Positions 1-64,000 of a stretch of 64,000 bases of DNA are shown piece after piece (the first letter of the stretch is position 1; every line of letters begins with the position of its first letter). The DNA is from Candidatus Fimihabitans intestinipullorum (GTDB lineage: Bacteria > Bacillota_I > Bacilli_A > RF39 > UBA660). The stretch lies in NCBI GenBank assembly GCA_018714965.1, contig DVML01000012.1:20830-84829 (forward strand). Direction: 5' to 3'. Under the pieces are notes generated by a model. It did no database searches. It worked only from the letters and a program-made list of their open reading frames with translations, and had not been told where the DNA came from. The position numbers and the translations under genes are program-made.

Positions 1-1
1 T

Positions 2-1249
2 ATGAGTTTCATGCTTGTTGGTATGAATACTGTTACCGCACTTACGACCAACGCCCCAGATACTGTAAAAATGGGGGTTGAAACATTATCACCTAAATAC
101 TTAGGTGGTACAGAAATTGGGTTTGTAACCCTTGCTGATGGTACGGTAGTCTTCTGTTTGAAAGCGTTGGCACCAACACCAAATCATGAAACATTGACTC
201 GTGGTGAGGAAGTAGATGGAGGAGTTCGTTATATTTTACAACACGGATATCCTAATGTAAGCATCACAGGAGAAGCATCTAAGGATCGTTATATTACACA
301 GATCGCACTTTGGTGGTATTTGGATCGTATCAATGGATACGGTGATGATAGTTTAAGTCCAGATGCGAACCTTTCACCAAACTTGAAAATTACTGGAGAA
401 GATCCATATGGGGTACGTCCAAAAGCAAAAAGTTTGATGGAACAAGCATTACAACATAGAAATGACAAACTACCAGCCTTAGATTTTCAATTGAAGACAG
501 AAGGTAGTGCATTAACATTATCGGCAGACGGAACATACTATCAATCAGGATTGATTTGGATTACATCAAATGCGAAGGTCTCTAACTTAGTTGTATCTGC
601 AAATGGTGCTCCAGCAGGGACGAAGTTTGTAGATCAAAATGGAAAAGAGAAAACGACATTCTCACCAAATGATAAGTTTAGAGTCATCGTTCCGGCGTCA
701 TCTGTAAAAGATATGACATTGGAATTTAGTATAGGGGTAGGCGCTAAGGTATCAACTGATACAGCATATGTTTATAAACCTTCAGATAGTAAAAAACAAA
801 GTATTGCAATTACATATACCAAAAGTGAAAACGTTACAAAGACCACTTCATTCAATTTGATCCGTACAGGTGTAAAAATTAGTAAGCAAGATATCGCAAC
901 GAATAAAGAACTTGCAGGAGCTAAATTAGTAATTAAGGATCAAAATGGAAATGTAGTAGAGGAATGGGTTTCTACAGGAGAACCACATTACATATATGAT
1001 TTACCTACCGGAACTTATACTTTAGAAGAAGTCGAAGCACCAGAGGGATATCAACTCAGTACAGAAAAAATTGAATTTGAAATAACCAAAGATGGGCTTG
1101 TAAAAGAAGTAGTTATGTATAATTCTGCAGTACCAGAAGTACCAGTTCCAGATACGGGAGTTAACGATGGTGTTTTACCGATTGCTGGAGCTAGTATGAT
1201 GATACTTGGAATTGGTTTGGTATATCGCCATGCAAAGAAAAGAGCATAA
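2..1249 (+). CDS. Cell-wall-anchored surface adhesin with a TQXA thioester domain, a Cna-B/SpaA-type domain and an LPXTG-like sorting signal; probably 5'-truncated by the window edge
   Basis: The Cys in 'VVFCLKALAP' plus 'YITQIALWWY' (TQxA motif) match Gram-positive thioester-domain adhesins. 'GVKISKQDIATNKELAGAKLVIKDQNGN...GTYTLEEVEAPEGYQL' looks like a Cna-B/SpaA isopeptide-type domain. The C-terminus is 'VPDTG', then a hydrophobic stretch, then 'RHAKKRA'. No signal peptide follows the first Met, so the true start is likely upstream of the window. Confidence 0.75.
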   Translation: MSFMLVGMNTVTALTTNAPDTVKMGVETLSPKYLGGTEIGFVTLADGTVVFCLKALAPTPNHETLTRGEEVDGGVRYILQHGYPNVSITGEASKDRYITQIALWWYLDRINGYGDDSLSPDANLSPNLKITGEDPYGVRPKAKSLMEQALQHRNDKLPALDFQLKTEGSALTLSADGTYYQSGLIWITSNAKVSNLVVSANGAPAGTKFVDQNGKEKTTFSPNDKFRVIVPASSVKDMTLEFSIGVGAKVSTDTAYVYKPSDSKKQSIAITYTKSENVTKTTSFNLIRTGVKISKQDIATNKELAGAKLVIKDQNGNVVEEWVSTGEPHYIYDLPTGTYTLEEVEAPEGYQLSTEKIEFEITKDGLVKEVVMYNSAVPEVPVPDTGVNDGVLPIAGASMMILGIGLVYRHAKKRA

Positions 1250-1910
1250 ATTTCAGTTGAAAAAAAGCCATATCATCTTGATTGGCTTTTTGCTCATTTT
1301 TGGAGGAATTTGGTTTTTCTGTAAGGATTATATTGGAACGATACGAGATGAAATTTTTCAAGAAAAAAATATGGAATTGTTTGAAACTACCGAACCTACA
1401 GATGAAATTGCTATGACGGAGAATGAGACACCACAAGTAGAGAATAATACGGAAGCCCCAGTTCAACAGGCTCCTGTATCTAATACTTCAAATCAAAATG
1501 CATTTATTGGAATATTAGAAATTCCAAAGATCAATTTGAAACGTGGTTTTGTTGATATAAATTCTAGTCAAAATAAGATTTCTAGAAATATTACAGTGAT
1601 TCAATCATCGACGTATCCAGATGTTGATAAGGGAAATCTTATTTTAGCGGCACACTCTGGACGAGGATATATTGCATTTTTTAAAAACTTATACAAGGTA
1701 CAAAAAGGAGATACCATTTACGTAACTTATCAATCGATGAAATATACTTATCAGGTTGTTAATATTTATGAACAGCAAAAAACAGGTACAGCTAAGATTT
1801 ATCGTGATACATCTAAGACGACTTTAACTTTAATTACTTGTACAAAAGATAGTAAAACTTTACAGACAATTTATATAGCTGAACTGGTAAATAAACAACC
1901 AGTCGCATAA
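1230..1910 (+). CDS. Sortase (cysteine transpeptidase)
   Basis: Basic N-terminus followed by a TM helix ('HIILIGFLLIFGGIWFF'), catalytic His context 'LILAAHSG', and catalytic 'LTLITCTKD' (TLxTC motif). It overlaps the 3' end of the adhesin gene. The start is uncertain: TTG at 1206 or ATG at 1230. Confidence 0.8.
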   Translation: MQRKEHKFQLKKSHIILIGFLLIFGGIWFFCKDYIGTIRDEIFQEKNMELFETTEPTDEIAMTENETPQVENNTEAPVQQAPVSNTSNQNAFIGILEIPKINLKRGFVDINSSQNKISRNITVIQSSTYPDVDKGNLILAAHSGRGYIAFFKNLYKVQKGDTIYVTYQSMKYTYQVVNIYEQQKTGTAKIYRDTSKTTLTLITCTKDSKTLQTIYIAELVNKQPVA

Positions 1911-1928
1911 GGAAAGGAGGGATATGAT

Positions 1929-3272
1929 ATGGCTCAAATGACTTTATTTGAAAAAATAGGTCGGCTTTTCGATGCCTTAATATCATCACCACTTCTTGTT
2001 CTTATTTGCTTTATGGTAGCACTTGTCTTTGGATACTTTATGTTTGAAAAAGAACAGAGTGGAAAAACAAAGCAAAATATATTATTGTTTTATATTATTC
2101 TTTCAGTTGTTGTTGTGATGCAATATTGGGATTATATTTCTAAAATGTTTGAACAACTTATGAGAGATATATTAGAAGTGTATTATTTTCCAAGTTTATC
2201 TGTCTTCTTTGGATTATTTATACTATTAAATATTCTAGGTATACGTTATTATTTAAAGCACGGAGAGAAGCATAAAATCGAGAAATCTATATCTATTATT
2301 AGTTGTGCTCTCTCATGGATATTATTAATGTCATTTTTTACAATTGCAGGGACAGAGAACGTCGATATATGGAATGGTACACAAATGTATACAAATGAAA
2401 CGTTACTTGCAATTTTAGAGTTATTTATGAGTTTATTCGTCTTTTCTGGAATCAGTATTGCAGTTGTATCTACTTATAAGAATTTAGCATATGATGAAGT
2501 ACCAGAAACAATAGAGAAAACTGTACCACAAGCTGTTCCAGTTGTAGAGGAAGAGAAAAAAGTTCCGTTCCATATGCCAAAAGTTGCTTGGAAGGAAGCA
2601 CTTTCGGCAATTTTCTCTAAACCTACACCTTCTTATCGTGTAGAAGCAGAAAGTTACGGAATGAAGCCAGTGACCAATTTATATACAGCTGTTGAAATAC
2701 AAAATGACGTAAAGCAAGAAGAGGCAACTCCTGTTGTGCAAACTTACGATACTATGCCACAGTTAGAACCAGTGACAAATGTAGAAGTAGAGTCAGCACC
2801 AGAGGAGCAAAAAACTTTAGCAACCAACGAACCAAACGTAGTAATGCAACAAGGAATTCCTATTATTATGAACTTGGAAGATTACTATACAAAAGATCCA
2901 TTAGATGATGTAAAAGTGGATCAACCAGTTACACCGAAAGTTGCGAAAGAACAAAGCTTTATTCAAAAACTTGTTCCAGTCGTAGAGAAAAAGGAAGAAG
3001 AGATTGCTGTTCAAATGAAACCAGTCATTTCATTCCAACCAAAAGAAGAAGCTGCTGTACAAGTTGAAACACAAGAAGAACCTTCATATAACGTTGAGAC
3101 ACCAAATTATTATAATACCCCAGAACCATCTTTATTTGATTTGATGTTTCAAGAATCTTCGTTTCATAAAAACGAAGAAATCGTTCGATTGAAGCAGCAA
3201 TATGATGCTATCGATCGTGAAATCGCAGCGTATGAAAATAAGCGTTCTCAATATAAAGAAGTTTCAGAATAA
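1929..3272 (+). CDS. Polytopic membrane protein with a long Pro/Glu/Val-rich C-terminal tail; function unknown
   Basis: AAGGAGG lies 8 nt upstream of the ATG. Several hydrophobic helices occupy the first ~190 aa, followed by low-complexity 'VPQAVPVVEEEKK...' sequence. I recognise no family. Confidence 0.6.
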   Translation: MAQMTLFEKIGRLFDALISSPLLVLICFMVALVFGYFMFEKEQSGKTKQNILLFYIILSVVVVMQYWDYISKMFEQLMRDILEVYYFPSLSVFFGLFILLNILGIRYYLKHGEKHKIEKSISIISCALSWILLMSFFTIAGTENVDIWNGTQMYTNETLLAILELFMSLFVFSGISIAVVSTYKNLAYDEVPETIEKTVPQAVPVVEEEKKVPFHMPKVAWKEALSAIFSKPTPSYRVEAESYGMKPVTNLYTAVEIQNDVKQEEATPVVQTYDTMPQLEPVTNVEVESAPEEQKTLATNEPNVVMQQGIPIIMNLEDYYTKDPLDDVKVDQPVTPKVAKEQSFIQKLVPVVEKKEEEIAVQMKPVISFQPKEEAAVQVETQEEPSYNVETPNYYNTPEPSLFDLMFQESSFHKNEEIVRLKQQYDAIDREIAAYENKRSQYKEVSE

Positions 3273-3294
3273 GGAGATTCTATCTCCTTTTTTC
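3271..3294 (+). terminator. Rho-independent terminator
   Basis: Perfect 8-bp stem aaggagat/atctcctt with a 3-nt loop, followed by a T-run. Confidence 0.8.
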
Positions 3295-3351
3295 ATTGTA
3301 AAGAGAGTGCTCTCGTGGTATAATCAAAAAGGATGGAACGAGAGTGATCAT

Positions 3352-3837
3352 ATGGAAGAGAAAATAGAATTGATTTTACAATATTTACAAAATAAAGAAC
3401 AAACATTAGCGACGATGGAATCGTGTACAGGAGGAGCATTAGCCAACGCTATTACAAATATAGAGGGATCTTCTTATGTTTTCCATTTTGGCGCTGTTAC
3501 TTATAGTAATGAATATAAAATTGAAATGGGTGTCGATGCCGATACGATAGAAAAATATACAGTCTATAGTATTGAAACAGCTCGCTCTATGGCAAGTGCA
3601 ATTGCAAAGAAAGCTGATGCCAATTATGGAATTGGAATTACTGGAAGATTTGGAGTAGAGGATCCATCAAATCCAGGCGGAAATCAAAATATTGTGTATA
3701 TTAGTATATACGATAAAGGGCAGGATGCGTATATTGATCAAACGATTAGTTTAGGACATTTCGAAAGAGAACAATGCAAGCGAACAGTTGTGCAATTAAC
3801 CATTCAAAAGTTATTTGATCATTTATTTCAAAAATAA
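3352..3837 (+). CDS. pncC: CinA C-terminal-domain protein / nicotinamide-nucleotide (NMN) amidohydrolase PncC-like
   Basis: 'LATMESCTGGALANAITNIEGSSYVFHFGAVTYSNEYK' is the conserved CinA_C/PncC core. I take the start at 'MEEKIELI' (3352). The longer ORF from 3202 overlaps the previous gene and crosses its terminator. Confidence 0.8.
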   Translation: MEEKIELILQYLQNKEQTLATMESCTGGALANAITNIEGSSYVFHFGAVTYSNEYKIEMGVDADTIEKYTVYSIETARSMASAIAKKADANYGIGITGRFGVEDPSNPGGNQNIVYISIYDKGQDAYIDQTISLGHFEREQCKRTVVQLTIQKLFDHLFQK

Positions 3838-3848
3838 GGAGGAAAATC

Positions 3849-4937
3849 ATGAAAAAAAGAAAATTACGAAAGCTCGCAATCATTTGTATTCTCGTTTTGA
3901 TTTTGATCGTGATTTTCATGTTGTTCTTTAACCCATTTTTACATTTATCTTTGAAAGGTAAAAAGATTATAACAGTAGAAGTAAATGAGTCTTTTAAGGA
4001 TCCTTTGGTAAATGCAACTTTTTTTGGAAAAGATGTATCTGATGATGTCAGCAAAACAAAAATTAAAACTGATAAGATAGGACGTTATACAGTCGAATAT
4101 AAATTAAAAAAAGGATGGACGGTAAAGAAGGTTAAAAGAACAGTTGAAGTTGTAGATACGACTAAACCAGAAATAGCACTCGTTGGCAATACGACAGTAT
4201 CTTTAAAAGTTGGTGAATCATATGTAGAACCAGGATTTACTGCAACGGATAATTATGATGGTGATTTAACTGATAAGGTGAAGGTGAAAGAAAATGTCGA
4301 TACTTCTAAAAAAGGTGAATATAAAGTTACCTATACAGTGGAAGATAGTAGTCATAACAAGTCATCTTTAGAAAGAACAGTAATCGTTGAAAATCAATCG
4401 AAAGAAGGAAGCGGTGGCTATAGTAATATAGAGATGGGACCTAAATATATCGATGGTATTTTAATCGTAAATAAGCAGTATGCATTGCCGAAAAGTTATG
4501 GAAATGGAGTGGATCCAACAGCACAGTCTGCGTTATCTTCACTTCAAGCTGGAGCAAAGGCAGCAGGCTTTTCGATGCCACTATTATCTGGATATCGTAG
4601 TTATCAAACACAAGTGAATTTATATCAGAGATATGTAAACAGAGATGGACAAGCAATGGCAGATACTTATTCTGCTCGTGCAGGTCATTCTGAACATCAA
4701 ACAGGGCTTGCTTTTGACGTTGGCTCTATTGATGATAATTATGGAACGACGCCTGCAGGAAAGTGGTTAGTACAACATTGTGCAGAATATGGATTTATCT
4801 TACGTTATCCAAAGGGAAAAGAATATATTACAGGATACCAGTATGAACCTTGGCATATAAGATACGTTGGTAAGAAAGTTGCAAAAGAAATTATGAATAA
4901 GGGGATTACATTAGAAGAATATTTAGGTGTCGCGTAA
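3849..4937 (+). CDS. Membrane-anchored VanY/M15-family D-alanyl-D-alanine carboxypeptidase with N-terminal Ig-like (DUF5011-type) domains
   Basis: N-terminal TM helix. 'TKPEIALVGNTTVSLKVGESYVEPGFTATDNYDGDLTDKV' is an Ig-like repeat. The C-terminal 'SGYRSYQTQVNLY...SEHQTGLAFDV...YEPWHIRYVG' motifs are typical of VanY. Confidence 0.8.
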   Translation: MKKRKLRKLAIICILVLILIVIFMLFFNPFLHLSLKGKKIITVEVNESFKDPLVNATFFGKDVSDDVSKTKIKTDKIGRYTVEYKLKKGWTVKKVKRTVEVVDTTKPEIALVGNTTVSLKVGESYVEPGFTATDNYDGDLTDKVKVKENVDTSKKGEYKVTYTVEDSSHNKSSLERTVIVENQSKEGSGGYSNIEMGPKYIDGILIVNKQYALPKSYGNGVDPTAQSALSSLQAGAKAAGFSMPLLSGYRSYQTQVNLYQRYVNRDGQAMADTYSARAGHSEHQTGLAFDVGSIDDNYGTTPAGKWLVQHCAEYGFILRYPKGKEYITGYQYEPWHIRYVGKKVAKEIMNKGITLEEYLGVA

Positions 4938-4950
4938 AGAAGGAGAAAAT

Positions 4951-5505
4951 ATGGAAGATGGTTTAATATATGAACATGATTTACATGATGTTTTAGAAAT
5001 TCAACAGGCATTATTAACGTTTGTAAAAGAACATGAGGAAATGATAAAATCACACTATACTTTGAGTGTAGATTATCATTTTGAAGATGATTTGAAAACA
5101 ATTTCAGATATCAAACGATTAGTGGAACAAACCGAAATGCAACAAAAACTTTATTGCATTTATATGAATCATATAAATCGTTTAACGGACGAAGTCTTAA
5201 TTCAAAAGTTTGCAACAATGATTGGATTAACAAGATTGCTTGTCAATTATCCACAGCTGTTTGATAGAAAGTCAGTAGAATTGCTCAATTTGGCAGCTAT
5301 TTATAATGAGACGAAGGATAGTAACTTATTTATTACAGAATCTTTCCTACTTTCTACTGAGGAATATCATAAAGCGTTAGAAGAAAAAGTAGAATATCTG
5401 CTCCCATTTTCGTCAGATACTTCAAAATTAAATTGGCATAAAGAAACGATAGAGGATGAATATGAGGCTAATCTTATGAAAAAATCTAATGGAATTTTAC
5501 ATTAA
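4951..5505 (+). CDS. Hypothetical cytoplasmic protein
   Basis: ORF with AAGGAGAA 5 nt upstream of the ATG at 4951. No family recognised. Confidence 0.5.
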   Translation: MEDGLIYEHDLHDVLEIQQALLTFVKEHEEMIKSHYTLSVDYHFEDDLKTISDIKRLVEQTEMQQKLYCIYMNHINRLTDEVLIQKFATMIGLTRLLVNYPQLFDRKSVELLNLAAIYNETKDSNLFITESFLLSTEEYHKALEEKVEYLLPFSSDTSKLNWHKETIEDEYEANLMKKSNGILH

Positions 5506-5533
5506 AAAGATCTCTTGAACCAAGAGATCTTTT
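5505..5533. terminator. Bidirectional rho-independent terminator between convergent genes
   Basis: Perfect 13-bp inverted repeat aaaagatctcttg-aac-caagagatctttt, with an A-run and T-run on either side. Confidence 0.85.
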
Positions 5534-6443
5534 AATTTGTTTCTAATCGGTATAGATAGATAGATGGACGATTAAATAAGCGATATGGATAGGAAGATGT
5601 TCCAAGTCCATTCGATATGTACAATTCAGTACCGTCGATATTATAATGCTCATTATAATATTCTTTTGCTCCTTTTGGAGTAATGACTGCTCCAATGAAA
5701 GGCAGTCTTACTTGCCCATGGTGAGAATGTCCAGCAAGAGCTAAATCAAATTTTTCATAATCGATATTTTTTATGTAATCTGGTTCGTGTAGCAATAATA
5801 TCGCATATTGATAGGAACCTTCTACACTTTGTTTTATCGTATTCATATAATCAAAGGTTGGTTTCATTTTATCGCTAATATTTTTTGTGTCGTTCAGGTT
5901 ACTACTGACTCCGGCGATTAAAATAGGATCATAGCTATCTTTATAAATGAGTTCGTAAGTATCATTTAAATTGGTGAACCCGCTATTTTTTATAACCGTT
6001 TCCCATTCTGTAAACTTTACGTCGTGATTACCAGTAATTGCATATTTTCCAACGCTAGCATCTATTTTCATCAGCGCTTCAGATATATCGGTGAAATCAT
6101 TTTCTTGATATTCTGTATTTTTATCGAAGAGATCACCAGTTAATACGACAATATCTGGTTTCATTTTATTTATCTTTTGAACAATTTTATTTAATTCTTC
6201 TTTATATATTGTTGTATTGTAGTGAATATCTGATAATTGCACGATTTTAAACCCATGATAGTCGCTAGGAAGATTCTGGTTGATAACTTTTATTTCTCGT
6301 ACCTCGATTTTAGATGTAGCTATATACCTACTATATAAAATAACTCCAGCGATGAATATCAAGAGGAATAAAATAATCATGGCAATCTTTTGCCACAATG
6401 TAAATTTAGATTCTTTTTTTTGTGCGTGTTTTTTCTTTGCCAT
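5532..6443 (-). CDS. Membrane-anchored metallophosphoesterase (calcineurin-like, YkuE-type)
   Basis: N-terminal TM helix, then the motifs 'QLSDIHY', 'TGDLFD', 'GNHD', 'LLHEPD' and 'GHSHHGQ'. Confidence 0.8.
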   Translation of the reverse strand: MAKKKHAQKKESKFTLWQKIAMIILFLLIFIAGVILYSRYIATSKIEVREIKVINQNLPSDYHGFKIVQLSDIHYNTTIYKEELNKIVQKINKMKPDIVVLTGDLFDKNTEYQENDFTDISEALMKIDASVGKYAITGNHDVKFTEWETVIKNSGFTNLNDTYELIYKDSYDPILIAGVSSNLNDTKNISDKMKPTFDYMNTIKQSVEGSYQYAILLLHEPDYIKNIDYEKFDLALAGHSHHGQVRLPFIGAVITPKGAKEYYNEHYNIDGTELYISNGLGTSSYPYRLFNRPSIYLYRLETN

Positions 6444-6472
6444 AGGATCACCATGTTTATTTTATCATAGAA

Positions 6473-6494
6473 TAAAAAAAAGACCAATGGTCTT
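6473..6494 (-). terminator. Rho-independent terminator (minus strand)
   Basis: On the minus strand, aagacca-ttgg-tctt hairpin followed by T8. Confidence 0.65.
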
Positions 6495-7200
6495 ATCCAA
6501 ATAATAGTACGAGTACTTGTAAACTCATTAAGATACCATTATGTACAAAATGAAGTCCACTACCTACGAATACATTATTTGATTTTGTTAATACGTATGC
6601 AAATACAAATCCTGGAATACTATATGGGATCAGATATAAAATATCTATCCATGTATTTACATTTCCAATAACATGCATTCCACCGAAGATAAGTCCAGAT
6701 ACGATGATAAATAACCAATCTGTATGGGGAAAAATATTACGAATGGAAAGTCTAAATACCAATTCTTCCATGAGTGGTGCAATTACTACTGCCGATAAGT
6801 ACATGTAGATAGGCATTTCACTAAAAATAGAACGAATTAATTCTTCGTTTCCGGCAGTACTTTGTGGTTCGATCATTAGGATAATAAGGTTGCTTAGCAT
6901 CATGAGGCCTAACATTAAGAACCAGTATTTAAAATATTTTTTGAAATAGGTTCTATGATTTTTTTTAAGATCGTTCCATTGCTTTTTTAACTGATCTCTT
7001 AATAAGTACATGATAATTGCTAGAGTTATTACTTCGTAGGCAAACATGTAGATTGCTTTCGTAATGTTTGGTAACGTAGCTGTATCAATGCCAAGTAATG
7101 CGAATGGGAGCACTTCTAAGTAAGGTAGTATGAAATATGCTAGGATGGAAAGGGTTCCGGCAATCGCAATTTTTATATCGTATTTTGAAGCTTTTGTCAT
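6493..7200 (-). CDS. CPBP-family intramembrane glutamic endopeptidase (CAAX protease-like)
   Basis: Polytopic membrane protein with 'APLMEELVFRLSIRN', 'FGGMHV' and 'HFVHN' motifs. I take the start at 'MTKASKY' because GGAGA lies 8 nt upstream. The ORF extends to 7215. Confidence 0.8.
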   Translation of the reverse strand: MTKASKYDIKIAIAGTLSILAYFILPYLEVLPFALLGIDTATLPNITKAIYMFAYEVITLAIIMYLLRDQLKKQWNDLKKNHRTYFKKYFKYWFLMLGLMMLSNLIILMIEPQSTAGNEELIRSIFSEMPIYMYLSAVVIAPLMEELVFRLSIRNIFPHTDWLFIIVSGLIFGGMHVIGNVNTWIDILYLIPYSIPGFVFAYVLTKSNNVFVGSGLHFVHNGILMSLQVLVLLFG

Positions 7201-7316
7201 TTTTATCATCTCCATGTTATTATTATACCAAGTTTTCCTAAAAATGTCTTGTATAATTCATCATATGTAAAAAATATACGTTTATGTTATAATGTGTAGG
7301 AAGGGAGAAGATAGTT

Positions 7317-7907
7317 GTGTTATACATAAAAAGAGGAACACTGGAAGATTTAGAACGTATATATCCTTTTTATGTGCAAGACTTTCCGAGAAGTGAGAGG
7401 AAACCTTATCGGATTTTAAAAAAATTGATGAACCATAATATCGGTGAGTTACAAATATTGTACGATGATAAAATATGGGTGGGCTATGCCTTTTTGATCG
7501 TACAGAAGAATCAAAGGGTAGTATGGCTTGATTATTTAGCAATTCGCGATGGTATGCGTAGCCGTGGATATGGTGAGAAATTAATCGCAAAATTAAAAGA
7601 TTCTTATCGTACTTACGATGCTCTATTTGGTGAAGTAGAGAGGGTAGAACATTTTTTGCCTGAATCTTTGAATCAACTTCGTATTCGTCGCATTCGATTT
7701 TACGAACGATTAGGATTTGAACTTATGAATAATTATGTGATTAGATTATGGGATGTAAATTATGTTCCGGTATATGTGACGACAAAGGAAAAGATATCTC
7801 ATCTGAAAATGGCTTCTTATATTGAATCTTTTTATGATCTATTTTATGGATCTTATTTTAAAACAGAGGAGGATTATCATCGATGCATATCGTTTTATCA
7901 TAAATAA
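7317..7907 (+). CDS. GNAT-family N-acetyltransferase
   Basis: 'YLAIRDGMRSRGYGEKLIAKL' matches the acetyl-CoA-binding motif (Q/RxxGxG/A). GTG start with AAGGGAGAAG upstream. Confidence 0.6.
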   Translation: MLYIKRGTLEDLERIYPFYVQDFPRSERKPYRILKKLMNHNIGELQILYDDKIWVGYAFLIVQKNQRVVWLDYLAIRDGMRSRGYGEKLIAKLKDSYRTYDALFGEVERVEHFLPESLNQLRIRRIRFYERLGFELMNNYVIRLWDVNYVPVYVTTKEKISHLKMASYIESFYDLFYGSYFKTEEDYHRCISFYHK

Positions 7908-7943
7908 AATTGTGCTACATATGATAAAAATGAGGAAAAGGCT

Positions 7944-8010
7944 TTGTTATTTTTTGAATATGTGGTATAATACTCATGGAATTGCAGGAAGAGTGGGACA
8001 TCCCACTCTT
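7944..8010 (+). promoter_or_regulatory. Putative promoter of the rimP-nusA-infB operon, followed by a 5' stem-loop
   Basis: TTGTTA (7944-7949), 16 nt, then an extended -10 TGgTATAAT (7963-7971). Next comes the inverted repeat aagagtggga/tcccactctt (7989-8010), just ahead of the GGAGGA RBS. Confidence 0.45.
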
Positions 8011-8030
8011 TCATGTAGATGGAGGAATTT

Positions 8031-8285
8031 ATGGAAATTACGAAGAAAGTGGATATGCTAGTACGTGATGTGATCGAAGAAAATGGATATCGGTTAGATG
8101 AAGTGCTATATGAAAAGGAAGGTAGCATGATGTTTTTACGCCTGATTATAGATAAAGAAGGTTTCATCGATGTCGATGATTGCGTCGCTGTTAGTAAATT
8201 AGTGAACCCTATTTTAGATGAAGCAGATCCGATTGAGGAAAATTATATATTAGATGTATGTTCGAAAGAGAAAGGTTGTGAATAA
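8031..8285 (+). CDS. rimP: Ribosome maturation factor RimP, N-terminal domain only (about 84 aa)
   Basis: 'VIEENGYRLDEVLYEKEGSMMFLRLIIDKEGFIDVDDCVAVSKLVNPILDEADPIEENYILDVCS' matches the RimP N-domain up to the usual '...LEVSSPG' point, and the ORF stops shortly after. Its position upstream of nusA is conserved. Confidence 0.65.
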   Translation: MEITKKVDMLVRDVIEENGYRLDEVLYEKEGSMMFLRLIIDKEGFIDVDDCVAVSKLVNPILDEADPIEENYILDVCSKEKGCE

Positions 8286-8286
8286 G

Positions 8287-9486
8287 ATGGATGCTAAAGC
8301 ATTTAAGAAAGCAGTAGATTTATTAGTAAAAGAAAAGGGAATTGACGAAAAAGTAATATATGATGCAATGGAGTTAGCGCTTACTTCAGCATATAAGAAG
8401 AACTATAATTCTCTTTCTAATGTCAGAGTAAATATCGATCCTGAATCAGGAGAAATCCACGTATATTCTTATAAAACAGTTGTAAATGATCCAGATGAGT
8501 ATGGATTAATCAATGGGAAGGAAATCGATGAGTGGTATGATGCACACGATGAAGATGCAGAGGAAGAGCCACAGTTAGATGAAGATGGAAATCCAATTGT
8601 AGAGGAACCACCAAAGGAAATCAAATTTGATGAACGAATTCATTTGACTTTAGCACAAGCACAGAAACTTGTTCCAGGAATCGAAATTGGAGAAACGATT
8701 GAAGAAGAAGTTACACCAAAGGATTTTGGTCGTGTTGCTGCTTCTACGGCAAAACAAGTTGTCGTTCAAAAAATTCGCGAAGCTGAGAGAAATAACATTA
8801 TCGAAGAATTTAACGATAAGCAGGATGAAATGGTTACAGGGACGGTAGCGATGGAAGACGTTCGCAATTACTATATCGACTTAGGAAAGACACAAGGAAT
8901 TTTACCGAAGTCAGAGATTATTCCAGGTGAGACGGTAAAAATGGGTTCTAGTATTAAAGTATATATTACAAAAGTTGAGAATAATACGAAGGGACCACTT
9001 ATTTTACTATCTAGAAGTCACTATGGATTTGTAAAGAGATTATTCGAGTTAGAAATTCCAGAGATTCAGGAAGGAATCATTCTTGTTCATAGTGTTGCAC
9101 GTGAAGCTGGAGTTAGAACGAAGATTGCAGTTTCTAGTGAGCTAGCAAATGTCGATCCAGTAGGATCATGTATCGGAGAACATGGAAGTAGAATCAATCG
9201 TATTATTAGTGAATTAAATGGTGAGAAGATCGATGTGATTCCATACGATAACGATGATATGAAATTTATCGAAGCAGCACTCAGTCCAGCAAAAAATGTG
9301 CATGTTTTAATTACTGATGAAAAGAAAAGAGAGGCAATTGTCATCGTCGATAATGACAACTTGTCTTTGGCAATTGGAAAACGTGGATTAAATGTTAGAT
9401 TAGCAGCACGTTTAACAAAATATAAAATTGATGTGAAGACATACGAACAAGCAAGAGAAATGGGAATTAATTTAATCGAAGGGTAA
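8287..9486 (+). CDS. nusA: Transcription termination/antitermination factor NusA
   Basis: N-terminal domain, S1 domain and two KH domains ('VDPVGSCIGEHGSRI', 'LSLAIGKRGLNVRLAARLT'). Operon context rimP-nusA-ylxR-infB. Confidence 0.95.
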   Translation: MDAKAFKKAVDLLVKEKGIDEKVIYDAMELALTSAYKKNYNSLSNVRVNIDPESGEIHVYSYKTVVNDPDEYGLINGKEIDEWYDAHDEDAEEEPQLDEDGNPIVEEPPKEIKFDERIHLTLAQAQKLVPGIEIGETIEEEVTPKDFGRVAASTAKQVVVQKIREAERNNIIEEFNDKQDEMVTGTVAMEDVRNYYIDLGKTQGILPKSEIIPGETVKMGSSIKVYITKVENNTKGPLILLSRSHYGFVKRLFELEIPEIQEGIILVHSVAREAGVRTKIAVSSELANVDPVGSCIGEHGSRINRIISELNGEKIDVIPYDNDDMKFIEAALSPAKNVHVLITDEKKREAIVIVDNDNLSLAIGKRGLNVRLAARLTKYKIDVKTYEQAREMGINLIEG

Positions 9487-9490
9487 AACT

Positions 9491-9751
9491 ATGAAAGTAA
9501 AAAAGATACCGATGAGAACGTGTGTCGTCACACATGAAAAATTGCCAAAACAGGAACTGATTCGTGTTGTTCGTACACCAGAAGGAAATGTCGTAATCGA
9601 TACGACAGGTAGAACGAATGGACGAGGAGCATATTTAAAAAAAGATTTGAGTGTGTTTGAAAAAGCAAAAAAGTCAGGAGTGTTAAGTAGACATTTAGAA
9701 GTAAATGTCCCAGACGAAATATTTGAGTCGTTAAAAGATTTTGTAAAATAA
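9491..9751 (+). CDS. ylxR: YlxR/RnpM (DUF448) RNA-binding protein
   Basis: 'PMRTCVVTHEKLPKQELIRVV...GRGAYL' is the signature, and it sits in the conserved position between nusA and infB. Confidence 0.85.
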   Translation: MKVKKIPMRTCVVTHEKLPKQELIRVVRTPEGNVVIDTTGRTNGRGAYLKKDLSVFEKAKKSGVLSRHLEVNVPDEIFESLKDFVK

Positions 9752-9770
9752 AAAGAAAGAGGTGATATTT

Positions 9771-11894
9771 ATGATGAGTGTGCTAGAGTATGCAGAAGAT
9801 ATCAATAAAACAGTAGATGAAGTATTGAAAGCTTGTAAAGCACTCGGAATAGAGGTAGAGAATGAAGATGATTTACTGGATGAAGATGCGATCGTAGAAC
9901 TAGATAATACGATCAATTCAGAGATGGTAGAGGAAGACAAAACAGAGGAAGAAGCTTTAGAAGATCTCGTAGAAGATATTATCGAACAAGAGAAAATCGA
10001 GGTTGATAATACAATCAAGAAGCAAAAGCTAAAAAAGAGAGTAGATAAAAAGCCAGCATTCGCCGGAAGTAAAAAAGATTTAGCTAATAAGAGAAAACAA
10101 ATGTATAAACATAAAGAGAAGCTTGTTTCTAATACACCGGTAAACGATGATCATATTGTTTTCTACAAAGAAAATATGACGATTAAAGATTTAGCAGATG
10201 CATTACATGTACCAGCTGCAGAATTGATAAAAAAATTATTTGTTCTAGGCGTTATGTGTAATATTAATACACCTATTTCTTATGAAAATGCAGAGGTGCT
10301 TATCTTAGATTACGATAAGGAACTAAAAAGAGGAGAAACAGCGGATGTTACAAATTTTGAAGAGTTTGAAATTACAGATCGTGAAGAAGATTTAGTGGAA
10401 CGTGCTCCAGTTGTTACGATCATGGGACACGTCGATCATGGTAAGACAACTCTTTTGGATACGATACGTAAGACGAATGTCGCAGGTGGGGAAGCTGGTG
10501 GAATTACACAAGCAATTAGCGCCTACCAAGTAGAACATGAAGGAAAACCAATTACTTTTATCGATACACCAGGACATGCGGCTTTTACAGAAATGCGTGC
10601 ACGTGGAGCATCAATTACAGACATTATCATTATTATTATTGCAGCAGATGATGGTGTTATGCCACAGACAAAAGAAGCAATCGACCATGCGAAAGCAGCA
10701 GGAGTACCAATTATTGTCGCAATTAATAAAATGGATAAACCTGGTGCGAATCCAGAAAGAATTATGACTGAATTAACAGAATACGGACTTACACCAGAGG
10801 AATGGGGTGGAGATACTCTATATAATAAGATCATAGCATCTACAGGAGATGGAATCGGAGAATTATTAGATAATATTCTACTTGTTGCAGATATGCAAAA
10901 CTATCGTGCAAATCCAAGCCGATATGCAAGTGGAACGGTTGTAGAATCAAGATTAGATAAACATCTAGGACCTGTTGTTACGATGTTGATTCAAAATGGA
11001 ACACTTCGCTTAGGAGATCCAATTGTCGTTGGAACTGCGTATGGAAAGGTTCGTTCATTGAAAAATGATTCTGGTGTAGAAATTATGGAAGCTGGACCTT
11101 CTAAACCAGTAACGATTACAGGATTAAATGATGTCCCAAGTGCCGGAGATAAATTTATGGCATTTGAAACTGAAAAACAAGCTCGCAGTATCGGTGAACA
11201 ACGAAGAGAACAAGCGAAAACAAAATCTAGAAGTGAGAAGTCTGCGATGAGTTTAGATGATTTATTTTCAAAGATTCAAGAAGGAGTCAAAGAAATTAAT
11301 GTTATCATCAAAGCTGATGTCAACGGAAGTAGTGAAGCAGTTAAAAACTCTCTAGAAAAACTAGAAGTAGAAGATGTCCGTGTAAAAGTTATTCGCAGTA
11401 GTGTAGGATCTATTACGGAAAGTGATGTCGTCCTTGCTAAGGCAAGCAATGCGATTATTATTGGATTTAATGTTCGTCCAAGTAATGAGATTAAAGATTC
11501 TGCAAAAGAAAACGGCGTTGAAATTCGTCTTTACAATATCATCTATAAAGCTGTAGAAGAAATGGAAGCTGCTATGAAAGGGCTTTTGGAACCTGAATAT
11601 GAAGAAAAGGTAACAGGAACCGCTGAAGTCCGTCAATTGTTTAAATTCTCTAAAGTTGGAACGATTGCTGGATGTTATGTAAGCGACGGTGTTATCAAAA
11701 GAGAGGCAAAAGCTCGTATTATTCGCGATGGAATTGTAATTTACGATGGAAATATCAATTCTGTACAACGTGAAAAAGATTCTGTCCGTGAAGTAAAAAA
11801 AGGATTAGAATGTGGAATTACGATTGAAAACTATAGCGATATTAAAGTAGGAGACGTTATTGAGTGCTACGAAATGGTAGAAATAGAAAGATAA
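9771..11894 (+). CDS. infB: Translation initiation factor IF-2
   Basis: GTPase motifs 'GHVDHGKTTLLD', 'DTPGH' and 'NKMD', plus the conserved C-terminal domains. Start taken at ATG 9771, after AGAGGTGA. Confidence 0.95.
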   Translation: MMSVLEYAEDINKTVDEVLKACKALGIEVENEDDLLDEDAIVELDNTINSEMVEEDKTEEEALEDLVEDIIEQEKIEVDNTIKKQKLKKRVDKKPAFAGSKKDLANKRKQMYKHKEKLVSNTPVNDDHIVFYKENMTIKDLADALHVPAAELIKKLFVLGVMCNINTPISYENAEVLILDYDKELKRGETADVTNFEEFEITDREEDLVERAPVVTIMGHVDHGKTTLLDTIRKTNVAGGEAGGITQAISAYQVEHEGKPITFIDTPGHAAFTEMRARGASITDIIIIIIAADDGVMPQTKEAIDHAKAAGVPIIVAINKMDKPGANPERIMTELTEYGLTPEEWGGDTLYNKIIASTGDGIGELLDNILLVADMQNYRANPSRYASGTVVESRLDKHLGPVVTMLIQNGTLRLGDPIVVGTAYGKVRSLKNDSGVEIMEAGPSKPVTITGLNDVPSAGDKFMAFETEKQARSIGEQRREQAKTKSRSEKSAMSLDDLFSKIQEGVKEINVIIKADVNGSSEAVKNSLEKLEVEDVRVKVIRSSVGSITESDVVLAKASNAIIIGFNVRPSNEIKDSAKENGVEIRLYNIIYKAVEEMEAAMKGLLEPEYEEKVTGTAEVRQLFKFSKVGTIAGCYVSDGVIKREAKARIIRDGIVIYDGNINSVQREKDSVREVKKGLECGITIENYSDIKVGDVIECYEMVEIER

Positions 11895-11954
11895 CTATAT
11901 GACTTCATATAGTTTTTTTCTTTTCATCATGATATAATAAAATAGGTGATAAAA

Positions 11955-12302
11955 ATGAGTGTAAAAATAGAACGAATAGCAAGCATGCTAGAAAAAGAAA
12001 TTAGTTACATTTTAATGACGGAGGTAAAAGATCCAGATATTAAGTTTGTAACAGTCACAAATGTCAAATTAGCAAGTGATTTAGGATATGCGAAAGTTTA
12101 CGTAACGGTATTAGATCAAAATAAAAAAGATGAAACGTTACGATCTTTAAAAGCGGCGCGGGGATTTATCCGTAGAGAGCTTGCAAATCGTGTAGAGATC
12201 AGACATATTCCAGAACTTGATTTTGTCTATGATGAATCAATTGAGTATGGAAAGAAAATAGAAGATATTATCGAAGAAATTCATAAAGATGAGAAAGAAT
12301 AA
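11955..12302 (+). CDS. rbfA: Ribosome-binding factor A
   Basis: 'RIASMLEKEISYIL...VTVTNVKLASDLGYAKVYV...RHIPELDFVYDES' is typical RbfA. It follows infB. Confidence 0.9.
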   Translation: MSVKIERIASMLEKEISYILMTEVKDPDIKFVTVTNVKLASDLGYAKVYVTVLDQNKKDETLRSLKAARGFIRRELANRVEIRHIPELDFVYDESIEYGKKIEDIIEEIHKDEKE

Positions 12303-12325
12303 GAGTGCAAAAAAGCACTCTTTTC
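12301..12325 (+). terminator. Rho-independent terminator of the nusA-infB-rbfA operon
   Basis: aagagtgc-aaaaaa-gcactctt hairpin followed by Ts. Confidence 0.8.
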
Positions 12326-12381
12326 TATTGACTTTATTTCAATCATTCTGTATGATATATTCTTTGCGGAAGGAGAATATT

Positions 12382-12843
12382 ATGGGAGTTTGTTTATTAG
12401 GATATAAAGGAAAAGATTTAGAAAAAGTAAAAGATTGGGATGGATTCGTGAGTCCTGATGGTGAGTTTTTAAAGGTGACAGAAAGAGGAAATATGGAAGC
12501 AGTTCATGATGAATTTGCAGAGATTTATGCACTGAATAAATTAAATAAAAATTTGGATAAAGAATATGAAAGAATTCAACAAAATAATCCTAACTATCGT
12601 TCAATTTGCCTTGGTTATAAAGATATTCTGATCCATTGTTTAGGATATGTCAATATGGAAAGACTTAGCGATCATTTGTTAATAGAAGTACCTGATCCAA
12701 GTATCAATGGGTATAAAGTAACAGATGCACAATTTGATACACTCGCACGTCTTGTAAGGATAAATGGTGATGATGAGAGAGACTTAATGCAGGTTTTTAA
12801 ATATGAGCGAAAGATGGGAGAAGGGTATCAATATAGAAGATAA
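12382..12843 (+). CDS. Hypothetical cytoplasmic protein
   Basis: AAGGAGAA upstream of the ATG at 12382. The longer ORF from 12289 would cross the rbfA terminator. No family recognised. Confidence 0.5.
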   Translation: MGVCLLGYKGKDLEKVKDWDGFVSPDGEFLKVTERGNMEAVHDEFAEIYALNKLNKNLDKEYERIQQNNPNYRSICLGYKDILIHCLGYVNMERLSDHLLIEVPDPSINGYKVTDAQFDTLARLVRINGDDERDLMQVFKYERKMGEGYQYRR

Positions 12844-12882
12844 TCATTTGCAATATCGTGCGTATTTGAATCATATGATATA

Positions 12883-12910
12883 TTGACAACTTAATAGAGT
12901 ATGTTATAAT
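12883..12910 (+). promoter_or_regulatory. Sigma-A-type promoter of the T-box leader
   Basis: TTGACA (12883-12888), 16 nt, then TGtTATAAT (-10 at 12905-12910). Confidence 0.6.
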
Positions 12911-12914
12911 AGAT

Positions 12915-13122
12915 TTATCATTTCACTGAGAAGAATATTAGTAGCGATCTGATTGGTAATGAGAAAGTAAGTGGTTGATGAAAACTTACCAAGATCAGAA
13001 AGTGAATTACCTATTTGGAGTGAAATCGTGTCTTCGCGTTAAGAAAAGAGAGCATAAAGTTATTTATGAAGTAAGGTGGTACCGCGAGCAATCGTCCTTA
13101 CATCATAGATAGCTTTTTTTAT
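12915..13122 (+). promoter_or_regulatory. T-box leader (tRNA-sensing riboswitch) upstream of deoC-tyrS
   Basis: Conserved T-box sequence 'AAGGTGGTACCGCG' at about 13073-13086. Stem I is closed by tttcact.../...agtgaaa. A loop sequence 'GAAUUACCU' contains UAC (Tyr). A roughly 20-bp terminator helix (aagttatttatgaagtaagg, 13058-13077, with ccttacatcatagatagctt, 13096-13115) is followed by T7. Confidence 0.8.
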
Positions 13123-13140
13123 TTAGAAAGAGGGAGAATT

Positions 13141-13803
13141 ATGGAATTAGGAAGTTATATTGATCATACAAAGTTAGGTTTTACTGTGACAACTAAACAA
13201 GTGGAAAAATTGTGCGAGGAAGCACGTGAATATCATTTTGCAAGTGTTTGTGTTCCTCCTTGTTATGTACCAGTAGCAAAACAAACTTTAAAAGATTGCA
13301 GTGTTGCTGTTTGTACTGTCGTAGGATTTCCACATGGGAATCAACTTACAGACACTAAAGTGTTTGAAGCGAAGAAAGCAATCGAGATGGGTGCCGATGA
13401 AATAGATATGGTCATGAATATAGGTGCCTTAAAAGAGCAAAGTTACGATTATATTATCGAAGAGTTAAACCAAGTGAGAGATGCATGTGGTGGACATATT
13501 TTAAAAGTTATTATCGAAACAAGTGTATTATCAGATGATGAGATTCGAGAAGCTACAAAATTGTGTAATTTATGTTTTATTCATTTTGTAAAGACTTGTA
13601 CTGGTTTTGGAACGAGAGGTGTGTTACCACAGGATTTAGATATCATCAACGAGGAAAAAAACGAAGTGCTAGAAGTCAAAGCTAGTGGTGGGATTGCAAC
13701 TTACGAAGATGCAGTTTTAATGATTGAACATGGTGCGACACGCATTGGAACGAGCCATGGAGTGGAAATTATGAAAGGAGAAGCGGAAAATGAAATTATA
13801 TGA
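13141..13803 (+). CDS. deoC: Deoxyribose-phosphate aldolase
   Basis: 'IDHTKL', 'ASVCVPP', 'IDMVMNIG', the Schiff-base lysine context 'FVKTCTGFG', and 'VKASGGI'. Confidence 0.9.
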   Translation: MELGSYIDHTKLGFTVTTKQVEKLCEEAREYHFASVCVPPCYVPVAKQTLKDCSVAVCTVVGFPHGNQLTDTKVFEAKKAIEMGADEIDMVMNIGALKEQSYDYIIEELNQVRDACGGHILKVIIETSVLSDDEIREATKLCNLCFIHFVKTCTGFGTRGVLPQDLDIINEEKNEVLEVKASGGIATYEDAVLMIEHGATRIGTSHGVEIMKGEAENEII

Positions 13804-15022
13804 TGAATTGAAGTGGAGAGGATTAATTAAGGATGTCGCTGGAGAGGATATCGAAAAGAAGTTAAATGAAGAAAAGATTACTTTTTATTGGGGAACTGAT
13901 CCAACGGCAGATAGTTTACATATAGGTCATTATTCTTCTTTGATTACGGCTAAGAGATTGGCAAATGCTGGGCATCATCCTATTTTACTTGTCGGTGGAG
14001 CAACAGGGTTAATTGGTGATCCTCGTCCAACTGCAGAAAGAGAAGTTATTTCAGTCGAGGCAGTACAGAAAAATTTGGAAGGTATTCGTGCTCAAATTGA
14101 TCGTATTTTTGAAGGTCGTGCAGAAGTAGTCAATAACTACGATTGGATTAAAAAATTTGATTTTATTACATTCTTAAGAGATGTAGGAAAGTATATTAAT
14201 GTTAATTATATGCTCTCAAAAGATATTATTTCACGCAGATTGGAAACAGGAATTACGTTTGCTGAATTCAGTTATACATTGATTCAAGGATACGATTTTT
14301 TGCATTTATTTGAAACTAAAAATTGTATCATGCAAGCAGAAGGATCTGATCAATGGGGAAATATTACAACAGGTCTTGACTTAATTAAGAAAAAGACAGG
14401 AAAAGATGCATATGCATTTACAATGCCACTCGTATTAGATGCGAATGGAAATAAGTTTGGAAAATCTGAAGGAAATGCATTGTGGTTAGATATTCATAAA
14501 ACATCTGGATATGAACTATATCAATACTTAATCAATAGCGATGATAAGATGGTAGAAAGCTACCTAAAAATATTTACCTTCTTAACTCCAGAAGAAATCA
14601 TGGATGTTATGAAACAGCATGAAGAGGCTCCGGAAAAGCGAATCGCACAGAAAACATTGGCATATGAATTTATTAAAGATCTACATGGAAAAGAAGAAGC
14701 GGATAAAGCAGTACGTATTAGTGAGGCGTTATTTAGTGGAAATGTCGGAGCTTTATCTGGTGGTGAAATTGAAGATGGATTTAAATCGGTACCTAATTTT
14801 ACGATTGAGGAAAAAGAAGAAAACATCGTTGATTTTCTCGTACATTACGGGATAGCGAGTTCAAAACGTGAAGCGAGAGAGTTTGTAACGAATCGTTCTA
14901 TTTCTATCAATGGAGAAAAGATTGACGACTTGAATTTTACGATTACGGAAAAACATGCAATCGATGGTAAATTTATTATTGTGCGTCGTGGAAAAAAGAA
15001 ATATCATTTAGGTCGTTTCTAA
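13790..15022 (+). CDS. tyrS: Tyrosine--tRNA ligase
   Basis: Class I motifs 'SLHIGHY' (HIGH) and 'KFGKSEG' (KMSKS-like), plus a C-terminal S4-like domain. Its start overlaps the end of deoC. Confidence 0.95.
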   Translation: MKLYDELKWRGLIKDVAGEDIEKKLNEEKITFYWGTDPTADSLHIGHYSSLITAKRLANAGHHPILLVGGATGLIGDPRPTAEREVISVEAVQKNLEGIRAQIDRIFEGRAEVVNNYDWIKKFDFITFLRDVGKYINVNYMLSKDIISRRLETGITFAEFSYTLIQGYDFLHLFETKNCIMQAEGSDQWGNITTGLDLIKKKTGKDAYAFTMPLVLDANGNKFGKSEGNALWLDIHKTSGYELYQYLINSDDKMVESYLKIFTFLTPEEIMDVMKQHEEAPEKRIAQKTLAYEFIKDLHGKEEADKAVRISEALFSGNVGALSGGEIEDGFKSVPNFTIEEKEENIVDFLVHYGIASSKREAREFVTNRSISINGEKIDDLNFTITEKHAIDGKFIIVRRGKKKYHLGRF

Positions 15023-15024
15023 AT

Positions 15025-15054
15025 AAAAAACAACATCAATTAGATGTTGTTTTG
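15025..15054. terminator. Bidirectional terminator between tyrS and the convergent gene
   Basis: acaacatc-aatta-gatgttgt hairpin flanked by an A-run and a T-run. Confidence 0.75.
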
Positions 15055-15921
15055 CTTTTCTGAAATTTGACGAAAATTAGCAAGCGAATTTTGGCGCTTA
15101 TTTAAAATTTTTAGCGTATAATTTTTTATTGGATTGGCAAATTGTATGTTATATTTTCGTTCGATGTGTTCGAGGAATGTATCGAATGGTATTTTCATAA
15201 GTTGGTCGAGAGATTCTTTTAAATAGGGAAAACTCTCTTCAAAAACAGGAAGTTCAGAGTCCAAAAATTGTTGGTTAAAAAATGGTGTTTGATGAATATA
15301 ATTTTGAGTTGCATCAAATCGATCTAATCCTCCTAGAGAGAGCTCGTAGTCTAGTAGAAAGGAGAGGGTTAAATCGTTTTGTTTTTCATAGTAACTATTC
15401 CCATCAAAGTCATGGTCTAACTGAACTGTAAAGATATCAATTGCAATCATAGCTGCGATTTGTTTTTGAAATTTTATCATCGCCTCTTTCGAATGGAACA
15501 TAGGAGCAATTGCCGCTATAAAATCTTCATAACAACTGAACTTTTTGATTGCGTGAAAATAATCCATACGAATGATGTTTAAATCTTCAAGTGTATAATA
15601 TCTTTCACGAGGCTTCATTTTATTTTTTGAAGCGAGTACTAATCTTTTTTTAGGTATGATAGGATCCGGAATTACTTGGTATGTTACAGTCGGAATATTT
15701 AAAAAGAGTGCAAGTTCTGATCCGATGAGTTCAGCAATGAGTCTTTGCATGTCATCAAAACTTTTTAAAAAATACCAGCTTTTTTCTCCTTGTTCATAGT
15801 GCCATTGTGCACGATATGCTTCTTTAATATAAGGAAATTCTTCCAAACTGATAATTTTATCGTTCCATTTAAAATTTTTAAATTTTTTGATTTCTATTTG
15901 ACCTTGATAATATTTTGCCAT
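15040..15921 (-). CDS. Hypothetical protein (293 aa)
   Basis: Long ORF with AGGGGAAG upstream of the ATG. No confident family assignment. Confidence 0.5.
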   Translation of the reverse strand: MAKYYQGQIEIKKFKNFKWNDKIISLEEFPYIKEAYRAQWHYEQGEKSWYFLKSFDDMQRLIAELIGSELALFLNIPTVTYQVIPDPIIPKKRLVLASKNKMKPRERYYTLEDLNIIRMDYFHAIKKFSCYEDFIAAIAPMFHSKEAMIKFQKQIAAMIAIDIFTVQLDHDFDGNSYYEKQNDLTLSFLLDYELSLGGLDRFDATQNYIHQTPFFNQQFLDSELPVFEESFPYLKESLDQLMKIPFDTFLEHIERKYNIQFANPIKNYTLKILNKRQNSLANFRQISEKQNNI

Positions 15922-15942
15922 GCTATCTTCCCCTTTAATATG

Positions 15943-15970
15943 AAAAAAAGTTCATTGCTGAACTTTTTTT
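15943..15970. terminator. Terminator downstream of rpsD (palindromic; could act on either strand)
   Basis: aaaaaaagttca-ttgc-tgaacttttttt. Confidence 0.75.
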
Positions 15971-15971
15971 A

Positions 15972-16574
15972 TTATCTGTTGTAGAATTCAACAATTAAAG
16001 CTTCATCGATTTCTTGATTCAATTCGCTTCTTTCAGGTAATCTTACAAAAGTACCTTCCATTTTACTTTCGTCGTAAGTAACGAATTCAACACGTTTGTT
16101 AGTAGCTTCTAATGCTGCTTTTACAGCAGGATGTTCTTTTGATTTTTCTTTTAAACCAATGACGTCACCAGGTTTACATCTGTAAGATGGAATATCTACT
16201 TTCTTTCCATTTACAGTAACATGTCCGTGGTTTACTAATTGTCTTGCACCATTTCTTGTTGTAGCGAATCCGATACGATAAACTAAGTTATCTAATCTGC
16301 TCTCTAGTAATTTGAAGAAATCCTCGCCGTGAACTCCTTTCATTTTACCAGCTTCGTTGAATGTTTTCTTGAATTGTTTTTCACTTAAACCATACATAAA
16401 TCTAAGTTTTTGTTTTTCTTGAAGTTGTTCTCCGTAGTTAGACAATTTTTTCTTTCTTGATTGTCCGTGTTGACCTGGTGCATAAGGTCTTTTTGCTAAT
16501 TCTTTTCCAGTTTCAGAAGTAGAGAATCCTAAACGACGTGCTCTTCTGTATTCTGGTCCTGTGTACTTTGACAT
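15972..16574 (-). CDS. rpsD: 30S ribosomal protein S4
   Basis: '[15 protein letters not shown]...RPYAPGQHG...[18 protein letters not shown]' is unmistakable. Start taken at 'MSKYTG' with GGAGGA upstream. Confidence 0.95.
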
Positions 16575-16772
16575 TTTCTTTCCTCCAATCATTTCTAGCA
16601 AATCATCCGAGGACACTTTGTCATATGATAGGGTGTTTGTCTTAATATCTTCGCTTTGCAGCTAAAGTTACTAGTAAACCTATGTAGGGATCAAACACGT
16701 TATCTTATTCAAAGCGTGCTGCTTAGATGCATTCGCATTCAATATTATATTATGAAACATATTGTAAGTCAA
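16575..16772 (-). promoter_or_regulatory. rpsD promoter and long (about 160 nt) 5' leader; candidate S4 autoregulatory leader
   Basis: On the minus strand, TTGACT (16772-16767), 17 nt, then TATAAT (16749-16744). The unusually long untranslated leader is consistent with S4 translational autoregulation as described for Bacillus rpsD. I did not verify the structure. Confidence 0.45.
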
Positions 16773-16870
16773 GAACGAAATACGCCAAATCATAAATTAT
16801 GACAAAAAGTTTACAAAAAGGTGCAAAAAAAGTCGAAGATGTGGTAGAATTATAATAGCGAGGTGAAAGT

Positions 16871-18589
16871 ATGAATAGCGTCTTTTTAATTCTTATTACA
16901 GTTTATCTTTCAGCAATCATACTTATAGTACTTGTATTGAATATTTTACAAAGTCGTAAGAATAAAAAAATCAAAAATATTTTAAATCATTTGGAAGTAG
17001 AAAAAAACGTTATTGATTCAACTCCAATCATGCCGGAGTTATCTAAAATAGAGTCATTTTTAAAAAATGATAAATTAGAACAGATGTACCATGAATGGAA
17101 AGATCGTTTAGATATTATTAAGGGAGAACAAATTCCTAAGATCACAGATATGCTATTAGAAGCTGATTATTCTCTATCTCAAATGGACTATAAGACAACG
17201 ATGTACAAAGTAGCAAAATTAGAGATGGAAATATATAAAGTAAGAGCAAATGCAGAACATTTATTAGGCGAAATCAAAGAGATTACAACGAGTGAAGAGA
17301 GAAACCGCGCAATTATTACAAAGTTAAAAACGAAATATCGCGAGTTGTTTCAAAAGTTTACATCGACGAAACCAGAATATGGAGCAATTGCAGATTCTGT
17401 ATCATTACAGTTTGAAAATATTGCAAAACGCTTTGAAGATTTCGAACGTGTGATGGAGAGTAACGATTACACGGAAGTGACAAAAATTATTCAGGCAATC
17501 GACGAAATGTTAAAGCATATGGAGATCGTCGTAGAAGAGGTTCCAAGTATCGTATTAATGGCAGTTGATATTTTGCCAAAGAAAATTGCCGATACGACAA
17601 AAATTTACGATGCTATGGTAAAAGAAGGATATCCATTAGACTATTTAAATGTAGAATACAATGTGGAAGAAGCAAACAAGAAGATCAATGATATTTTAGA
17701 TCGAGCTAAAGTGTTAAATTTAGAAGATAGTTTGTTTGAATTAAAAGTACTTGTCGATTATTTTGATTCTCTATATGGTGATTTTGAAAAAGAAAAGAAT
17801 GTACGTCATTTATACGAAGAGACGAACCGAGCATTTAAATCGAAATTAGATAAATTGAATCTATTAATTTCTGATATTTTTTCGCAGATGGATGAGATTA
17901 AAAATGCTTATAGTTTATCACCAGAAGATATCGAGTTATTAAATTCTGTACGTACGGATTTAGATACATTAAACAAAGATTATAAAGTGTTAACTGATCA
18001 TACTGGAAACAACACGTTCGCTTATTCTAAACTTACGAAAGAAATAGAGGCGTTAGTAGTACGTTTGACAGAACTTCAAGATCGATTAGATAATACTTTA
18101 GATTCTATTGGAAGTATGAAGGAAGACGAAATTCGTGCTCGTCAGCAATTAGAGGAAATTAAATTGATTTTGAAAGATTCAAAATCAAAATTGAGAGATT
18201 ACAATCTACCATATATTCCAAAATCTTATTTTATCGAATTATCAGAAGCACAAGATGCAATTAAAGAAATCGTAAGAGAATTGGAGAAAAAGCCTATTAC
18301 GATTAGTACATTGAATACGCGTGTAGATACCGCTCGAGATTTAGCACTAAAATTATTTAGTAGTACAAAAGAAATGATGAAAACTGCTATGTTTGCCGAG
18401 ATGGCGATCGTGTATGGAAATAGATATCGTACATCTGTAGAAGATTTAGATAAAAACTTAACATATTCAGAGGTTCTTTTCTATAAAGGTGAATATCAGA
18501 AGTCTTTGGAGTTAAGTATCAATGCACTGAATCGTATCGAACCTGGAATTTACGATAAACTACTTAACTTTTATGCCGATGAAAAGTAA
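16871..18589 (+). CDS. ezrA: Septation ring formation regulator EzrA
   Basis: 572 aa, a single N-terminal TM helix followed by extended coiled-coil repeats. Its size, architecture and position next to thiI are typical of Firmicutes EzrA. Confidence 0.8.
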   Translation: MNSVFLILITVYLSAIILIVLVLNILQSRKNKKIKNILNHLEVEKNVIDSTPIMPELSKIESFLKNDKLEQMYHEWKDRLDIIKGEQIPKITDMLLEADYSLSQMDYKTTMYKVAKLEMEIYKVRANAEHLLGEIKEITTSEERNRAIITKLKTKYRELFQKFTSTKPEYGAIADSVSLQFENIAKRFEDFERVMESNDYTEVTKIIQAIDEMLKHMEIVVEEVPSIVLMAVDILPKKIADTTKIYDAMVKEGYPLDYLNVEYNVEEANKKINDILDRAKVLNLEDSLFELKVLVDYFDSLYGDFEKEKNVRHLYEETNRAFKSKLDKLNLLISDIFSQMDEIKNAYSLSPEDIELLNSVRTDLDTLNKDYKVLTDHTGNNTFAYSKLTKEIEALVVRLTELQDRLDNTLDSIGSMKEDEIRARQQLEEIKLILKDSKSKLRDYNLPYIPKSYFIELSEAQDAIKEIVRELEKKPITISTLNTRVDTARDLALKLFSSTKEMMKTAMFAEMAIVYGNRYRTSVEDLDKNLTYSEVLFYKGEYQKSLELSINALNRIEPGIYDKLLNFYADEK

Positions 18590-18614
18590 TGCTTGCATTA
18601 CTTTTTCTTTTTTG
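18585..18614 (+). terminator. Rho-independent terminator
   Basis: agtaat-gcttgc-attact hairpin followed by tttttcttttttt. Confidence 0.7.
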
Positions 18615-18637
18615 GAGATACTATAAATGGTGATAGT

Positions 18638-18769
18638 ATGAAAAATATTTCTAAAATGAAGCAAATGTTTCCGCGTGTGACTTCGGTGGAGGAATTAGAT
18701 AGACAATTAGAAGAAATTGCAAAGCATCAAGAATTTATTACAAACGTTTTGAAAGAAATAGAAAAGTAG
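18638..18769 (+). CDS. Possible small protein (43 aa)
   Basis: ATG preceded by GGTGA. Translation is MKNISKMKQMFPRVTSVEELDRQLEEIAKHQEFITNVLKEIEK. It is below the length cut-off of the ORF track. Its initiation region closely resembles that of the micro-ORF at 21961. Confidence 0.25.
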   Translation: MKNISKMKQMFPRVTSVEELDRQLEEIAKHQEFITNVLKEIEK

Positions 18770-18809
18770 TAAATTTCATGATATAATGGCATAGAAACGA
18801 GGGAGTTCT

Positions 18810-19994
18810 ATGGAAAAATTGATTTTAATTAAGTATGGAGAGTTAACAACGAAGAAAGGAAATCGTAATTTTTTTATTTCTACATTGACGCGTAATATAG
18901 AATTTATGTTACGTTCTTTTGATGTTCGTATAGAAAAAGATAGAGTGCGTATGTATATCTATACAAAGGAAGACGATTTGGATCGCGTAAGTAAGATCCT
19001 TCAAAAAGTATTTGGTCTTCATGGAATTGTGATTTGTTATAAAGTAGAGACAAAAGAGGAACGAATAGAAGAAGCGATCTTACAACTTGTAAAGGAAACT
19101 CCTGGACATACATTTAAAGTGGAGACGAAAAGAGCTGATAAGCGTTTCCCGATTCCTAGTATGGAATATAGTCGAAAAATTGGTGGTCTTATTTTAAAGA
19201 ACACTGATTTGAAAGTTGATGTCCACGAGCCAGATTTCGTGATGCACGTAGAGATTCGACCAGAGGGAACTTTCCTTTATACGAATGAGATTGCTGGTGC
19301 AGGAGGATATCCAGTGGGAATCCAGGGAAAAGGTCTTCTCATGTTAAGTGGTGGAATCGATTCTCCAGTGGCAGGATATTTAACGTTAAAACGTGGAGTT
19401 GATTTAGAGTGTTTATATTTTGAATCTCCGCCACATACAAGTGAAGAAGCAAAAAATAAAGTTTTAAAATTGGCTTCTATTATTAATGAATACTCTGGAC
19501 ATGTAAAAGTACATGTTGTTCCATTTACAAAATTGCAAGAGGCAATTTACAAAAATTGTCCTCCTACTTATATGATTACCATAATGCGTAGAATGATGTA
19601 TCGAATAGCAGAGAGAGTAGCACATAAACGCAATTGTAAAATCATCGTGAACGGGGAAAGTATTGGACAGGTAGCGAGTCAGACATTAGAAAGTATGGTT
19701 GTTATCAATGCTGTCACGAATATGCCGGTTATTCGCCCTGTCGCATGTTTAGATAAATTAGAAATTATCGAACTTGCAAATAAAATTGGTACATATGAGA
19801 CGAGTATTTTACCATATGAAGATTGCTGTACGATCTTTTTACCAAAACATCCAGTGATTCATCCGGAATTAGGAAAATGTATTCAAGCGGAAGCTGAATT
19901 TGATTACGAATCACTGATCGACGAATGTGTCGAAAATATCGAGACGATTTCTTCTTTCGATCAGGAAGAAACAGAGATGGCTGATTTGTTATAA
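18810..19994 (+). CDS. thiI: tRNA 4-thiouridine(8) synthase ThiI
   Basis: N-terminal ferredoxin-like and THUMP regions, plus the PP-loop '[12 protein letters not shown]'. Confidence 0.9.
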
Positions 19995-20029
19995 GCCAAA
20001 AATTGGTAGTAGAAAAATTGTATGAAATT

Positions 20030-20058
20030 ACCGAATGTACACATTCTATTAGTGTACA
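20030..20058 (+). promoter_or_regulatory. Forespore (sigma-G-type) promoter of the SASP gene
   Basis: GTATG, 17 nt, then CATTCTA. This fits the GnATR / CAtnnTA pattern of sigma-G-dependent ssp promoters. Confidence 0.5.
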
Positions 20059-20071
20059 GGAGGTGAAACTT

Positions 20072-20284
20072 ATGAACAACAAAAATACAAATAAATTTGT
20101 TGTGCCTGGTGCTAAACAAGCTATCGAACAAATGAAATATGAAATCGCTAACGAGTTTGGTGTTAACTTAGGTCCAGATGCTACAAGCCGTGCAAACGGA
20201 ACAGTAGGTGGAGAAATTACTAAGAGATTAGTGAAAATGGGTGAACAACATATCGGAAGCGCATCTAACTACCAATCTAAATAA
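20072..20284 (+). CDS. Alpha/beta-type small acid-soluble spore protein
   Basis: '[45 protein letters not shown]' contains both conserved SASP blocks. AGGAGGTGA RBS. Confidence 0.9.
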
Positions 20285-20302
20285 TTAACATTTCGTTTAA
20301 TG

Positions 20303-20329
20303 AAAGACAGTTTCGCTACTGTCTTTTTT
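20303..20329 (+). terminator. Rho-independent terminator
   Basis: aaagacag-tttcgcta-ctgtcttt hairpin followed by Ts. Confidence 0.8.
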
Positions 20330-20364
20330 CGTCAAGTTTTGATACAATAAGACTAGGTGATTAT

Positions 20365-21039
20365 ATGAGATGTCCTAACTGTCATTCAAAATTGAGTGAG
20401 AAATCAATGATGTGTGTTCATTGTGGAAAGATCTTTCGTCTGATCGATGGAGAGATGATAGAGGTAGAACAAAAAGAAGCATCACAACCGCTTCCGCCAC
20501 TCGACTTTACGACATTGGATATGAATGGAAGTTATTTAAAAGCCAAAGATATTCCATTAGACGACCTGATGAAGTATTTTGAGCAGAGTAAAAGAGAAGC
20601 AGAAATTCATAGAGACTTTAGTTTGCCAGCATTCTTTTTCGGACCTCTATGGTATTGGTATCAGAATGAGTTTATTATGGGATTACTGGATTTTATTTTA
20701 TTGATTCTTATCATGGTATATCTTCCTTGTCCTATCTTTTGGAAAATGCTTGCTGCAAATTTATCCGTGTCGCTTCCTATTGCAGGTTTTTTGTTTCTAT
20801 ATTTACCACATTTTTTACTATTTTCATTTTTTCAATTTTTCACAGCTTCAGCGATTAAAAAGAAGTTGATGAAGTGGCGATTCTCTCTTATGAAAAAGGT
20901 ACATGCAAATGAGGATATTGGTTTATTTATGGTTCGTGTCGATCGTATTTGTAAAACAGGTGCTATCTATGTTGTTATTGGTATACTATTGATGACGTTA
21001 ATTGTTGTAATGATATCATATTATTTTAGAATATTTTAA
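20365..21039 (+). CDS. Zinc-ribbon / DUF2628-type membrane protein
   Basis: N-terminal 'CPNCHSKLSEKSMMCVHCG' zinc ribbon, then 'PAFFFGPLWYWYQN' (DUF2628-like) and TM helices. Confidence 0.6.
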   Translation: MRCPNCHSKLSEKSMMCVHCGKIFRLIDGEMIEVEQKEASQPLPPLDFTTLDMNGSYLKAKDIPLDDLMKYFEQSKREAEIHRDFSLPAFFFGPLWYWYQNEFIMGLLDFILLILIMVYLPCPIFWKMLAANLSVSLPIAGFLFLYLPHFLLFSFFQFFTASAIKKKLMKWRFSLMKKVHANEDIGLFMVRVDRICKTGAIYVVIGILLMTLIVVMISYYFRIF

Positions 21040-21110
21040 TAGAATGATAAATTTTATTGTAAGTTACTGATTTTATGATAAAATGTTATTGAAGCTAAAG
21101 GAGGTTGTTT

Positions 21111-21923
21111 ATGGAGACAAAATTGAAATGCCCAAAATGTGGAACACCTATTGATCCGAGAGGAATGATGTGTATTCATTGTGGATTGATGTTGGGGCGA
21201 GATCGCCATGGGAGATTGAAATTTAAAGGATACGCCAAAGTTCCTCAGAAGATTGTGGCAGAAAAGCAACCAAAAGAAGGAGAAACGACAGTGCGTGTGG
21301 TAGAAGCCGATAAACCGAAAGTGAACCCTCAGAACAGTTATGAACAAAAGGATGCCTTTAGTACGGGAAATTTAAATCGACCGGAAGTGGATAAGAAGAG
21401 TTTTTTGAAAAAGAAAGCTCAAAATAAAGAAGGTTTGATCGTCGCAAAGGACGTCAAAATCAATGATGAATTAGCAGATCTTTATATGGGAGACCGAGGA
21501 GAAAAACTGCTTTCTCTTTCCATCAATATTCCAGCATTTTTATTTGGCCCTTTTTGGTATTTATATCGAAAACAAATCTTTGCATGCGTGTTGTATTTCG
21601 CTTTATATTTTAGTGTATGTTATGTTGTTAATTTGTTTTTGCCAACGTTACCAATTCTCATAGTGACAATTTTATTTATGATTTTAAACTTATTTTTTGG
21701 TAATATGATTTATACTTTTTTTGTGAAATTGCACTTATTTTTTTATCAATTATTTCATCGGAAGATGAGTGCTGATAAGTTTATGAGTAATGTTGAAACG
21801 AAAGGCGGGACAAGTTTTAAATATGTCTTTTGGGGTATTTTAGCATTTGTTTTAATTTTATTCGCATATATTTATTTTTATCATCAAGGTGATATCATGA
21901 TAGTAAAGGACTTTTTTCTATAA
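21111..21923 (+). CDS. Zinc-ribbon / DUF2628-type membrane protein (paralogue of the preceding gene)
   Basis: 'CPKCGTPIDPRGMMCIHCG', 'PAFLFGPFWYLYRKQ' and TM helices. GGAGG RBS before the ATG at 21111. Confidence 0.6.
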   Translation: METKLKCPKCGTPIDPRGMMCIHCGLMLGRDRHGRLKFKGYAKVPQKIVAEKQPKEGETTVRVVEADKPKVNPQNSYEQKDAFSTGNLNRPEVDKKSFLKKKAQNKEGLIVAKDVKINDELADLYMGDRGEKLLSLSINIPAFLFGPFWYLYRKQIFACVLYFALYFSVCYVVNLFLPTLPILIVTILFMILNLFFGNMIYTFFVKLHLFFYQLFHRKMSADKFMSNVETKGGTSFKYVFWGILAFVLILFAYIYFYHQGDIMIVKDFFL

Positions 21924-21960
21924 TTCTTGAAATTTATCACATACTAATAATGGTGATGAT

Positions 21961-22059
21961 ATGAAGAAAAAATCAAAGTTTAAAGAAAAAATCAAAAAGG
22001 AGTATGAGCGAGGAATTCCTTATTTTAAGGAAGTCAAAGAAGCGCAAAAAGAAAAATAG
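21961..22059 (+). CDS. Possible small, very basic protein (32 aa)
   Basis: ATG preceded by GGTGA. Translation is MKKKSKFKEKIKKEYERGIPYFKEVKEAQKEK. It ends in the hairpin shared with clpP. Confidence 0.2.
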   Translation: MKKKSKFKEKIKKEYERGIPYFKEVKEAQKEK

Positions 22060-22076
22060 CCTAGCTATTTTTTTTA
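22050..22076. terminator. Bidirectional terminator overlapping the 3' end of clpP
   Basis: aaatag-cctag-ctattt hairpin flanked by an A-run and a T-run. Confidence 0.65.
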
Positions 22077-22648
22077 TCTGATATTAATATTTGATCGATA
22101 ATTCCATATTCTTTTGCTTCCTCTGCGTTCATAAAGTTATCTCGATCTGTATCGTGTTCTATTTGTTTGATATCTTGCCCTGTGTTTTTGGATAATATTT
22201 TATTTAGTTTTTCTTTAAGATTTAAAATGTGTTCTGCGGCAATTTTAATTTCTGTTGCTTGTCCTTGTGCACCACCTAATGGTTGATGAATCATTACTTC
22301 ACTATTTGGTAGACAGAAACGTTTTTCTTTGGCACCAGAAGAAAGAAGAAATGCGGCCATACTCGCAGCCATGCCAAGACAGATCGTAGATACATCGCTT
22401 TTTACAAAATTCATCGTATCGTAAATTGCCATTCCAGCAGTGACGGCACCTCCAGGAGAGTTAATATATAAACTGATGTCATCTTGGTTTAAAGAATCTA
22501 AATATAATAGTTGAGCAACAACGCTATTCGCACTTTCATCAGTAATTTCACCGCTTAGAATGATGATACGATCCTTAAGGAGTCTAGAATAGATATCATA
22601 TACACGTTCTCCATTATTAGATTTCTCGATTACAGTTGGTATTAACAT
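22061..22648 (-). CDS. clpP: ATP-dependent Clp protease proteolytic subunit
   Basis: 'LIPTVIE...[16 protein letters not shown]', the catalytic Ser context '[11 protein letters not shown]', and 'IHQPLGG'. Start taken at the ATG (22648) that has AAGGGTGA upstream. Confidence 0.95.
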
Positions 22649-22768
22649 GTTTTTCACCCTTTCTATTTTATTGTAGTTTCAAGAAAGAAAATATATACAA
22701 AAAAAGATGTGACAAAATACTATTTCTTTGGTAAAATGAATATGAATAGAATAAGAGGGATCGAGCAT

Positions 22769-24430
22769 ATGAAAATGGTAAAGGTAAATTATAGAGGAAT
22801 CGAGACAAAAGAGTTTTTGGAAGATACCTCTTTATTAGAGATTAGTGACAGTTTTAAGAAGTATTATAATTATCCTATTTTAGTGGCAAAAGTGGATAAC
22901 GATATTACTGGGCTTGCAGAGCCTGTTACAAAAAAAAGTGATATCGATTTTTACGATCGAAGTAGTGTGATAGGAAATACGATTTATGCTAGATCTGCGC
23001 AATTTATTTTAATTGTCGCAGTAAAACAGGTATTGGGCGAAGGTGCGGAAGTGATTATCGAACATTCTATCGATAAGGGAGTTTATTGTGAAATTAAAAA
23101 CTGCGATATCGATAAACCTGTCTTGCGTAAAATCGAGTCGAAAATGCACGAAATTGTTGCAGAAGATTTGAAGTTTACAAAAGTGAGTGTCTCTAGAATT
23201 GATGCCATTAAATATTTTCGTAAGAAAAAAAGAATGGATAAAGTAAATGTATTAAAGTATATCAGTAATACATATGTCAATTTATATCGATTAGATGATG
23301 TATACGATTATTTCTATGGAGAACTTGCCTACAGCACAAAAGCTATTGATGACTTTAAATTGACTTATATCAAGGATAACGGTTTTGTTCTTTCTTGCCC
23401 TGATATCTACAATCCTGAATGTACATTAGATTACAAACATCACAAGATGTTATTTGATACGTTTTTGGATTATACAAAGTGGGGACGTATTTTAAAGATA
23501 AGCAATGCTGCAGATTTGAACGAAGTAGTATCTACAGGTAAATATGGAGATTTAATTCGCATTAGTGAAGCATATTATAATGGTCAACTTTCAGAGATTG
23601 CCGATCGCGTGTACGACAATAAGAAAAATATTAAAATTATATTGATTGCAGGACCATCTTCTAGTGGAAAGACGACGACTTCGAAAAAATTAGAAATTTA
23701 TTTGAAGAGTAAGGGATTGCGTACTCATCAAATTTCGATCGACGATTATTTTATCAATCGTGATAAAACTCCATTAGATGAACACGGAGAAAGAGATCTA
23801 GAGTCTTTAAGGGCAGTTGATATAGACTTATTGAATCGCCATTTGATCAAACTGTTCGATGGCGAGAAAGTATTACTGCCAGAGTATAATTTTATGACAG
23901 GAGAGAGAGAATATCGTAAAAAATGGTTACAGATGGATGAGGACGATATCATTATTATCGAAGGATTACATGCTTTGAATGAGGACTTAACAATATCTAT
24001 TCCAAGAAGAAATAAATTTAAAATATATATTAGTCCTTTGACACAACTCAATATCGATAATCATAATCATATTCACACGAGTGATACGAGAAAGTTAAGA
24101 CGCATTATTCGCGACAATAAATTCCGTAATTACAATGCGGCTGATACATTGAAGATGTGGGAAAAAATCAGCTATGGAGAAGAAAGATATATATTTCCAT
24201 TCCAGGATGATGCCGATATGATTATTAATTCTGCACTTGTCTACGAACTTGGTGTGTTAAAGACATACGCTGAACCATTATTATTTTCAGTATCAGAAAA
24301 TGATCCAGTATATCCGGAAGCACTTCGTTTGATTAATTTCTTAAGGAATTTCTTACCGATTCCAAGTGAGGAAGTTCCGGACGATTCTGTACTTAGAGAA
24401 TTTATCGGGAATAGTTGTTTTTACGAGTAA
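22769..24430 (+). CDS. Uridine-kinase-family nucleoside kinase with an N-terminal TGS/ThrRS-SAD-like extension
   Basis: P-loop 'IAGPSSSGKTTTSKKL' and 'IIIIEGLHALN' in the C-terminal half are Udk/PRK-like. The N-terminal ~270 aa resemble the TGS plus second-additional-domain region of ThrRS. Confidence 0.65.
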   Translation: MKMVKVNYRGIETKEFLEDTSLLEISDSFKKYYNYPILVAKVDNDITGLAEPVTKKSDIDFYDRSSVIGNTIYARSAQFILIVAVKQVLGEGAEVIIEHSIDKGVYCEIKNCDIDKPVLRKIESKMHEIVAEDLKFTKVSVSRIDAIKYFRKKKRMDKVNVLKYISNTYVNLYRLDDVYDYFYGELAYSTKAIDDFKLTYIKDNGFVLSCPDIYNPECTLDYKHHKMLFDTFLDYTKWGRILKISNAADLNEVVSTGKYGDLIRISEAYYNGQLSEIADRVYDNKKNIKIILIAGPSSSGKTTTSKKLEIYLKSKGLRTHQISIDDYFINRDKTPLDEHGERDLESLRAVDIDLLNRHLIKLFDGEKVLLPEYNFMTGEREYRKKWLQMDEDDIIIIEGLHALNEDLTISIPRRNKFKIYISPLTQLNIDNHNHIHTSDTRKLRRIIRDNKFRNYNAADTLKMWEKISYGEERYIFPFQDDADMIINSALVYELGVLKTYAEPLLFSVSENDPVYPEALRLINFLRNFLPIPSEEVPDDSVLREFIGNSCFYE

Positions 24431-24431
24431 A

Positions 24432-24458
24432 AAAGGTCGACATTTTGTCGACTTTTTC
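24432..24458 (+). terminator. Rho-independent terminator
   Basis: gtcgac-atttt-gtcgac hairpin followed by T5. Confidence 0.75.
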
Positions 24459-24482
24459 TATGTCAAATGAAAGTCTATTCTA

Positions 24483-24512
24483 TTGACATGGTTGTTTTTC
24501 TTGCGATACAAT
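24483..24512 (+). promoter_or_regulatory. Sigma-A-type promoter of gap
   Basis: TTGACA, 18 nt, then TACAAT. Confidence 0.55.
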
Positions 24513-24538
24513 GAAAACGTAGAAGATAGGAGGAATTT

Positions 24539-25549
24539 ATGATTAAAGTAGCAATTAATGGATTTGGAAGAATCGGGCGTTTGGCTTTTCGTTTGTTAGA
24601 AGAAAATCCAGCATACGAAATTGTTGCCATCAATGATTTGACAGATGCTGAACAGTTAGCTTATTTATTAAAATACGATACATCACATAGAAATTATCGT
24701 GTCAACGAAATCTCTCACGATGATCAAAATATTATCGTAGGAGATCGTAAAGTAAGAATTTATTCTGAGATGGATCCGACGAAATTACCTTGGGAAGATC
24801 TTGGAATTGATGTTGTATTTGAATGTACTGGTAAATTTGTAAAGAAAGAAGATGCGATGGCACATATTACTGCCGGGGCAAAACACGTTATTATTTCTGC
24901 TCCTGGTAAAGGAGATATGAAGACGATTGTCTATAATGTAAACCATGAGACGTTAGATGGGACAGAAGAAGTCATTAGTGCTGCAAGTTGTACGACAAAC
25001 TGTCTTGCACCTGTAGCAAACATTCTCGATAAAAACTTTGGAATTGTAAAAGGATATATGACGACAGTACATGCGTATACGAACGATCAATCTATTTTAG
25101 ACGTCGCTCATAAAAAAGGAATTAAAGCGCGCCGTGGTAGAGCGGGAGCTGCTAATATTGTACCAAGTAGTACTGGAGCAGCGAGTGCTGTAGGGTTAGT
25201 ATTACCTAACTTAAAAGGTAAATTAGATGGAAGTGCCTTACGTGTTCCAACAACAACTGGTTCTGTTGTCGATTTAACAGTCGAATTAAAACGCAATACG
25301 ACGGTAGAAGAATTAAATGAAGCATTTAAGAACAATGCAAATGAAACGATCGGATTTACGATGGATCCAATTGTATCAAGTGACATTATCGGTTCTCATT
25401 ATGGAAGTTTAGTTGACGGATTATTAACGGATATTCTAGAAGTAGATGGACGTCAACTTGTCAAGGTTGTTGCATGGTATGACAATGAAATGAGTTATAC
25501 AGCACAAATGGTACGTACAGCAGAATATTTAATGAGCTTGAATAAATAA
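24539..25549 (+). CDS. gap: Type I glyceraldehyde-3-phosphate dehydrogenase
   Basis: 'INGFGRIGR' and the active site 'ASCTTNCLAP'. Full length, 336 aa. Confidence 0.95.
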   Translation: MIKVAINGFGRIGRLAFRLLEENPAYEIVAINDLTDAEQLAYLLKYDTSHRNYRVNEISHDDQNIIVGDRKVRIYSEMDPTKLPWEDLGIDVVFECTGKFVKKEDAMAHITAGAKHVIISAPGKGDMKTIVYNVNHETLDGTEEVISAASCTTNCLAPVANILDKNFGIVKGYMTTVHAYTNDQSILDVAHKKGIKARRGRAGAANIVPSSTGAASAVGLVLPNLKGKLDGSALRVPTTTGSVVDLTVELKRNTTVEELNEAFKNNANETIGFTMDPIVSSDIIGSHYGSLVDGLLTDILEVDGRQLVKVVAWYDNEMSYTAQMVRTAEYLMSLNK

Positions 25550-25580
25550 AGAAAGCTATGAGTGTGAAGTGATAAAACAA

Positions 25581-25617
25581 AAGTGGACAATGTAAAAAAC
25601 ATCAGTCTACTTTTTTG
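25581..25617 (+). terminator. Probable terminator/attenuator between gap and pgk
   Basis: aagtggac...gtctactt imperfect hairpin followed by T6. Confidence 0.55.
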
Positions 25618-25620
25618 TTC

Positions 25621-25748
25621 GTTACAATTTTGTCATATAAAGGTAATTACTTGAAAATTATGTGAAAACAAGATACAATGATAAATAGGTAGAATAGAAA
25701 AAATGAGAATAATTTTCAATGTTGATGATTAGTATTGCTATTCTATTT
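25621..25748 (+). promoter_or_regulatory. Promoter plus leader module upstream of pgk (copy A of a sequence shared with 44016-44113)
   Basis: GTTACAA-N4-GTCATATAAA-N3-AATTACTTGAAA (the -35 is TTGAAA at 25651-25656), 17 nt, then TACAAT (25674-25679). The leader hairpin tagaatag (25690-25697) / ctattcta (25738-25745) is followed by TTTTG. Confidence 0.5.
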
Positions 25749-25812
25749 TGATCCATACTAATAAGTGATAAACATTGATTACTTCTCACTTGAAAAGAAA
25801 GAGGATGGAATA

Positions 25813-26997
25813 ATGAAGAAAACGTTAAGAGATTATGAGTTAGAAAATAAAAAGGTCATCATTCGTTGTGATTTTAATGTACCGATGAAAGATGGTAAGA
25901 TTACGGATGATAATCGTATCGTACAGAGCTTACCTACGATTCGTTATGCAGTAGATCATGGTGCAAAAGTTATTTTAATGTCTCATTTAGGTCGAATTAA
26001 AACAGAAGAAGACAAGATGAAACGTACTTTAAAACCGGTTGCTGAAAGACTAAGTGAACTACTTAATATTCCTGTAAAATTTGTTTCTACAACAAGAGGG
26101 AAAGAACTAGAGGATGCAGTTCAGACTTTACAACCAGGACAAATTTTATTGATGGAGAATACAAGGTTTGAAGATTTGGATGGCAAGAAGGAAAGTGGAA
26201 ACGATAGTGAGTTAGGTATTTACTGGGCCTCTTTAGGGGATCTTTATATCAATGATGCATTCGGAACATCTCACAGAAGTCATGCTTCTAATGTTGGAAT
26301 AGCAAGCCACTTACCAAATGGAATTGGATTCTTAATCGAAAAAGAGTTAAAAGTAATGGCCGATGCAATCGAGCATCCAGAACATCCATTTACAGTTATT
26401 TTGGGTGGTTCTAAGGTGAGTGATAAAATAGGAGTGATCGAAAATCTAGTGAAAATTGCAGATCACATTTTAATTGGTGGAGGAATGGCATTTACATTCT
26501 TAAAAGCACAAGGATACGAAATTGGAAAATCTTTATTAGATGAGGAATCTATTTCGTTTTGTGAAAAAATGTTAAAAGAACATAAAGATAAATTAGTCTT
26601 GCCTGTCGATGTTGTTTGCGGTACATCTGTTGAGATAGACCAAGTTTCAAGATGCGCCATGGTAGATAAAATGAATTCTGATGATATGGGATTAGATATC
26701 GGAGAGAAAACGATTGAGACATTTAGACCGTTTTTAGAAAATAGTAAGACGGTTATATGGAATGGTCCAGTTGGATTGTTTGAATTATCAAGTTTTTCTC
26801 TTGGAACGAAGAAATTATGTGATATAATAGCAACGAGTGGTGCCAAAACAATTATTGGCGGTGGAGATACAGCAGCTGCAGTCATTGGTTTTGGATATCA
26901 AGATCGAGTCACACACATCTCTACTGGTGGTGGAGCATCATTAGAATTACTCGAAGGGAAAGTGCTTCCAGGAATCGATTGTATCGAGGAGGCTTAA
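25813..26997 (+). CDS. pgk: Phosphoglycerate kinase
   Basis: 'VIIRCDFNVP', 'SHLGRI', 'NDAFGTSHR' and 'STGGGASLE'. Start taken at 'MKKTLRDY' after GAGGATGG. Confidence 0.95.
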   Translation: MKKTLRDYELENKKVIIRCDFNVPMKDGKITDDNRIVQSLPTIRYAVDHGAKVILMSHLGRIKTEEDKMKRTLKPVAERLSELLNIPVKFVSTTRGKELEDAVQTLQPGQILLMENTRFEDLDGKKESGNDSELGIYWASLGDLYINDAFGTSHRSHASNVGIASHLPNGIGFLIEKELKVMADAIEHPEHPFTVILGGSKVSDKIGVIENLVKIADHILIGGGMAFTFLKAQGYEIGKSLLDEESISFCEKMLKEHKDKLVLPVDVVCGTSVEIDQVSRCAMVDKMNSDDMGLDIGEKTIETFRPFLENSKTVIWNGPVGLFELSSFSLGTKKLCDIIATSGAKTIIGGGDTAAAVIGFGYQDRVTHISTGGGASLELLEGKVLPGIDCIEEA

Positions 26998-27015
26998 AAG
27001 AAAAGAGGTATCGGT

Positions 27016-28035
27016 ATGAATCGTAAAGAGAAAAAGAAAACGACTTTAAATTTATTTATACTACTGATATTTACTGGGATCGTATTATATTTTTCTTTGA
27101 AAGATAATTTTGAGGAGATCGTATCTCAAATACTAACGATTCATCCACTTTGGTTTTTAGTCGGTGTAGGACTAGTTTTTGTTTATTTATTCTTACGCAG
27201 TGTTGAAATATGTTGTACGATACAGAAGTTTAAACCAAGCTATACTTTTCGTAAAGCGTTTCGCTTAATGCTAGTGACACAATTTTTTAATGCAGTGACA
27301 CCATTTTCTTCCGGTGGACAACCTTTTCAGGTGTATACATTAAAAAAAGACGGACTTCGTGTTACTGATGGGACGAATGTCATTATTCAAAATTTTATCG
27401 TCTATCAAGTAGCGCTCGTCATTTTGGGAGTAATGGCAATTGCTGGGAATTATTTCTTTCATATATTTAAAGAAGTTGGGTTATTAAAAGAACTTGTAAC
27501 TTTGGGGTTTATTATTAACACACTTGTTGTCGTAGGTCTTTTTATCATCGCTTTTGCTCGCAAATTTAACCATAAAATAACGAATCTAGGAATTCGTATT
27601 TTATACCGTTTTCACTTAATTAAAGATAAAGAAAAGCAATTAAAAAAATGGGAAGAATCAATTGAACAATTTCATCATGGAGCAAAATTGTTAATGACAA
27701 ATAAATGGTTGTTTGTTCGGTCTATTTTTCTTAATTTTGTCGCTCTTGTTTGTCTTTATCTTGTTCCAGTTGCCTTATTGTATGGTATGGGAGATTATCA
27801 TAGTTTCGATGGACTTTTATCTGTTGTTGCGAGTGCTTATGTTATGTTGATGGGATCTTTTGTGCCAATTCCGGGTGGTACCGGGGGACTCGAATATGGA
27901 TTCATTGCATTTTTTGGTAACTTTGTAAAAGGTAGTAAGTTGAATGCACTAATGTTATTATGGAGATTTTTAACATATTATTTAGGTATGTTTTTAGGAG
28001 CAATTACATTAAATTTAAAGAAGAAGGAGAATTAG
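27016..28035 (+). CDS. UPF0104 / lysylphosphatidylglycerol-synthase-TM-region family (flippase-like) membrane protein
   Basis: About 8 TM helices. 'FNAVTPFSSGGQPFQVY' and 'PIPGGTGGLEYGF' match the conserved motifs of the LPG_synthase_TM / flippase-like family. Confidence 0.7.
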   Translation: MNRKEKKKTTLNLFILLIFTGIVLYFSLKDNFEEIVSQILTIHPLWFLVGVGLVFVYLFLRSVEICCTIQKFKPSYTFRKAFRLMLVTQFFNAVTPFSSGGQPFQVYTLKKDGLRVTDGTNVIIQNFIVYQVALVILGVMAIAGNYFFHIFKEVGLLKELVTLGFIINTLVVVGLFIIAFARKFNHKITNLGIRILYRFHLIKDKEKQLKKWEESIEQFHHGAKLLMTNKWLFVRSIFLNFVALVCLYLVPVALLYGMGDYHSFDGLLSVVASAYVMLMGSFVPIPGGTGGLEYGFIAFFGNFVKGSKLNALMLLWRFLTYYLGMFLGAITLNLKKKEN

Positions 28036-28036
28036 T

Positions 28037-29275
28037 ATGAGAATAGGGATTTTTACAGATACCTATCCTCCATTTATCAATGGAGTATCTACAAGTATTG
28101 TGATGTTAGAGCATGCTTTAGAAGAAAAAGGACACGAAGTATTTATCGTTACAGTAAACAACGAAAATATGTCTTATAAGTACGAAAATGAAAATAAGAT
28201 TATTCGAATTCCAGGGATTCCGATTGGAATTTATGATTATCGTTTAAGTGGAGTTTATCCGATTCGTGCAGTGGAAAAAATTAAAAAATGGAATTTAGAT
28301 ATCATTCATTCTCATACAGAATTTGGGATTGGAACATTCGCTCGTATTATGGCACATCAATTAGATATCCCTCTTGTTCATACATATCATACGATGTATG
28401 AAGATTATGTACACTATATAACGAAGGGGTATTTTAATCGAGCAAGTAAAAAAATTGTCGAGTATTTGACGAAATTTTATTGTGACAAAACTGCGACAGA
28501 ATTGATTGTACCAACGAAGAAGGCCTATGATCTTTTTAAAGAAAAATATAAGGTAGATCGCAATGTTCACATTGTTCCGACAGGAATTGAAATTAGTCGT
28601 TTCTATAAGGAAAACTATAAGAAGAAGGATATCACCGCATTGCGTAAAAAATTAGAAATCGGTCCTGACGACTTTGTCATTTTATTTGTTGGAAGATTAG
28701 GGCATGAAAAGAGTGTTGATCTTTTAATCGAAGGACAAGTGGGACTTTTAAAAACAGATCCACATTGTAAGTTAGTTATTATTGGTGATGGTCCAGATGC
28801 AGGAGATTATAAAGAGCTTGCGAGAAAACTGCGCGTACAAGATAGTGTGATCTTTACTGGAAAAGTTCCTTGGGAGGAAGTTCCAAAATACTATCAATTA
28901 GCAGATGTGTTTGCAACAGCATCCCGTACTGAGACACAGGGACTCACTGTAATCGAAGCGATGGCAGCAAGTGTTCCAGTAGTAGCTGCAGATGACGATA
29001 GTTTTCGAAATGTCGTGATCGATGATTTAAATGGATATTTGTTTGCAAATAAAAAAGAATATAAAAAGTATGTGCGTAAATTAATGGGAGATCCGAATTT
29101 GAAAAAACGTATGAGCGATCAAGCTAGAATCAGTGCGGAACCTCATTCAGCAAAATATTTTGCAGAAAAAGTGCTAGATGTATATCAAACTGCACTTGAA
29201 GGTAGTGGTGCACATAAGAGAAACTTTTTTGGAAAAGCAAAAGATGTAGTAAAGAAGGGATTTTATGGAAAATAA
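28037..29275 (+). CDS. GT4-family glycosyltransferase, 1,2-diacylglycerol 3-alpha-glucosyltransferase (MGS)-like
   Basis: The N-terminus 'MRIGIFTDTYPPFINGVSTSI' closely resembles Acholeplasma/Streptococcus monoglucosyl-DAG synthases. The C-terminus carries the 'SRTETQGLTVIEAMAASVPVVA' GT4 (E-x7-E-type) motif. Confidence 0.75.
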   Translation: MRIGIFTDTYPPFINGVSTSIVMLEHALEEKGHEVFIVTVNNENMSYKYENENKIIRIPGIPIGIYDYRLSGVYPIRAVEKIKKWNLDIIHSHTEFGIGTFARIMAHQLDIPLVHTYHTMYEDYVHYITKGYFNRASKKIVEYLTKFYCDKTATELIVPTKKAYDLFKEKYKVDRNVHIVPTGIEISRFYKENYKKKDITALRKKLEIGPDDFVILFVGRLGHEKSVDLLIEGQVGLLKTDPHCKLVIIGDGPDAGDYKELARKLRVQDSVIFTGKVPWEEVPKYYQLADVFATASRTETQGLTVIEAMAASVPVVAADDDSFRNVVIDDLNGYLFANKKEYKKYVRKLMGDPNLKKRMSDQARISAEPHSAKYFAEKVLDVYQTALEGSGAHKRNFFGKAKDVVKKGFYGK

Positions 29276-29990
29276 AAAATATATGATCGGCAACATGAAG
29301 ATGAATCTTACTTTTGAAGAAGTAGAACGTTACTTTAATGTATTGGGAACGAAAGCACGTTCTAGTCAAGTTATTTTTTGTCCTACTTATTTATATGTTC
29401 CATATTTTATAGAACAAGGATTTGAGACAGCTGTTCAAAATACTGCTCAATATGATAGTGGAGCTTATACTGGAGAAGTTTCGCCTGTTCAAGCAGCTAG
29501 TATTGGGTGTAGTTATACGATACTCGGGCATAGTGAACGTCGTATGTACTTTCATGAAACGGATGATATTGTTTCTGAGAAAGTAAAAAGAGCACTCGCT
29601 GCGGGACTTTCAGTAATTCTCTGTGTGGGAGAAAGTGATGAGGAAGAAAAAAGTGGAAAGACAGAAGAAGTTTTAAAAAGAGAACTTACAGCTGTATTTT
29701 CTAAATTAACAGAAGAAGAAGCGTCTCGTGTGATCGTTGCTTATGAACCAATTTGGGCAATTGGAACAGGAAGAGTTCCGACCAACGACCAGATATGGAA
29801 AGTTGCTTCCGATATTCAGAAAATATTGGAACAAATGAATATTGTTCATGTACCTATTTTATATGGTGGTAGTGTAAACGAAGGAAATATAGAAACATTG
29901 AATCAAATCGATAATATATCAGGTTTTCTCGTTGGAGGAGCTTGTTTAAAACCAGAACAATTTTTACATATGATAGAAGTCGTCTTATAG
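29265..29990 (+). CDS. tpiA: Triose-phosphate isomerase
   Basis: 'GNMKMN', 'LGHSERR', 'AYEPIWAIGTG' and 'YGGSV'. Confidence 0.9.
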   Translation: MENKKYMIGNMKMNLTFEEVERYFNVLGTKARSSQVIFCPTYLYVPYFIEQGFETAVQNTAQYDSGAYTGEVSPVQAASIGCSYTILGHSERRMYFHETDDIVSEKVKRALAAGLSVILCVGESDEEEKSGKTEEVLKRELTAVFSKLTEEEASRVIVAYEPIWAIGTGRVPTNDQIWKVASDIQKILEQMNIVHVPILYGGSVNEGNIETLNQIDNISGFLVGGACLKPEQFLHMIEVVL

Positions 29991-30010
29991 AGACGACTTT
30001 TCTTTCTTTT
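29977..30010 (+). terminator. Rho-independent terminator
   Basis: aagtcgtct-tatag-agacgactt hairpin followed by a T-rich tail. Confidence 0.75.
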
Positions 30011-30011
30011 A

Positions 30012-30028
30012 TTCGACAAAAAACGACA
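30012..30028 (-). promoter_or_regulatory. Spo0A-box (0A box) and a second, degenerate copy upstream of spo0A
   Basis: TTCGACA (30012-30018) is the exact reverse complement of the TGTCGAA consensus 0A box. ACGACA (30023-30028) is a near-repeat 11 bp downstream. Confidence 0.45.
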
Positions 30029-30123
30029 AAAGAAGTCAATTTCTACTCTAGGCAAATGGCTTAGGAAAAGAGTATAATAAAAATACGTGAGGCAGTACAT
30101 AAAGGAAGAAGAGGGAAGATGAA

Positions 30124-30900
30124 ATGAAAAAAATAAAAGTACTCATGGTTGATGATAATGTAAATTTAGTAGGAATGGTAAAGGAGTATTTTAAAAATCA
30201 CGATGTGATATCGATAGATTATACTGCGAATGATGGATTAGAGGGTATGAAAGTGATCGAAGAAAAGAAAGATGAGATCGATGCAGTTATTTTGGATTTG
30301 ATCATGCCAAATAAAGATGGAATGTATGTGTTAGAAACGATGAAATCGCGAAAGATATTTCTTCCAGTGATTGTTGCAACAAGTTATAATGCGAGTGATG
30401 TAATTCGTGAGGTTTCAGAATATGGAGTAAATTATTTTATTTTGAAACCATTTGAATTATCCGATTTAGAAAAGAGAATACTAGATATCAATAAAAAGAA
30501 AAAGAAAGAATCAAAAAATATTGATTTCTATCATAATAATTTGCAAATATCGATTACTAAAATTTTACACGAACTGGGAATTCCATCTCATATTAAAGGA
30601 TATCAATATATTAGGGAAGCTATCGGAATTATCTATGAACATCCTGAGACGATCGGAGGAATTACGAAAGAATTATATCCTGAGCTTGCCGAAAAATTTG
30701 ACACGACTGTATCACGTGTAGAAAGGGCAATCCGCCATGCGATCGAAGTGAGTTGGAATCGAGCTAATTGGTCATTGATGGAAGAAATTTTTGGCAATAG
30801 TGTCGATATCGATAAGGCAAAGCCGACAAACTCGGAGTTTATCGTGACAATTGCAGATAAGTTAAAATTAGAATTTCATAAAGTGGGAAGTTTATCATAA
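30124..30900 (+). CDS. spo0A: Sporulation master regulator Spo0A
   Basis: Receiver domain ('VLMVDDN', '[14 protein letters not shown]') plus the diagnostic Spo0A C-terminal DNA-binding region '[16 protein letters not shown]...[19 protein letters not shown]'. Confidence 0.92.
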
Positions 30901-30920
30901 GCCTAGATGGGCTTTTTTTA
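30899..30920 (+). terminator. Rho-independent terminator
   Basis: aagcc-tagat-gggctt hairpin followed by T7. Confidence 0.6.
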
Positions 30921-31053
30921 TTTTCCTATAGCATTATCGTACCCTTTTATTATCTTCGATAAGCAAACAAAAATATCAACCACTGTCAATGTGTTTAAAA
31001 TTGTTAGTCTGTTTTCATTTTCATGTTAAAATGAAACAGGAGAAGTTGATATT

Positions 31054-31571
31054 ATGATGACGTTTTTTGATATGTTGCCATCAGTTGTTTTATTTTTAGC
31101 TGGGTTTGGATTAATGTGTATTATCATATATGCACTTGTTAAAAATCGAAAATTAAAAAATATGGAGTTCCGGTTAAGGTTATAGTAAAAGATGTGAAAG
31201 AAAATTTACGAGAGTCTGAAGATCGAAAGGTAATTGCTGGATATTATATTACGTATCAGTTTACTTATCAAGGTGAGCAAAAGGAGATGTCGTATTTTAG
31301 ACAGGATGCTTTGAAAGTAGGAAGCGAATTACATGGAATTTATGTTCCGGATAAGAAGAACCCCTTTTTAAGCGTTGCGGGTTCTGGACATTATTTGGTA
31401 AAAGGTGGAGTTTTGTTAGGTGGTAGTTTTGCTCTGTATTTGATAGTCGTAGCTTTATTGTTGTTACAGGAAGATAGTACTGGTTTAATTGCACTTGTTT
31501 CTTTTATTTATATTCCTGTAATAGTGATTGCAATTGTAATTTATCAGTCTTTATTAGAAAAAATAAAGTGA
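31054..31571 (+). pseudogene. DUF3592-type two-TM membrane protein, reading frame broken at an A6 tract
   Basis: The short ORF 31054-31185 encodes only TM1 ('VVLFLAGFGLMCIIIYALVKNRKLK'). The adjacent frame continues '(K)KYGVPVKVIVKDVKEN...' into ORF 31194-31571, which ends with TM2. The frames meet in A6 at 31155-31160. Confidence 0.6.
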
Positions 31572-32171
31572 AAACTGATATTCCTTATCAAGAGATTATA
31601 GCCAATGATGGATCTAACATTTCAGGAAATTGGATAGAAGTAGAAGAAAAAGATGATCAGGATGATATGCAAGAAACAGAAAAAGAAAAGAAAAAAGGAA
31701 TCGTTGATTGGATCATGTCTCACTTACTTTCATTAATATTTGGATTTAATGGTATTGTACTTTTAGTGGTTGTAGCTATTGCTTTATATACAGATATATC
31801 ACTTACCTTAAAAGGAGAATATCAAGATGCTTTATGCAAAATTCAGTCTATATATACATACGAATCAGAAATTTCTGATGGAGAATATGAAGAGATGCAA
31901 GGAATTGTCTGTAAATATGAAATAGGTGAGAAGAGTTACACTAAAAGAATTGATACAGGAAAAAAAAGCGGAAGATGAAAAATATAGTGTAGGTGATACA
32001 GTTGATTTACGCTATCGAAAAGGGTATCCGGAAAATGCAGGAATCAAATCAAGTTTATTTGAAAATATCGTAGTAGTATTCGCTTGTTTGATGATAGGTA
32101 TTATATTCGTATTTATCGCAGTGCATAACTGGGATGACTCGAAGAAGAAAAAGTTTATGAAGGAGTATTAG
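31568..32171 (+). pseudogene. DUF3592-type two-TM membrane protein, reading frame broken at an A8 tract
   Basis: ORF 31568-31978 (acidic N-terminus, TM1, '...CKYEIGEKSYTKRIDTGKK') and ORF 31926-32171 ('AEDEKYSVGDTVDLRYRKGYPEN', TM2) join into one DUF3592-like architecture if one A is removed from A8 at 31960-31967. Confidence 0.6.
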
Positions 32172-32172
32172 C

Positions 32173-32586
32173 ATGTTTATATTATTAGGTTTAACGTTAG
32201 TATTATGTGGGATTAGTTTTATGATCGGAGGAATTCGCCAAAGAAAATTTTATTTGAATATTGCAAGAGGGAAGAATGAAAATTACGGGAAAACTGTAGG
32301 AAAAGCTGTTGGATATGTACATACAGCTGACTCGCATATTTATAATCCTATAACTTCACCGGTTGTTTTATATCAGGTAGATGGACAATCTTATCGAGGT
32401 AAAAATACCATATTAGAAACTGGATCTGGTCTTCCTAATGGTACGGAAATGTATGTGTGGTATGAAAAGAATCATCCAGAAAACTGCGTTTTAGAATCTG
32501 ATTTGGAAACTCCTAAGAAAAGAATTTGGTTTGGTGTTATATTTATGATGATGGGATGGATCGTGACATTTTGTCAATTTTTGTAA
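32173..32586 (+). CDS. DUF3592-type two-TM membrane protein (intact copy)
   Basis: TM1, then 'GKTVGKAVGYVH...VVLYQVDGQSYRGKN...GTEMYVWYEKNHPEN', then TM2. This is the typical DUF3592 layout. Confidence 0.65.
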   Translation: MFILLGLTLVLCGISFMIGGIRQRKFYLNIARGKNENYGKTVGKAVGYVHTADSHIYNPITSPVVLYQVDGQSYRGKNTILETGSGLPNGTEMYVWYEKNHPENCVLESDLETPKKRIWFGVIFMMMGWIVTFCQFL

Positions 32587-32587
32587 G

Positions 32588-32608
32588 AAGTGTAATACAC
32601 TTTTTTTC
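32588..32608 (+). terminator. Rho-independent terminator
   Basis: aagtgt-aat-acactt hairpin followed by T7. Confidence 0.6.
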
Positions 32609-32737
32609 TATCGTACAAAATATAAACATATCACACATTTCAAAAGAAAAATGTACATGATTTGCAACGTTGAGTGGGAAAAAGAAATATCACTTGTAAA
32701 AATCTTTATGATATATCAATATACTGAGAGTAATACA

Positions 32738-32767
32738 TTTACATGCAGGGTAGGAAAATGTTATAAT
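32738..32767 (+). promoter_or_regulatory. Putative promoter of the essC operon
   Basis: TTTACA, 18 nt, then TATAAT with an upstream TG (TGtTATAAT). Confidence 0.45.
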
Positions 32768-32792
32768 AAGAAAAGATAGAGGGGTATTTTGT

Positions 32793-35700
32793 ATGGATAT
32801 TTATATTGCGGATGAAGAAAGATTATTAAAATATTCAATTTCAAACAAGATGGAAGAATTTGTTTCTTTTAACTGTAAATTAGGAAAAAAACATACAGAT
32901 TGTTTTATTACCATTGATGTACAAAATAAAAAGAGAGTTTTAACGAGTAACGGCACTTGTAAGATTATATCAAATCAGACATTCATTCCATCTGTTTCTT
33001 TAGAACCGTATCATTATTACGTTTTGCAGATTGAAGGAACAAAAGAACAAGTTATTTTATATTCGATTCCTACAATGCAAGAAGCATTTTATCCATTATC
33101 TTTAAATCAGTTACAACAAATTAAGATTGGCAATAGTAAAAATTGTGAAATATGCTATCAGACTCCATTGCTGGAAGCGGAAAGTGCAACGATTATATTA
33201 AAGGAAAAACAGTGGTATTTTGTGCCTAGTGCTCAGACAAAGATAAAAATGTTCAAAAATCGATATATGATTCAAAGAACGACAGAATTGAACATAGGAG
33301 ATATGATTTTCATTGGCGGGTTAAAATTGATTTGGATGGGAGATTTTATCGAAATTAATAATCCAAATAATTCTGTAGGAGTTTCTAAGCTTTCTGCATA
33401 TAGTTTTCCATTAACGACCGAAACGTATCAGCCAGCTACTGAGGAAGAAGAGGCTGCTGTTTCTTTATATCAAGAGAGTGATTATTTTTATCATATTCCA
33501 AGGATACGTGAGGTATTAGAAACTTCTAAGATTAAAATTGATCCACCCACATCTCCTGTCGAAAAAGAAGAACTTCCATGGTGGTTAACAATAGGATCAT
33601 CTATAACGATGTCTGCAGCAGCATTTTTGATGGCATATAATGTTGGTTATGGATTATATACTGGAACGCGGACATTTTGGCAGGCGTTTCCTCAAATTGT
33701 TATGTGTATAGCAATGTTGGTTGGTAGTTTGCTTTTGCCGAGAATTGCAAATCACTATCAGAAGAAAAGAAATCATAAAAAAGAAATGTTGCGAAAGACA
33801 AAATATACGGAGTATTTACAAGGGAAAGAAAAAGAAATTTGTCAAATTATGAAACAACACATGCAAATAATGAATGATAACATTCCTTCGTTAAAAGAAT
33901 GTCTAGATACTATTGCATATCGAAAGAAAAATTTTTGGAGTAGAGTTGTTTCTGACGATGACTTTTTAAATGTTCGATTAGGACTTGGGGATGTTGAACC
34001 GGTCTTTACAATCGAAGCTCCTGAGGAAAAATTTACGATAGACGAAGATGAATTACTACAAAAAGTATATACTATGATTGCTCAATACAAAAAAATGACA
34101 AACGTTCCAATTGCTATCAATTTAGCGGAAAAAAGAGTTGTATCGTTTGTTTGTGAGCAAACGTCTAGATATCAATATATTCAAAATTACATCATGCAAT
34201 TAGTTACGTTGCATAGCCCGGAGGATTTAAAAATTGTAATTTTTACAAATAAAGAGCGAGCATATCATTGGGATTTTATGAAGTATATGCCTCATTGTTT
34301 TAATGAAAGCAAATCAATGCGTTTTTTTGCAACCGATATAGAAGAGGCCAAAGATATCTCTAATGAATTAATTTCTATATTTAAAAATCAACAAGAGATC
34401 ATAAAAAAATCGCAAACAACAGAAGACGGAAAAGAAATTGATCAACGAAAAGGGTATCGTAATTTCTCTACGTATTATTTAATTATCAATGATGATTATC
34501 AAACTGGAAAGAATATACCAATTATTACTAACATTTTAGAATCGGATGTTAATTTTGGATTTTCATTATTTGTTATCAGTGATACTATGAAGAACTTACC
34601 TTCTACTTGTCAAACTTTTATTGAAGCAGGTGCAAAAGATGGTGCATTGATTGAGCGTGATATTACAACAAGTGGACAAATTATATATCATAATGAGCCT
34701 TTGCTTCAATATGATATATATAAATATACAAGAAAGTTAGCTAGTATACCAATTGCTTTGAAAGAAGGAGTAAATACTTTACCGAAAAGCATCTCTTTTA
34801 TGGAAATGCTTGGAATATCTAAGGTAGAACAACTTAACGTGTCTACAAATTGGGAGACAAATGATCCTGTTTTATCGTTGGCAGCACCGATTGGGGTTCA
34901 TGAAAGTGGAGAATTGTTTAAGTTAAATTTGCATGAAAAGAGTCATGGACCACATGGATTGGTTGCGGGAAGTACAGGTAGTGGTAAATCAGAATTCATT
35001 ATTACATATATTTTATCTATGGCAATCAATTATCATCCTTATGAAGTTCAGTTTGTATTGATCGATTATAAAGGTGGAGGGCTTACTGGAGCATTTGAGA
35101 ATAAAGAAACAGGTTTAGTTCTTCCACATTTGGCTGGAACGATTACAAATTTAGATATAAGTGAAATGAATCGAACTTTAGTATCGATTCAAAGTGAATT
35201 AAAACGTCGTCAAAGAATATTTAATGAAGTAAGAGATAATTTAGGAGAGAGCACAATTGATATTTATAAGTATCAAAGGTTGTATCGAGAAGGTGTTGTA
35301 AAAGTTCCTATGGCACATTTATTCATTATTAGTGATGAGTTTGCAGAATTAAAAAGTCAACAGCCAGAATTTATGTCTCAATTGATTAGTATTTCACGTA
35401 TCGGAAGATCTTTAGGCGTTCATTTGATCTTGGCTACACAAAAACCAAGTGGTGTGGTTAATGATCAAATATGGAGTAATTCAAAATTTAAGGTATGCTT
35501 AAAGGTTCAAAGCCGTGCTGATAGTATGGAAATGCTAAAAAGACCAGAGGCGGCAAGTATTAAAGAAACTGGAAGATTTTATTTACAAGTCGGATATGAT
35601 GATTTGTTTATGATTGGACAGTCTGCTTGGTCTGGTGCAAAATATATTCCATCGGAACATGCCGTGAAAAAAATGGATGATGCGATCGATGTGATTGGAA

Positions 35701-37406
35701 ATATAGGAGATGTGATTCGTTCATTTAAACCAAAAGTAAAAGTAGAAAATACAAATAACAATGGAGACCAATTGACAAATATTGTGAGATATTTGTATGA
35801 GTTGGGACAGAAAAACCATATAGTTACAAACAAATTATGGTTAGATGCAATTCCGGATACAATTTATGTGTCAAATTTAAAAAAGAAATATCAGTATCAG
35901 CCAACCGCATATCAAATTACACCTGTGATAGGGGAATACGATAATCCGGAAGAGCAGATGCAAGGAATTGTGAATTTAAATTTAAGCGATAATGGAAATA
36001 CTGCCATTTTTGGTCAAACTGGAAGTGGAAAAGAAAACTTAATTTCAACGATCTTATGGTCAACAATGATAGAACATACACCACAAGAAGTCCAAATTTA
36101 TATTATGGATTTTGGTTCTGAAACACTTCGTGCGTTTCAAGCGATGCCTCATGTTGGGGATGTTATGACGATTGATGAGATCGATAAGATTGTAAATGCA
36201 GTAGAGATGCTTGAAAATTTAGTTGAAGAACGTAAAGGGTTATTTGCAGAATATGGTGGATCTTATCAACAATATTGCGAATTAAGTGGAAAGAAGTTAC
36301 CTTTGGTTTTAACAGTTATCAATGGGTATGACACGTTTATGGAGACTTATGGAAAAGTTACAGAACAAATGCAAAATTTATATCGTGATGGTAGCAAATA
36401 TGGAGTTGTATTTATTGTTGTAGCAGTAGCTACAAATGCAATTCGTAGTAGAATGTTACAAAATTTTTCAAACGTTATTTGTTTGCAAATTCCAAACACG
36501 GGAGAGTATCGTACTTTATTGAATGCTCCACGCAACTTAGTTCCTGCTTCTATTTTTGGACGAGGGTTGATTAAATTACACGGACATGCTTATGAATTTC
36601 AAACAGCTCTTTTTGCAAAACATGGTGAGATGATTCCGGTGATAAGAAAAGCTGCTGAAAAATTATCTAGTGCTTATCAAGTGAAGGTGCCTAAAGTACC
36701 AATGGTTCCAGAAGTAGTAAATTATAAAATGTTACTTTCTTCACTAGATACTCTTGCTCATGTTCCGTTGGGATATGATGTATATGACAAAAAATCTTAT
36801 TGTTATGACTTTACAAATCATTTCATTACTCCTATTATCGCTGCATCTATGGATGAAGATAAAATGGAATTTGTTTATGCCTTAGCGCTTATGATGCAAC
36901 AAATAAAAAGTACAACAGTAGAAGTGATTGATTGTGTAGAAGCATTTGAAAAAGAATTACCAGGTATTACTTGTATCAAAGAAAAATTTGATGAAGCATT
37001 AGTACAAATAAATAACCGCTGCATTCAAGAGAAAGATACAGATCAGCATAAAGTATACCTCATTCTTGGTGTCGGTGCCTTGAAGAGTAAATTGAGTGAA
37101 GCAGGAAATGAACTTTGGAATCATTTTATGGAGATTATGAAAGAATATAAAAATGTTCATTTTGTGATTGTCGATACTTATGTTTCATATCGTACATTAC
37201 AATTTGAACCATGGTATCATTTGATAGATTCAAGTTGTGGGATTTGGCTTGGATTGGGTATTGGAAATCAAGTGGCATTTAATATAACAGAGCTTACTAT
37301 GGAAGATAGAAAAAAAGATTTTCCAAATATTGGTTTTTCAATTTTAAAAGGGAAATATACACTTATCAAGTGCATGGTGTCGAAAGAGGTGGATAATGAA
37401 AAATAA
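32793..37406 (+). CDS. essC: Type VII secretion system ATPase EssC/YukB (FtsK/SpoIIIE family, T7SSb type)
   Basis: 1537 aa. The N-terminal ~230 aa is a soluble FHA-like region. Two TM helices follow ('WWLTIGSSITMSAAAFLMAY', 'FPQIVMCIAMLVGSLLLPRI'), then repeated FtsK-like ATPase domains. P-loops are 'GLVAGSTGSGKSEFI' and 'IFGQTGSGKENLI', with Walker B 'LFIISDEFAELK'. The last domain has no recognisable P-loop. Confidence 0.9.
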   Translation: MDIYIADEERLLKYSISNKMEEFVSFNCKLGKKHTDCFITIDVQNKKRVLTSNGTCKIISNQTFIPSVSLEPYHYYVLQIEGTKEQVILYSIPTMQEAFYPLSLNQLQQIKIGNSKNCEICYQTPLLEAESATIILKEKQWYFVPSAQTKIKMFKNRYMIQRTTELNIGDMIFIGGLKLIWMGDFIEINNPNNSVGVSKLSAYSFPLTTETYQPATEEEEAAVSLYQESDYFYHIPRIREVLETSKIKIDPPTSPVEKEELPWWLTIGSSITMSAAAFLMAYNVGYGLYTGTRTFWQAFPQIVMCIAMLVGSLLLPRIANHYQKKRNHKKEMLRKTKYTEYLQGKEKEICQIMKQHMQIMNDNIPSLKECLDTIAYRKKNFWSRVVSDDDFLNVRLGLGDVEPVFTIEAPEEKFTIDEDELLQKVYTMIAQYKKMTNVPIAINLAEKRVVSFVCEQTSRYQYIQNYIMQLVTLHSPEDLKIVIFTNKERAYHWDFMKYMPHCFNESKSMRFFATDIEEAKDISNELISIFKNQQEIIKKSQTTEDGKEIDQRKGYRNFSTYYLIINDDYQTGKNIPIITNILESDVNFGFSLFVISDTMKNLPSTCQTFIEAGAKDGALIERDITTSGQIIYHNEPLLQYDIYKYTRKLASIPIALKEGVNTLPKSISFMEMLGISKVEQLNVSTNWETNDPVLSLAAPIGVHESGELFKLNLHEKSHGPHGLVAGSTGSGKSEFIITYILSMAINYHPYEVQFVLIDYKGGGLTGAFENKETGLVLPHLAGTITNLDISEMNRTLVSIQSELKRRQRIFNEVRDNLGESTIDIYKYQRLYREGVVKVPMAHLFIISDEFAELKSQQPEFMSQLISISRIGRSLGVHLILATQKPSGVVNDQIWSNSKFKVCLKVQSRADSMEMLKRPEAASIKETGRFYLQVGYDDLFMIGQSAWSGAKYIPSEHAVKKMDDAIDVIGNIGDVIRSFKPKVKVENTNNNGDQLTNIVRYLYELGQKNHIVTNKLWLDAIPDTIYVSNLKKKYQYQPTAYQITPVIGEYDNPEEQMQGIVNLNLSDNGNTAIFGQTGSGKENLISTILWSTMIEHTPQEVQIYIMDFGSETLRAFQAMPHVGDVMTIDEIDKIVNAVEMLENLVEERKGLFAEYGGSYQQYCELSGKKLPLVLTVINGYDTFMETYGKVTEQMQNLYRDGSKYGVVFIVVAVATNAIRSRMLQNFSNVICLQIPNTGEYRTLLNAPRNLVPASIFGRGLIKLHGHAYEFQTALFAKHGEMIPVIRKAAEKLSSAYQVKVPKVPMVPEVVNYKMLLSSLDTLAHVPLGYDVYDKKSYCYDFTNHFITPIIAASMDEDKMEFVYALALMMQQIKSTTVEVIDCVEAFEKELPGITCIKEKFDEALVQINNRCIQEKDTDQHKVYLILGVGALKSKLSEAGNELWNHFMEIMKEYKNVHFVIVDTYVSYRTLQFEPWYHLIDSSCGIWLGLGIGNQVAFNITELTMEDRKKDFPNIGFSILKGKYTLIKCMVSKEVDNEK

Positions 37407-37650
37407 GGTGTTAGTTGAATTAGTAATTCCAGAAATTGACGAAGTTTATAATCTGTATCTTCCTGCACAAAAAAAGATCGGAAGTATTATGGAACTATTG
37501 CGGAAAGTTGTTTTCGAATTATCCAATGGTTTATATCAAGCAAAGGCTCAAGCTGCACTTTATAGTGGAGTTTCCGGAGAACGTTATAGTATGAATCAAT
37601 TCTTATATCAAACAGATATTCGAAATGGGTCGCGTATTATCTTATTGTGA
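37396..37650 (+). CDS. esaB: YukD/EsaB-like ubiquitin-fold T7SS protein
   Basis: 84 aa. The pattern 'VYNLYLPAQKKIGSIMELL...LYQTDIRNGSRIILL' parallels EsaB/YukD ('..YDL.vP...pi..Li ... i.dGD.L.LL'). Its start overlaps the end of essC. Confidence 0.7.
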   Translation: MKNKVLVELVIPEIDEVYNLYLPAQKKIGSIMELLRKVVFELSNGLYQAKAQAALYSGVSGERYSMNQFLYQTDIRNGSRIILL

Positions 37651-37661
37651 GAGGTGAACAA

Positions 37662-39278
37662 ATGAATCTGAAACAATTATTACATCATCATAGAATTAAA
37701 ATTTATGGTGCGATTGCAATTCTAGGACTAGGCTCTATTACTTTATATCATATGCCGAGAGAAGAAAATGTATCAGCACCTAAAACTATTGAAACAGAAG
37801 AACCGGCTATACCAGAGAAGCAGAATGTTGCTCCTGAGCTAGTTTTGGATTCTTCAGTAAAAACATTAACGGAAGAACAAAAAATATTGTTACAACAAAA
37901 TATATCATTGAGTAATAATCAGTATCTTAATCAGAAGATTCGTAACTATAAGGTTGATTATCCTTATAGTGAATACTTTGGAATCGATCAAGCGTTACAA
38001 GCTTATCATAGCCTTCCAGAGTATGTTTCTGAACATGGAACAAATGTTATAAAGAATGGCGTTGTAGATGAAAGTGCACTTTACGAATGCGTTCTTGCAA
38101 ATCAGGAACAATTAAAAGAAAATCAAACACGATTAGACGATACGACGTTGAGACAGATATGTAAAATTATTACAGATACGATAAATACAACTATCATGAA
38201 TGAAGGGGATTATGATTTAGGAGATTTAAATTACAAATTATCTCATCTTATCGTAGCAGAATATAAAGAATTTAGTTATGCATATTATAATCCAGCTCAA
38301 AATACATTAGGAATAAACAAAACATCTGTTTATAATTTGGCTTCTTCTGAACCATTTGATGATGTATTAAAACAAGTGATTGCTCATGAGACAGAACATT
38401 TATTGCAGGCTGGAAGTGCTTTAGAAAGTCAAGAGCGAAACTATGTGATGAGATTCGGACCTTGCGTAGAGTTTGGTAATTTAAAAGTAAATTCACTTTA
38501 TTGGAATTGGTTTATAGAGGGATCTGCAGAATCTCTAGCGTTAAAAACAACAAATCGAGAAGATACTTTAACTTATCCACAAGAAGTAAAAGGACTGGAA
38601 ATAGTTCAATTAGCGAATAACCTATCTCAAAATGGATCTTTAGAAAAATTATCGTTACAGTCGAATTTAGAAAATGTATATTCATATTTTCAGTGTAATA
38701 CAGATGAAGACAAAAAAGAGATTTTGGAATTCATGTATGCTATGAATTTAGTAATATCAGATAGTTATACAAGTTCTTCTGAAGATTTTTATACAGTATA
38801 TAAAGAAGCAAATAATGGAAATATGATTGACCGAGCGTCATATAAGACAGATTTGAAAGAAAGCATTGCGATGACATTAACTAAACAGTTCTATGGAAAC
38901 TTTGTAAATTACGCGTCTAGTGGAACTTACAATTTAGAACAGTTAATGCATATGATGTCAATATATGAAGATGAATTAAGTAGATTACTTTGGTACAGTA
39001 ATTCATCTTACCGAGATTCTTATATTGATTTCTTTGAGTTTTATACACAAATACAGTCACTAGTATTTGAACAGATCGCTCAACAGTTAGGTCGCAGTCA
39101 AGAAGAAATTGTAAATTTATACATTACATATCATCTCGCAAATGAGAAGGGCGATTTATCTTTTTTACCTAGTGAACAACAACAATTTTATGAATATATC
39201 GCATCAACTCGTCAAAATGATCATAAAAATGCGATTATAGATGTCTATCAACAATTGTCAAGTTTTAGAAAAAAATAG
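37662..39278 (+). CDS. N-terminally membrane-anchored protein with an HExxH zinc-metallopeptidase-like motif; family unknown
   Basis: Basic N-terminus 'HHHRIK', one TM helix ('IYGAIAILGLGSITLY'), then a ~500 aa domain containing 'VIAHETEHLLQAG' and, about 40 aa later, 'FIEGSAESL', a possible third Zn ligand. It directly abuts esaB. Confidence 0.55.
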   Translation: MNLKQLLHHHRIKIYGAIAILGLGSITLYHMPREENVSAPKTIETEEPAIPEKQNVAPELVLDSSVKTLTEEQKILLQQNISLSNNQYLNQKIRNYKVDYPYSEYFGIDQALQAYHSLPEYVSEHGTNVIKNGVVDESALYECVLANQEQLKENQTRLDDTTLRQICKIITDTINTTIMNEGDYDLGDLNYKLSHLIVAEYKEFSYAYYNPAQNTLGINKTSVYNLASSEPFDDVLKQVIAHETEHLLQAGSALESQERNYVMRFGPCVEFGNLKVNSLYWNWFIEGSAESLALKTTNREDTLTYPQEVKGLEIVQLANNLSQNGSLEKLSLQSNLENVYSYFQCNTDEDKKEILEFMYAMNLVISDSYTSSSEDFYTVYKEANNGNMIDRASYKTDLKESIAMTLTKQFYGNFVNYASSGTYNLEQLMHMMSIYEDELSRLLWYSNSSYRDSYIDFFEFYTQIQSLVFEQIAQQLGRSQEEIVNLYITYHLANEKGDLSFLPSEQQQFYEYIASTRQNDHKNAIIDVYQQLSSFRKK

Positions 39279-39298
39279 CAATATGTAATAGAAATAGC

Positions 39299-39327
39299 TT
39301 GAGAAATGAAAATAAATATGGTATAAC
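39299..39327 (+). promoter_or_regulatory. Possible internal promoter ahead of the small-protein genes
   Basis: TTGAGA, 17 nt, then TGgTATAAC (extended -10). Confidence 0.4.
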
Positions 39328-39361
39328 GATAGTAAGCAGTATAGTAAAGTAGGTGACTTAT

Positions 39362-39685
39362 ATGAAAGTGTCTGCTGTTGGAGTAAATGAAGATGGATTG
39401 AAACGCTTGATTTTAGAATTAGACGAATATCAAGAAAAGATTCAAGCTGTTTATCGTTCTTTAGAAGACTGTCAAATGGAAGCCTTAAAAGGACTAAATG
39501 ATGATGCAGCAAGTGCATTTTTAAAGAAATACCGAGAAGTAGGTCATTGTTTTGAAATACTGAAGTCTAATCTTCAGACATACAAGGATGATTTTCAAAC
39601 GGTAATTAGGAGATATCAGCAGACGTCCCATGATAGTGTCGATCTATTTGAAGAGGCAAAGAGAAAAATTCCAGATAATGGTTAA
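39362..39685 (+). CDS. Small helical protein, WXG100-superfamily-like but lacking W-x-G (candidate T7SS substrate or partner)
   Basis: 107 aa, predicted helix-turn-helix. N-terminal 'VSAVGVNEDGLKRLILELDEY', a motif shared with the next two ORFs. 'LNDDAASAF' sits at the position of the W-x-G turn. Confidence 0.5.
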   Translation: MKVSAVGVNEDGLKRLILELDEYQEKIQAVYRSLEDCQMEALKGLNDDAASAFLKKYREVGHCFEILKSNLQTYKDDFQTVIRRYQQTSHDSVDLFEEAKRKIPDNG

Positions 39686-39700
39686 TAAGGAGGAGAGTAT

Positions 39701-40033
39701 ATGGGATTATTTAGTACAGGTGCACAAAATGTTGGAATTGATAGCATGACAATTGGTGTGAGCCAGCAAGGTATGGAGGAATATCGTGAAGCGTTAAGAA
39801 TGAGTTTGCTAGAAGACACGAAGTCAAAATTACAGGATGTAGGTGCAATCCAAACGGCAATTGATGCTGGTTGGCAAGGAGTTGCTCGAGATCGCTTTTT
39901 TCAAGATTTTGATCAACAAATTGAAAAAATAATACAGGATTTGCAAAAAGAATATGAGGATTTAGATCATCGTTTGGAAGAGTTAGAAGAAAATTATTTT
40001 GCTCAAGATAACGATATGGTCGCAGGAAATTAG
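39701..40033 (+). CDS. WXG100-like protein
   Basis: 110 aa. 'AIDAGWQGVARDRFFQDF' is the W-x-G motif with its following aromatic. The C-terminal 'NYFAQDND' fits Y-x-x-x-D. AAGGAGGAG RBS. Confidence 0.6.
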   Translation: MGLFSTGAQNVGIDSMTIGVSQQGMEEYREALRMSLLEDTKSKLQDVGAIQTAIDAGWQGVARDRFFQDFDQQIEKIIQDLQKEYEDLDHRLEELEENYFAQDNDMVAGN

Positions 40034-40042
40034 GAGGAAATT

Positions 40043-40513
40043 ATGGCAAATTGGATGAATGGTGTGTCAGAATCGACATTTAATGCAAAGAGTTTTTCAG
40101 ACAGTCAGATTTCAGACCGTGAAGGTACACGTGAAGCTTCCAATGTTAGACATGGATGGTTTGGCAACGGTAGAGCTTATAGTGTTGTCGGAATTGATGC
40201 TAATAGAATTGATGGAATGAGAAGTGCAATCCGTGATTATGTGCAAGCAATTGAAGGACATTTAGATGGGATTGAACCACTTGCGAATGCTAATAATGCA
40301 TATAAGAGTGAAGAAGTACAAAGAGCTGTACAAGAATATGTTCAAAAAGTAAAAGATTACTGTAAAAATTTAACGAGTCAGTTATTAGCTTTTAGTGATA
40401 AACTTGGGGATGTGAAGTCTTCTTGGGAAAGAGCTACAAGCGAAATGTCTTCTACTATCGGTGGTGCTTCTGGTTCATTTGATGCTGGTACAAAATATAC
40501 AGAAAATCAATAG
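40043..40513 (+). CDS. Small helical protein related to the two preceding ORFs, with an N-terminal extension
   Basis: 156 aa. 'YSVVGIDANRIDGMRSAIRDYVQAIEGHL' aligns with 'NVGIDSMTIGVSQQGMEEYREAL' and 'VSAVGVNEDGLKRLILELDEY'. AGGAGGA RBS. Confidence 0.5.
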   Translation: MANWMNGVSESTFNAKSFSDSQISDREGTREASNVRHGWFGNGRAYSVVGIDANRIDGMRSAIRDYVQAIEGHLDGIEPLANANNAYKSEEVQRAVQEYVQKVKDYCKNLTSQLLAFSDKLGDVKSSWERATSEMSSTIGGASGSFDAGTKYTENQ

Positions 40514-40519
40514 TGATGT

Positions 40520-40825
40520 ATGGAAGATTTGACTTCACTTTATATTAGAAAAAATTCATATGATAATATGAGATCTCAGGTTTTAGGAGTAATCCGAGAA
40601 CTGGAAAATAGTATTAGAATATGCGAAGATACAGTTACAAATATTAGAACAAATTATATGATAGAAGGAGAATCTTTGCATAGTCAATATTTAGATGATT
40701 GTAAGGAACAACTTAACCTTCAGTTAGTATCATTACGCAATACAATATTACCAACAATTGATCAAAACTTATCAAATTTGAAAAATAAGATTAGGATTGA
40801 AGAAGAAAGAATTCTTGCGTCATGA
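40520..40825 (+). CDS. Small helical protein (101 aa), unknown
   Basis: ORF within the T7SS gene string. Coiled-coil-like composition and a weak RBS. Confidence 0.45.
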   Translation: MEDLTSLYIRKNSYDNMRSQVLGVIRELENSIRICEDTVTNIRTNYMIEGESLHSQYLDDCKEQLNLQLVSLRNTILPTIDQNLSNLKNKIRIEEERILAS

Positions 40826-40871
40826 GATGTTCAATATAATTCTTTCTTCTTTTTGCTAGGAGGGGAATGGT

Positions 40872-41156
40872 TTGACTTATAATGTAGATACAAATAAAAT
40901 TCGTGAATGTGGGAATGATATTATTCGACTCTCAACTGAATTAAATGAATTGTTTACATCTTTATTTGAACGATTGATTTTGATGCCTACGAATACAAAA
41001 GAGTGGGTTGGGGAGAGTGCAAATGCATTTGCGGAAAGTGTAAAGCAAGATAAGCTACAATATGATCGTTTAAAAGAAGCAATCTATAGTGAAGGAAAAT
41101 TATTAGTGGAATATGCGGATCAAATAGAAGCTCAAGTACGTAAAATGGAGGAATAA
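40872..41156 (+). CDS. WXG100 (ESAT-6/EsxA-like) family protein
   Basis: 94 aa, TTG start after AGGAGGGG. The central 'KEWVGESANAFAESV' W-x-G motif lies between two predicted helices. Confidence 0.65.
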   Translation: MTYNVDTNKIRECGNDIIRLSTELNELFTSLFERLILMPTNTKEWVGESANAFAESVKQDKLQYDRLKEAIYSEGKLLVEYADQIEAQVRKMEE

Positions 41157-41159
41157 TAT

Positions 41160-41471
41160 ATGGCTAAAATTTATTATCAATTGGATCGAATTGAAAGCTC
41201 TGTTTTGCCTTTGTTCAATCGTTTAGAGTCATCTTTGAATCAAGCTTCTTCCAAGGCACATCAAACTGTGGTACCATATGATTTTGTACAACGAGGGATA
41301 TGGTCTAATATGATTGACACTATAGATCAAATAAAAGGAAATGTTATAACTTTACACAATAAAATAAAACGTTCACAACAGATTGTAAAAGAATTAAATG
41401 AAAATTTTATATCTGATGTTAATGTGGCAATGATACCAGAAATAGATGCTCGCGAGAGGCATTTATCATAG
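41160..41471 (+). CDS. Small helical protein (103 aa), unknown
   Basis: ORF with GGAGGA RBS, tightly packed after the WXG100 gene. Confidence 0.45.
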   Translation: MAKIYYQLDRIESSVLPLFNRLESSLNQASSKAHQTVVPYDFVQRGIWSNMIDTIDQIKGNVITLHNKIKRSQQIVKELNENFISDVNVAMIPEIDARERHLS

Positions 41472-41487
41472 ATGGAAGGAGAGTAAT

Positions 41488-42243
41488 ATGGGGGAAACAA
41501 TGTTACCGATTGGAAGTGTTTGTCGAATAAAGGATGATCAAATTGTCATGATTGTAGGATATTTTCCTATCAATGTTGAAAGTTCCAATTATATGTATGA
41601 TTATGTTGCCGAAAAATATCCGGAAGGAACACTGACCAATCATCAAGTAATTCATTTTAATAGACAAGATGTAAAAGAAGTTTTACATAAAGGGTATATG
41701 GATGATTCATGTGCGAAATTTATGGAACGAGTTACAAAAATGTCTATGATGTTTAAAGAAAAGAAAAATGAGCTGATCGACAAAGATTCTAATATAGTAC
41801 AAGAGAAAAATACAACTTCTATTTCAAATGTATATCAGTTTGATGAAAGTGGAAGAGTTATTGAGGATGAGATACAAAATCCTGTGAAGGAACAAACAAA
41901 AATAGTTGATATGAATATCGAGGATAAATCTCAAATGCACGAGGAATATCAAAGTGGAGCATATCAGTTTGGTAAGGATGGAAAAGTATTGATGGAAGCA
42001 ACTACAAATTTGGAGTCGAAACCAATGACGCTTTATCAATTTGATGAAAATGGAATTGTAGTTACTGACCGTAGTGCAACACAAAAAGAGGAGCTACCTA
42101 AGTTAGAAAATGTATCGAATCCTTTTGCTTTAAATAAGTCAAAAGAAAATACTGAAGTAGAACATGACACTAAAAAATGGCCGATTTTTAAATCGCTTAA
42201 ATTTGATCAAAACGGAGTAGTATTAGCTGCAGAAGAATATTAA
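41488..42243 (+). CDS. DUF4176-domain protein with a C-terminal array of four 'YQFDxxGxV' repeats
   Basis: The N-terminal 'MLPIGSVCRIKDDQIVMIVGYFPIN...YDYVAEKYPEG' is DUF4176-like, a family commonly found in T7SSb loci. The repeats are 'VYQFDESGRVIEDE', 'AYQFGKDGKVLMEA', 'LYQFDENGIVVTDR' and 'LKFDQNGVVLAAEE'. Confidence 0.65.
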   Translation: MGETMLPIGSVCRIKDDQIVMIVGYFPINVESSNYMYDYVAEKYPEGTLTNHQVIHFNRQDVKEVLHKGYMDDSCAKFMERVTKMSMMFKEKKNELIDKDSNIVQEKNTTSISNVYQFDESGRVIEDEIQNPVKEQTKIVDMNIEDKSQMHEEYQSGAYQFGKDGKVLMEATTNLESKPMTLYQFDENGIVVTDRSATQKEELPKLENVSNPFALNKSKENTEVEHDTKKWPIFKSLKFDQNGVVLAAEEY

Positions 42244-42262
42244 GAAAGTGATATATCAGTAT

Positions 42263-42293
42263 AAGCTTATTTGTTATAAATGAGCTTTTTTTG
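42263..42293 (+). terminator. Rho-independent terminator ending the T7SS gene string
   Basis: aagcttattt-gttat-aaatgagctt hairpin followed by T7. Confidence 0.75.
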
Positions 42294-42297
42294 TTTC

Positions 42298-42319
42298 AAA
42301 TGTGATAGAAATGTGATAG
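42298..42319 (+). repeat. Tandem 11-bp direct repeat (AAATGTGATAG x2, plus a partial third copy) in the promoter region of the next gene
   Basis: The exact duplicate aaatgtgatag|aaatgtgatag|aatga is visible. The second copy creates TGaTAGAAT, an extended -10. Confidence 0.7.
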
Positions 42320-42393
42320 AATGATTATAGTAGTATTAGGGTATATGTGACTTCTAGCATATGTACGAAATTTGTAGAAAAAGGAGTATTCTT

Positions 42394-43992
42394 ATGGGTG
42401 AGAAGAGAAAAAAGGATGAAAAAGTGACGCCAGTTAACTTAGAGACGTCAGCAATTCAAGAGGAGAGATTAGAAGTATTAGAACAACATGAGGAGATAGT
42501 ACAAGAAGATGAAAAAGAAACAAAGGTAATGGAAAATAACACTGTTTCTGAAACTACATCAAACGAGCCAAAGGAACAAAATAAAAAGGTTGGTGACTTT
42601 GGAAAACATCAGAAGAAATTTATTTGGATTACGATATTAGGGGCAATTTGTATCGCTCTTGGAATTTTTACTTATTATTTCCATTTTGATAAGAAAGCGA
42701 TGTTTGTAAGAGCGACCACGCAAATGCAAGATCGTTTGGAGTATTTGTATCAACCACTTTTAAAACACACTTCAGAGCCAAGAAAATCATATACGGTAAG
42801 AGGGAAGGCAAATCTTACTATCAAATCTGATGTTTTTGATATGATGGCATCACAGGATCCTACCTATGCAATGTATCAAACGTTAATTTCTAATTTAAAT
42901 AAGATGGAGCACCAATATACTTACCAAGTGGATCAAGACAAAGAAGAAATGGTATTAGACTGGAATACAACATTAAATCAGTCTGAGTTTTTCAACATGA
43001 CATTTGTAAATCAAAATAAAAAAGGATATGTATTACTAAAAGGTATTTATGATTATTATCTCGATACAGGGGAGTTTAATTTATTTGAGACGATGAATCA
43101 ATCAACAGATGTTGAGGATCAAAAATACTTATATAACTTTATCGTAGATGCAATAAAAAAACATTTAAAATCAGATTATTTTATTAAGACAAAAACGGAA
43201 GTCACAATCGATGGCAAAAAGCAAAATGTAGATAAGATTTCATTGGTGTTAGATTCCCATAATACGAGTGAAATTATGGCAGCTGTGATCGAAGATATGA
43301 AAGCTGATAAAAAAGCTAACGATATTATGAATTCGCTTTATCCAGAGTTTAAAGCGTATGAACCAAAAATTCAACAAACGAAAGCAAAAGAAACGAAAAT
43401 TTTAGTATCTGCATATACGAAAGGATTGATGTCTTCCGCAGTACAATACGATCTTTCTATTGTAGAATGGGTGACAGATTATGATGATTTTGATTATAAT
43501 AAGGCCCAATATAATTTGAAAGAGCAAATTATGACATTACGCTATACTGTTGGAAAAAATGATGTTATTCGCATGTTGAACGATGAAAAGGAAACGTTCG
43601 TAGCAGAAGTGGTAAAAAATGAAGATGGATTTACGGCCGTTATGAAGGATGGAAACAATCGAGATTTAGGTAATCTACAGTTAGTTACGAGCGATAAAGG
43701 AATTACTTATACATTCTCGTTAGAGGACGAATCTACTTTATTAAAGATTGTGTTTGATAATCAATATGAAAGTAAAGATCAAGCAACATCAAGTTTCTCT
43801 TTTGAACTTTCTAATCAAGGTACTACTTTGTTAAGTATCAATGCTACAAGCTCAGCAACGGTTCAGGATGGAACAAATATGAATATCAATGTTGATAATG
43901 CCGTTTCGGTAGATGCACTTACAAAAGAACAAGAACAACAAATTCAACAAAATTTAACGAATTTGATGATGCGTTTATTTACAACACAATAA
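42394..43992 (+). CDS. Single-pass membrane protein with an acidic cytoplasmic N-terminus and a ~430 aa extracytoplasmic domain; unknown family
   Basis: AAAGGAG RBS before ATG 42394. TM helix 'FIWITILGAICIALGIFTYYF'. No recognisable motifs. Confidence 0.55.
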   Translation: MGEKRKKDEKVTPVNLETSAIQEERLEVLEQHEEIVQEDEKETKVMENNTVSETTSNEPKEQNKKVGDFGKHQKKFIWITILGAICIALGIFTYYFHFDKKAMFVRATTQMQDRLEYLYQPLLKHTSEPRKSYTVRGKANLTIKSDVFDMMASQDPTYAMYQTLISNLNKMEHQYTYQVDQDKEEMVLDWNTTLNQSEFFNMTFVNQNKKGYVLLKGIYDYYLDTGEFNLFETMNQSTDVEDQKYLYNFIVDAIKKHLKSDYFIKTKTEVTIDGKKQNVDKISLVLDSHNTSEIMAAVIEDMKADKKANDIMNSLYPEFKAYEPKIQQTKAKETKILVSAYTKGLMSSAVQYDLSIVEWVTDYDDFDYNKAQYNLKEQIMTLRYTVGKNDVIRMLNDEKETFVAEVVKNEDGFTAVMKDGNNRDLGNLQLVTSDKGITYTFSLEDESTLLKIVFDNQYESKDQATSSFSFELSNQGTTLLSINATSSATVQDGTNMNINVDNAVSVDALTKEQEQQIQQNLTNLMMRLFTTQ

Positions 43993-44013
43993 AGGACGTA
44001 TGTCCTTTTTTTG
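43991..44013 (+). terminator. Rho-independent terminator
   Basis: aaggac-gtat-gtcctt hairpin followed by T7. Confidence 0.8.
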
Positions 44014-44015
44014 AT

Positions 44016-44113
44016 GTTACAAAATCGTCATATAAAAATAAATTACTTGAAATGTATCATAAAAAAGGATAAAATGTTAAAAGAGAATAGAGTAATTTGC
44101 AATATTCTTTTTG
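44016..44113 (+). promoter_or_regulatory. Promoter plus leader module (copy B of the sequence shared with 25621-25748)
   Basis: GTTACAA-N4-GTCATATAAA-N4-AATTACTTGAAA, 17 nt, then TAAAAT. The leader 'agagaatagagtaatttgcaatattcttttt' follows (agaata/tattct hairpin plus Ts). Confidence 0.5.
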
Positions 44114-44134
44114 TATGAAATTGAGTGATGTTGT

Positions 44135-45493
44135 ATGATAGAAAAGAAGAAGATATTTTATCGAGTCATATTTATCGTGAATATATTATTTATTTTATTT
44201 TTGGTAGGTTATTATGGATATCGTTTGATTCATTATTATCAATTAGAACATAAAAAAGAAAGTGAACTTGTTACTTTAAATGATTATCTGACACAACCTC
44301 GCAATATTGTTGTAGAGGGGGACGGACTATATCAGGATGAGAAGGAATATTATTATGCCGGAAAGAACGTATCAAATTATGTATCGTATTCAGGATATTT
44401 ATTTCGCGTTATTAAGATTCGTGAAGATGGTGCGATCGTAATGACGACAGATGATACGTATACATTGTTATCCTGGGGAGAAGATAGTGCGTATGATACT
44501 TCTTATGCACGGAAATGGTTAGCTAATATCTCTGAAGTTCCACAATCTGGAGTTTTTGAAAAAACGTTATGGCAACCAGAACAATATTTGGTTACGACAG
44601 AGGTTTGTACAGATACGATTGCGAATGTGAAAAAGCTAAGCTGTAAAAAGAAGATTGATAGTGATTATGTTGGACTATTTAGTATGGAAGATTATCAAAG
44701 AAGCGGAGGACTTTCTGGTTTCTTAAATAACGGAACGAACTTTTGGACATCGAATGCATCTAAAACAGGAAACTGGTTTATTTCTAATAAGGGAGGACTC
44801 AATGAGAATGAAGTTGAAAATCAATCTCGTATGTATGGGGTTCGTCCTACGATTACATTAAAAGCATCTCTTCCTGTATTAGGTGGAAATGGAAGTAAAG
44901 AACAACCATATATAATAGAAAATCATCCGGTTGCTTCTTTGGCATCTGCATACGTTGGTGGTTATGTTCGCTATAGTGGTCAGATGTTTCGCATCATTGG
45001 AAAAAATAATAATGAGGTTCGTCTTGCTTTAAATGGTGTGATTACGACGGATCAAGTTCCTGTGGAACGTATTTTTTCACGTAAGACAAATCAATATAAT
45101 CCGAAAGAGTATCAATCTGTTGCTCAATATTTAAATCAAACTTATTATCGCACTTTACAACATCCTGAATATCTTGTTGAAGGTGCATGGAATATAGGAA
45201 ACTACGGAGATATCAATTATGATTATGCGACAACAAGTCAACATACAGTCAACGCTAAAATTGGAATGTTACAAGTAGGAGACTTGTTCGTAGAAGATGT
45301 TCCGAATGTATTTTTATTGAATGGATCTGGCGATGAAGAAATGATTTATACTATAACAGAACAGGGAAGTTTATATTTAGATGAAATTAAGACGAAAAAA
45401 CAGATTCGACCTGTATTAAATATGCTTCCAACTGTAGCAGTATTATCTGGAACCGGAACAGAACAAGATCCTTATGTGGTAGGTGAAGCATGA
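44135..45493 (+). CDS. Membrane-anchored exported protein with two DUF6273-like modules
   Basis: N-terminal TM helix. Two modules end in 'MYGVRPTITLK' and 'KKQIRPVLNM', and '...NFWTSNAS...' resembles the DUF6273 pattern (WW/W..S ... VRPA). Confidence 0.55.
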   Translation: MIEKKKIFYRVIFIVNILFILFLVGYYGYRLIHYYQLEHKKESELVTLNDYLTQPRNIVVEGDGLYQDEKEYYYAGKNVSNYVSYSGYLFRVIKIREDGAIVMTTDDTYTLLSWGEDSAYDTSYARKWLANISEVPQSGVFEKTLWQPEQYLVTTEVCTDTIANVKKLSCKKKIDSDYVGLFSMEDYQRSGGLSGFLNNGTNFWTSNASKTGNWFISNKGGLNENEVENQSRMYGVRPTITLKASLPVLGGNGSKEQPYIIENHPVASLASAYVGGYVRYSGQMFRIIGKNNNEVRLALNGVITTDQVPVERIFSRKTNQYNPKEYQSVAQYLNQTYYRTLQHPEYLVEGAWNIGNYGDINYDYATTSQHTVNAKIGMLQVGDLFVEDVPNVFLLNGSGDEEMIYTITEQGSLYLDEIKTKKQIRPVLNMLPTVAVLSGTGTEQDPYVVGEA

Positions 45494-46506
45494 AAAAGAA
45501 GAAAAAAACAAAATGCGCAGTAGCGCTCATCTTATGTGATATTATCATCGTTATTGGATTCTTTTTGACTTATGGACCAATTTCGTATTTTCGAAATCTT
45601 CTAGTGACGACTTCGATGACGACAATGACACATAAATACTTGGCTCGAACGTTTTATACAGACGAAATGATCGATGAGATTTTAAAGTCTAATACAGTGA
45701 CGGAAATTGGTGAAAGTGTCAATGTTAACGATATTGTTATCGGAGATTTTGAACAGACCGGTACTTATGAATCTGTATATGAGGAAGAAATCTTAAAACA
45801 TGAGGAAGGACAGGATTACAAGATCGTTCCACTGAGTGGAAGTGGATATAAGGGATATATGGCAGTTATTTATGATCCATCTAAAATAGAGCTTGCAGTC
45901 GCACCCAAATTAGGTGTAAGAGGATCTTTTCTAAAAGATATTGCTAAAGAAAACCAAGCGAAAGTAGCCATCAATGCGAGTGGATTTCTAGATCCAAACG
46001 AGTATGGAAATGGTGGAGCTGCAACTGGAAATATCATCAAAGATGGAAAGTTGATATGGAAGGGAAATCCTACAGGGCGTACTGGAGGTTTGTCAGGATT
46101 TAATAAAGATCACGTGCTCGTTTTAACAAAGGAGACACCGGAACAGGCAATTGCGAACGGAATGGTAGATGCTGTTGAATTTGGACCGTTTTTAATGGTA
46201 AATGGAAAAGCTGCTGAAATTAAAGGAAATGGTGGTTGGGGAATCGCACCACGTACTATTTTGGCACAACGCAAAGACGGAATTGTTCTTTTTATCGTTA
46301 TCGATGGAAGACAACCAGGATATAGCCTTGGAATCGATATGAATGAGGCAATTCGCATCTTAAAGAGATACAAAGTTCACAATGCTGTCAACATGGATGG
46401 AGGCGCTAGTAGTAGCCTCGTTGTCAATGGAGAAACATATAGTAAACCATGTGGATATAGTGCGACTGGTGAACGATTAGTACCTAATGGTTGGATTTTA
46501 AAATAG
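45490..46506 (+). CDS. Phosphodiester glycosidase family (DUF2233/NAGPA-like) protein, membrane-anchored
   Basis: N-terminal TM helix. 'AINASGF', 'GPFLMVNGK', 'RTILAQRKDGIVLFIVIDGRQPGYSLG' and 'AVNMDGGASSSLV' match the family. ATGA overlap with the upstream gene. Confidence 0.75.
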   Translation: MKKKKKTKCAVALILCDIIIVIGFFLTYGPISYFRNLLVTTSMTTMTHKYLARTFYTDEMIDEILKSNTVTEIGESVNVNDIVIGDFEQTGTYESVYEEEILKHEEGQDYKIVPLSGSGYKGYMAVIYDPSKIELAVAPKLGVRGSFLKDIAKENQAKVAINASGFLDPNEYGNGGAATGNIIKDGKLIWKGNPTGRTGGLSGFNKDHVLVLTKETPEQAIANGMVDAVEFGPFLMVNGKAAEIKGNGGWGIAPRTILAQRKDGIVLFIVIDGRQPGYSLGIDMNEAIRILKRYKVHNAVNMDGGASSSLVVNGETYSKPCGYSATGERLVPNGWILK

Positions 46507-46514
46507 TATAAAAA

Positions 46515-46538
46515 GAGCTGACTTTTGTCAGTTTTTTT
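46515..46538 (+). terminator. Rho-independent terminator
   Basis: gctgac-tttt-gtcag hairpin followed by T7. Confidence 0.75.
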
Positions 46539-46658
46539 GTCATTTCTTTACAGTATTGGATTTCTAAATAGGAGTTCAAAATTTGACAGCATGTGAAAAT
46601 ATGTTATAATATTGTACGTTTTCCCCTTTTGAAGGGAAGTACGAAAGAAGGTATTAAA

Positions 46659-47600
46659 ATGAAATCTGATGATTTAGCCGAACAGTATCACTCGTTGGAA
46701 AAGTTAGCTAGTGAATATACTGTGATTGATGAATTTGTAAGAACAGAAGATGGAAAACAGGTGACTGATCGTACGTTGATTAACGAAGTAAGATTTGCCA
46801 ACTTGTGGGCGAATGCATCGATTGCTAAAGATAAGAAACCATTTAATAGTCGTTCAAAACAAACATATGAATATTTTATGAACAAAGTTGAAGAACAATT
46901 AAGTCAAAATGGTGATTGGGATATTACAGGATTAAAATTAGGAACGTCTTTACTAATTCCAAAGTCTTTATATCCAAGAGAAATTTTGAATAATTTATTT
47001 TATGATGAGATTAGTACACGTATTGTAGAAGAATACATCAAACAACATTTTGAAGTAAAAAATTCACTTTCGACGATATGGAAAAAGAAGAGAAAAAATT
47101 TCCGATTACAAGGTATGGCGAAAAACTTCCATTTTGCTGACTTAAAAGATTACTATGAGAAATATACGGTAAAAGAAGGAGTTTATACGAATGAGACAAA
47201 CGGAAAAGTAATTGTCGACGACGTGAAAAAAATTCGTATTGCCTTTGCTATGTTATGGCATAAAGCTGCTAAGACGAGAACGTTATCAGCAGATCGTGAT
47301 TATTATGCTTATTGCGCAGATGCAGCAGATACTTACGATGCAATTAAAGATACGATTGGTGAAGCAGTACGTTACGATGGAACATTCGATCTTTATCATT
47401 TAAGAAAGAGTATGAATCGTACCATAGAAGCATATCCTGATGCAGAGATGATTTTGAAGCGTTTATTTCAAACTGAAATGGATGCACAAATTACATATGA
47501 TTTCTTCTCTACATTAAACTTGGATATGAAGGATGTAAGAAATTTATTACCAACATCTAGTACGTTAGAACAAATACATAAACCGAAGGTAATTGCTTAA
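46659..47600 (+). CDS. Hypothetical cytoplasmic protein (313 aa)
   Basis: GAAGG RBS before ATG 46659, and a TTGACA/TATAAT promoter upstream. No family recognised. Confidence 0.5.
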   Translation: MKSDDLAEQYHSLEKLASEYTVIDEFVRTEDGKQVTDRTLINEVRFANLWANASIAKDKKPFNSRSKQTYEYFMNKVEEQLSQNGDWDITGLKLGTSLLIPKSLYPREILNNLFYDEISTRIVEEYIKQHFEVKNSLSTIWKKKRKNFRLQGMAKNFHFADLKDYYEKYTVKEGVYTNETNGKVIVDDVKKIRIAFAMLWHKAAKTRTLSADRDYYAYCADAADTYDAIKDTIGEAVRYDGTFDLYHLRKSMNRTIEAYPDAEMILKRLFQTEMDAQITYDFFSTLNLDMKDVRNLLPTSSTLEQIHKPKVIA

Positions 47601-47675
47601 GCGATTACCTTTTCGTGTGAAGTAAAGTTCGTTGATAAAATAAGTGATTTATATTATAATGGAAGAGGTGATATT

Positions 47676-48647
47676 ATGTGGCAGATAGAAGATGTCAAAA
47701 TAAAAAACCAGGTAGTGCTCGCCCCTATGGCAGGTATATGTAACAATGCGTATCGTAGAATTGTAAAAGAGATGGGATGCGGACTTATCTATGCTGAAAT
47801 GGTTAGTGATAAAGCTGTTAGTTTTAAAAATGAGCGAACGTTAGACTTGCTCTATATGTCGGATGAAGAGCGCCCGATCAATCAGCAAATTTTCGGAAGT
47901 GATGTCGATTCTTTTGTAACTGCCGCAAAGTATATCTATGAAACGATGAAACCAGATTTGATCGATATCAATATGGGATGTCCTGTTCCAAAGGTTGCTT
48001 TAAGAGCACAAGCAGGGAGTGCTTTATTAAAAAATCCTGACAAAGTATATGAAATTGTATCTGCAGTTGTAAAAGCAGTACCAATTCCTGTTACTGTAAA
48101 AATTCGCAGTGGTTGGGATAGTACTTCGATCAATGCTGTAGAAATTGCAAAAAAAATAGAGGCAGCAGGCGCTAAAGCAATCGCAGTTCATGGAAGAACA
48201 CGTGCTCAAGGATATAGTGGAAAAGCAGATTGGTCGATCATCAAAAAAGTAAAAGAAGCTGTTTCTATTCCTGTCATTGGAAATGGAGATATTACGAGTT
48301 GTTATGATGCGAAAAGAATGCTAGAGGAAACTGGATGCGATGCTGTAATGATCGGTCGAGGTGCACTTGGAAATCCATGGTTGATCAAAGAGTGTGTCGA
48401 CTATTTAGAAAATGGAGTGGAACCGAAAGAAGTAACAGTAGATGAAAAGATCGAGATGATTTTGAAACATCTATCTTATCTATTAGAGATCAAACCAGAG
48501 AAGGTTGCCATTTTAGAACTTCGAAGTCATGCAGCATGGTATTTAAAAGGGATTCCACATACTGCACAAGTAAGGCAAAAGTTGATGCAGGCAACGACCA
48601 AAGAAGATGTAAAAGCGATATTAGATGAATTTCGAAAGGGGATTTGA
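47676..48647 (+). CDS. dusB: tRNA-dihydrouridine synthase (DusB-type)
   Basis: '[15 protein letters not shown]', '[11 protein letters not shown]', '[10 protein letters not shown]' and '[17 protein letters not shown]'. Confidence 0.9.
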
Positions 48648-48648
48648 T

Positions 48649-50741
<2,093 letters not shown>

Positions 50742-50744
50742 CGT

Positions 50745-51275
50745 TTGAAAGTATATGTGTTAAGACACGGGGAAACGGATGGAAATAAGGCAGATATATC
50801 GATTGGAAATTTAGATATTCCCTTAAATGAGATGGGAAAATTACAAGCACTTCAAAGGAGAAGTGATCTTTCCAGATTAGATATTGACTTTGCCTTCTGT
50901 TCTCCAAAGCAAAGAACGTTAGAGACATTACAACTTGCGGCACCTCACTTATTAGTTTGTTTGGATGATCGCTTGTTGAGTAGAGATCATGGAGAATTTC
51001 AAGGGGTTAAAAACGAAGGAAGAGATCTTTCTGAATACTGGAATATTCGCGTAAATCGTCAATATGAGAAAGCTGAGAGTGTAAAACACGTCTATGATCG
51101 TGTCTGTTCATTTTTAGATGAGATTCGAGCGAAATATCCAGATAAAAATATTTTGATTGTCACGCATAGTGCGATCGTAAGATGTATATATTATTATTTT
51201 AATGGACTACCAGAAGATGGTAATTTATTTGGATACCAATCCCATACTGCTTCTTTGGAAACGTATGAGATTTAG
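50745..51275 (+). CDS. Histidine phosphatase (phosphoglycerate-mutase-like) family protein
   Basis: 'VLRHGETDGN' catalytic motif and 'VTHSAIV'. TTG start. Confidence 0.75.
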   Translation: MKVYVLRHGETDGNKADISIGNLDIPLNEMGKLQALQRRSDLSRLDIDFAFCSPKQRTLETLQLAAPHLLVCLDDRLLSRDHGEFQGVKNEGRDLSEYWNIRVNRQYEKAESVKHVYDRVCSFLDEIRAKYPDKNILIVTHSAIVRCIYYYFNGLPEDGNLFGYQSHTASLETYEI

Positions 51276-51289
51276 AAAGAAGGAAATGT

Positions 51290-52468
51290 ATGAAAATATT
51301 ATCAGTGAACTGTGGAAGTTCTTCATTAAAATTCCAATTATATGAAATGCCAGAAGAAAATGTATTGATCGCAGGTGTTTTTGAAAGAATTGGAATTGAT
51401 GGAAGTTTTTACACGATTAAATTCAATGGAGAAAAAACGAAAAAGGAAGCAAATGTTCCAGATCATAAAGAGGCAGTTAAGATTTTAACACAGGAATTAT
51501 TAGATCATGGTGTTGTTTCTGACTTAAATGAGATCAAAGGAATTGGTCACCGTGCTGTACATGGTGGAGATAAATTTGATCATACTGTATTAGTGGATGA
51601 AGATGTAATCGCTCAAATTGAAAAATTAATTCCGCTTGCACCTCTTCACAATCCAGCAGGAATTATCGGAATTCGCGCATTCCAAGAGATGATTCCAAAT
51701 GCTAAGGCAGCAGCTGTTTTCGATACAGCTTTCCACCAAACGATGGAACCTAGCGCATATTTATATCCAGTACCATATGAGTGGTATACGAAGTATGGAG
51801 TACGTAAATACGGATTCCATGGAACGAGTCATAAATATGTTTCACAACGTATGAATGAAATTTTAGGTCGTACGAATACGAAAGTAATTACTTGCCATAT
51901 TGGTAGTGGAGGAAGTGTCAGTGCTGTCATCGATGGAAAATGTGCAGATACTTCTATGGGATTCACTCCAAATGCAGGAATCATGATGGGAACACGTAGT
52001 GGAGATATCGATTATTCTATGATTCCATATGTAATGGAACAATCTGGTATGACACTTGCCGAAGTAGATAATGCATTAAATAAGAAGAGTGGTTTCTTAG
52101 GAGTTAGTGAAAAATACAGCGATGCAAGAGATATCGAAGATGGTATTGAAAAGGGAGACGAAAAGTGTATTTTAGCTCAAGAAATGTATGTAAAACGTGT
52201 TGTTGAACATATTGCCAAATATTATGTTTGGATGGGTGGAGCTGATGCGATCGTCTTTACTGCTGGACTTGGAGAAAACTCAGCTTATACGAGAAAGCAA
52301 ATTATCGATCATCTTGCTTGCTTAGGAATTAAGTTAGATGAAGAAGCAAATCAAGTACGTGGAGAAGAACGTTTAATTACAACAGAGGATTCTACTGTAC
52401 CTTGCTATGTGATTCCAACAGATGAGGAATTAATGATTGCAAGAGATACTTATGAATTAGTAAAATAA
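51290..52468 (+). CDS. ackA: Acetate kinase
   Basis: 'ILSVNCGSSSLKFQLY', 'HRAVHGG', 'FDTAFHQTM' and 'GFHGTSH'. Confidence 0.95.
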   Translation: MKILSVNCGSSSLKFQLYEMPEENVLIAGVFERIGIDGSFYTIKFNGEKTKKEANVPDHKEAVKILTQELLDHGVVSDLNEIKGIGHRAVHGGDKFDHTVLVDEDVIAQIEKLIPLAPLHNPAGIIGIRAFQEMIPNAKAAAVFDTAFHQTMEPSAYLYPVPYEWYTKYGVRKYGFHGTSHKYVSQRMNEILGRTNTKVITCHIGSGGSVSAVIDGKCADTSMGFTPNAGIMMGTRSGDIDYSMIPYVMEQSGMTLAEVDNALNKKSGFLGVSEKYSDARDIEDGIEKGDEKCILAQEMYVKRVVEHIAKYYVWMGGADAIVFTAGLGENSAYTRKQIIDHLACLGIKLDEEANQVRGEERLITTEDSTVPCYVIPTDEELMIARDTYELVK

Positions 52469-52493
52469 GGACTTGTTTCATACAAGTCTTTTC
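52469..52493 (+). terminator. Rho-independent terminator
   Basis: ggacttgt-ttcat-acaagtct hairpin followed by Ts. Confidence 0.75.
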
Positions 52494-52545
52494 TTGACAC
52501 TAAAAATAATATCATTTAAAATGAGATATAGAGAAGAGTGAAATT

Positions 52546-53541
52546 ATGTTTGAGACGTCTATTTATCAAAAAATATATAAGAAGATCAAGCAATATGATT
52601 CAATTGTGATTGCACGTCATGTAGGACCTGATCCTGATGCGTTAGGTAGTCAAATGGGATTGCGAGATGCTATTCGTGAGACATTTCCAAAAAAGAAAGT
52701 TTATGCGGTGGGATATCCTGCGAGTAAATTTCGTTATATCGGAACATTGGATCGTTCGGATGAAGTAATACCTTCAGAATCTTTATTGATTATTGTCGAT
52801 ACTCCTGATCAAAAAAGAGTCGATGGAGTGCTTGCTGAAAAATTCGCATATACGATTAAAATCGATCATCATCCATTTATCGAAAGCTTTTGTGATATTG
52901 AATGGATCGATGATACAGCTAGTAGCTGTGCACAGATGATTATGGAACTTATTTTTCAGACAAAATTAAAATTGACATTGTCGATTGCAGAAAAATTGTA
53001 TTTAGGGCTAGTGTCTGATACAGATCGTTTTCTATTTAAGTATACGACTCCAAAAACATTTCGAATGGTAGCTGAATTGATCGATAAAACTGGGTTAGAT
53101 ATTACAACTTTATATCCGCCTTTATATACGAGACCTTTAAGAGAAATTAAGTTTCAAGGATATATTGCAAATCATATGACAGTAAGTGAAAATGGATTTG
53201 CTTCTATTAAAATTACCGCAGATATTTTAGAAGAATATCAAGTTGATGTTGCAACGGCCGGAAATTTAATTAACAATTTTAATTTTATCGAGGAAGTAAT
53301 CGCATGGGGATTTTTTACCTATGATAAAAATAATAGTTTAATTCGTGGATCTATTCGTTCTAGGGGACCAATTATCAATGAGACTGTCGCACAATTTGGT
53401 GGTGGTGGACATGCCTATGCGAGTGGAGTCAAAGTGAAAACATTTGATGAGGTTGATGCGTTAATAGAAGCTTTGGATAAAGTGTGCCAAGAATATCAGA
53501 ATATGTTAGAACAAACCGATGAAATAGAAGAAGAAAAGTAG
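52546..53541 (+). CDS. nrnA: DHH/DHHA1 phosphoesterase, NrnA-like oligoribonuclease / pAp phosphatase
   Basis: 'IARHVGPDPDALGS', 'IKIDHHPF' and 'FGGGGHAYASG'. Confidence 0.8.
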   Translation: MFETSIYQKIYKKIKQYDSIVIARHVGPDPDALGSQMGLRDAIRETFPKKKVYAVGYPASKFRYIGTLDRSDEVIPSESLLIIVDTPDQKRVDGVLAEKFAYTIKIDHHPFIESFCDIEWIDDTASSCAQMIMELIFQTKLKLTLSIAEKLYLGLVSDTDRFLFKYTTPKTFRMVAELIDKTGLDITTLYPPLYTRPLREIKFQGYIANHMTVSENGFASIKITADILEEYQVDVATAGNLINNFNFIEEVIAWGFFTYDKNNSLIRGSIRSRGPIINETVAQFGGGGHAYASGVKVKTFDEVDALIEALDKVCQEYQNMLEQTDEIEEEK

Positions 53542-53559
53542 AGATCGCCTACTTTTTTG
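53536..53559 (+). terminator. Rho-independent terminator
   Basis: agtag-agatcgc-ctact hairpin followed by T6. It overlaps the stop codon. Confidence 0.55.
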
Positions 53560-53722
53560 TTTTATAATATGTGAATTTGTGTATTTTCTTTTCTATAGAT
53601 TGTAGATGATGTATAAACTTGTTATGATATAGTATAAGAACAATTTTAAATTGAAAAAGAATTGTGTTATATTATAATAGGATAAGGTATGGAGATTGTA
53701 ATCGAAATATAGGAGGAAGAGA

Positions 53723-56269
53723 ATGCTAGAATTAAAAAATATAAAAAAGCAATATCTTGCTGGGACTACTAATCCAGTCAATGCATTAAAAGGAATAGAT
53801 ATTAAATTTCGAGAATCAGAGTTTGTCAGTATTCTAGGGCCAAGTGGGTGTGGAAAGACAACTTTGCTTAATATTATTGGAGGCTTAGATGATTATACGA
53901 GTGGAGATTTATTGATCAATGGAAAGTCTACGAAAAATTTTAAAGACAAAGATTGGGATACTTATCGGAATCATAGTGTCGGTTTTGTTTTTCAAAATTA
54001 TAATTTAATTCCTCATCAGACTGTTCTTGCCAATGTTGAACTTGCTTTAACACTTGCAGGGGTTTCAAAGCAAGAGAGAAGAAAAAGAGCAATACAAGCT
54101 TTAAAAGATGTCGGGCTGGAAGATCAACTTTATAAGAAGCCAAATCAGATGAGTGGTGGACAGATGCAGAGGGTTGCGATTGCTCGTGCACTTGTAAGTG
54201 ATCCAGATATTCTTCTTGCAGATGAGCCAACGGGAGCATTAGATACAAAGACGAGTGTTCAAATTATGGAACTCTTAAAGGAAATATCGAAGAAGAAATT
54301 GGTCATCATGGTAACGCATAATCCTGATCTTGCTGAGTCTTATTCCACGAGAATTATAAAACTTTTAGATGGAAAAGTAACAGACGATAGCAACCCATAT
54401 GAGAAGAGTGAAAGTACGAGAAAGAATAAGACAGGAAAGACGAGTATGTCTTTTACAACAGCACTTTCTTTAAGTCTCAATAATTTACTTACGAAAAAAG
54501 GAAGAACGATGTTAACGGCATTTGCTGGTTCGATTGGAATTATCGGAATCGCACTTATTTTATCGTTATCCAGCGGAATGCAGAATTATATCAATCGTGT
54601 AGAAGAAGATACGCTATCTAGCTATCCAATAACACTTCAAGAAACGACGATGAATACGGGAGACTTACTCAGTGCTGCGCAAGATTCAGTAAAGAAATCG
54701 GTCAAACATGATGATGGAAAAATTCACTCTCAAAACATTACGAGTGATATGATTTCTATCATGAGTGCTGGTACAAAGACAAACAACTTATACGAATTTA
54801 AGCAGTATTTAGAAAAACATAAAAAAGAAGTGGATCAGTATATCAACGGGGTTCAATATTCGTATCATTTAGATCTAAATATTTATAAACCTGTAGAAGA
54901 TGGATATCGACAAGTGAATCCGGATCAAATTATGAAAAAGATGGGACTAGATGAAATGAATTCTATGTCCGAGATGTTTTCATCAGGTTCTAGCTATCAA
55001 GCTTTTACTGAGATGATGGATAACGAGCAACTCATAAAAGATCAATATGATATCTTAGCAGGGAAATTACCAACAAATTATGATGAGGTTGTGTTGGTTG
55101 TCAATAAAGACAATTATATTAGTGATTATACTTTATATTCGATTGGACTTTTAGATAGTGATGAGTTTGTTGATAAATACGAAAGACTCATGAAGGGAGA
55201 AAAAGTAGAGGAGCTTGAAGAGTTAACTTATACTTATGATGAGTTATTAAATGTAAGTTTCAAGGTGCTCTTAAACACTGATTACTATCAAAAAGAAAAT
55301 GGATTATGGGTGGATCATAGTGATGATGAAGCCTATATGAAAGAGAAGCTGGATCAAGCTTTGGAATTGAAAGTTGTTGGAATTATTCGACCAAAAGAAG
55401 AGACGATCACGTCTAACTCTTTTGGTGGTGTTGAATATACGAAAGCGTTAACAGAGTATGTAGTAAACCAAATTAGTAATTCGGATATAGCAAAAGAACA
55501 AAAAGAAAACGAAACTATCAATATGTTTACAAATCAGGAATTTTCTGAAGAGGAATTTAGCATGAGTAATTTAAGTGCTCAAGAAAAAGCATATTTAGCA
55601 ACGCTTTCTCAAGAAGAACTTGCACAACTTTTGAAAAATTATCAGGAAAATGCGAGTGCGACATACGAATCCAATCTTGAGAAACTTGGTATCGTCGATT
55701 TAGAACATCCAAGTATGATGCAAATATATGCGAAAGATTTTGATTCTAAAGAGGCGTTGAGTGATTTTATTGAAGTATATAATAAGCAGGTGGATGACGC
55801 AAATAAGATCAGTTATACGGATGTCGTTGAATTGATGATGAGTGGTGTATCTAATATCATCGATATTATTAGTTATGTCTTGATTAGCTTTGTTAGTATT
55901 TCCCTTGTCGTATCTTCGATTATGATAGGAATTATTACTTATATTTCCGTTTTAGAAAGAACGAAGGAAATTGGTATTTTAAGAAGTATTGGTGCATCTA
56001 AAAAAGATATCTCGAGAGTATTCAATGCTGAGACTTTAATCGTTGGACTTACGGCGGGAGTGTTAGGAATTTTAATTACCGTTCTTTTAAATATTCCAAT
56101 TAACATGGTGATTCATTCTTTAACTGGTATTGGAACGATTGCCAAATTACCTTTTGCCGGTGGTGTTATTCTCGTACTGATCAGTATTTTCTTGACGGTG
56201 GTAGCAGGATTGATTCCAGCTCGCATTGCAAGCAAAAAAGATCCGGTAGAGGCACTTCGTACAGAATAA
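53723..56269 (+). CDS. Fused ABC transporter: ATP-binding domain plus FtsX/MacB-type permease
   Basis: N-terminal 'GPSGCGKTT', 'LSGGQMQRVAIARAL' and 'LLADEPTGALD'. A TM helix and a large extracytoplasmic region follow, then a C-terminal FtsX-like 4-TM bundle ('ERTKEIGILRSIGASKKDI'). Confidence 0.85.
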   Translation: MLELKNIKKQYLAGTTNPVNALKGIDIKFRESEFVSILGPSGCGKTTLLNIIGGLDDYTSGDLLINGKSTKNFKDKDWDTYRNHSVGFVFQNYNLIPHQTVLANVELALTLAGVSKQERRKRAIQALKDVGLEDQLYKKPNQMSGGQMQRVAIARALVSDPDILLADEPTGALDTKTSVQIMELLKEISKKKLVIMVTHNPDLAESYSTRIIKLLDGKVTDDSNPYEKSESTRKNKTGKTSMSFTTALSLSLNNLLTKKGRTMLTAFAGSIGIIGIALILSLSSGMQNYINRVEEDTLSSYPITLQETTMNTGDLLSAAQDSVKKSVKHDDGKIHSQNITSDMISIMSAGTKTNNLYEFKQYLEKHKKEVDQYINGVQYSYHLDLNIYKPVEDGYRQVNPDQIMKKMGLDEMNSMSEMFSSGSSYQAFTEMMDNEQLIKDQYDILAGKLPTNYDEVVLVVNKDNYISDYTLYSIGLLDSDEFVDKYERLMKGEKVEELEELTYTYDELLNVSFKVLLNTDYYQKENGLWVDHSDDEAYMKEKLDQALELKVVGIIRPKEETITSNSFGGVEYTKALTEYVVNQISNSDIAKEQKENETINMFTNQEFSEEEFSMSNLSAQEKAYLATLSQEELAQLLKNYQENASATYESNLEKLGIVDLEHPSMMQIYAKDFDSKEALSDFIEVYNKQVDDANKISYTDVVELMMSGVSNIIDIISYVLISFVSISLVVSSIMIGIITYISVLERTKEIGILRSIGASKKDISRVFNAETLIVGLTAGVLGILITVLLNIPINMVIHSLTGIGTIAKLPFAGGVILVLISIFLTVVAGLIPARIASKKDPVEALRTE

Positions 56270-56288
56270 GGGACTTAGTTCCTTTTTT
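56267..56288 (+). terminator. Rho-independent terminator
   Basis: aagggac-tta-gttcctt hairpin (one G.U pair) followed by T5. Confidence 0.6.
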
Positions 56289-56339
56289 GTTTGTATAAAA
56301 TTGATGAAAATGGGTTACTCTAAAATTGGAGGGAATATT

Positions 56340-56777
56340 ATGAACGAAACAAATGAATTATTAGAAGAGGTATATAAAACAGCATCCATGGGAAGATTTT
56401 CCATGATGAAGTTAATCGAGGCTCTCAAAGAAAAGGATAATAAGATCAAAGGATATTTAGAAGAGCTATTAGAAGACTATAGAAATTACGAAGATCAGAG
56501 TAAAGAATTACTCTTAAAAGAGAACATTGAACCAATGGAAGAGAATGCTATTTCAAAGCTTATGGCGTCAATGGGAATTCAAAAAGAAGTGAAGGGTGAT
56601 AATAGTGATGCAGCAATGGCTGAAATGTTGATACAAGGAATTTCCATGGGATCGATCGAGATGGAAAAGCAAATAAAAAATTATAAAGACCATGTCGACA
56701 AAGATGATATGAAGCTTGCTAAGAAATTTTTGAAGTTTCAAGAAAAAGCGATTGAAGAGTTAAAAAAGTATTTATAG
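56340..56777 (+). CDS. Hypothetical helical protein (145 aa)
   Basis: GGAGGGAA RBS before ATG 56340. Lys/Glu-rich helical composition. No family recognised. Confidence 0.5.
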   Translation: MNETNELLEEVYKTASMGRFSMMKLIEALKEKDNKIKGYLEELLEDYRNYEDQSKELLLKENIEPMEENAISKLMASMGIQKEVKGDNSDAAMAEMLIQGISMGSIEMEKQIKNYKDHVDKDDMKLAKKFLKFQEKAIEELKKYL

Positions 56778-56785
56778 GGAATGTA

Positions 56786-56817
56786 AAAAGAGCTATGAAA
56801 AATAAGCTCTTTTTTTA
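56786..56817 (+). terminator. Rho-independent terminator
   Basis: agagctat-gaaaaa-taagctct hairpin followed by T7. Confidence 0.75.
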
Positions 56818-56837
56818 GTGGATAAGGAAAAAATAAA

Positions 56838-56958
56838 ATGTTTTTAATTTTTTGTTAAAAACATATTGACAAAACGAAATGTTTTTAATATACTGTTAAT
56901 AACAGATGTGAGATCTGTAAATTTTTTAGGTTTTGTTATTAACAAAAAAACAATAACA
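56838..56958 (+). promoter_or_regulatory. Promoter and repeat-rich control region of the NAD salvage operon
   Basis: TTGACA (56866-56871), 17 nt, then TATACT (56889-56894). The 10-mer ATGTTTTTAA occurs at 56838-56847, at 56879-56888, and inverted at 56855-56864. The palindrome TGTTAATAACA (56894-56904) has its exact reverse complement TGTTATTAACA at 56934-56944. A third AATAACA lies at 56952-56958, just before the RBS. Confidence 0.55.
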
Positions 56959-56974
56959 AAAAAAGGAGGAAATT

Positions 56975-57586
56975 ATGAAAAGAAAGAACTTAGAAGAATT
57001 AAAAGAGCTACTAATTGTTGTAGACATGGTAAATGGATTTGCTAAGGAAGGAGTGATGGCAGATCCTAACATTATGAAAATCGTTCCGGAGATAGAAAGA
57101 CTAATTTCAATATTTCAGGAAGAAGGAAAAGAAATTTCATTTATTAAAGATACACATGATTTAGGATGCAAAGAATTTGATCGTTATCCAGAGCATTGTG
57201 TAAAAGGAACGAAGGAAGCTGAGCTGGTGGACGAATTAAAACCATATGAGCTAGATCATCTAGTTTATGAAAAAAATTCGACAAGCGCGATCTATGCGAG
57301 AAATTTTCAGAGAGATATCGATCTTATGAAAAATTTAAAAGAGGTTGTCATTACGGGATGTTGTACTGATATTTGTGTACTCAATTTGGCAATTCCATTG
57401 CAAAATTATTTTGACGAACAAAATAGACGCGTCGATATTATTGTTCCACAAAATACAGTTGAGACTTACGATAGTCCACAACATCAGAAAGATGAATATA
57501 ACAAGATGGCATTTTCACTGATGGAACAGGCTGGAATTCAATTGGTAAAAAAATATAAGGGAGGAAAAAAATATGAAAAAAAATAA
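56975..57586 (+). CDS. pncA: Isochorismatase-family cysteine hydrolase, nicotinamidase (PncA)-like
   Basis: 'LIVVDMVNGF' (Asp), 'EKNSTSA' (Lys) and 'ITGCCTDICV' (Cys) form the catalytic triad pattern. It lies immediately upstream of pncB. Confidence 0.7.
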   Translation: MKRKNLEELKELLIVVDMVNGFAKEGVMADPNIMKIVPEIERLISIFQEEGKEISFIKDTHDLGCKEFDRYPEHCVKGTKEAELVDELKPYELDHLVYEKNSTSAIYARNFQRDIDLMKNLKEVVITGCCTDICVLNLAIPLQNYFDEQNRRVDIIVPQNTVETYDSPQHQKDEYNKMAFSLMEQAGIQLVKKYKGGKKYEKK

Positions 57587-59030
57587 AAAGTTTGATATTA
57601 TGGAGACTGATTTTTATGAATTTACGATGTCTCAAGCATATTTTAACGAAGGGAAAAAAGATGAAATTGTCTACTTTGATGGATTCTTTCGAAAGATTCC
57701 ATTTGATCATGGATATGCCGTTATGGCTGGAGGAGATGAAGTGATTGAATTTATTCGTAACATTCATTTTACTGAGGAAGATATCGCTTATTTAAGAAGT
57801 TTAAATAAGTTTACAGAACCATTTTTAGAATATTTAAAGAATTTTAAATTTACAGGAGACATTGATTTGATCCCAGATGGAACACCTGTTTTTGGGAACG
57901 AACCGATTGTGACAGTAAAAGCTCCTATCATAGAGGCACAATTGATTGAAACACAGTTGTTAGCAATCTTAAATAGCAATATTAAGTTTGCAACAGCTTC
58001 TAAACGTTTGTTAATGGAAGCGGGAGACATTCCAGTAATGGAATTTGGTGCTCGTCGTAGCGATCAACCAACGCGTGCTACGAAGTGTGGATACTTAGCT
58101 GGAAGTTGTGGAACTTCCAATACAAAATTAGGACGTGACTTAGGAATTCCTGTGTTGGGAACGATGGCACATAGTATGGTGACAGAAGCAGAGAGTGAGT
58201 ATGATGCATTTTTGAGTTATGCAAAAACGTATCCAGAAAATACAGTATTACTCGTGGATACTTACGATACTTTGAAAAGTGGGATACCGAATGCAATTCA
58301 AGTAGCAAAAGATTATCTAATTCCAAATGGATATCGACTATCAGGAATTCGTATCGATAGTGGGGATTTAGCTTATACTGCAAAGATGGCTCGCCGTATG
58401 TTGGATGAAGCAGGTATGGAAGATGCAAAGATTTGTGTATCGAATGGCTTAACAGCAGAAGCTCTTCGTGATTTAAAATTACAGGGAGCGCCAATCGATA
58501 GCATTGGTGCAGGAGATAATATGTGTGCTCCAAAAGAACGAGTAGGAGTCGTCTATAAACTTGTGGGAGTTGTAAAGAATGGTGAGATTGTCCACAAAAT
58601 CAAAGTGAGTGACGATCCAGCAAAGACAATTCAACCGGGATATAAAAAAGTATATCGTATTTACGATCAAGCGACGAATAAAGCATTAGGAGATGTGTTA
58701 GCGCTTTACAATGAGGTTTTAAAAGAAGATGAATTTACACTGATCGATATCGAGAACGAATACAATACGAAGACGATTCATAATTATCGCATTCGTAATT
58801 TACAAGAGAAGATCTTTGAAAGTGGAAATTTAATCTATCAAGAACCAACGATGGAGGAAAAAAGAGAATACTGTAAGCGAGAAATGGAAACCCTATATGA
58901 TGAACACAAACGCTTGTTAAAGCCTGCAAAATACTATATCGATGGTACAAAAGAACTATTGAAATTAAAAAGAGAATTGATTTTAGCAAGCAAACAAAAA
59001 GGATATGAAAAGAGGATAGGGAAAAAGTGA
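57573..59030 (+). CDS. pncB: Nicotinate phosphoribosyltransferase
   Basis: 485 aa. 'METDFYEFTMSQAYF', 'EFGARR', 'GTMAHS' and 'IRIDSGDL' are typical of the NAPRTase family. Confidence 0.85.
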   Translation: MKKNKKFDIMETDFYEFTMSQAYFNEGKKDEIVYFDGFFRKIPFDHGYAVMAGGDEVIEFIRNIHFTEEDIAYLRSLNKFTEPFLEYLKNFKFTGDIDLIPDGTPVFGNEPIVTVKAPIIEAQLIETQLLAILNSNIKFATASKRLLMEAGDIPVMEFGARRSDQPTRATKCGYLAGSCGTSNTKLGRDLGIPVLGTMAHSMVTEAESEYDAFLSYAKTYPENTVLLVDTYDTLKSGIPNAIQVAKDYLIPNGYRLSGIRIDSGDLAYTAKMARRMLDEAGMEDAKICVSNGLTAEALRDLKLQGAPIDSIGAGDNMCAPKERVGVVYKLVGVVKNGEIVHKIKVSDDPAKTIQPGYKKVYRIYDQATNKALGDVLALYNEVLKEDEFTLIDIENEYNTKTIHNYRIRNLQEKIFESGNLIYQEPTMEEKREYCKREMETLYDEHKRLLKPAKYYIDGTKELLKLKRELILASKQKGYEKRIGKK

Positions 59031-59638
59031 TAAGAAAAGAAATATTAAAAGAATTAAGAACTTACATCGATGAATTTCAAATCGTAGAAAAAAGAAAAGT
59101 AGAACAACCTACAAGACATTTTATTACAGTAGACCAATATAGAATATTATTACAAGATGGGAATACTTTATATCGTGATAAAGTTGTCAAACAAGGAAGT
59201 TCTGGAAATGCGGTTGTAATTTTACCTATCACGAAAGAAAACAATGTGTTATTGGTAATTCAACCACGGGTATTTACAGAAAATGGAGTCGGAGTGGAAC
59301 TCCCTGCTGGATATGTAGAATTAGGGGAAAGTATAGAAGAAGCGAGTAAGAGAGAGCTGTTAGAAGAAACAGGATACCTTGCAAAGAACTATATTCCACT
59401 CGGTTCTTATTATCAAGATCAAGGATGTATGAGTGCTAAAAACCATAGTGTCCTTGCACTTGATGCTGAGAAAGTGAGTGTTCAACAATTAGATGATAGT
59501 GAATATATTCGCTATCTAGAATGTACTTATGAAGAGGCATTGGAACTTATTGATATGGGATATATCAATGATGCGAATTCAATCATTACTTTAGAAAAAT
59601 CGAAGAAACTAATAAGGAGGAGAAAAAATGAAATTTAA
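59027..59638 (+). CDS. Nudix hydrolase, ADP-ribose pyrophosphatase-like
   Basis: Intact Nudix box 'GYVELGESIEEASKRELLEETGY'. GTG start overlapping the pncB stop. Confidence 0.75.
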   Translation: MIRKEILKELRTYIDEFQIVEKRKVEQPTRHFITVDQYRILLQDGNTLYRDKVVKQGSSGNAVVILPITKENNVLLVIQPRVFTENGVGVELPAGYVELGESIEEASKRELLEETGYLAKNYIPLGSYYQDQGCMSAKNHSVLALDAEKVSVQQLDDSEYIRYLECTYEEALELIDMGYINDANSIITLEKSKKLIRRRKNEI

Positions 59639-60389
59639 TGTAGAACGAGAAGTAAATGGGGTGATTCAATTTATACGTGATTATTATAAAGAGAATCATT
59701 TGAAAGGAGCAATCCTTGGAATTAGTGGTGGAAAGGATAGTGGTGTTGTCGCTGGATTAATGGTAAAAGCATTAGGACCTGAAAATGTCATCGGTGTTAC
59801 TCTCCCTTGCCATTCGAAAGAAGAGGATAAACAAGATGCGATTTTAGTGAGTGAGACATACGGTTTTCCACTCATTAATCTTGATATTACACCAGCATAT
59901 GAAGCATTTCAAAGAGAAGTTCAGAAGTTAGGAAACTTTAGCGAAGAAGAAAAAGAAAATAGTGATATCAACTTGAAACCAAGATTACGTATGGCAAGTT
60001 TATATTATTTAGCTGCACTATATTCTTCTTTGAATGGTGGACCATATTTAGTTATTGGAACGAGTAATCGTTGTGAAATATATGTTGGATACTTTACAAA
60101 AGGTGGAGATAACGTCCATGATATTTCACCAATTGCCGATTTTACAGTAGATGAAGTGATTCAGATAGGAGAATATTTAAACGTTCCAGAGAAAGTATTA
60201 TATAAAACACCAGATGACGGATTATCAGGAAAGAGTGACGAAGAAAAATTAGGCGTTACTTATCGTGAGATCGCAATGTATATGGAAGATCCAGAAACTG
60301 TATCGAAATCTGCTAGAAATGTGATCGAACGTCATCATAGAAATAATCAACATAAGTTTAAAGTACCTACTTATCGAAAGGATGGATAA
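59628..60389 (+). CDS. nadE: NH3-dependent NAD+ synthetase
   Basis: PP-loop 'GISGGKDSGV', and 'GTSNRCEIYVGYFTKGGD'. Confidence 0.9.
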   Translation: MKFNVEREVNGVIQFIRDYYKENHLKGAILGISGGKDSGVVAGLMVKALGPENVIGVTLPCHSKEEDKQDAILVSETYGFPLINLDITPAYEAFQREVQKLGNFSEEEKENSDINLKPRLRMASLYYLAALYSSLNGGPYLVIGTSNRCEIYVGYFTKGGDNVHDISPIADFTVDEVIQIGEYLNVPEKVLYKTPDDGLSGKSDEEKLGVTYREIAMYMEDPETVSKSARNVIERHHRNNQHKFKVPTYRKDG

Positions 60390-61488
60390 TGTGAAAACAG
60401 ATCAATTAGGATTGATTGTACTTTCTAATATAGAGGAAGTAGGAAAAAAGACAAATGAATATTTAAAGATGAGTTATCGTGAAAATAAGGATTACATGAT
60501 TCCCATTTCCAATAGTAGGTTTTCAAATGGGGAGGGAAAAGTAAGATTAGAAGATTCTGTTCGTGATAAAGATCTATATATTTTATCCGATGTTGGAAAC
60601 TATAGTATGACATATATGATGCACGGAAATGAACATCATATATCACCCGATGAACATTTTCAAGATATCAAAAGGGTGATTGCAGCAACGAGTGGTCATG
60701 CGTCTCGCGTTACTGTCGTTATGCCTTTACTATATCAATCACGTCAACATAAAAGAAGTGGAATGGAATCACTCGATTGTGCGATCGCTTTGCAAGAGTT
60801 AGAAGCGATGGGAGTGGATCGCATTATTACGTTCGATTGTCATGATCCAAATGTATCGAATGCGATTCCTAGATTACCGTTTGAAAACTTCTATCCGACA
60901 CACACAATTTTAAAAAAGCTAATGCAAGAGGAGAGTGACCATTTGAATGATTTGCTCGTCGTAAGTCCTGATATGGGAGCTATGGAGCGTGCTCGTTATT
61001 ATGCTGAAATGATTGGTTGTGATGTGGGCGTATTTTATAAGAGAAGAGATTTATCTCGTGTCGTAAATGGTAAAAATCCAATTGTCGAACATGTTTATAT
61101 GGGAGCAGATGTGAAAGGCAAAGATATTTTAGTTGTAGACGATATGATCGCATCTGGTACTTCTATGATCGAAGTTGGAAAAAAGTTAAAAGAAAATGGT
61201 GCGAATCACGTATATTTTGTTGCGACGTTTGCTTTGTTTACCGAAGGAACTAATGTCTTTTCCGATGCTTATCAAGAAGGTATTTTTGACAAGTTATATG
61301 TAACGAATTTATCGTATGTTCCGGAATCTATCAAAGTGGAAAGCTGGTATCAAGATGTAGATTGTTCTTATCAGTTGAGTCAAATTATTCATACTTGTTA
61401 TGAAAGAAATTCTCTAGTCCCACTTTGGAATGGTAAAAAGGAGATCATCGATGAAATTCATAGAATGAAAGCATGCGTGAAAAACTAA
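60382..61488 (+). CDS. prs: Ribose-phosphate pyrophosphokinase (PRPP synthetase), long form
   Basis: 'VVMPLLYQSRQHKR', 'ITFDCHD', 'VVSPDMGAMERAR' and the PRPP loop 'ILVVDDMIASGTS'. At 368 aa it is longer than typical Prs. Confidence 0.8.
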   Translation: MDNVKTDQLGLIVLSNIEEVGKKTNEYLKMSYRENKDYMIPISNSRFSNGEGKVRLEDSVRDKDLYILSDVGNYSMTYMMHGNEHHISPDEHFQDIKRVIAATSGHASRVTVVMPLLYQSRQHKRSGMESLDCAIALQELEAMGVDRIITFDCHDPNVSNAIPRLPFENFYPTHTILKKLMQEESDHLNDLLVVSPDMGAMERARYYAEMIGCDVGVFYKRRDLSRVVNGKNPIVEHVYMGADVKGKDILVVDDMIASGTSMIEVGKKLKENGANHVYFVATFALFTEGTNVFSDAYQEGIFDKLYVTNLSYVPESIKVESWYQDVDCSYQLSQIIHTCYERNSLVPLWNGKKEIIDEIHRMKACVKN

Positions 61489-61500
61489 GGAGTGAGAAAA

Positions 61501-62088
61501 GTGAAAATCGGTATTTTTGGTGGTAGTTTTAATCCACCACATAAAAAACATTACGAAATCGCACGAGAATGTATCGAAAAAGGTTACTTAGATAGGGTAA
61601 TTTATGTTCCTACGGGAAGTCATTATAAATATAAAAATAATTTATTACGGGATCAATTACGATATGACATGCTTTCCTTGTTGATTCAAGATGATCATCG
61701 CATGGAAATAAGTGATTTCGAATTAAAAGAAAGAGTTGTCTATACTTATGAGACATTAGAATATATGAAAAAGAAGTATCCAAACGATGAAATTTACTTT
61801 ATTTGTGGAGCAGATAATTTAAGTTATATGGATGCTTGGAAGAATGGAATTTCTATTTTAGAACATACCAATTTATTAGTGATCAATAGAAACACAAACG
61901 ATATGAAGTCACTTTTAGAGAAGTTTTATAAGTATCGTGATCACATTACTGTCGTCGATATAGAACTAAGTGACATGTCATCTACGATGATTCGTGAAAA
62001 ATTAAAGAATCATGAGGATGTCAGTGATTATCTTTCTAAGCCGGTAGAAGATTATATTAAAAAACATCATTTGTATCATTGTAAGTAG
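61501..62088 (+). CDS. nadD: Nicotinate-nucleotide adenylyltransferase
   Basis: 'IGIFGGSFNPPHKKH' (the (H/T)xGH-type motif) and 'SSTMIREKL' (ISSTxxR). GTG start 8 nt after AAGGAG. The ORF extends to 61492. Confidence 0.85.
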   Translation: MKIGIFGGSFNPPHKKHYEIARECIEKGYLDRVIYVPTGSHYKYKNNLLRDQLRYDMLSLLIQDDHRMEISDFELKERVVYTYETLEYMKKKYPNDEIYFICGADNLSYMDAWKNGISILEHTNLLVINRNTNDMKSLLEKFYKYRDHITVVDIELSDMSSTMIREKLKNHEDVSDYLSKPVEDYIKKHHLYHCK

Positions 62089-62109
62089 TAGAGAGTAAGG
62101 TGTATAGTT

Positions 62110-62811
62110 ATGAAAATAAAAAAATTTATAAAAGATGAATTGAGTGGTTGGAATAATTGGGAAGTATCATGGTTAGTACTAGCTTGTTTGATTATTATTG
62201 GTTTAAGTATTTATTGGCAGGATACTGTGATGGGAATCATTAGTGCAACGACAGGAGTAGCTTGTGTTGTGCTGACTGGAAAAGGAAAATTATCGGCGTA
62301 TCTATTTGGACTTGTAAATTGTGTATTATATGCGATTATTTCTTATCAAGCGAAGTTGTATGGCGAGACTATGTTAAATGCACTATACTATGTTCCTATG
62401 CAATTTGTAGGATTTTACGTATGGCATAAACACATGGATCAAGAAAGCCATGAAGTAAAGAAAATACATATGAAAAATAGGACTAGGTTATGGTGGGCAT
62501 TGGCTATGATTACTGGTACGATCGGATATGGATTTCTTTTAAAAGCACTAGGGGATGCGATGCCTTTCGTCGATAGTTTTACTACAGTATCATCAGTTAT
62601 TGCTATGATTGTTTCAGTTAAAATGTATGCGGAGCAGTGGTGGATTTGGATATTAGTTGATATTTTTAGTGTCTATATGTGGTGGTGTCAATTTACAGTA
62701 GGAAGTGATAATTTAGCTACACTTCTCATGTGGATTGTCTACTTAGGAAACGCTATTATTATGTGTGCGAAATGGGAGAAGGAAGCTTTAAGGAATGGTG
62801 ATGCAAGATGA
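62110..62811 (+). CDS. pnuC: Nicotinamide riboside transporter PnuC
   Basis: 233 aa, about 7 TM helices, Trp-rich 'EQWWIWILVDIFSVYMWW' signature of the PnuC family. Confidence 0.8.
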   Translation: MKIKKFIKDELSGWNNWEVSWLVLACLIIIGLSIYWQDTVMGIISATTGVACVVLTGKGKLSAYLFGLVNCVLYAIISYQAKLYGETMLNALYYVPMQFVGFYVWHKHMDQESHEVKKIHMKNRTRLWWALAMITGTIGYGFLLKALGDAMPFVDSFTTVSSVIAMIVSVKMYAEQWWIWILVDIFSVYMWWCQFTVGSDNLATLLMWIVYLGNAIIMCAKWEKEALRNGDAR

Positions 62812-63845
62812 AATATAAAGTAGGAATGTATGGAGGATCTTTCGATCCTTTACATGTAGGTCATTTACACGATATCATTCGCGCTGCAAGTATGTGTGAA
62901 GAATTATATGTGATGATCAGTTGGTGTGAAGGAAGAGAGTCGACATCCAAAGAAATGAGATATCGTTGGATTTATCAAAATGTAAAGCATCTTAAACATG
63001 TTAAAATCCTCCTCGTTGAGGATAAAGCGGTCAGTAAAGAAGAATACAATACAGATTATTATTGGGAAAAGGGAGCTCAAGATATTAAGAGAATGATTGG
63101 AAAACCAATCGATGTAGTTTTTTGTGGATCCGATTATCTTGGAACGAATCGTTTTGAAAGTCTTTACTCTCCAGAGAGTGATGTCGTCTATTTTGATCGT
63201 AGTGAAGTTCCTATTAGTTCGACGGAATTACGATTTGACGTGTATCAAAATTGGCAGTATATTCCACCTGTTTGTAGACCTTATTATGCAAAAAAAGTTT
63301 TAATTGTAGGTGGAGAAAGTACAGGTAAGTCTACTTTGGTAGAGAATCTTGCGATCGCATATAATACGACATTCGTAAGAGAAATAGGAAGGGATACATG
63401 TGAATTTGCAGGTGGAGAAGAATTCATGAATCAGTATGATCTATATGAAAACCTTTTGCGGCAAAAAACAGAGGAAATACAGGCTTTGAAAGAATGTAAT
63501 CGTATTTTGTTTATAGATACCGATGCACTTACAACCAAATTTTATTCTCATTTTTTACTAGAAGATGAAAAAATTATTTGTAAATGCGATGAGTTGGCGG
63601 ATGCCATTACGAAGATAAATGAGTTTGATTTAGTTTTGTTTTTAGAACCAACGGTTACTTTTGTTCAAGACGGTACGAGAAGTGAAGAAATTTCGAATGA
63701 TAGAGAAAGATATAGTAATCAGATCAAATCATTGTTTCAAGAACATGGAATTCCGTTTGTAAGTTTAGATGGAGATTATCTAGAACGCTTTAATCAGGCA
63801 AAGGAATTGATCAAAGAAAAATTTAACATAGAAACAATCTGGTAA
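62808..63845 (+). CDS. nadR: NadR-like bifunctional NMN adenylyltransferase / ribosylnicotinamide kinase, without the N-terminal HTH domain
   Basis: N-terminal 'GMYGGSFDPLHVGH' nucleotidyltransferase motif and 'SSTELR'. The C-terminal half carries the P-loop 'VGGESTGKSTL'. It starts directly with the NMNAT domain. Confidence 0.8.
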   Translation: MKYKVGMYGGSFDPLHVGHLHDIIRAASMCEELYVMISWCEGRESTSKEMRYRWIYQNVKHLKHVKILLVEDKAVSKEEYNTDYYWEKGAQDIKRMIGKPIDVVFCGSDYLGTNRFESLYSPESDVVYFDRSEVPISSTELRFDVYQNWQYIPPVCRPYYAKKVLIVGGESTGKSTLVENLAIAYNTTFVREIGRDTCEFAGGEEFMNQYDLYENLLRQKTEEIQALKECNRILFIDTDALTTKFYSHFLLEDEKIICKCDELADAITKINEFDLVLFLEPTVTFVQDGTRSEEISNDRERYSNQIKSLFQEHGIPFVSLDGDYLERFNQAKELIKEKFNIETIW

Positions 63846-63921
63846 AATGATATCGTCGTATAGTACTTTTTTAAAAGTTATGTTATAATCAACTTATGAA
63901 AAAGATGAACGGAGGTATAGT

Positions 63922-64000
63922 ATGGAATATCGTTCGGAAGAAGAGTTTTTAAAACATTACGATTCGAGTCAATTTGAAAAGTTATCGATGACTGCTGATA
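63922..64000 (+). CDS. 5' end of a gene truncated by the window; N-terminus resembles Nudix-family (possibly NrtR-type) proteins
   Basis: GGAGG RBS and an extended -10 (TGtTATAAT, 63881-63889). 'MEYRSEEEFLKHYDSSQFEKLSMTAD' resembles, from memory, the 'EFL..YD...F..PS.T.D' start of NrtR-like Nudix regulators. Only 26 codons are visible. Confidence 0.3.
   Translation, partial: MEYRSEEEFLKHYDSSQFEKLSMTAD

Follow-up and report, generated by a model that had tools for sequence, protein, structure and literature searches.

Positions 32793-42243 on the forward strand of the window, as we call the whole stretch of 64,000 nucleotides analysed here, form a single ten-gene operon of the type VII secretion (T7SS) type. 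This operon is probably a self-contained, compact T7SS of an undescribed layout, in which a partner of the EssB, EssA or EsaA type is either unneeded or not dedicated to the system. Its ten open reading frames (ORFs) are all intact and closely packed or overlapping, in the order essC, ubiquitin-like gene, HExxH gene, six small genes (s1 to s6) and DUF4176 gene. The general features of a T7SS are present, namely an EssC-type ATPase, a WXG100 protein (s2) and a ubiquitin-like protein that lacks a C-terminal Gly-Gly.

Organization of the operon

The coordinates of the genes and of the putative expression signals are given in Table 1. The promoter-like site upstream of essC is a candidate only, and the region is not richer in such sites than shuffled sequence. 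At the other end, the hairpin at 42263-42285 makes a terminator plausible, as proposed in the preliminary description of this DNA, but the word "strong" used there overstates it: the fold reaches -10 kcal/mol with z = -2.2, and the hairpin was missed by a G+C-based terminator scan.

Table 1. Genes and putative expression signals of the operon (positions in the window).
Feature	Position	Strand	Basis or remark
Promoter-like site (TTTACA, 18 nt, TG-TATAAT)	32738..32767	+	25 nt 5' of essC; 11/12 matches, extended -10
EssC/TsxC, membrane FtsK/SpoIIIE-type secretion ATPase, 1537 aa	32793..37406	+	TIGR03928, PF01580
YukD/EsaB/EccD-type ubiquitin-like protein (TsxB), 84 aa	37396..37650	+	PF08817 in homologues, AlphaFold, Foldseek
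Signal-anchored extracytoplasmic protein, invariant HExxHxxQ and E-x-S-A-E motifs (zincin-like)	37662..39278	+	alignments, AlphaFold
s1, helical, WXG100-superfamily-like, 110 aa, without WxG	39353..39685	+	cassette position fixed in every relative with the six-gene cassette
s2, WXG100 protein (EsxA/TsxA candidate), 110 aa, GWQG and C-terminal YFAQD (YxxxD)	39701..40033	+	
s3, 156 aa, disordered-looking Ser/Thr-rich N-terminus, then helical hairpin; candidate exported cargo	40043..40513	+	
s4, small helical protein, 101 aa	40520..40825	+	cassette position conserved
s5, second WxG protein (EWVG), 94 aa	40872..41156	+	weak T7SS_signal (E 0.003) and WXG100 matches
s6, small helical protein, 103 aa	41160..41471	+	cassette position conserved
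Large DUF4176 (Ltc-type chaperone family) protein, 265 aa	41446..42243	+	PF13780, 70.8 bits, residues 19-90
Terminator candidate, AT-rich 11-bp hairpin (42263-42285), then U7	42263..42292	+	operon end

The EssC ATPase and the ubiquitin-like protein

Profile searches bore out the EssC that had been described at the start of the operon, with 977 bits against TIGR03928 (T7_EssCb_Firm, cutoff 778) and 168 bits against PF01580; among solved chains it is closest to B. subtilis YukB (9qks, 403 bits). Other features read from this protein earlier had to be qualified. The FHA-like N-terminus is recorded as a PF00498 match for many EssC relatives of about 50% identity and is weak in this protein itself (residues 110-175, E = 0.021, under the cutoff), and residues 1-230 matched no solved chain by sequence. 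One of the two transmembrane helices (residues 298-316) was called by a hydropathy scan, and the second (~263-288) is less hydrophobic and was recognised by eye only. Two P-loops do exist, with Walker A motifs at residues 726 (GSTGSGKS) and 1074 (GQTGSGKE), but the latter is not the clear motif described, having Glu in place of Ser/Thr. This GK-E form of the second domain (D2) is kept in all sampled EssC relatives at least 43% identical, suggesting from the conserved motif that the D2 site may not hydrolyse ATP. The last ATPase domain (D3) contains no Walker A motif and is degenerate, as had been noted, which is normal for EssC.

The bit scores over EssC residues 302-971 were 664-962 for the relatives, 433-569 for kinase-type loci, 403 for B. 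subtilis YukB and 129-204 for EccC. By this ranking, which compares the protein with three kinase-type loci and YukB, plus EccC, and is not a tree, the EssC of this operon type forms its own group.

The ubiquitin-like gene starts 11 nt ahead of the essC stop, and the overlapping genes are predicted to be co-translated. Its product has no direct sequence match in Pfam, NCBIfam or PDB. The assignment to YukD/EsaB made in the preliminary description is supported by the 309 homologues, among which 10 of 50 sampled matched PF08817 (YukD, best 1.8e-8), and by the AlphaFold model, a beta-grasp (pLDDT 93.4) for which Foldseek gave the ubiquitin-like domain of EccD5 (ESX-5) as the best structural match (E 1.7e-6, TM 0.72-0.80). 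The protein ends in ...RIILL. In B. subtilis, YukD organises the assembly of YukB and normally bridges YukB to YukC (bioRxiv 10.1101/2025.01.24.634720), yet YukC is absent here, an observation that counts against a self-contained operon.

The HExxH protein

The HExxH ORF spans 37647-39278, and the ATG at 37662 is its likely start because the 99%-identical protein P0001 has 538 aa. Its N-terminal signal segment is short and moderately hydrophobic, with a Cys (lipobox) behind it in most homologues, and the protein is predicted to be a Sec-type extracytoplasmic protein, lipid-anchored in most relatives. Alignment of 13 sequences (alignments A2/A3) revealed that H247, E248, H251, Q254, E291, A294 and E295 are invariant in the family; together with the signal segment, these residues agree with the membrane-anchored HExxH protein recognised before. 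The motifs are also preserved in the loci L003, L005, L007 and L014. The AlphaFold model (pLDDT 82, pTM 0.83) is a helical fold otherwise without a match, with HExxH inside helix 237-254, downstream of a three-strand sheet. Foldseek found nothing in PDB at E<=0.001 for this model; the weak top matches are gluzincins, namely BepA (E 0.099), the M48-like peptidase 3c37 and LTA4 hydrolase. The protein has no Pfam match, and we call it zincin-like from its motif alone.

The gene is conserved in six of the 11 genomic settings and absent from L008, L010, L011 and L015. The idea that it encodes a divergent EssB or EsaA was ruled out, as the protein is of the Sec type, extracytoplasmic and usually lipobox-bearing, and some relatives lack it.

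The small-protein cassette and the DUF4176 protein

The six small ORFs encode helical proteins of 94-156 aa, two of them with WxG, in agreement with the preliminary description. Protein s2 passes the WXG100 profile (PF06013, 28.8 bits, threshold 27.3; TIGR03930, E 1.5e-7) and its [YW]xxxD/E motif is preserved in seven loci, and the WxG of s5 is kept in 7/7 aligned homologues. Profile comparison links s1, s2, s3 and s5, with hhalign probabilities for s1 of 95% to s3 and 76% to s2; s4 and s6 gave no family match in the profile search. The s3 family comprises 65 clusters, nearly all of 150-175 aa, in which we found neither a Pfam domain of its own nor a toxin domain. The long members bear a C-terminal dockerin, and since this domain occurs in some relatives, s3 is probably extracellular.

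Directly 3' of the cassette lies the DUF4176 gene, and a homologue has the same position in L003-L007, L010 and L014. The DUF4176 domain in the fusion reported earlier was confirmed by PF13780, and the C-terminus of the protein, read in translation, contains four "YQFDxxGxV" repeats. DUF4176 proteins are T7SS toxin chaperones with several size classes, including a "large" one, and serve as client a cognate LXG toxin whose middle domain is disordered (PMC12478183). Our guess for a client in this operon would be the disordered N-terminus of s3.

Absence of the usual membrane partners

Profiles of YukC/EssB (PF10140), EssA, EsaA/YueB and LXG matched no ORF between 31 and 48 kb at E<=1, consistent with the earlier remark that EssB, EssA, EsaA and LXG are missing near 31-47 kb, and no LXG toxin or immunity pair was found at the locus. 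Among the operon proteins other than EssC, none reached the hydropathy threshold. We also scanned 14 ORFs of EssB or EsaA size from other parts of the window. Twelve of them are housekeeping genes, one encodes a SpaA/TED surface protein (2-1249), and one is a polytopic ORF of 447 aa without a family match (1929-3272). In the 10-kb flanks of eleven genomic settings, covered by precomputed Pfam for nine relatives and by scans of selected flank ORFs for L001 and L002, there was no Pfam match to YukC, EssA or EsaA. Nor is any further membrane protein gene conserved across the loci within +/-10 kb.

As one possibility, the preliminary description had suggested that unrelated membrane proteins encoded nearby replace the partners. 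We largely reject this. In none of the relatives does a counterpart of the DUF3592 genes or of 42361-43992 lie next to EssC, and these genes are therefore discarded as partners; the protein at 37662-39278 is not EssB/EsaA-like.

Conservation of the operon in other genomes

The survey of gene neighbourhoods of EssC homologues that had been proposed for this locus shows that the gene set recurs as a unit among differing flanks. Four other genomic settings, with EssC 47-51% identical, have all ten genes in unchanged order: 3' of purA and 5' of tex/hrcA (L003/L004), in L005/L006, between veg and spoVG (L007), and 3' of polC (L014). Homology was established by BLAST for L003-L007, and by matching gene sizes and motifs for L014. 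The genes that flank the operon across settings are unrelated and mostly housekeeping.

In farther relatives (EssC 39-45% identical), EssC and the ubiquitin-like gene are kept and the cassettes are shorter or rearranged. L001 has an inverted cassette with unrelated metabolic genes on either side, and L010 is without the HExxH gene and has an s3 bearing a dockerin. In L008 there are just two WXG-like genes, ahead of rpoE/prfA, and four genes in total; L011 and L015 show additional rearrangements. Kinase and phosphatase-type accessory genes adjoin the more distant EssC homologues L009, L012 and L013. Genomes with this operon include GCA_948655415.1 and GCA_964018915.1. The operon group is known from metagenomes only, and its hosts are uncultured, gut-type, spore-forming, low-G+C Bacilli.

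As the ten genes keep together among changing neighbours and no other membrane gene stays with them, a distinct minimal EssC-based apparatus is favoured. Of the three options laid out for this locus before, it gives the best fit.

Proposed mechanism and alternative explanations

We infer secretion, the roles of the substrates and the clients of the chaperone as follows. Multimers of EssC, arranged by the ubiquitin-like protein, would form the membrane translocase. Protein s2, with its C-terminal YxxxD, would be an EsxA-like substrate bearing the signal, s1, s4, s5 and s6 would act as partner or targeting hairpins, and s3 would be the cargo-like member, probably ending outside the cell. In the cytoplasm, the DUF4176 protein would chaperone a disordered substrate stretch. 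The zincin-like lipoprotein, on the external face of the membrane, may trim exported substrates or open the cell wall, much as MycP does for T7SSa or EssH for S. aureus T7SSb. In this scheme no partner of the EssB, EssA or EsaA type would be required, or none would be dedicated to the system. A bolder version, which we regard as possible but rather doubtful, is that EssC and the YukD-like protein are the complete translocon, with no other dedicated membrane part genome-wide, and that the cassette is exported as a defined helical assembly displayed on the surface, not as toxins, with the zincin-like lipoprotein processing or anchoring it.

Genes for EssB, EssA, EsaA or other partners could sit elsewhere in the genome. 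The FHA-like N-terminus of T7SSb EssC binds EssB, and the retention of an FHA-like region suggests that some partner still exists. A canonical T7SSb split between two loci, with EssB/YukC, EssA and EsaA/YueB at the second one and this operon supplying the ATPase, the ubiquitin-like protein and the substrates, is nevertheless an unlikely explanation. It would account for that region, for an EssC that passes the T7SSb equivalog model and for the presence of a protein of the kind that joins YukB to YukC (bioRxiv 10.1101/2025.01.24.634720), but in characterised T7SSb the EssB, EssA and EsaA genes cluster with essC (PMC11217815), the 10-kb flanks in the eleven settings gave no Pfam match to them, and the chromosomal sites of the operon vary, as expected of a self-sufficient unit. 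Moreover, this EssC is farther from YukB than from the kinase-type variants, which also lack EssB. The loss of the membrane partners might also have left a decaying or non-functional remnant, for which the missing partners, the non-canonical Walker A of D2 and the degenerate D3 could be cited. We judge this very improbable: the ten ORFs are packed and intact, with a promoter-like site upstream, and have stayed intact across genomes diverged to 40-50% amino-acid identity, the HExxH, WxG and YxxxD motifs are preserved, and GK-E is conserved among the relatives, not a random lesion.

The operon could also be a member of a layout already described. Garrett, Higginson and Palmer (2024) listed eight T7SS layouts (c-j) without EssA, EssB and EsaA, which retain from the core only the ATPase, the WXG100 protein and, in most cases, the ubiquitin-like protein (PMC11217815). 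The A, B and C components are thus common to both, essC is sometimes the first gene in these layouts (PMC11217815), and T7SSg is of similarly small size. Membership in T7SSc-j, for instance in the simple T7SSg or the clostridial T7SSf, has in our view only a slim chance of being correct. The parts that define these types are the kinase TsxD, the PPM phosphatase TsxF, the FHA/DUF6382 protein TsxJ, the Ig-like TsxI, the vWA protein TscE, the EspG-like TsxG, the DUF5050 propeller TsgL and the AAA+ protein TsfV (PMC11217815), and Pfam searches for such parts, covering Pkinase, PP2C, separate FHA, DUF6382, vWA, DUF5050 and AAA+, gave no match at E<=1 between 31 and 48 kb. TsgC is without FHA domains, whereas relatives of the present EssC have FHA. 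In addition, no component described as a lipoprotein, metalloprotease or peptidase is named anywhere in the survey, and it was built on RefSeq (PMC11217815), whereas the present group is found in metagenomes only.

Two questions of the T7SS field are which membrane parts are indispensable for the passage of folded helical substrates through the membrane, and whether the channel is lined by the EssC/EccC ATPase itself. A naturally pared-down, conserved operon, with four genes at its smallest, offers a small set of candidates for testing whether EssC and a ubiquitin-like protein are sufficient. If these two are the complete translocon, L008 would be a natural four-gene minimal system of an ATPase, a ubiquitin-like protein and two WXG-like proteins. 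The layout extends the published list of T7SS types a-j and comes from uncultured gut-type Bacilli overlooked by RefSeq-based surveys. It also points to an unclassified family of zincin-like lipoproteins and to a fixed, six-member WXG100-like cassette, which, being free of toxins, hints at a role different from interbacterial killing.

Comparison with known secretion systems

With the T7SSb of S. aureus (Ess) and B. subtilis (Yuk/Yue), the operon has in common an EssC of TIGR03928, a discrete protein of the YukD/EsaB type, a WXG100 protein and DUF4176. The T7SSb has EssB/YukC, EssA and EsaA/YueB, whereas neither the locus nor the flanks of its relatives contain them; its WXG100 gene comes first, in contrast to essC here, and in place of LXG toxin and immunity genes we found a fixed six-gene helical cassette, often with a zincin-like lipoprotein. 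The description of the locus as a stripped-down T7SSb was right as to the absent partners but overstated the oddity of this absence, since T7SSc-j are already without EssA, EssB and EsaA (PMC11217815).

Among T7SSc-j, the simple T7SSg and the FHA-bearing e/f/j group come nearest to the operon. The resemblance to T7SSc-j is that of a Bacillota T7SS built on TsxA, TsxB and TsxC without those three proteins, with Lap/WXG100-like genes beside candidate substrates, and the nearest EssC relatives found outside the clade belong to kinase/PP2C-type loci resembling T7SSe/j. The component set of the operon matches no T7SSc-j type, and neither the six-gene cassette nor the HExxH lipoprotein occurs in any of those described; set apart by these descriptions of components, the layout is probably an undescribed one.

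For the protein at 37662-39278, MycP (the T7SSa mycosin) and EssH (S. aureus T7SSb) offer an analogy, as they are likewise extracytoplasmic hydrolases, membrane-tethered or wall-associated, that are encoded with a T7SS or recruited by it. MycP belongs to the subtilisin-like serine proteases and EssH hydrolyses peptidoglycan, whereas the present protein is a putative zincin with an HExxH...E motif that is missing in some relatives, and its activity and tie to secretion are putative, by analogy with the other two.

The cassette recalls the LXG/Lap/Ltc complexes (PMC12478183, PMC10801868). These have two or three partners, whereas there are five here, without an LXG domain or a toxin/immunity pair, and the s3 "cargo" has a length of only some 160 aa in almost all of its 65 clusters. 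In both cases, genes for small helical hairpins adjoin those for a large DUF4176 protein and for a helical protein of greater length, and one of the partners bears a C-terminal aromatic-xxx-acidic motif.

Organization of the operon and its surroundings

Ten genes follow one another in tight succession on the same strand at 32793-42243 (ORF listing) and encode EssC, an 84-aa protein (B gene), an HExxH protein, six small helical proteins (s1 to s6) and a DUF4176 protein. The upstream neighbour spo0A has its own terminator, and the G+C content stays at about 32% all along, with no break. The window contains sporulation genes; a sporulation link (neighbours spo0A, spoVG, spoIID and spoIIR) was dropped, since the adjoining genes vary between genomes. 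A perfect sigma-70 consensus (TTGACA, 16 nt, TATAAT) was noted antisense to the HExxH gene. Promoter-like sites in the region are no commoner than in shuffled sequence (76 vs 73.5), so this one is probably a chance occurrence in AT-rich DNA.

Features of the operon and its surroundings
Feature	Position	Strand	Remarks
Surface-protein gene	2-1249	+	At the left end of the window; SpaA prealbumin-like and thioester (TED) domains
spo0A	30124-30900		
Four overlapping small membrane-protein ORFs	31194-32586	+	125, 136, 81 and 137 aa; between spo0A and essC
Last of these four ORFs	32173-32586	+	Only one with a DUF3592 match (30.4 bits)
Promoter-like site	32738-32767	+	Upstream of essC
essC	32793-37406	+	1537 aa
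Walker A of EssC domain D2	36012-36035	+	Residues 1074-1081
Sigma-70 consensus	39261-39234	-	Antisense in 3' end of HExxH gene
s1	39353-39685	+	
s2	39701-40033	+	
s3	40043-40513	+	
s4	40520-40825	+	
s5	40872-41156	+	
s6	41160-41471	+	
DUF4176 C-terminal extension	41800-42243	+	Residues ~125-265
AT-rich hairpin + U7	42263-42292	+	3' of operon
Three envelope-protein genes	42361-46506	+	3' of operon; not conserved with T7SS; include a 452-aa N-terminally anchored protein and a 338-aa NAGPA phosphodiester glycosidase (133.8 bits)

EssC and the ubiquitin-like protein

The identification of EssC was confirmed by 977 bits against the NCBIfam Firmicute EssC equivalog model (cutoff 778) and by two FtsK_SpoIIIE matches; among solved structures, B. 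subtilis YukB of the T7SSb core complex (9qks) comes closest, at 403 bits. The FHA-like N-terminus of the preliminary description is weaker: the FHA match of the N-terminal 230 residues is below threshold (E 0.021), and a sequence search with residues 1-230 retrieved no solved protein, FHA structures included. An FHA match is on record for many EssC relatives at about 50% identity. As for the two P-loops also described, the Walker A motif of the first ATPase domain (D1) is canonical (GSTGSGKS at 726) and that of D2 reads GQTGSGKE, with Glu replacing the usual Mg-binding Ser/Thr; D3 has no Walker A. The Lys-Glu form of D2 is retained in all sampled relatives at least 43% identical (among homologues P0016-P0068) and is therefore a group signature, not damage, and more distant homologues have GK-T or GK-M at D2, or the motif is unmatched. 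The EssC relatives form at least 75 clusters at 35-53% identity, nearly all metagenomic, and the scan of genome contigs with EssC gave matches at two loci only. Over EssC residues 302-971, members of the group reach 664-962 bits, kinase-type loci 433-569, YukB 403 and actinobacterial EccC 129-204.

The gene of the 84-aa protein begins 11 nt ahead of the essC stop. Its product has no direct Pfam, NCBIfam or PDB-sequence match, whether searched alone or as profiles of 3 and of 50 sequences. An exhaustive HMMER search recovered 309 relatives, nearly all of 82-90 aa, and Pfam YukD matches 10 of 50 sampled (best 1.8e-8). The AlphaFold model is a beta-grasp fold (pLDDT 93.4) whose top structural match is the EccD5 ubiquitin-like domain of the ESX-5 complex (E 1.7e-6, TM 0.72-0.80), with EccD1 also among the matches. 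The YukD matches of the homologues together with this fold show that the assignment of the gene as YukD/EsaB-like was right.

Conservation of the gene set

The survey of gene neighbourhoods proposed in the preliminary description, which covered loci of EssC relatives (L001-L015), demonstrates the list of parts and its conservation: the ten-gene set recurs in L003-L007 and L014, and no other membrane protein gene is conserved in the flanks.

Loci of the EssC relatives
Locus	EssC identity	Gene content	Neighbours
L003/L004	50%	Same ten genes, order kept; second DUF4176 gene in L004	purA upstream, tex/hrcA downstream
L005/L006	51%	Same ten genes and second DUF4176 gene	recG upstream, tex/hrcA downstream
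L007	47%	Same ten genes, order kept	veg, spoVG
L014	50%	Same ten genes, order kept	After polC
L001	44%	EssC and B, then HExxH gene and six small genes inverted en bloc	DUF975/CmpB membrane protein gene, aldehyde dehydrogenase
L010	43%	EssC, B, six small genes and DUF4176, without HExxH gene	murJ/PAP2, rpiB/spoIID
L008	39%	Only EssC, B and two WXG-like genes	argS, rpoE/prfA
L011	39%	Rearranged	T4SS pilin genes
L015	45%	Rearranged	Conjugation genes
L002	42%	Contig ends shortly after B gene	

The next EssC homologues (32-33% identity; L009, L012 and L013) are accompanied by a true Pfam YukD protein and by kinases, a PP2C phosphatase, an FHA protein or a giant Ig-like protein, and these loci resemble the published e/j-type layouts. 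The ORFs upstream in other relatives (450 aa in L003, 396 and 191 aa in L005, 289 aa in L008) were dropped as candidates, as they have no Pfam match and only the bitopic 450- and 396-aa proteins (L003:8542-9894; L005:8120-9310) are related, being 47.5% identical. Two NlpC/P60 + Big_2 proteins are encoded directly upstream of essC at L002:5884-9274. The envelope genes upstream of essC in L002, L003 and L005 may form a parallel to EssH, the S. aureus wall hydrolase. At L015:19091-24554 the EssC module has conjugation genes for neighbours, namely a TraC-like gene and those of a VirB4-like ATPase, an M23/lysozyme hydrolase and a coupling protein; at L011:6449-9806 its neighbours are four T4SS_pilin genes. 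In some genomes, integrative conjugative elements may carry the module.

The HExxH protein and the missing membrane partners

The HExxH gene is a 543-aa ORF with a likely start at 37662, and in its product a short basic N-terminus is followed by a single segment of moderate hydrophobicity and then by a large body that forms the C-terminal part. Only 15 clusters of relatives, all metagenomic and none with a Pfam domain, emerged from a word-indexed search of 5.8 billion proteins; further, more distant members were found in related loci. Residues H247, E248, H251, Q254, E291, A294 and E295 are invariant in the alignment. A Cys follows the hydrophobic segment in most members (LASGC, FPGC, MTGC, FVSGC, LSSGC, LTAC), a pattern that is that of a predicted lipoprotein signal peptide. 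The Cys is missing in the proteins of the window, of L014 and of the homologues P0002 and P0005, which would be signal-anchored. The AlphaFold model is confident (pLDDT 82, pTM 0.83; residues 1-70 disordered); in it, a three-strand sheet comes before the helix carrying HExxH, and the long C-terminal half is helical. Foldseek found no significant match in the PDB, either to a known peptidase fold or to an EsaA-like one, the weak best matches being the gluzincins BepA, an M48-like peptidase and LTA4 hydrolase. We read the protein as a putative extracytoplasmic, membrane-tethered, zincin-like member of an unclassified family.

The usual membrane partners are absent near the locus, as was noticed at the outset: no ORF between 31 and 48 kb matched YukC/EssB, EssA, EsaA/YueB or LXG at E<=1, and kinases, PP2C phosphatases and separate FHA proteins are likewise missing from these ORFs. 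The replacements that the preliminary description had proposed for them did not stand. The HExxH protein (37662-39278) is ruled out as a divergent EssB pseudokinase or a polytopic EsaA by its topology, with almost nothing cytoplasmic, and by its predicted fold. None of the relatives has, near EssC, a counterpart of the DUF3592 genes or of the genes at 42361-43992 and 44135-45493. The ORFs at 31194-32586, DUF3592 cluster included, were therefore placed outside the secretion unit. The product of 42361-43992 (543 aa, bitopic, about 86 residues cytoplasmic; proposed as 42394-43992) was rejected for the same reason and because it has no Pfam or PDB match. No operon protein except EssC reached the hydropathy threshold for a TM segment.

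Some partner may nevertheless exist, given the FHA-like N-terminus that EssC retains and the known role of YukD in bridging to YukC. That partners of the EssB/EssA/EsaA type are encoded elsewhere in the genome seems unlikely to us. Fourteen ORFs of EssB or EsaA size were scanned elsewhere in the window, and 12 are housekeeping genes (NusA, IF-2, TyrRS, ThiI, PGK, GT4 glycosyltransferase, class II tRNA synthetase, ABC/FtsX transporter, acetate kinase, NAPRTase, EzrA and a uridine-kinase-like protein). The other two encode the SpaA/TED surface protein (2-1249) and a 447-aa polytopic protein without family match (1929-3272).

The small proteins and the DUF4176 protein

Six small proteins, two of them with W-x-G, and a DUF4176 gene had been described, and the family searches agree. 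The s2 protein is above the WXG100 threshold and carries GWQG and a C-terminal YFAQD; EWVG is conserved in s5, with weak WXG100/T7SS_signal matches; the last gene encodes a large DUF4176 protein (70.8 bits). The s2-type [YW]xxxD/E motif, present in seven loci, matches YxxxD/E, the known export motif of T7SSa substrates. Profile comparison linked s1 to s3 (95%), s2 (76%) and s5 (69%), and s2 to s3 (68%), with no link to s4 or s6.

The s3 protein has a Ser/Thr-rich, disordered-looking N-terminus followed by a hairpin, and its family comprises 65 clusters, nearly all of 150-175 aa and devoid of a toxin domain. Two long members, P0264 and the 347-aa protein of L010 (15619-16662; Dockerin_1, 28.5 bits), have a Pro/Thr-rich linker and a C-terminal type I dockerin. 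Since dockerin is an extracellular module, this argues for s3 being exported, and suggests that in some species s3-type T7SS cargo may attach to a surface scaffold that bears cohesin.

Four 'YQFDxxGxV' repeats, YD/Rhs-like in look, occur in the C-terminal extension of the DUF4176 protein; the L007 homologue has a weak TEN_YD-shell match on record. Large DUF4176 proteins chaperone disordered regions of T7SSb toxins (PMC12478183); the client there is a toxin, whereas an LXG toxin is absent at this operon.

Proposed working and comparison with known systems

We infer the roles of all operon parts as follows. The ubiquitin-like protein would organise EssC multimers, as YukD organises YukB (bioRxiv 10.1101/2025.01.24.634720), and these multimers would export hairpin complexes made of s1-s6, in which s2 would supply the YxxxD signal and s3 would be the cargo-like member. 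The DUF4176 protein would hold a disordered segment in the cytoplasm, and the zincin-like lipoprotein would work outside, on substrates or wall. The latter would be analogous, in role and not in family, to MycP of T7SSa and to EssH of S. aureus (PMC13059805).

Eight further T7SS layouts, c to j, have been described in Bacillota by Garrett, Higginson and Palmer (PMC11217815). Of the usual parts, these layouts retain no more than the ATPase, a WXG100 protein and, in most cases, a ubiquitin-like protein; the others have given way to kinases, phosphatases, FHA proteins, a giant Ig-like protein, a beta-propeller or an EspG-like protein. The absence of EssA, EssB and EsaA alone is therefore unsurprising, and partner-poor T7SS as such are already known. 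A lipoprotein or metallopeptidase component is unmentioned in that survey, which drew on RefSeq, and the uncultured lineages of the operon are missing from RefSeq. No later description of this layout, nor of a 'T7SSk', came up in a literature search. Compared by component list, the operon fits none of T7SSc-j, and we take it to be a further T7SS layout beyond those published.
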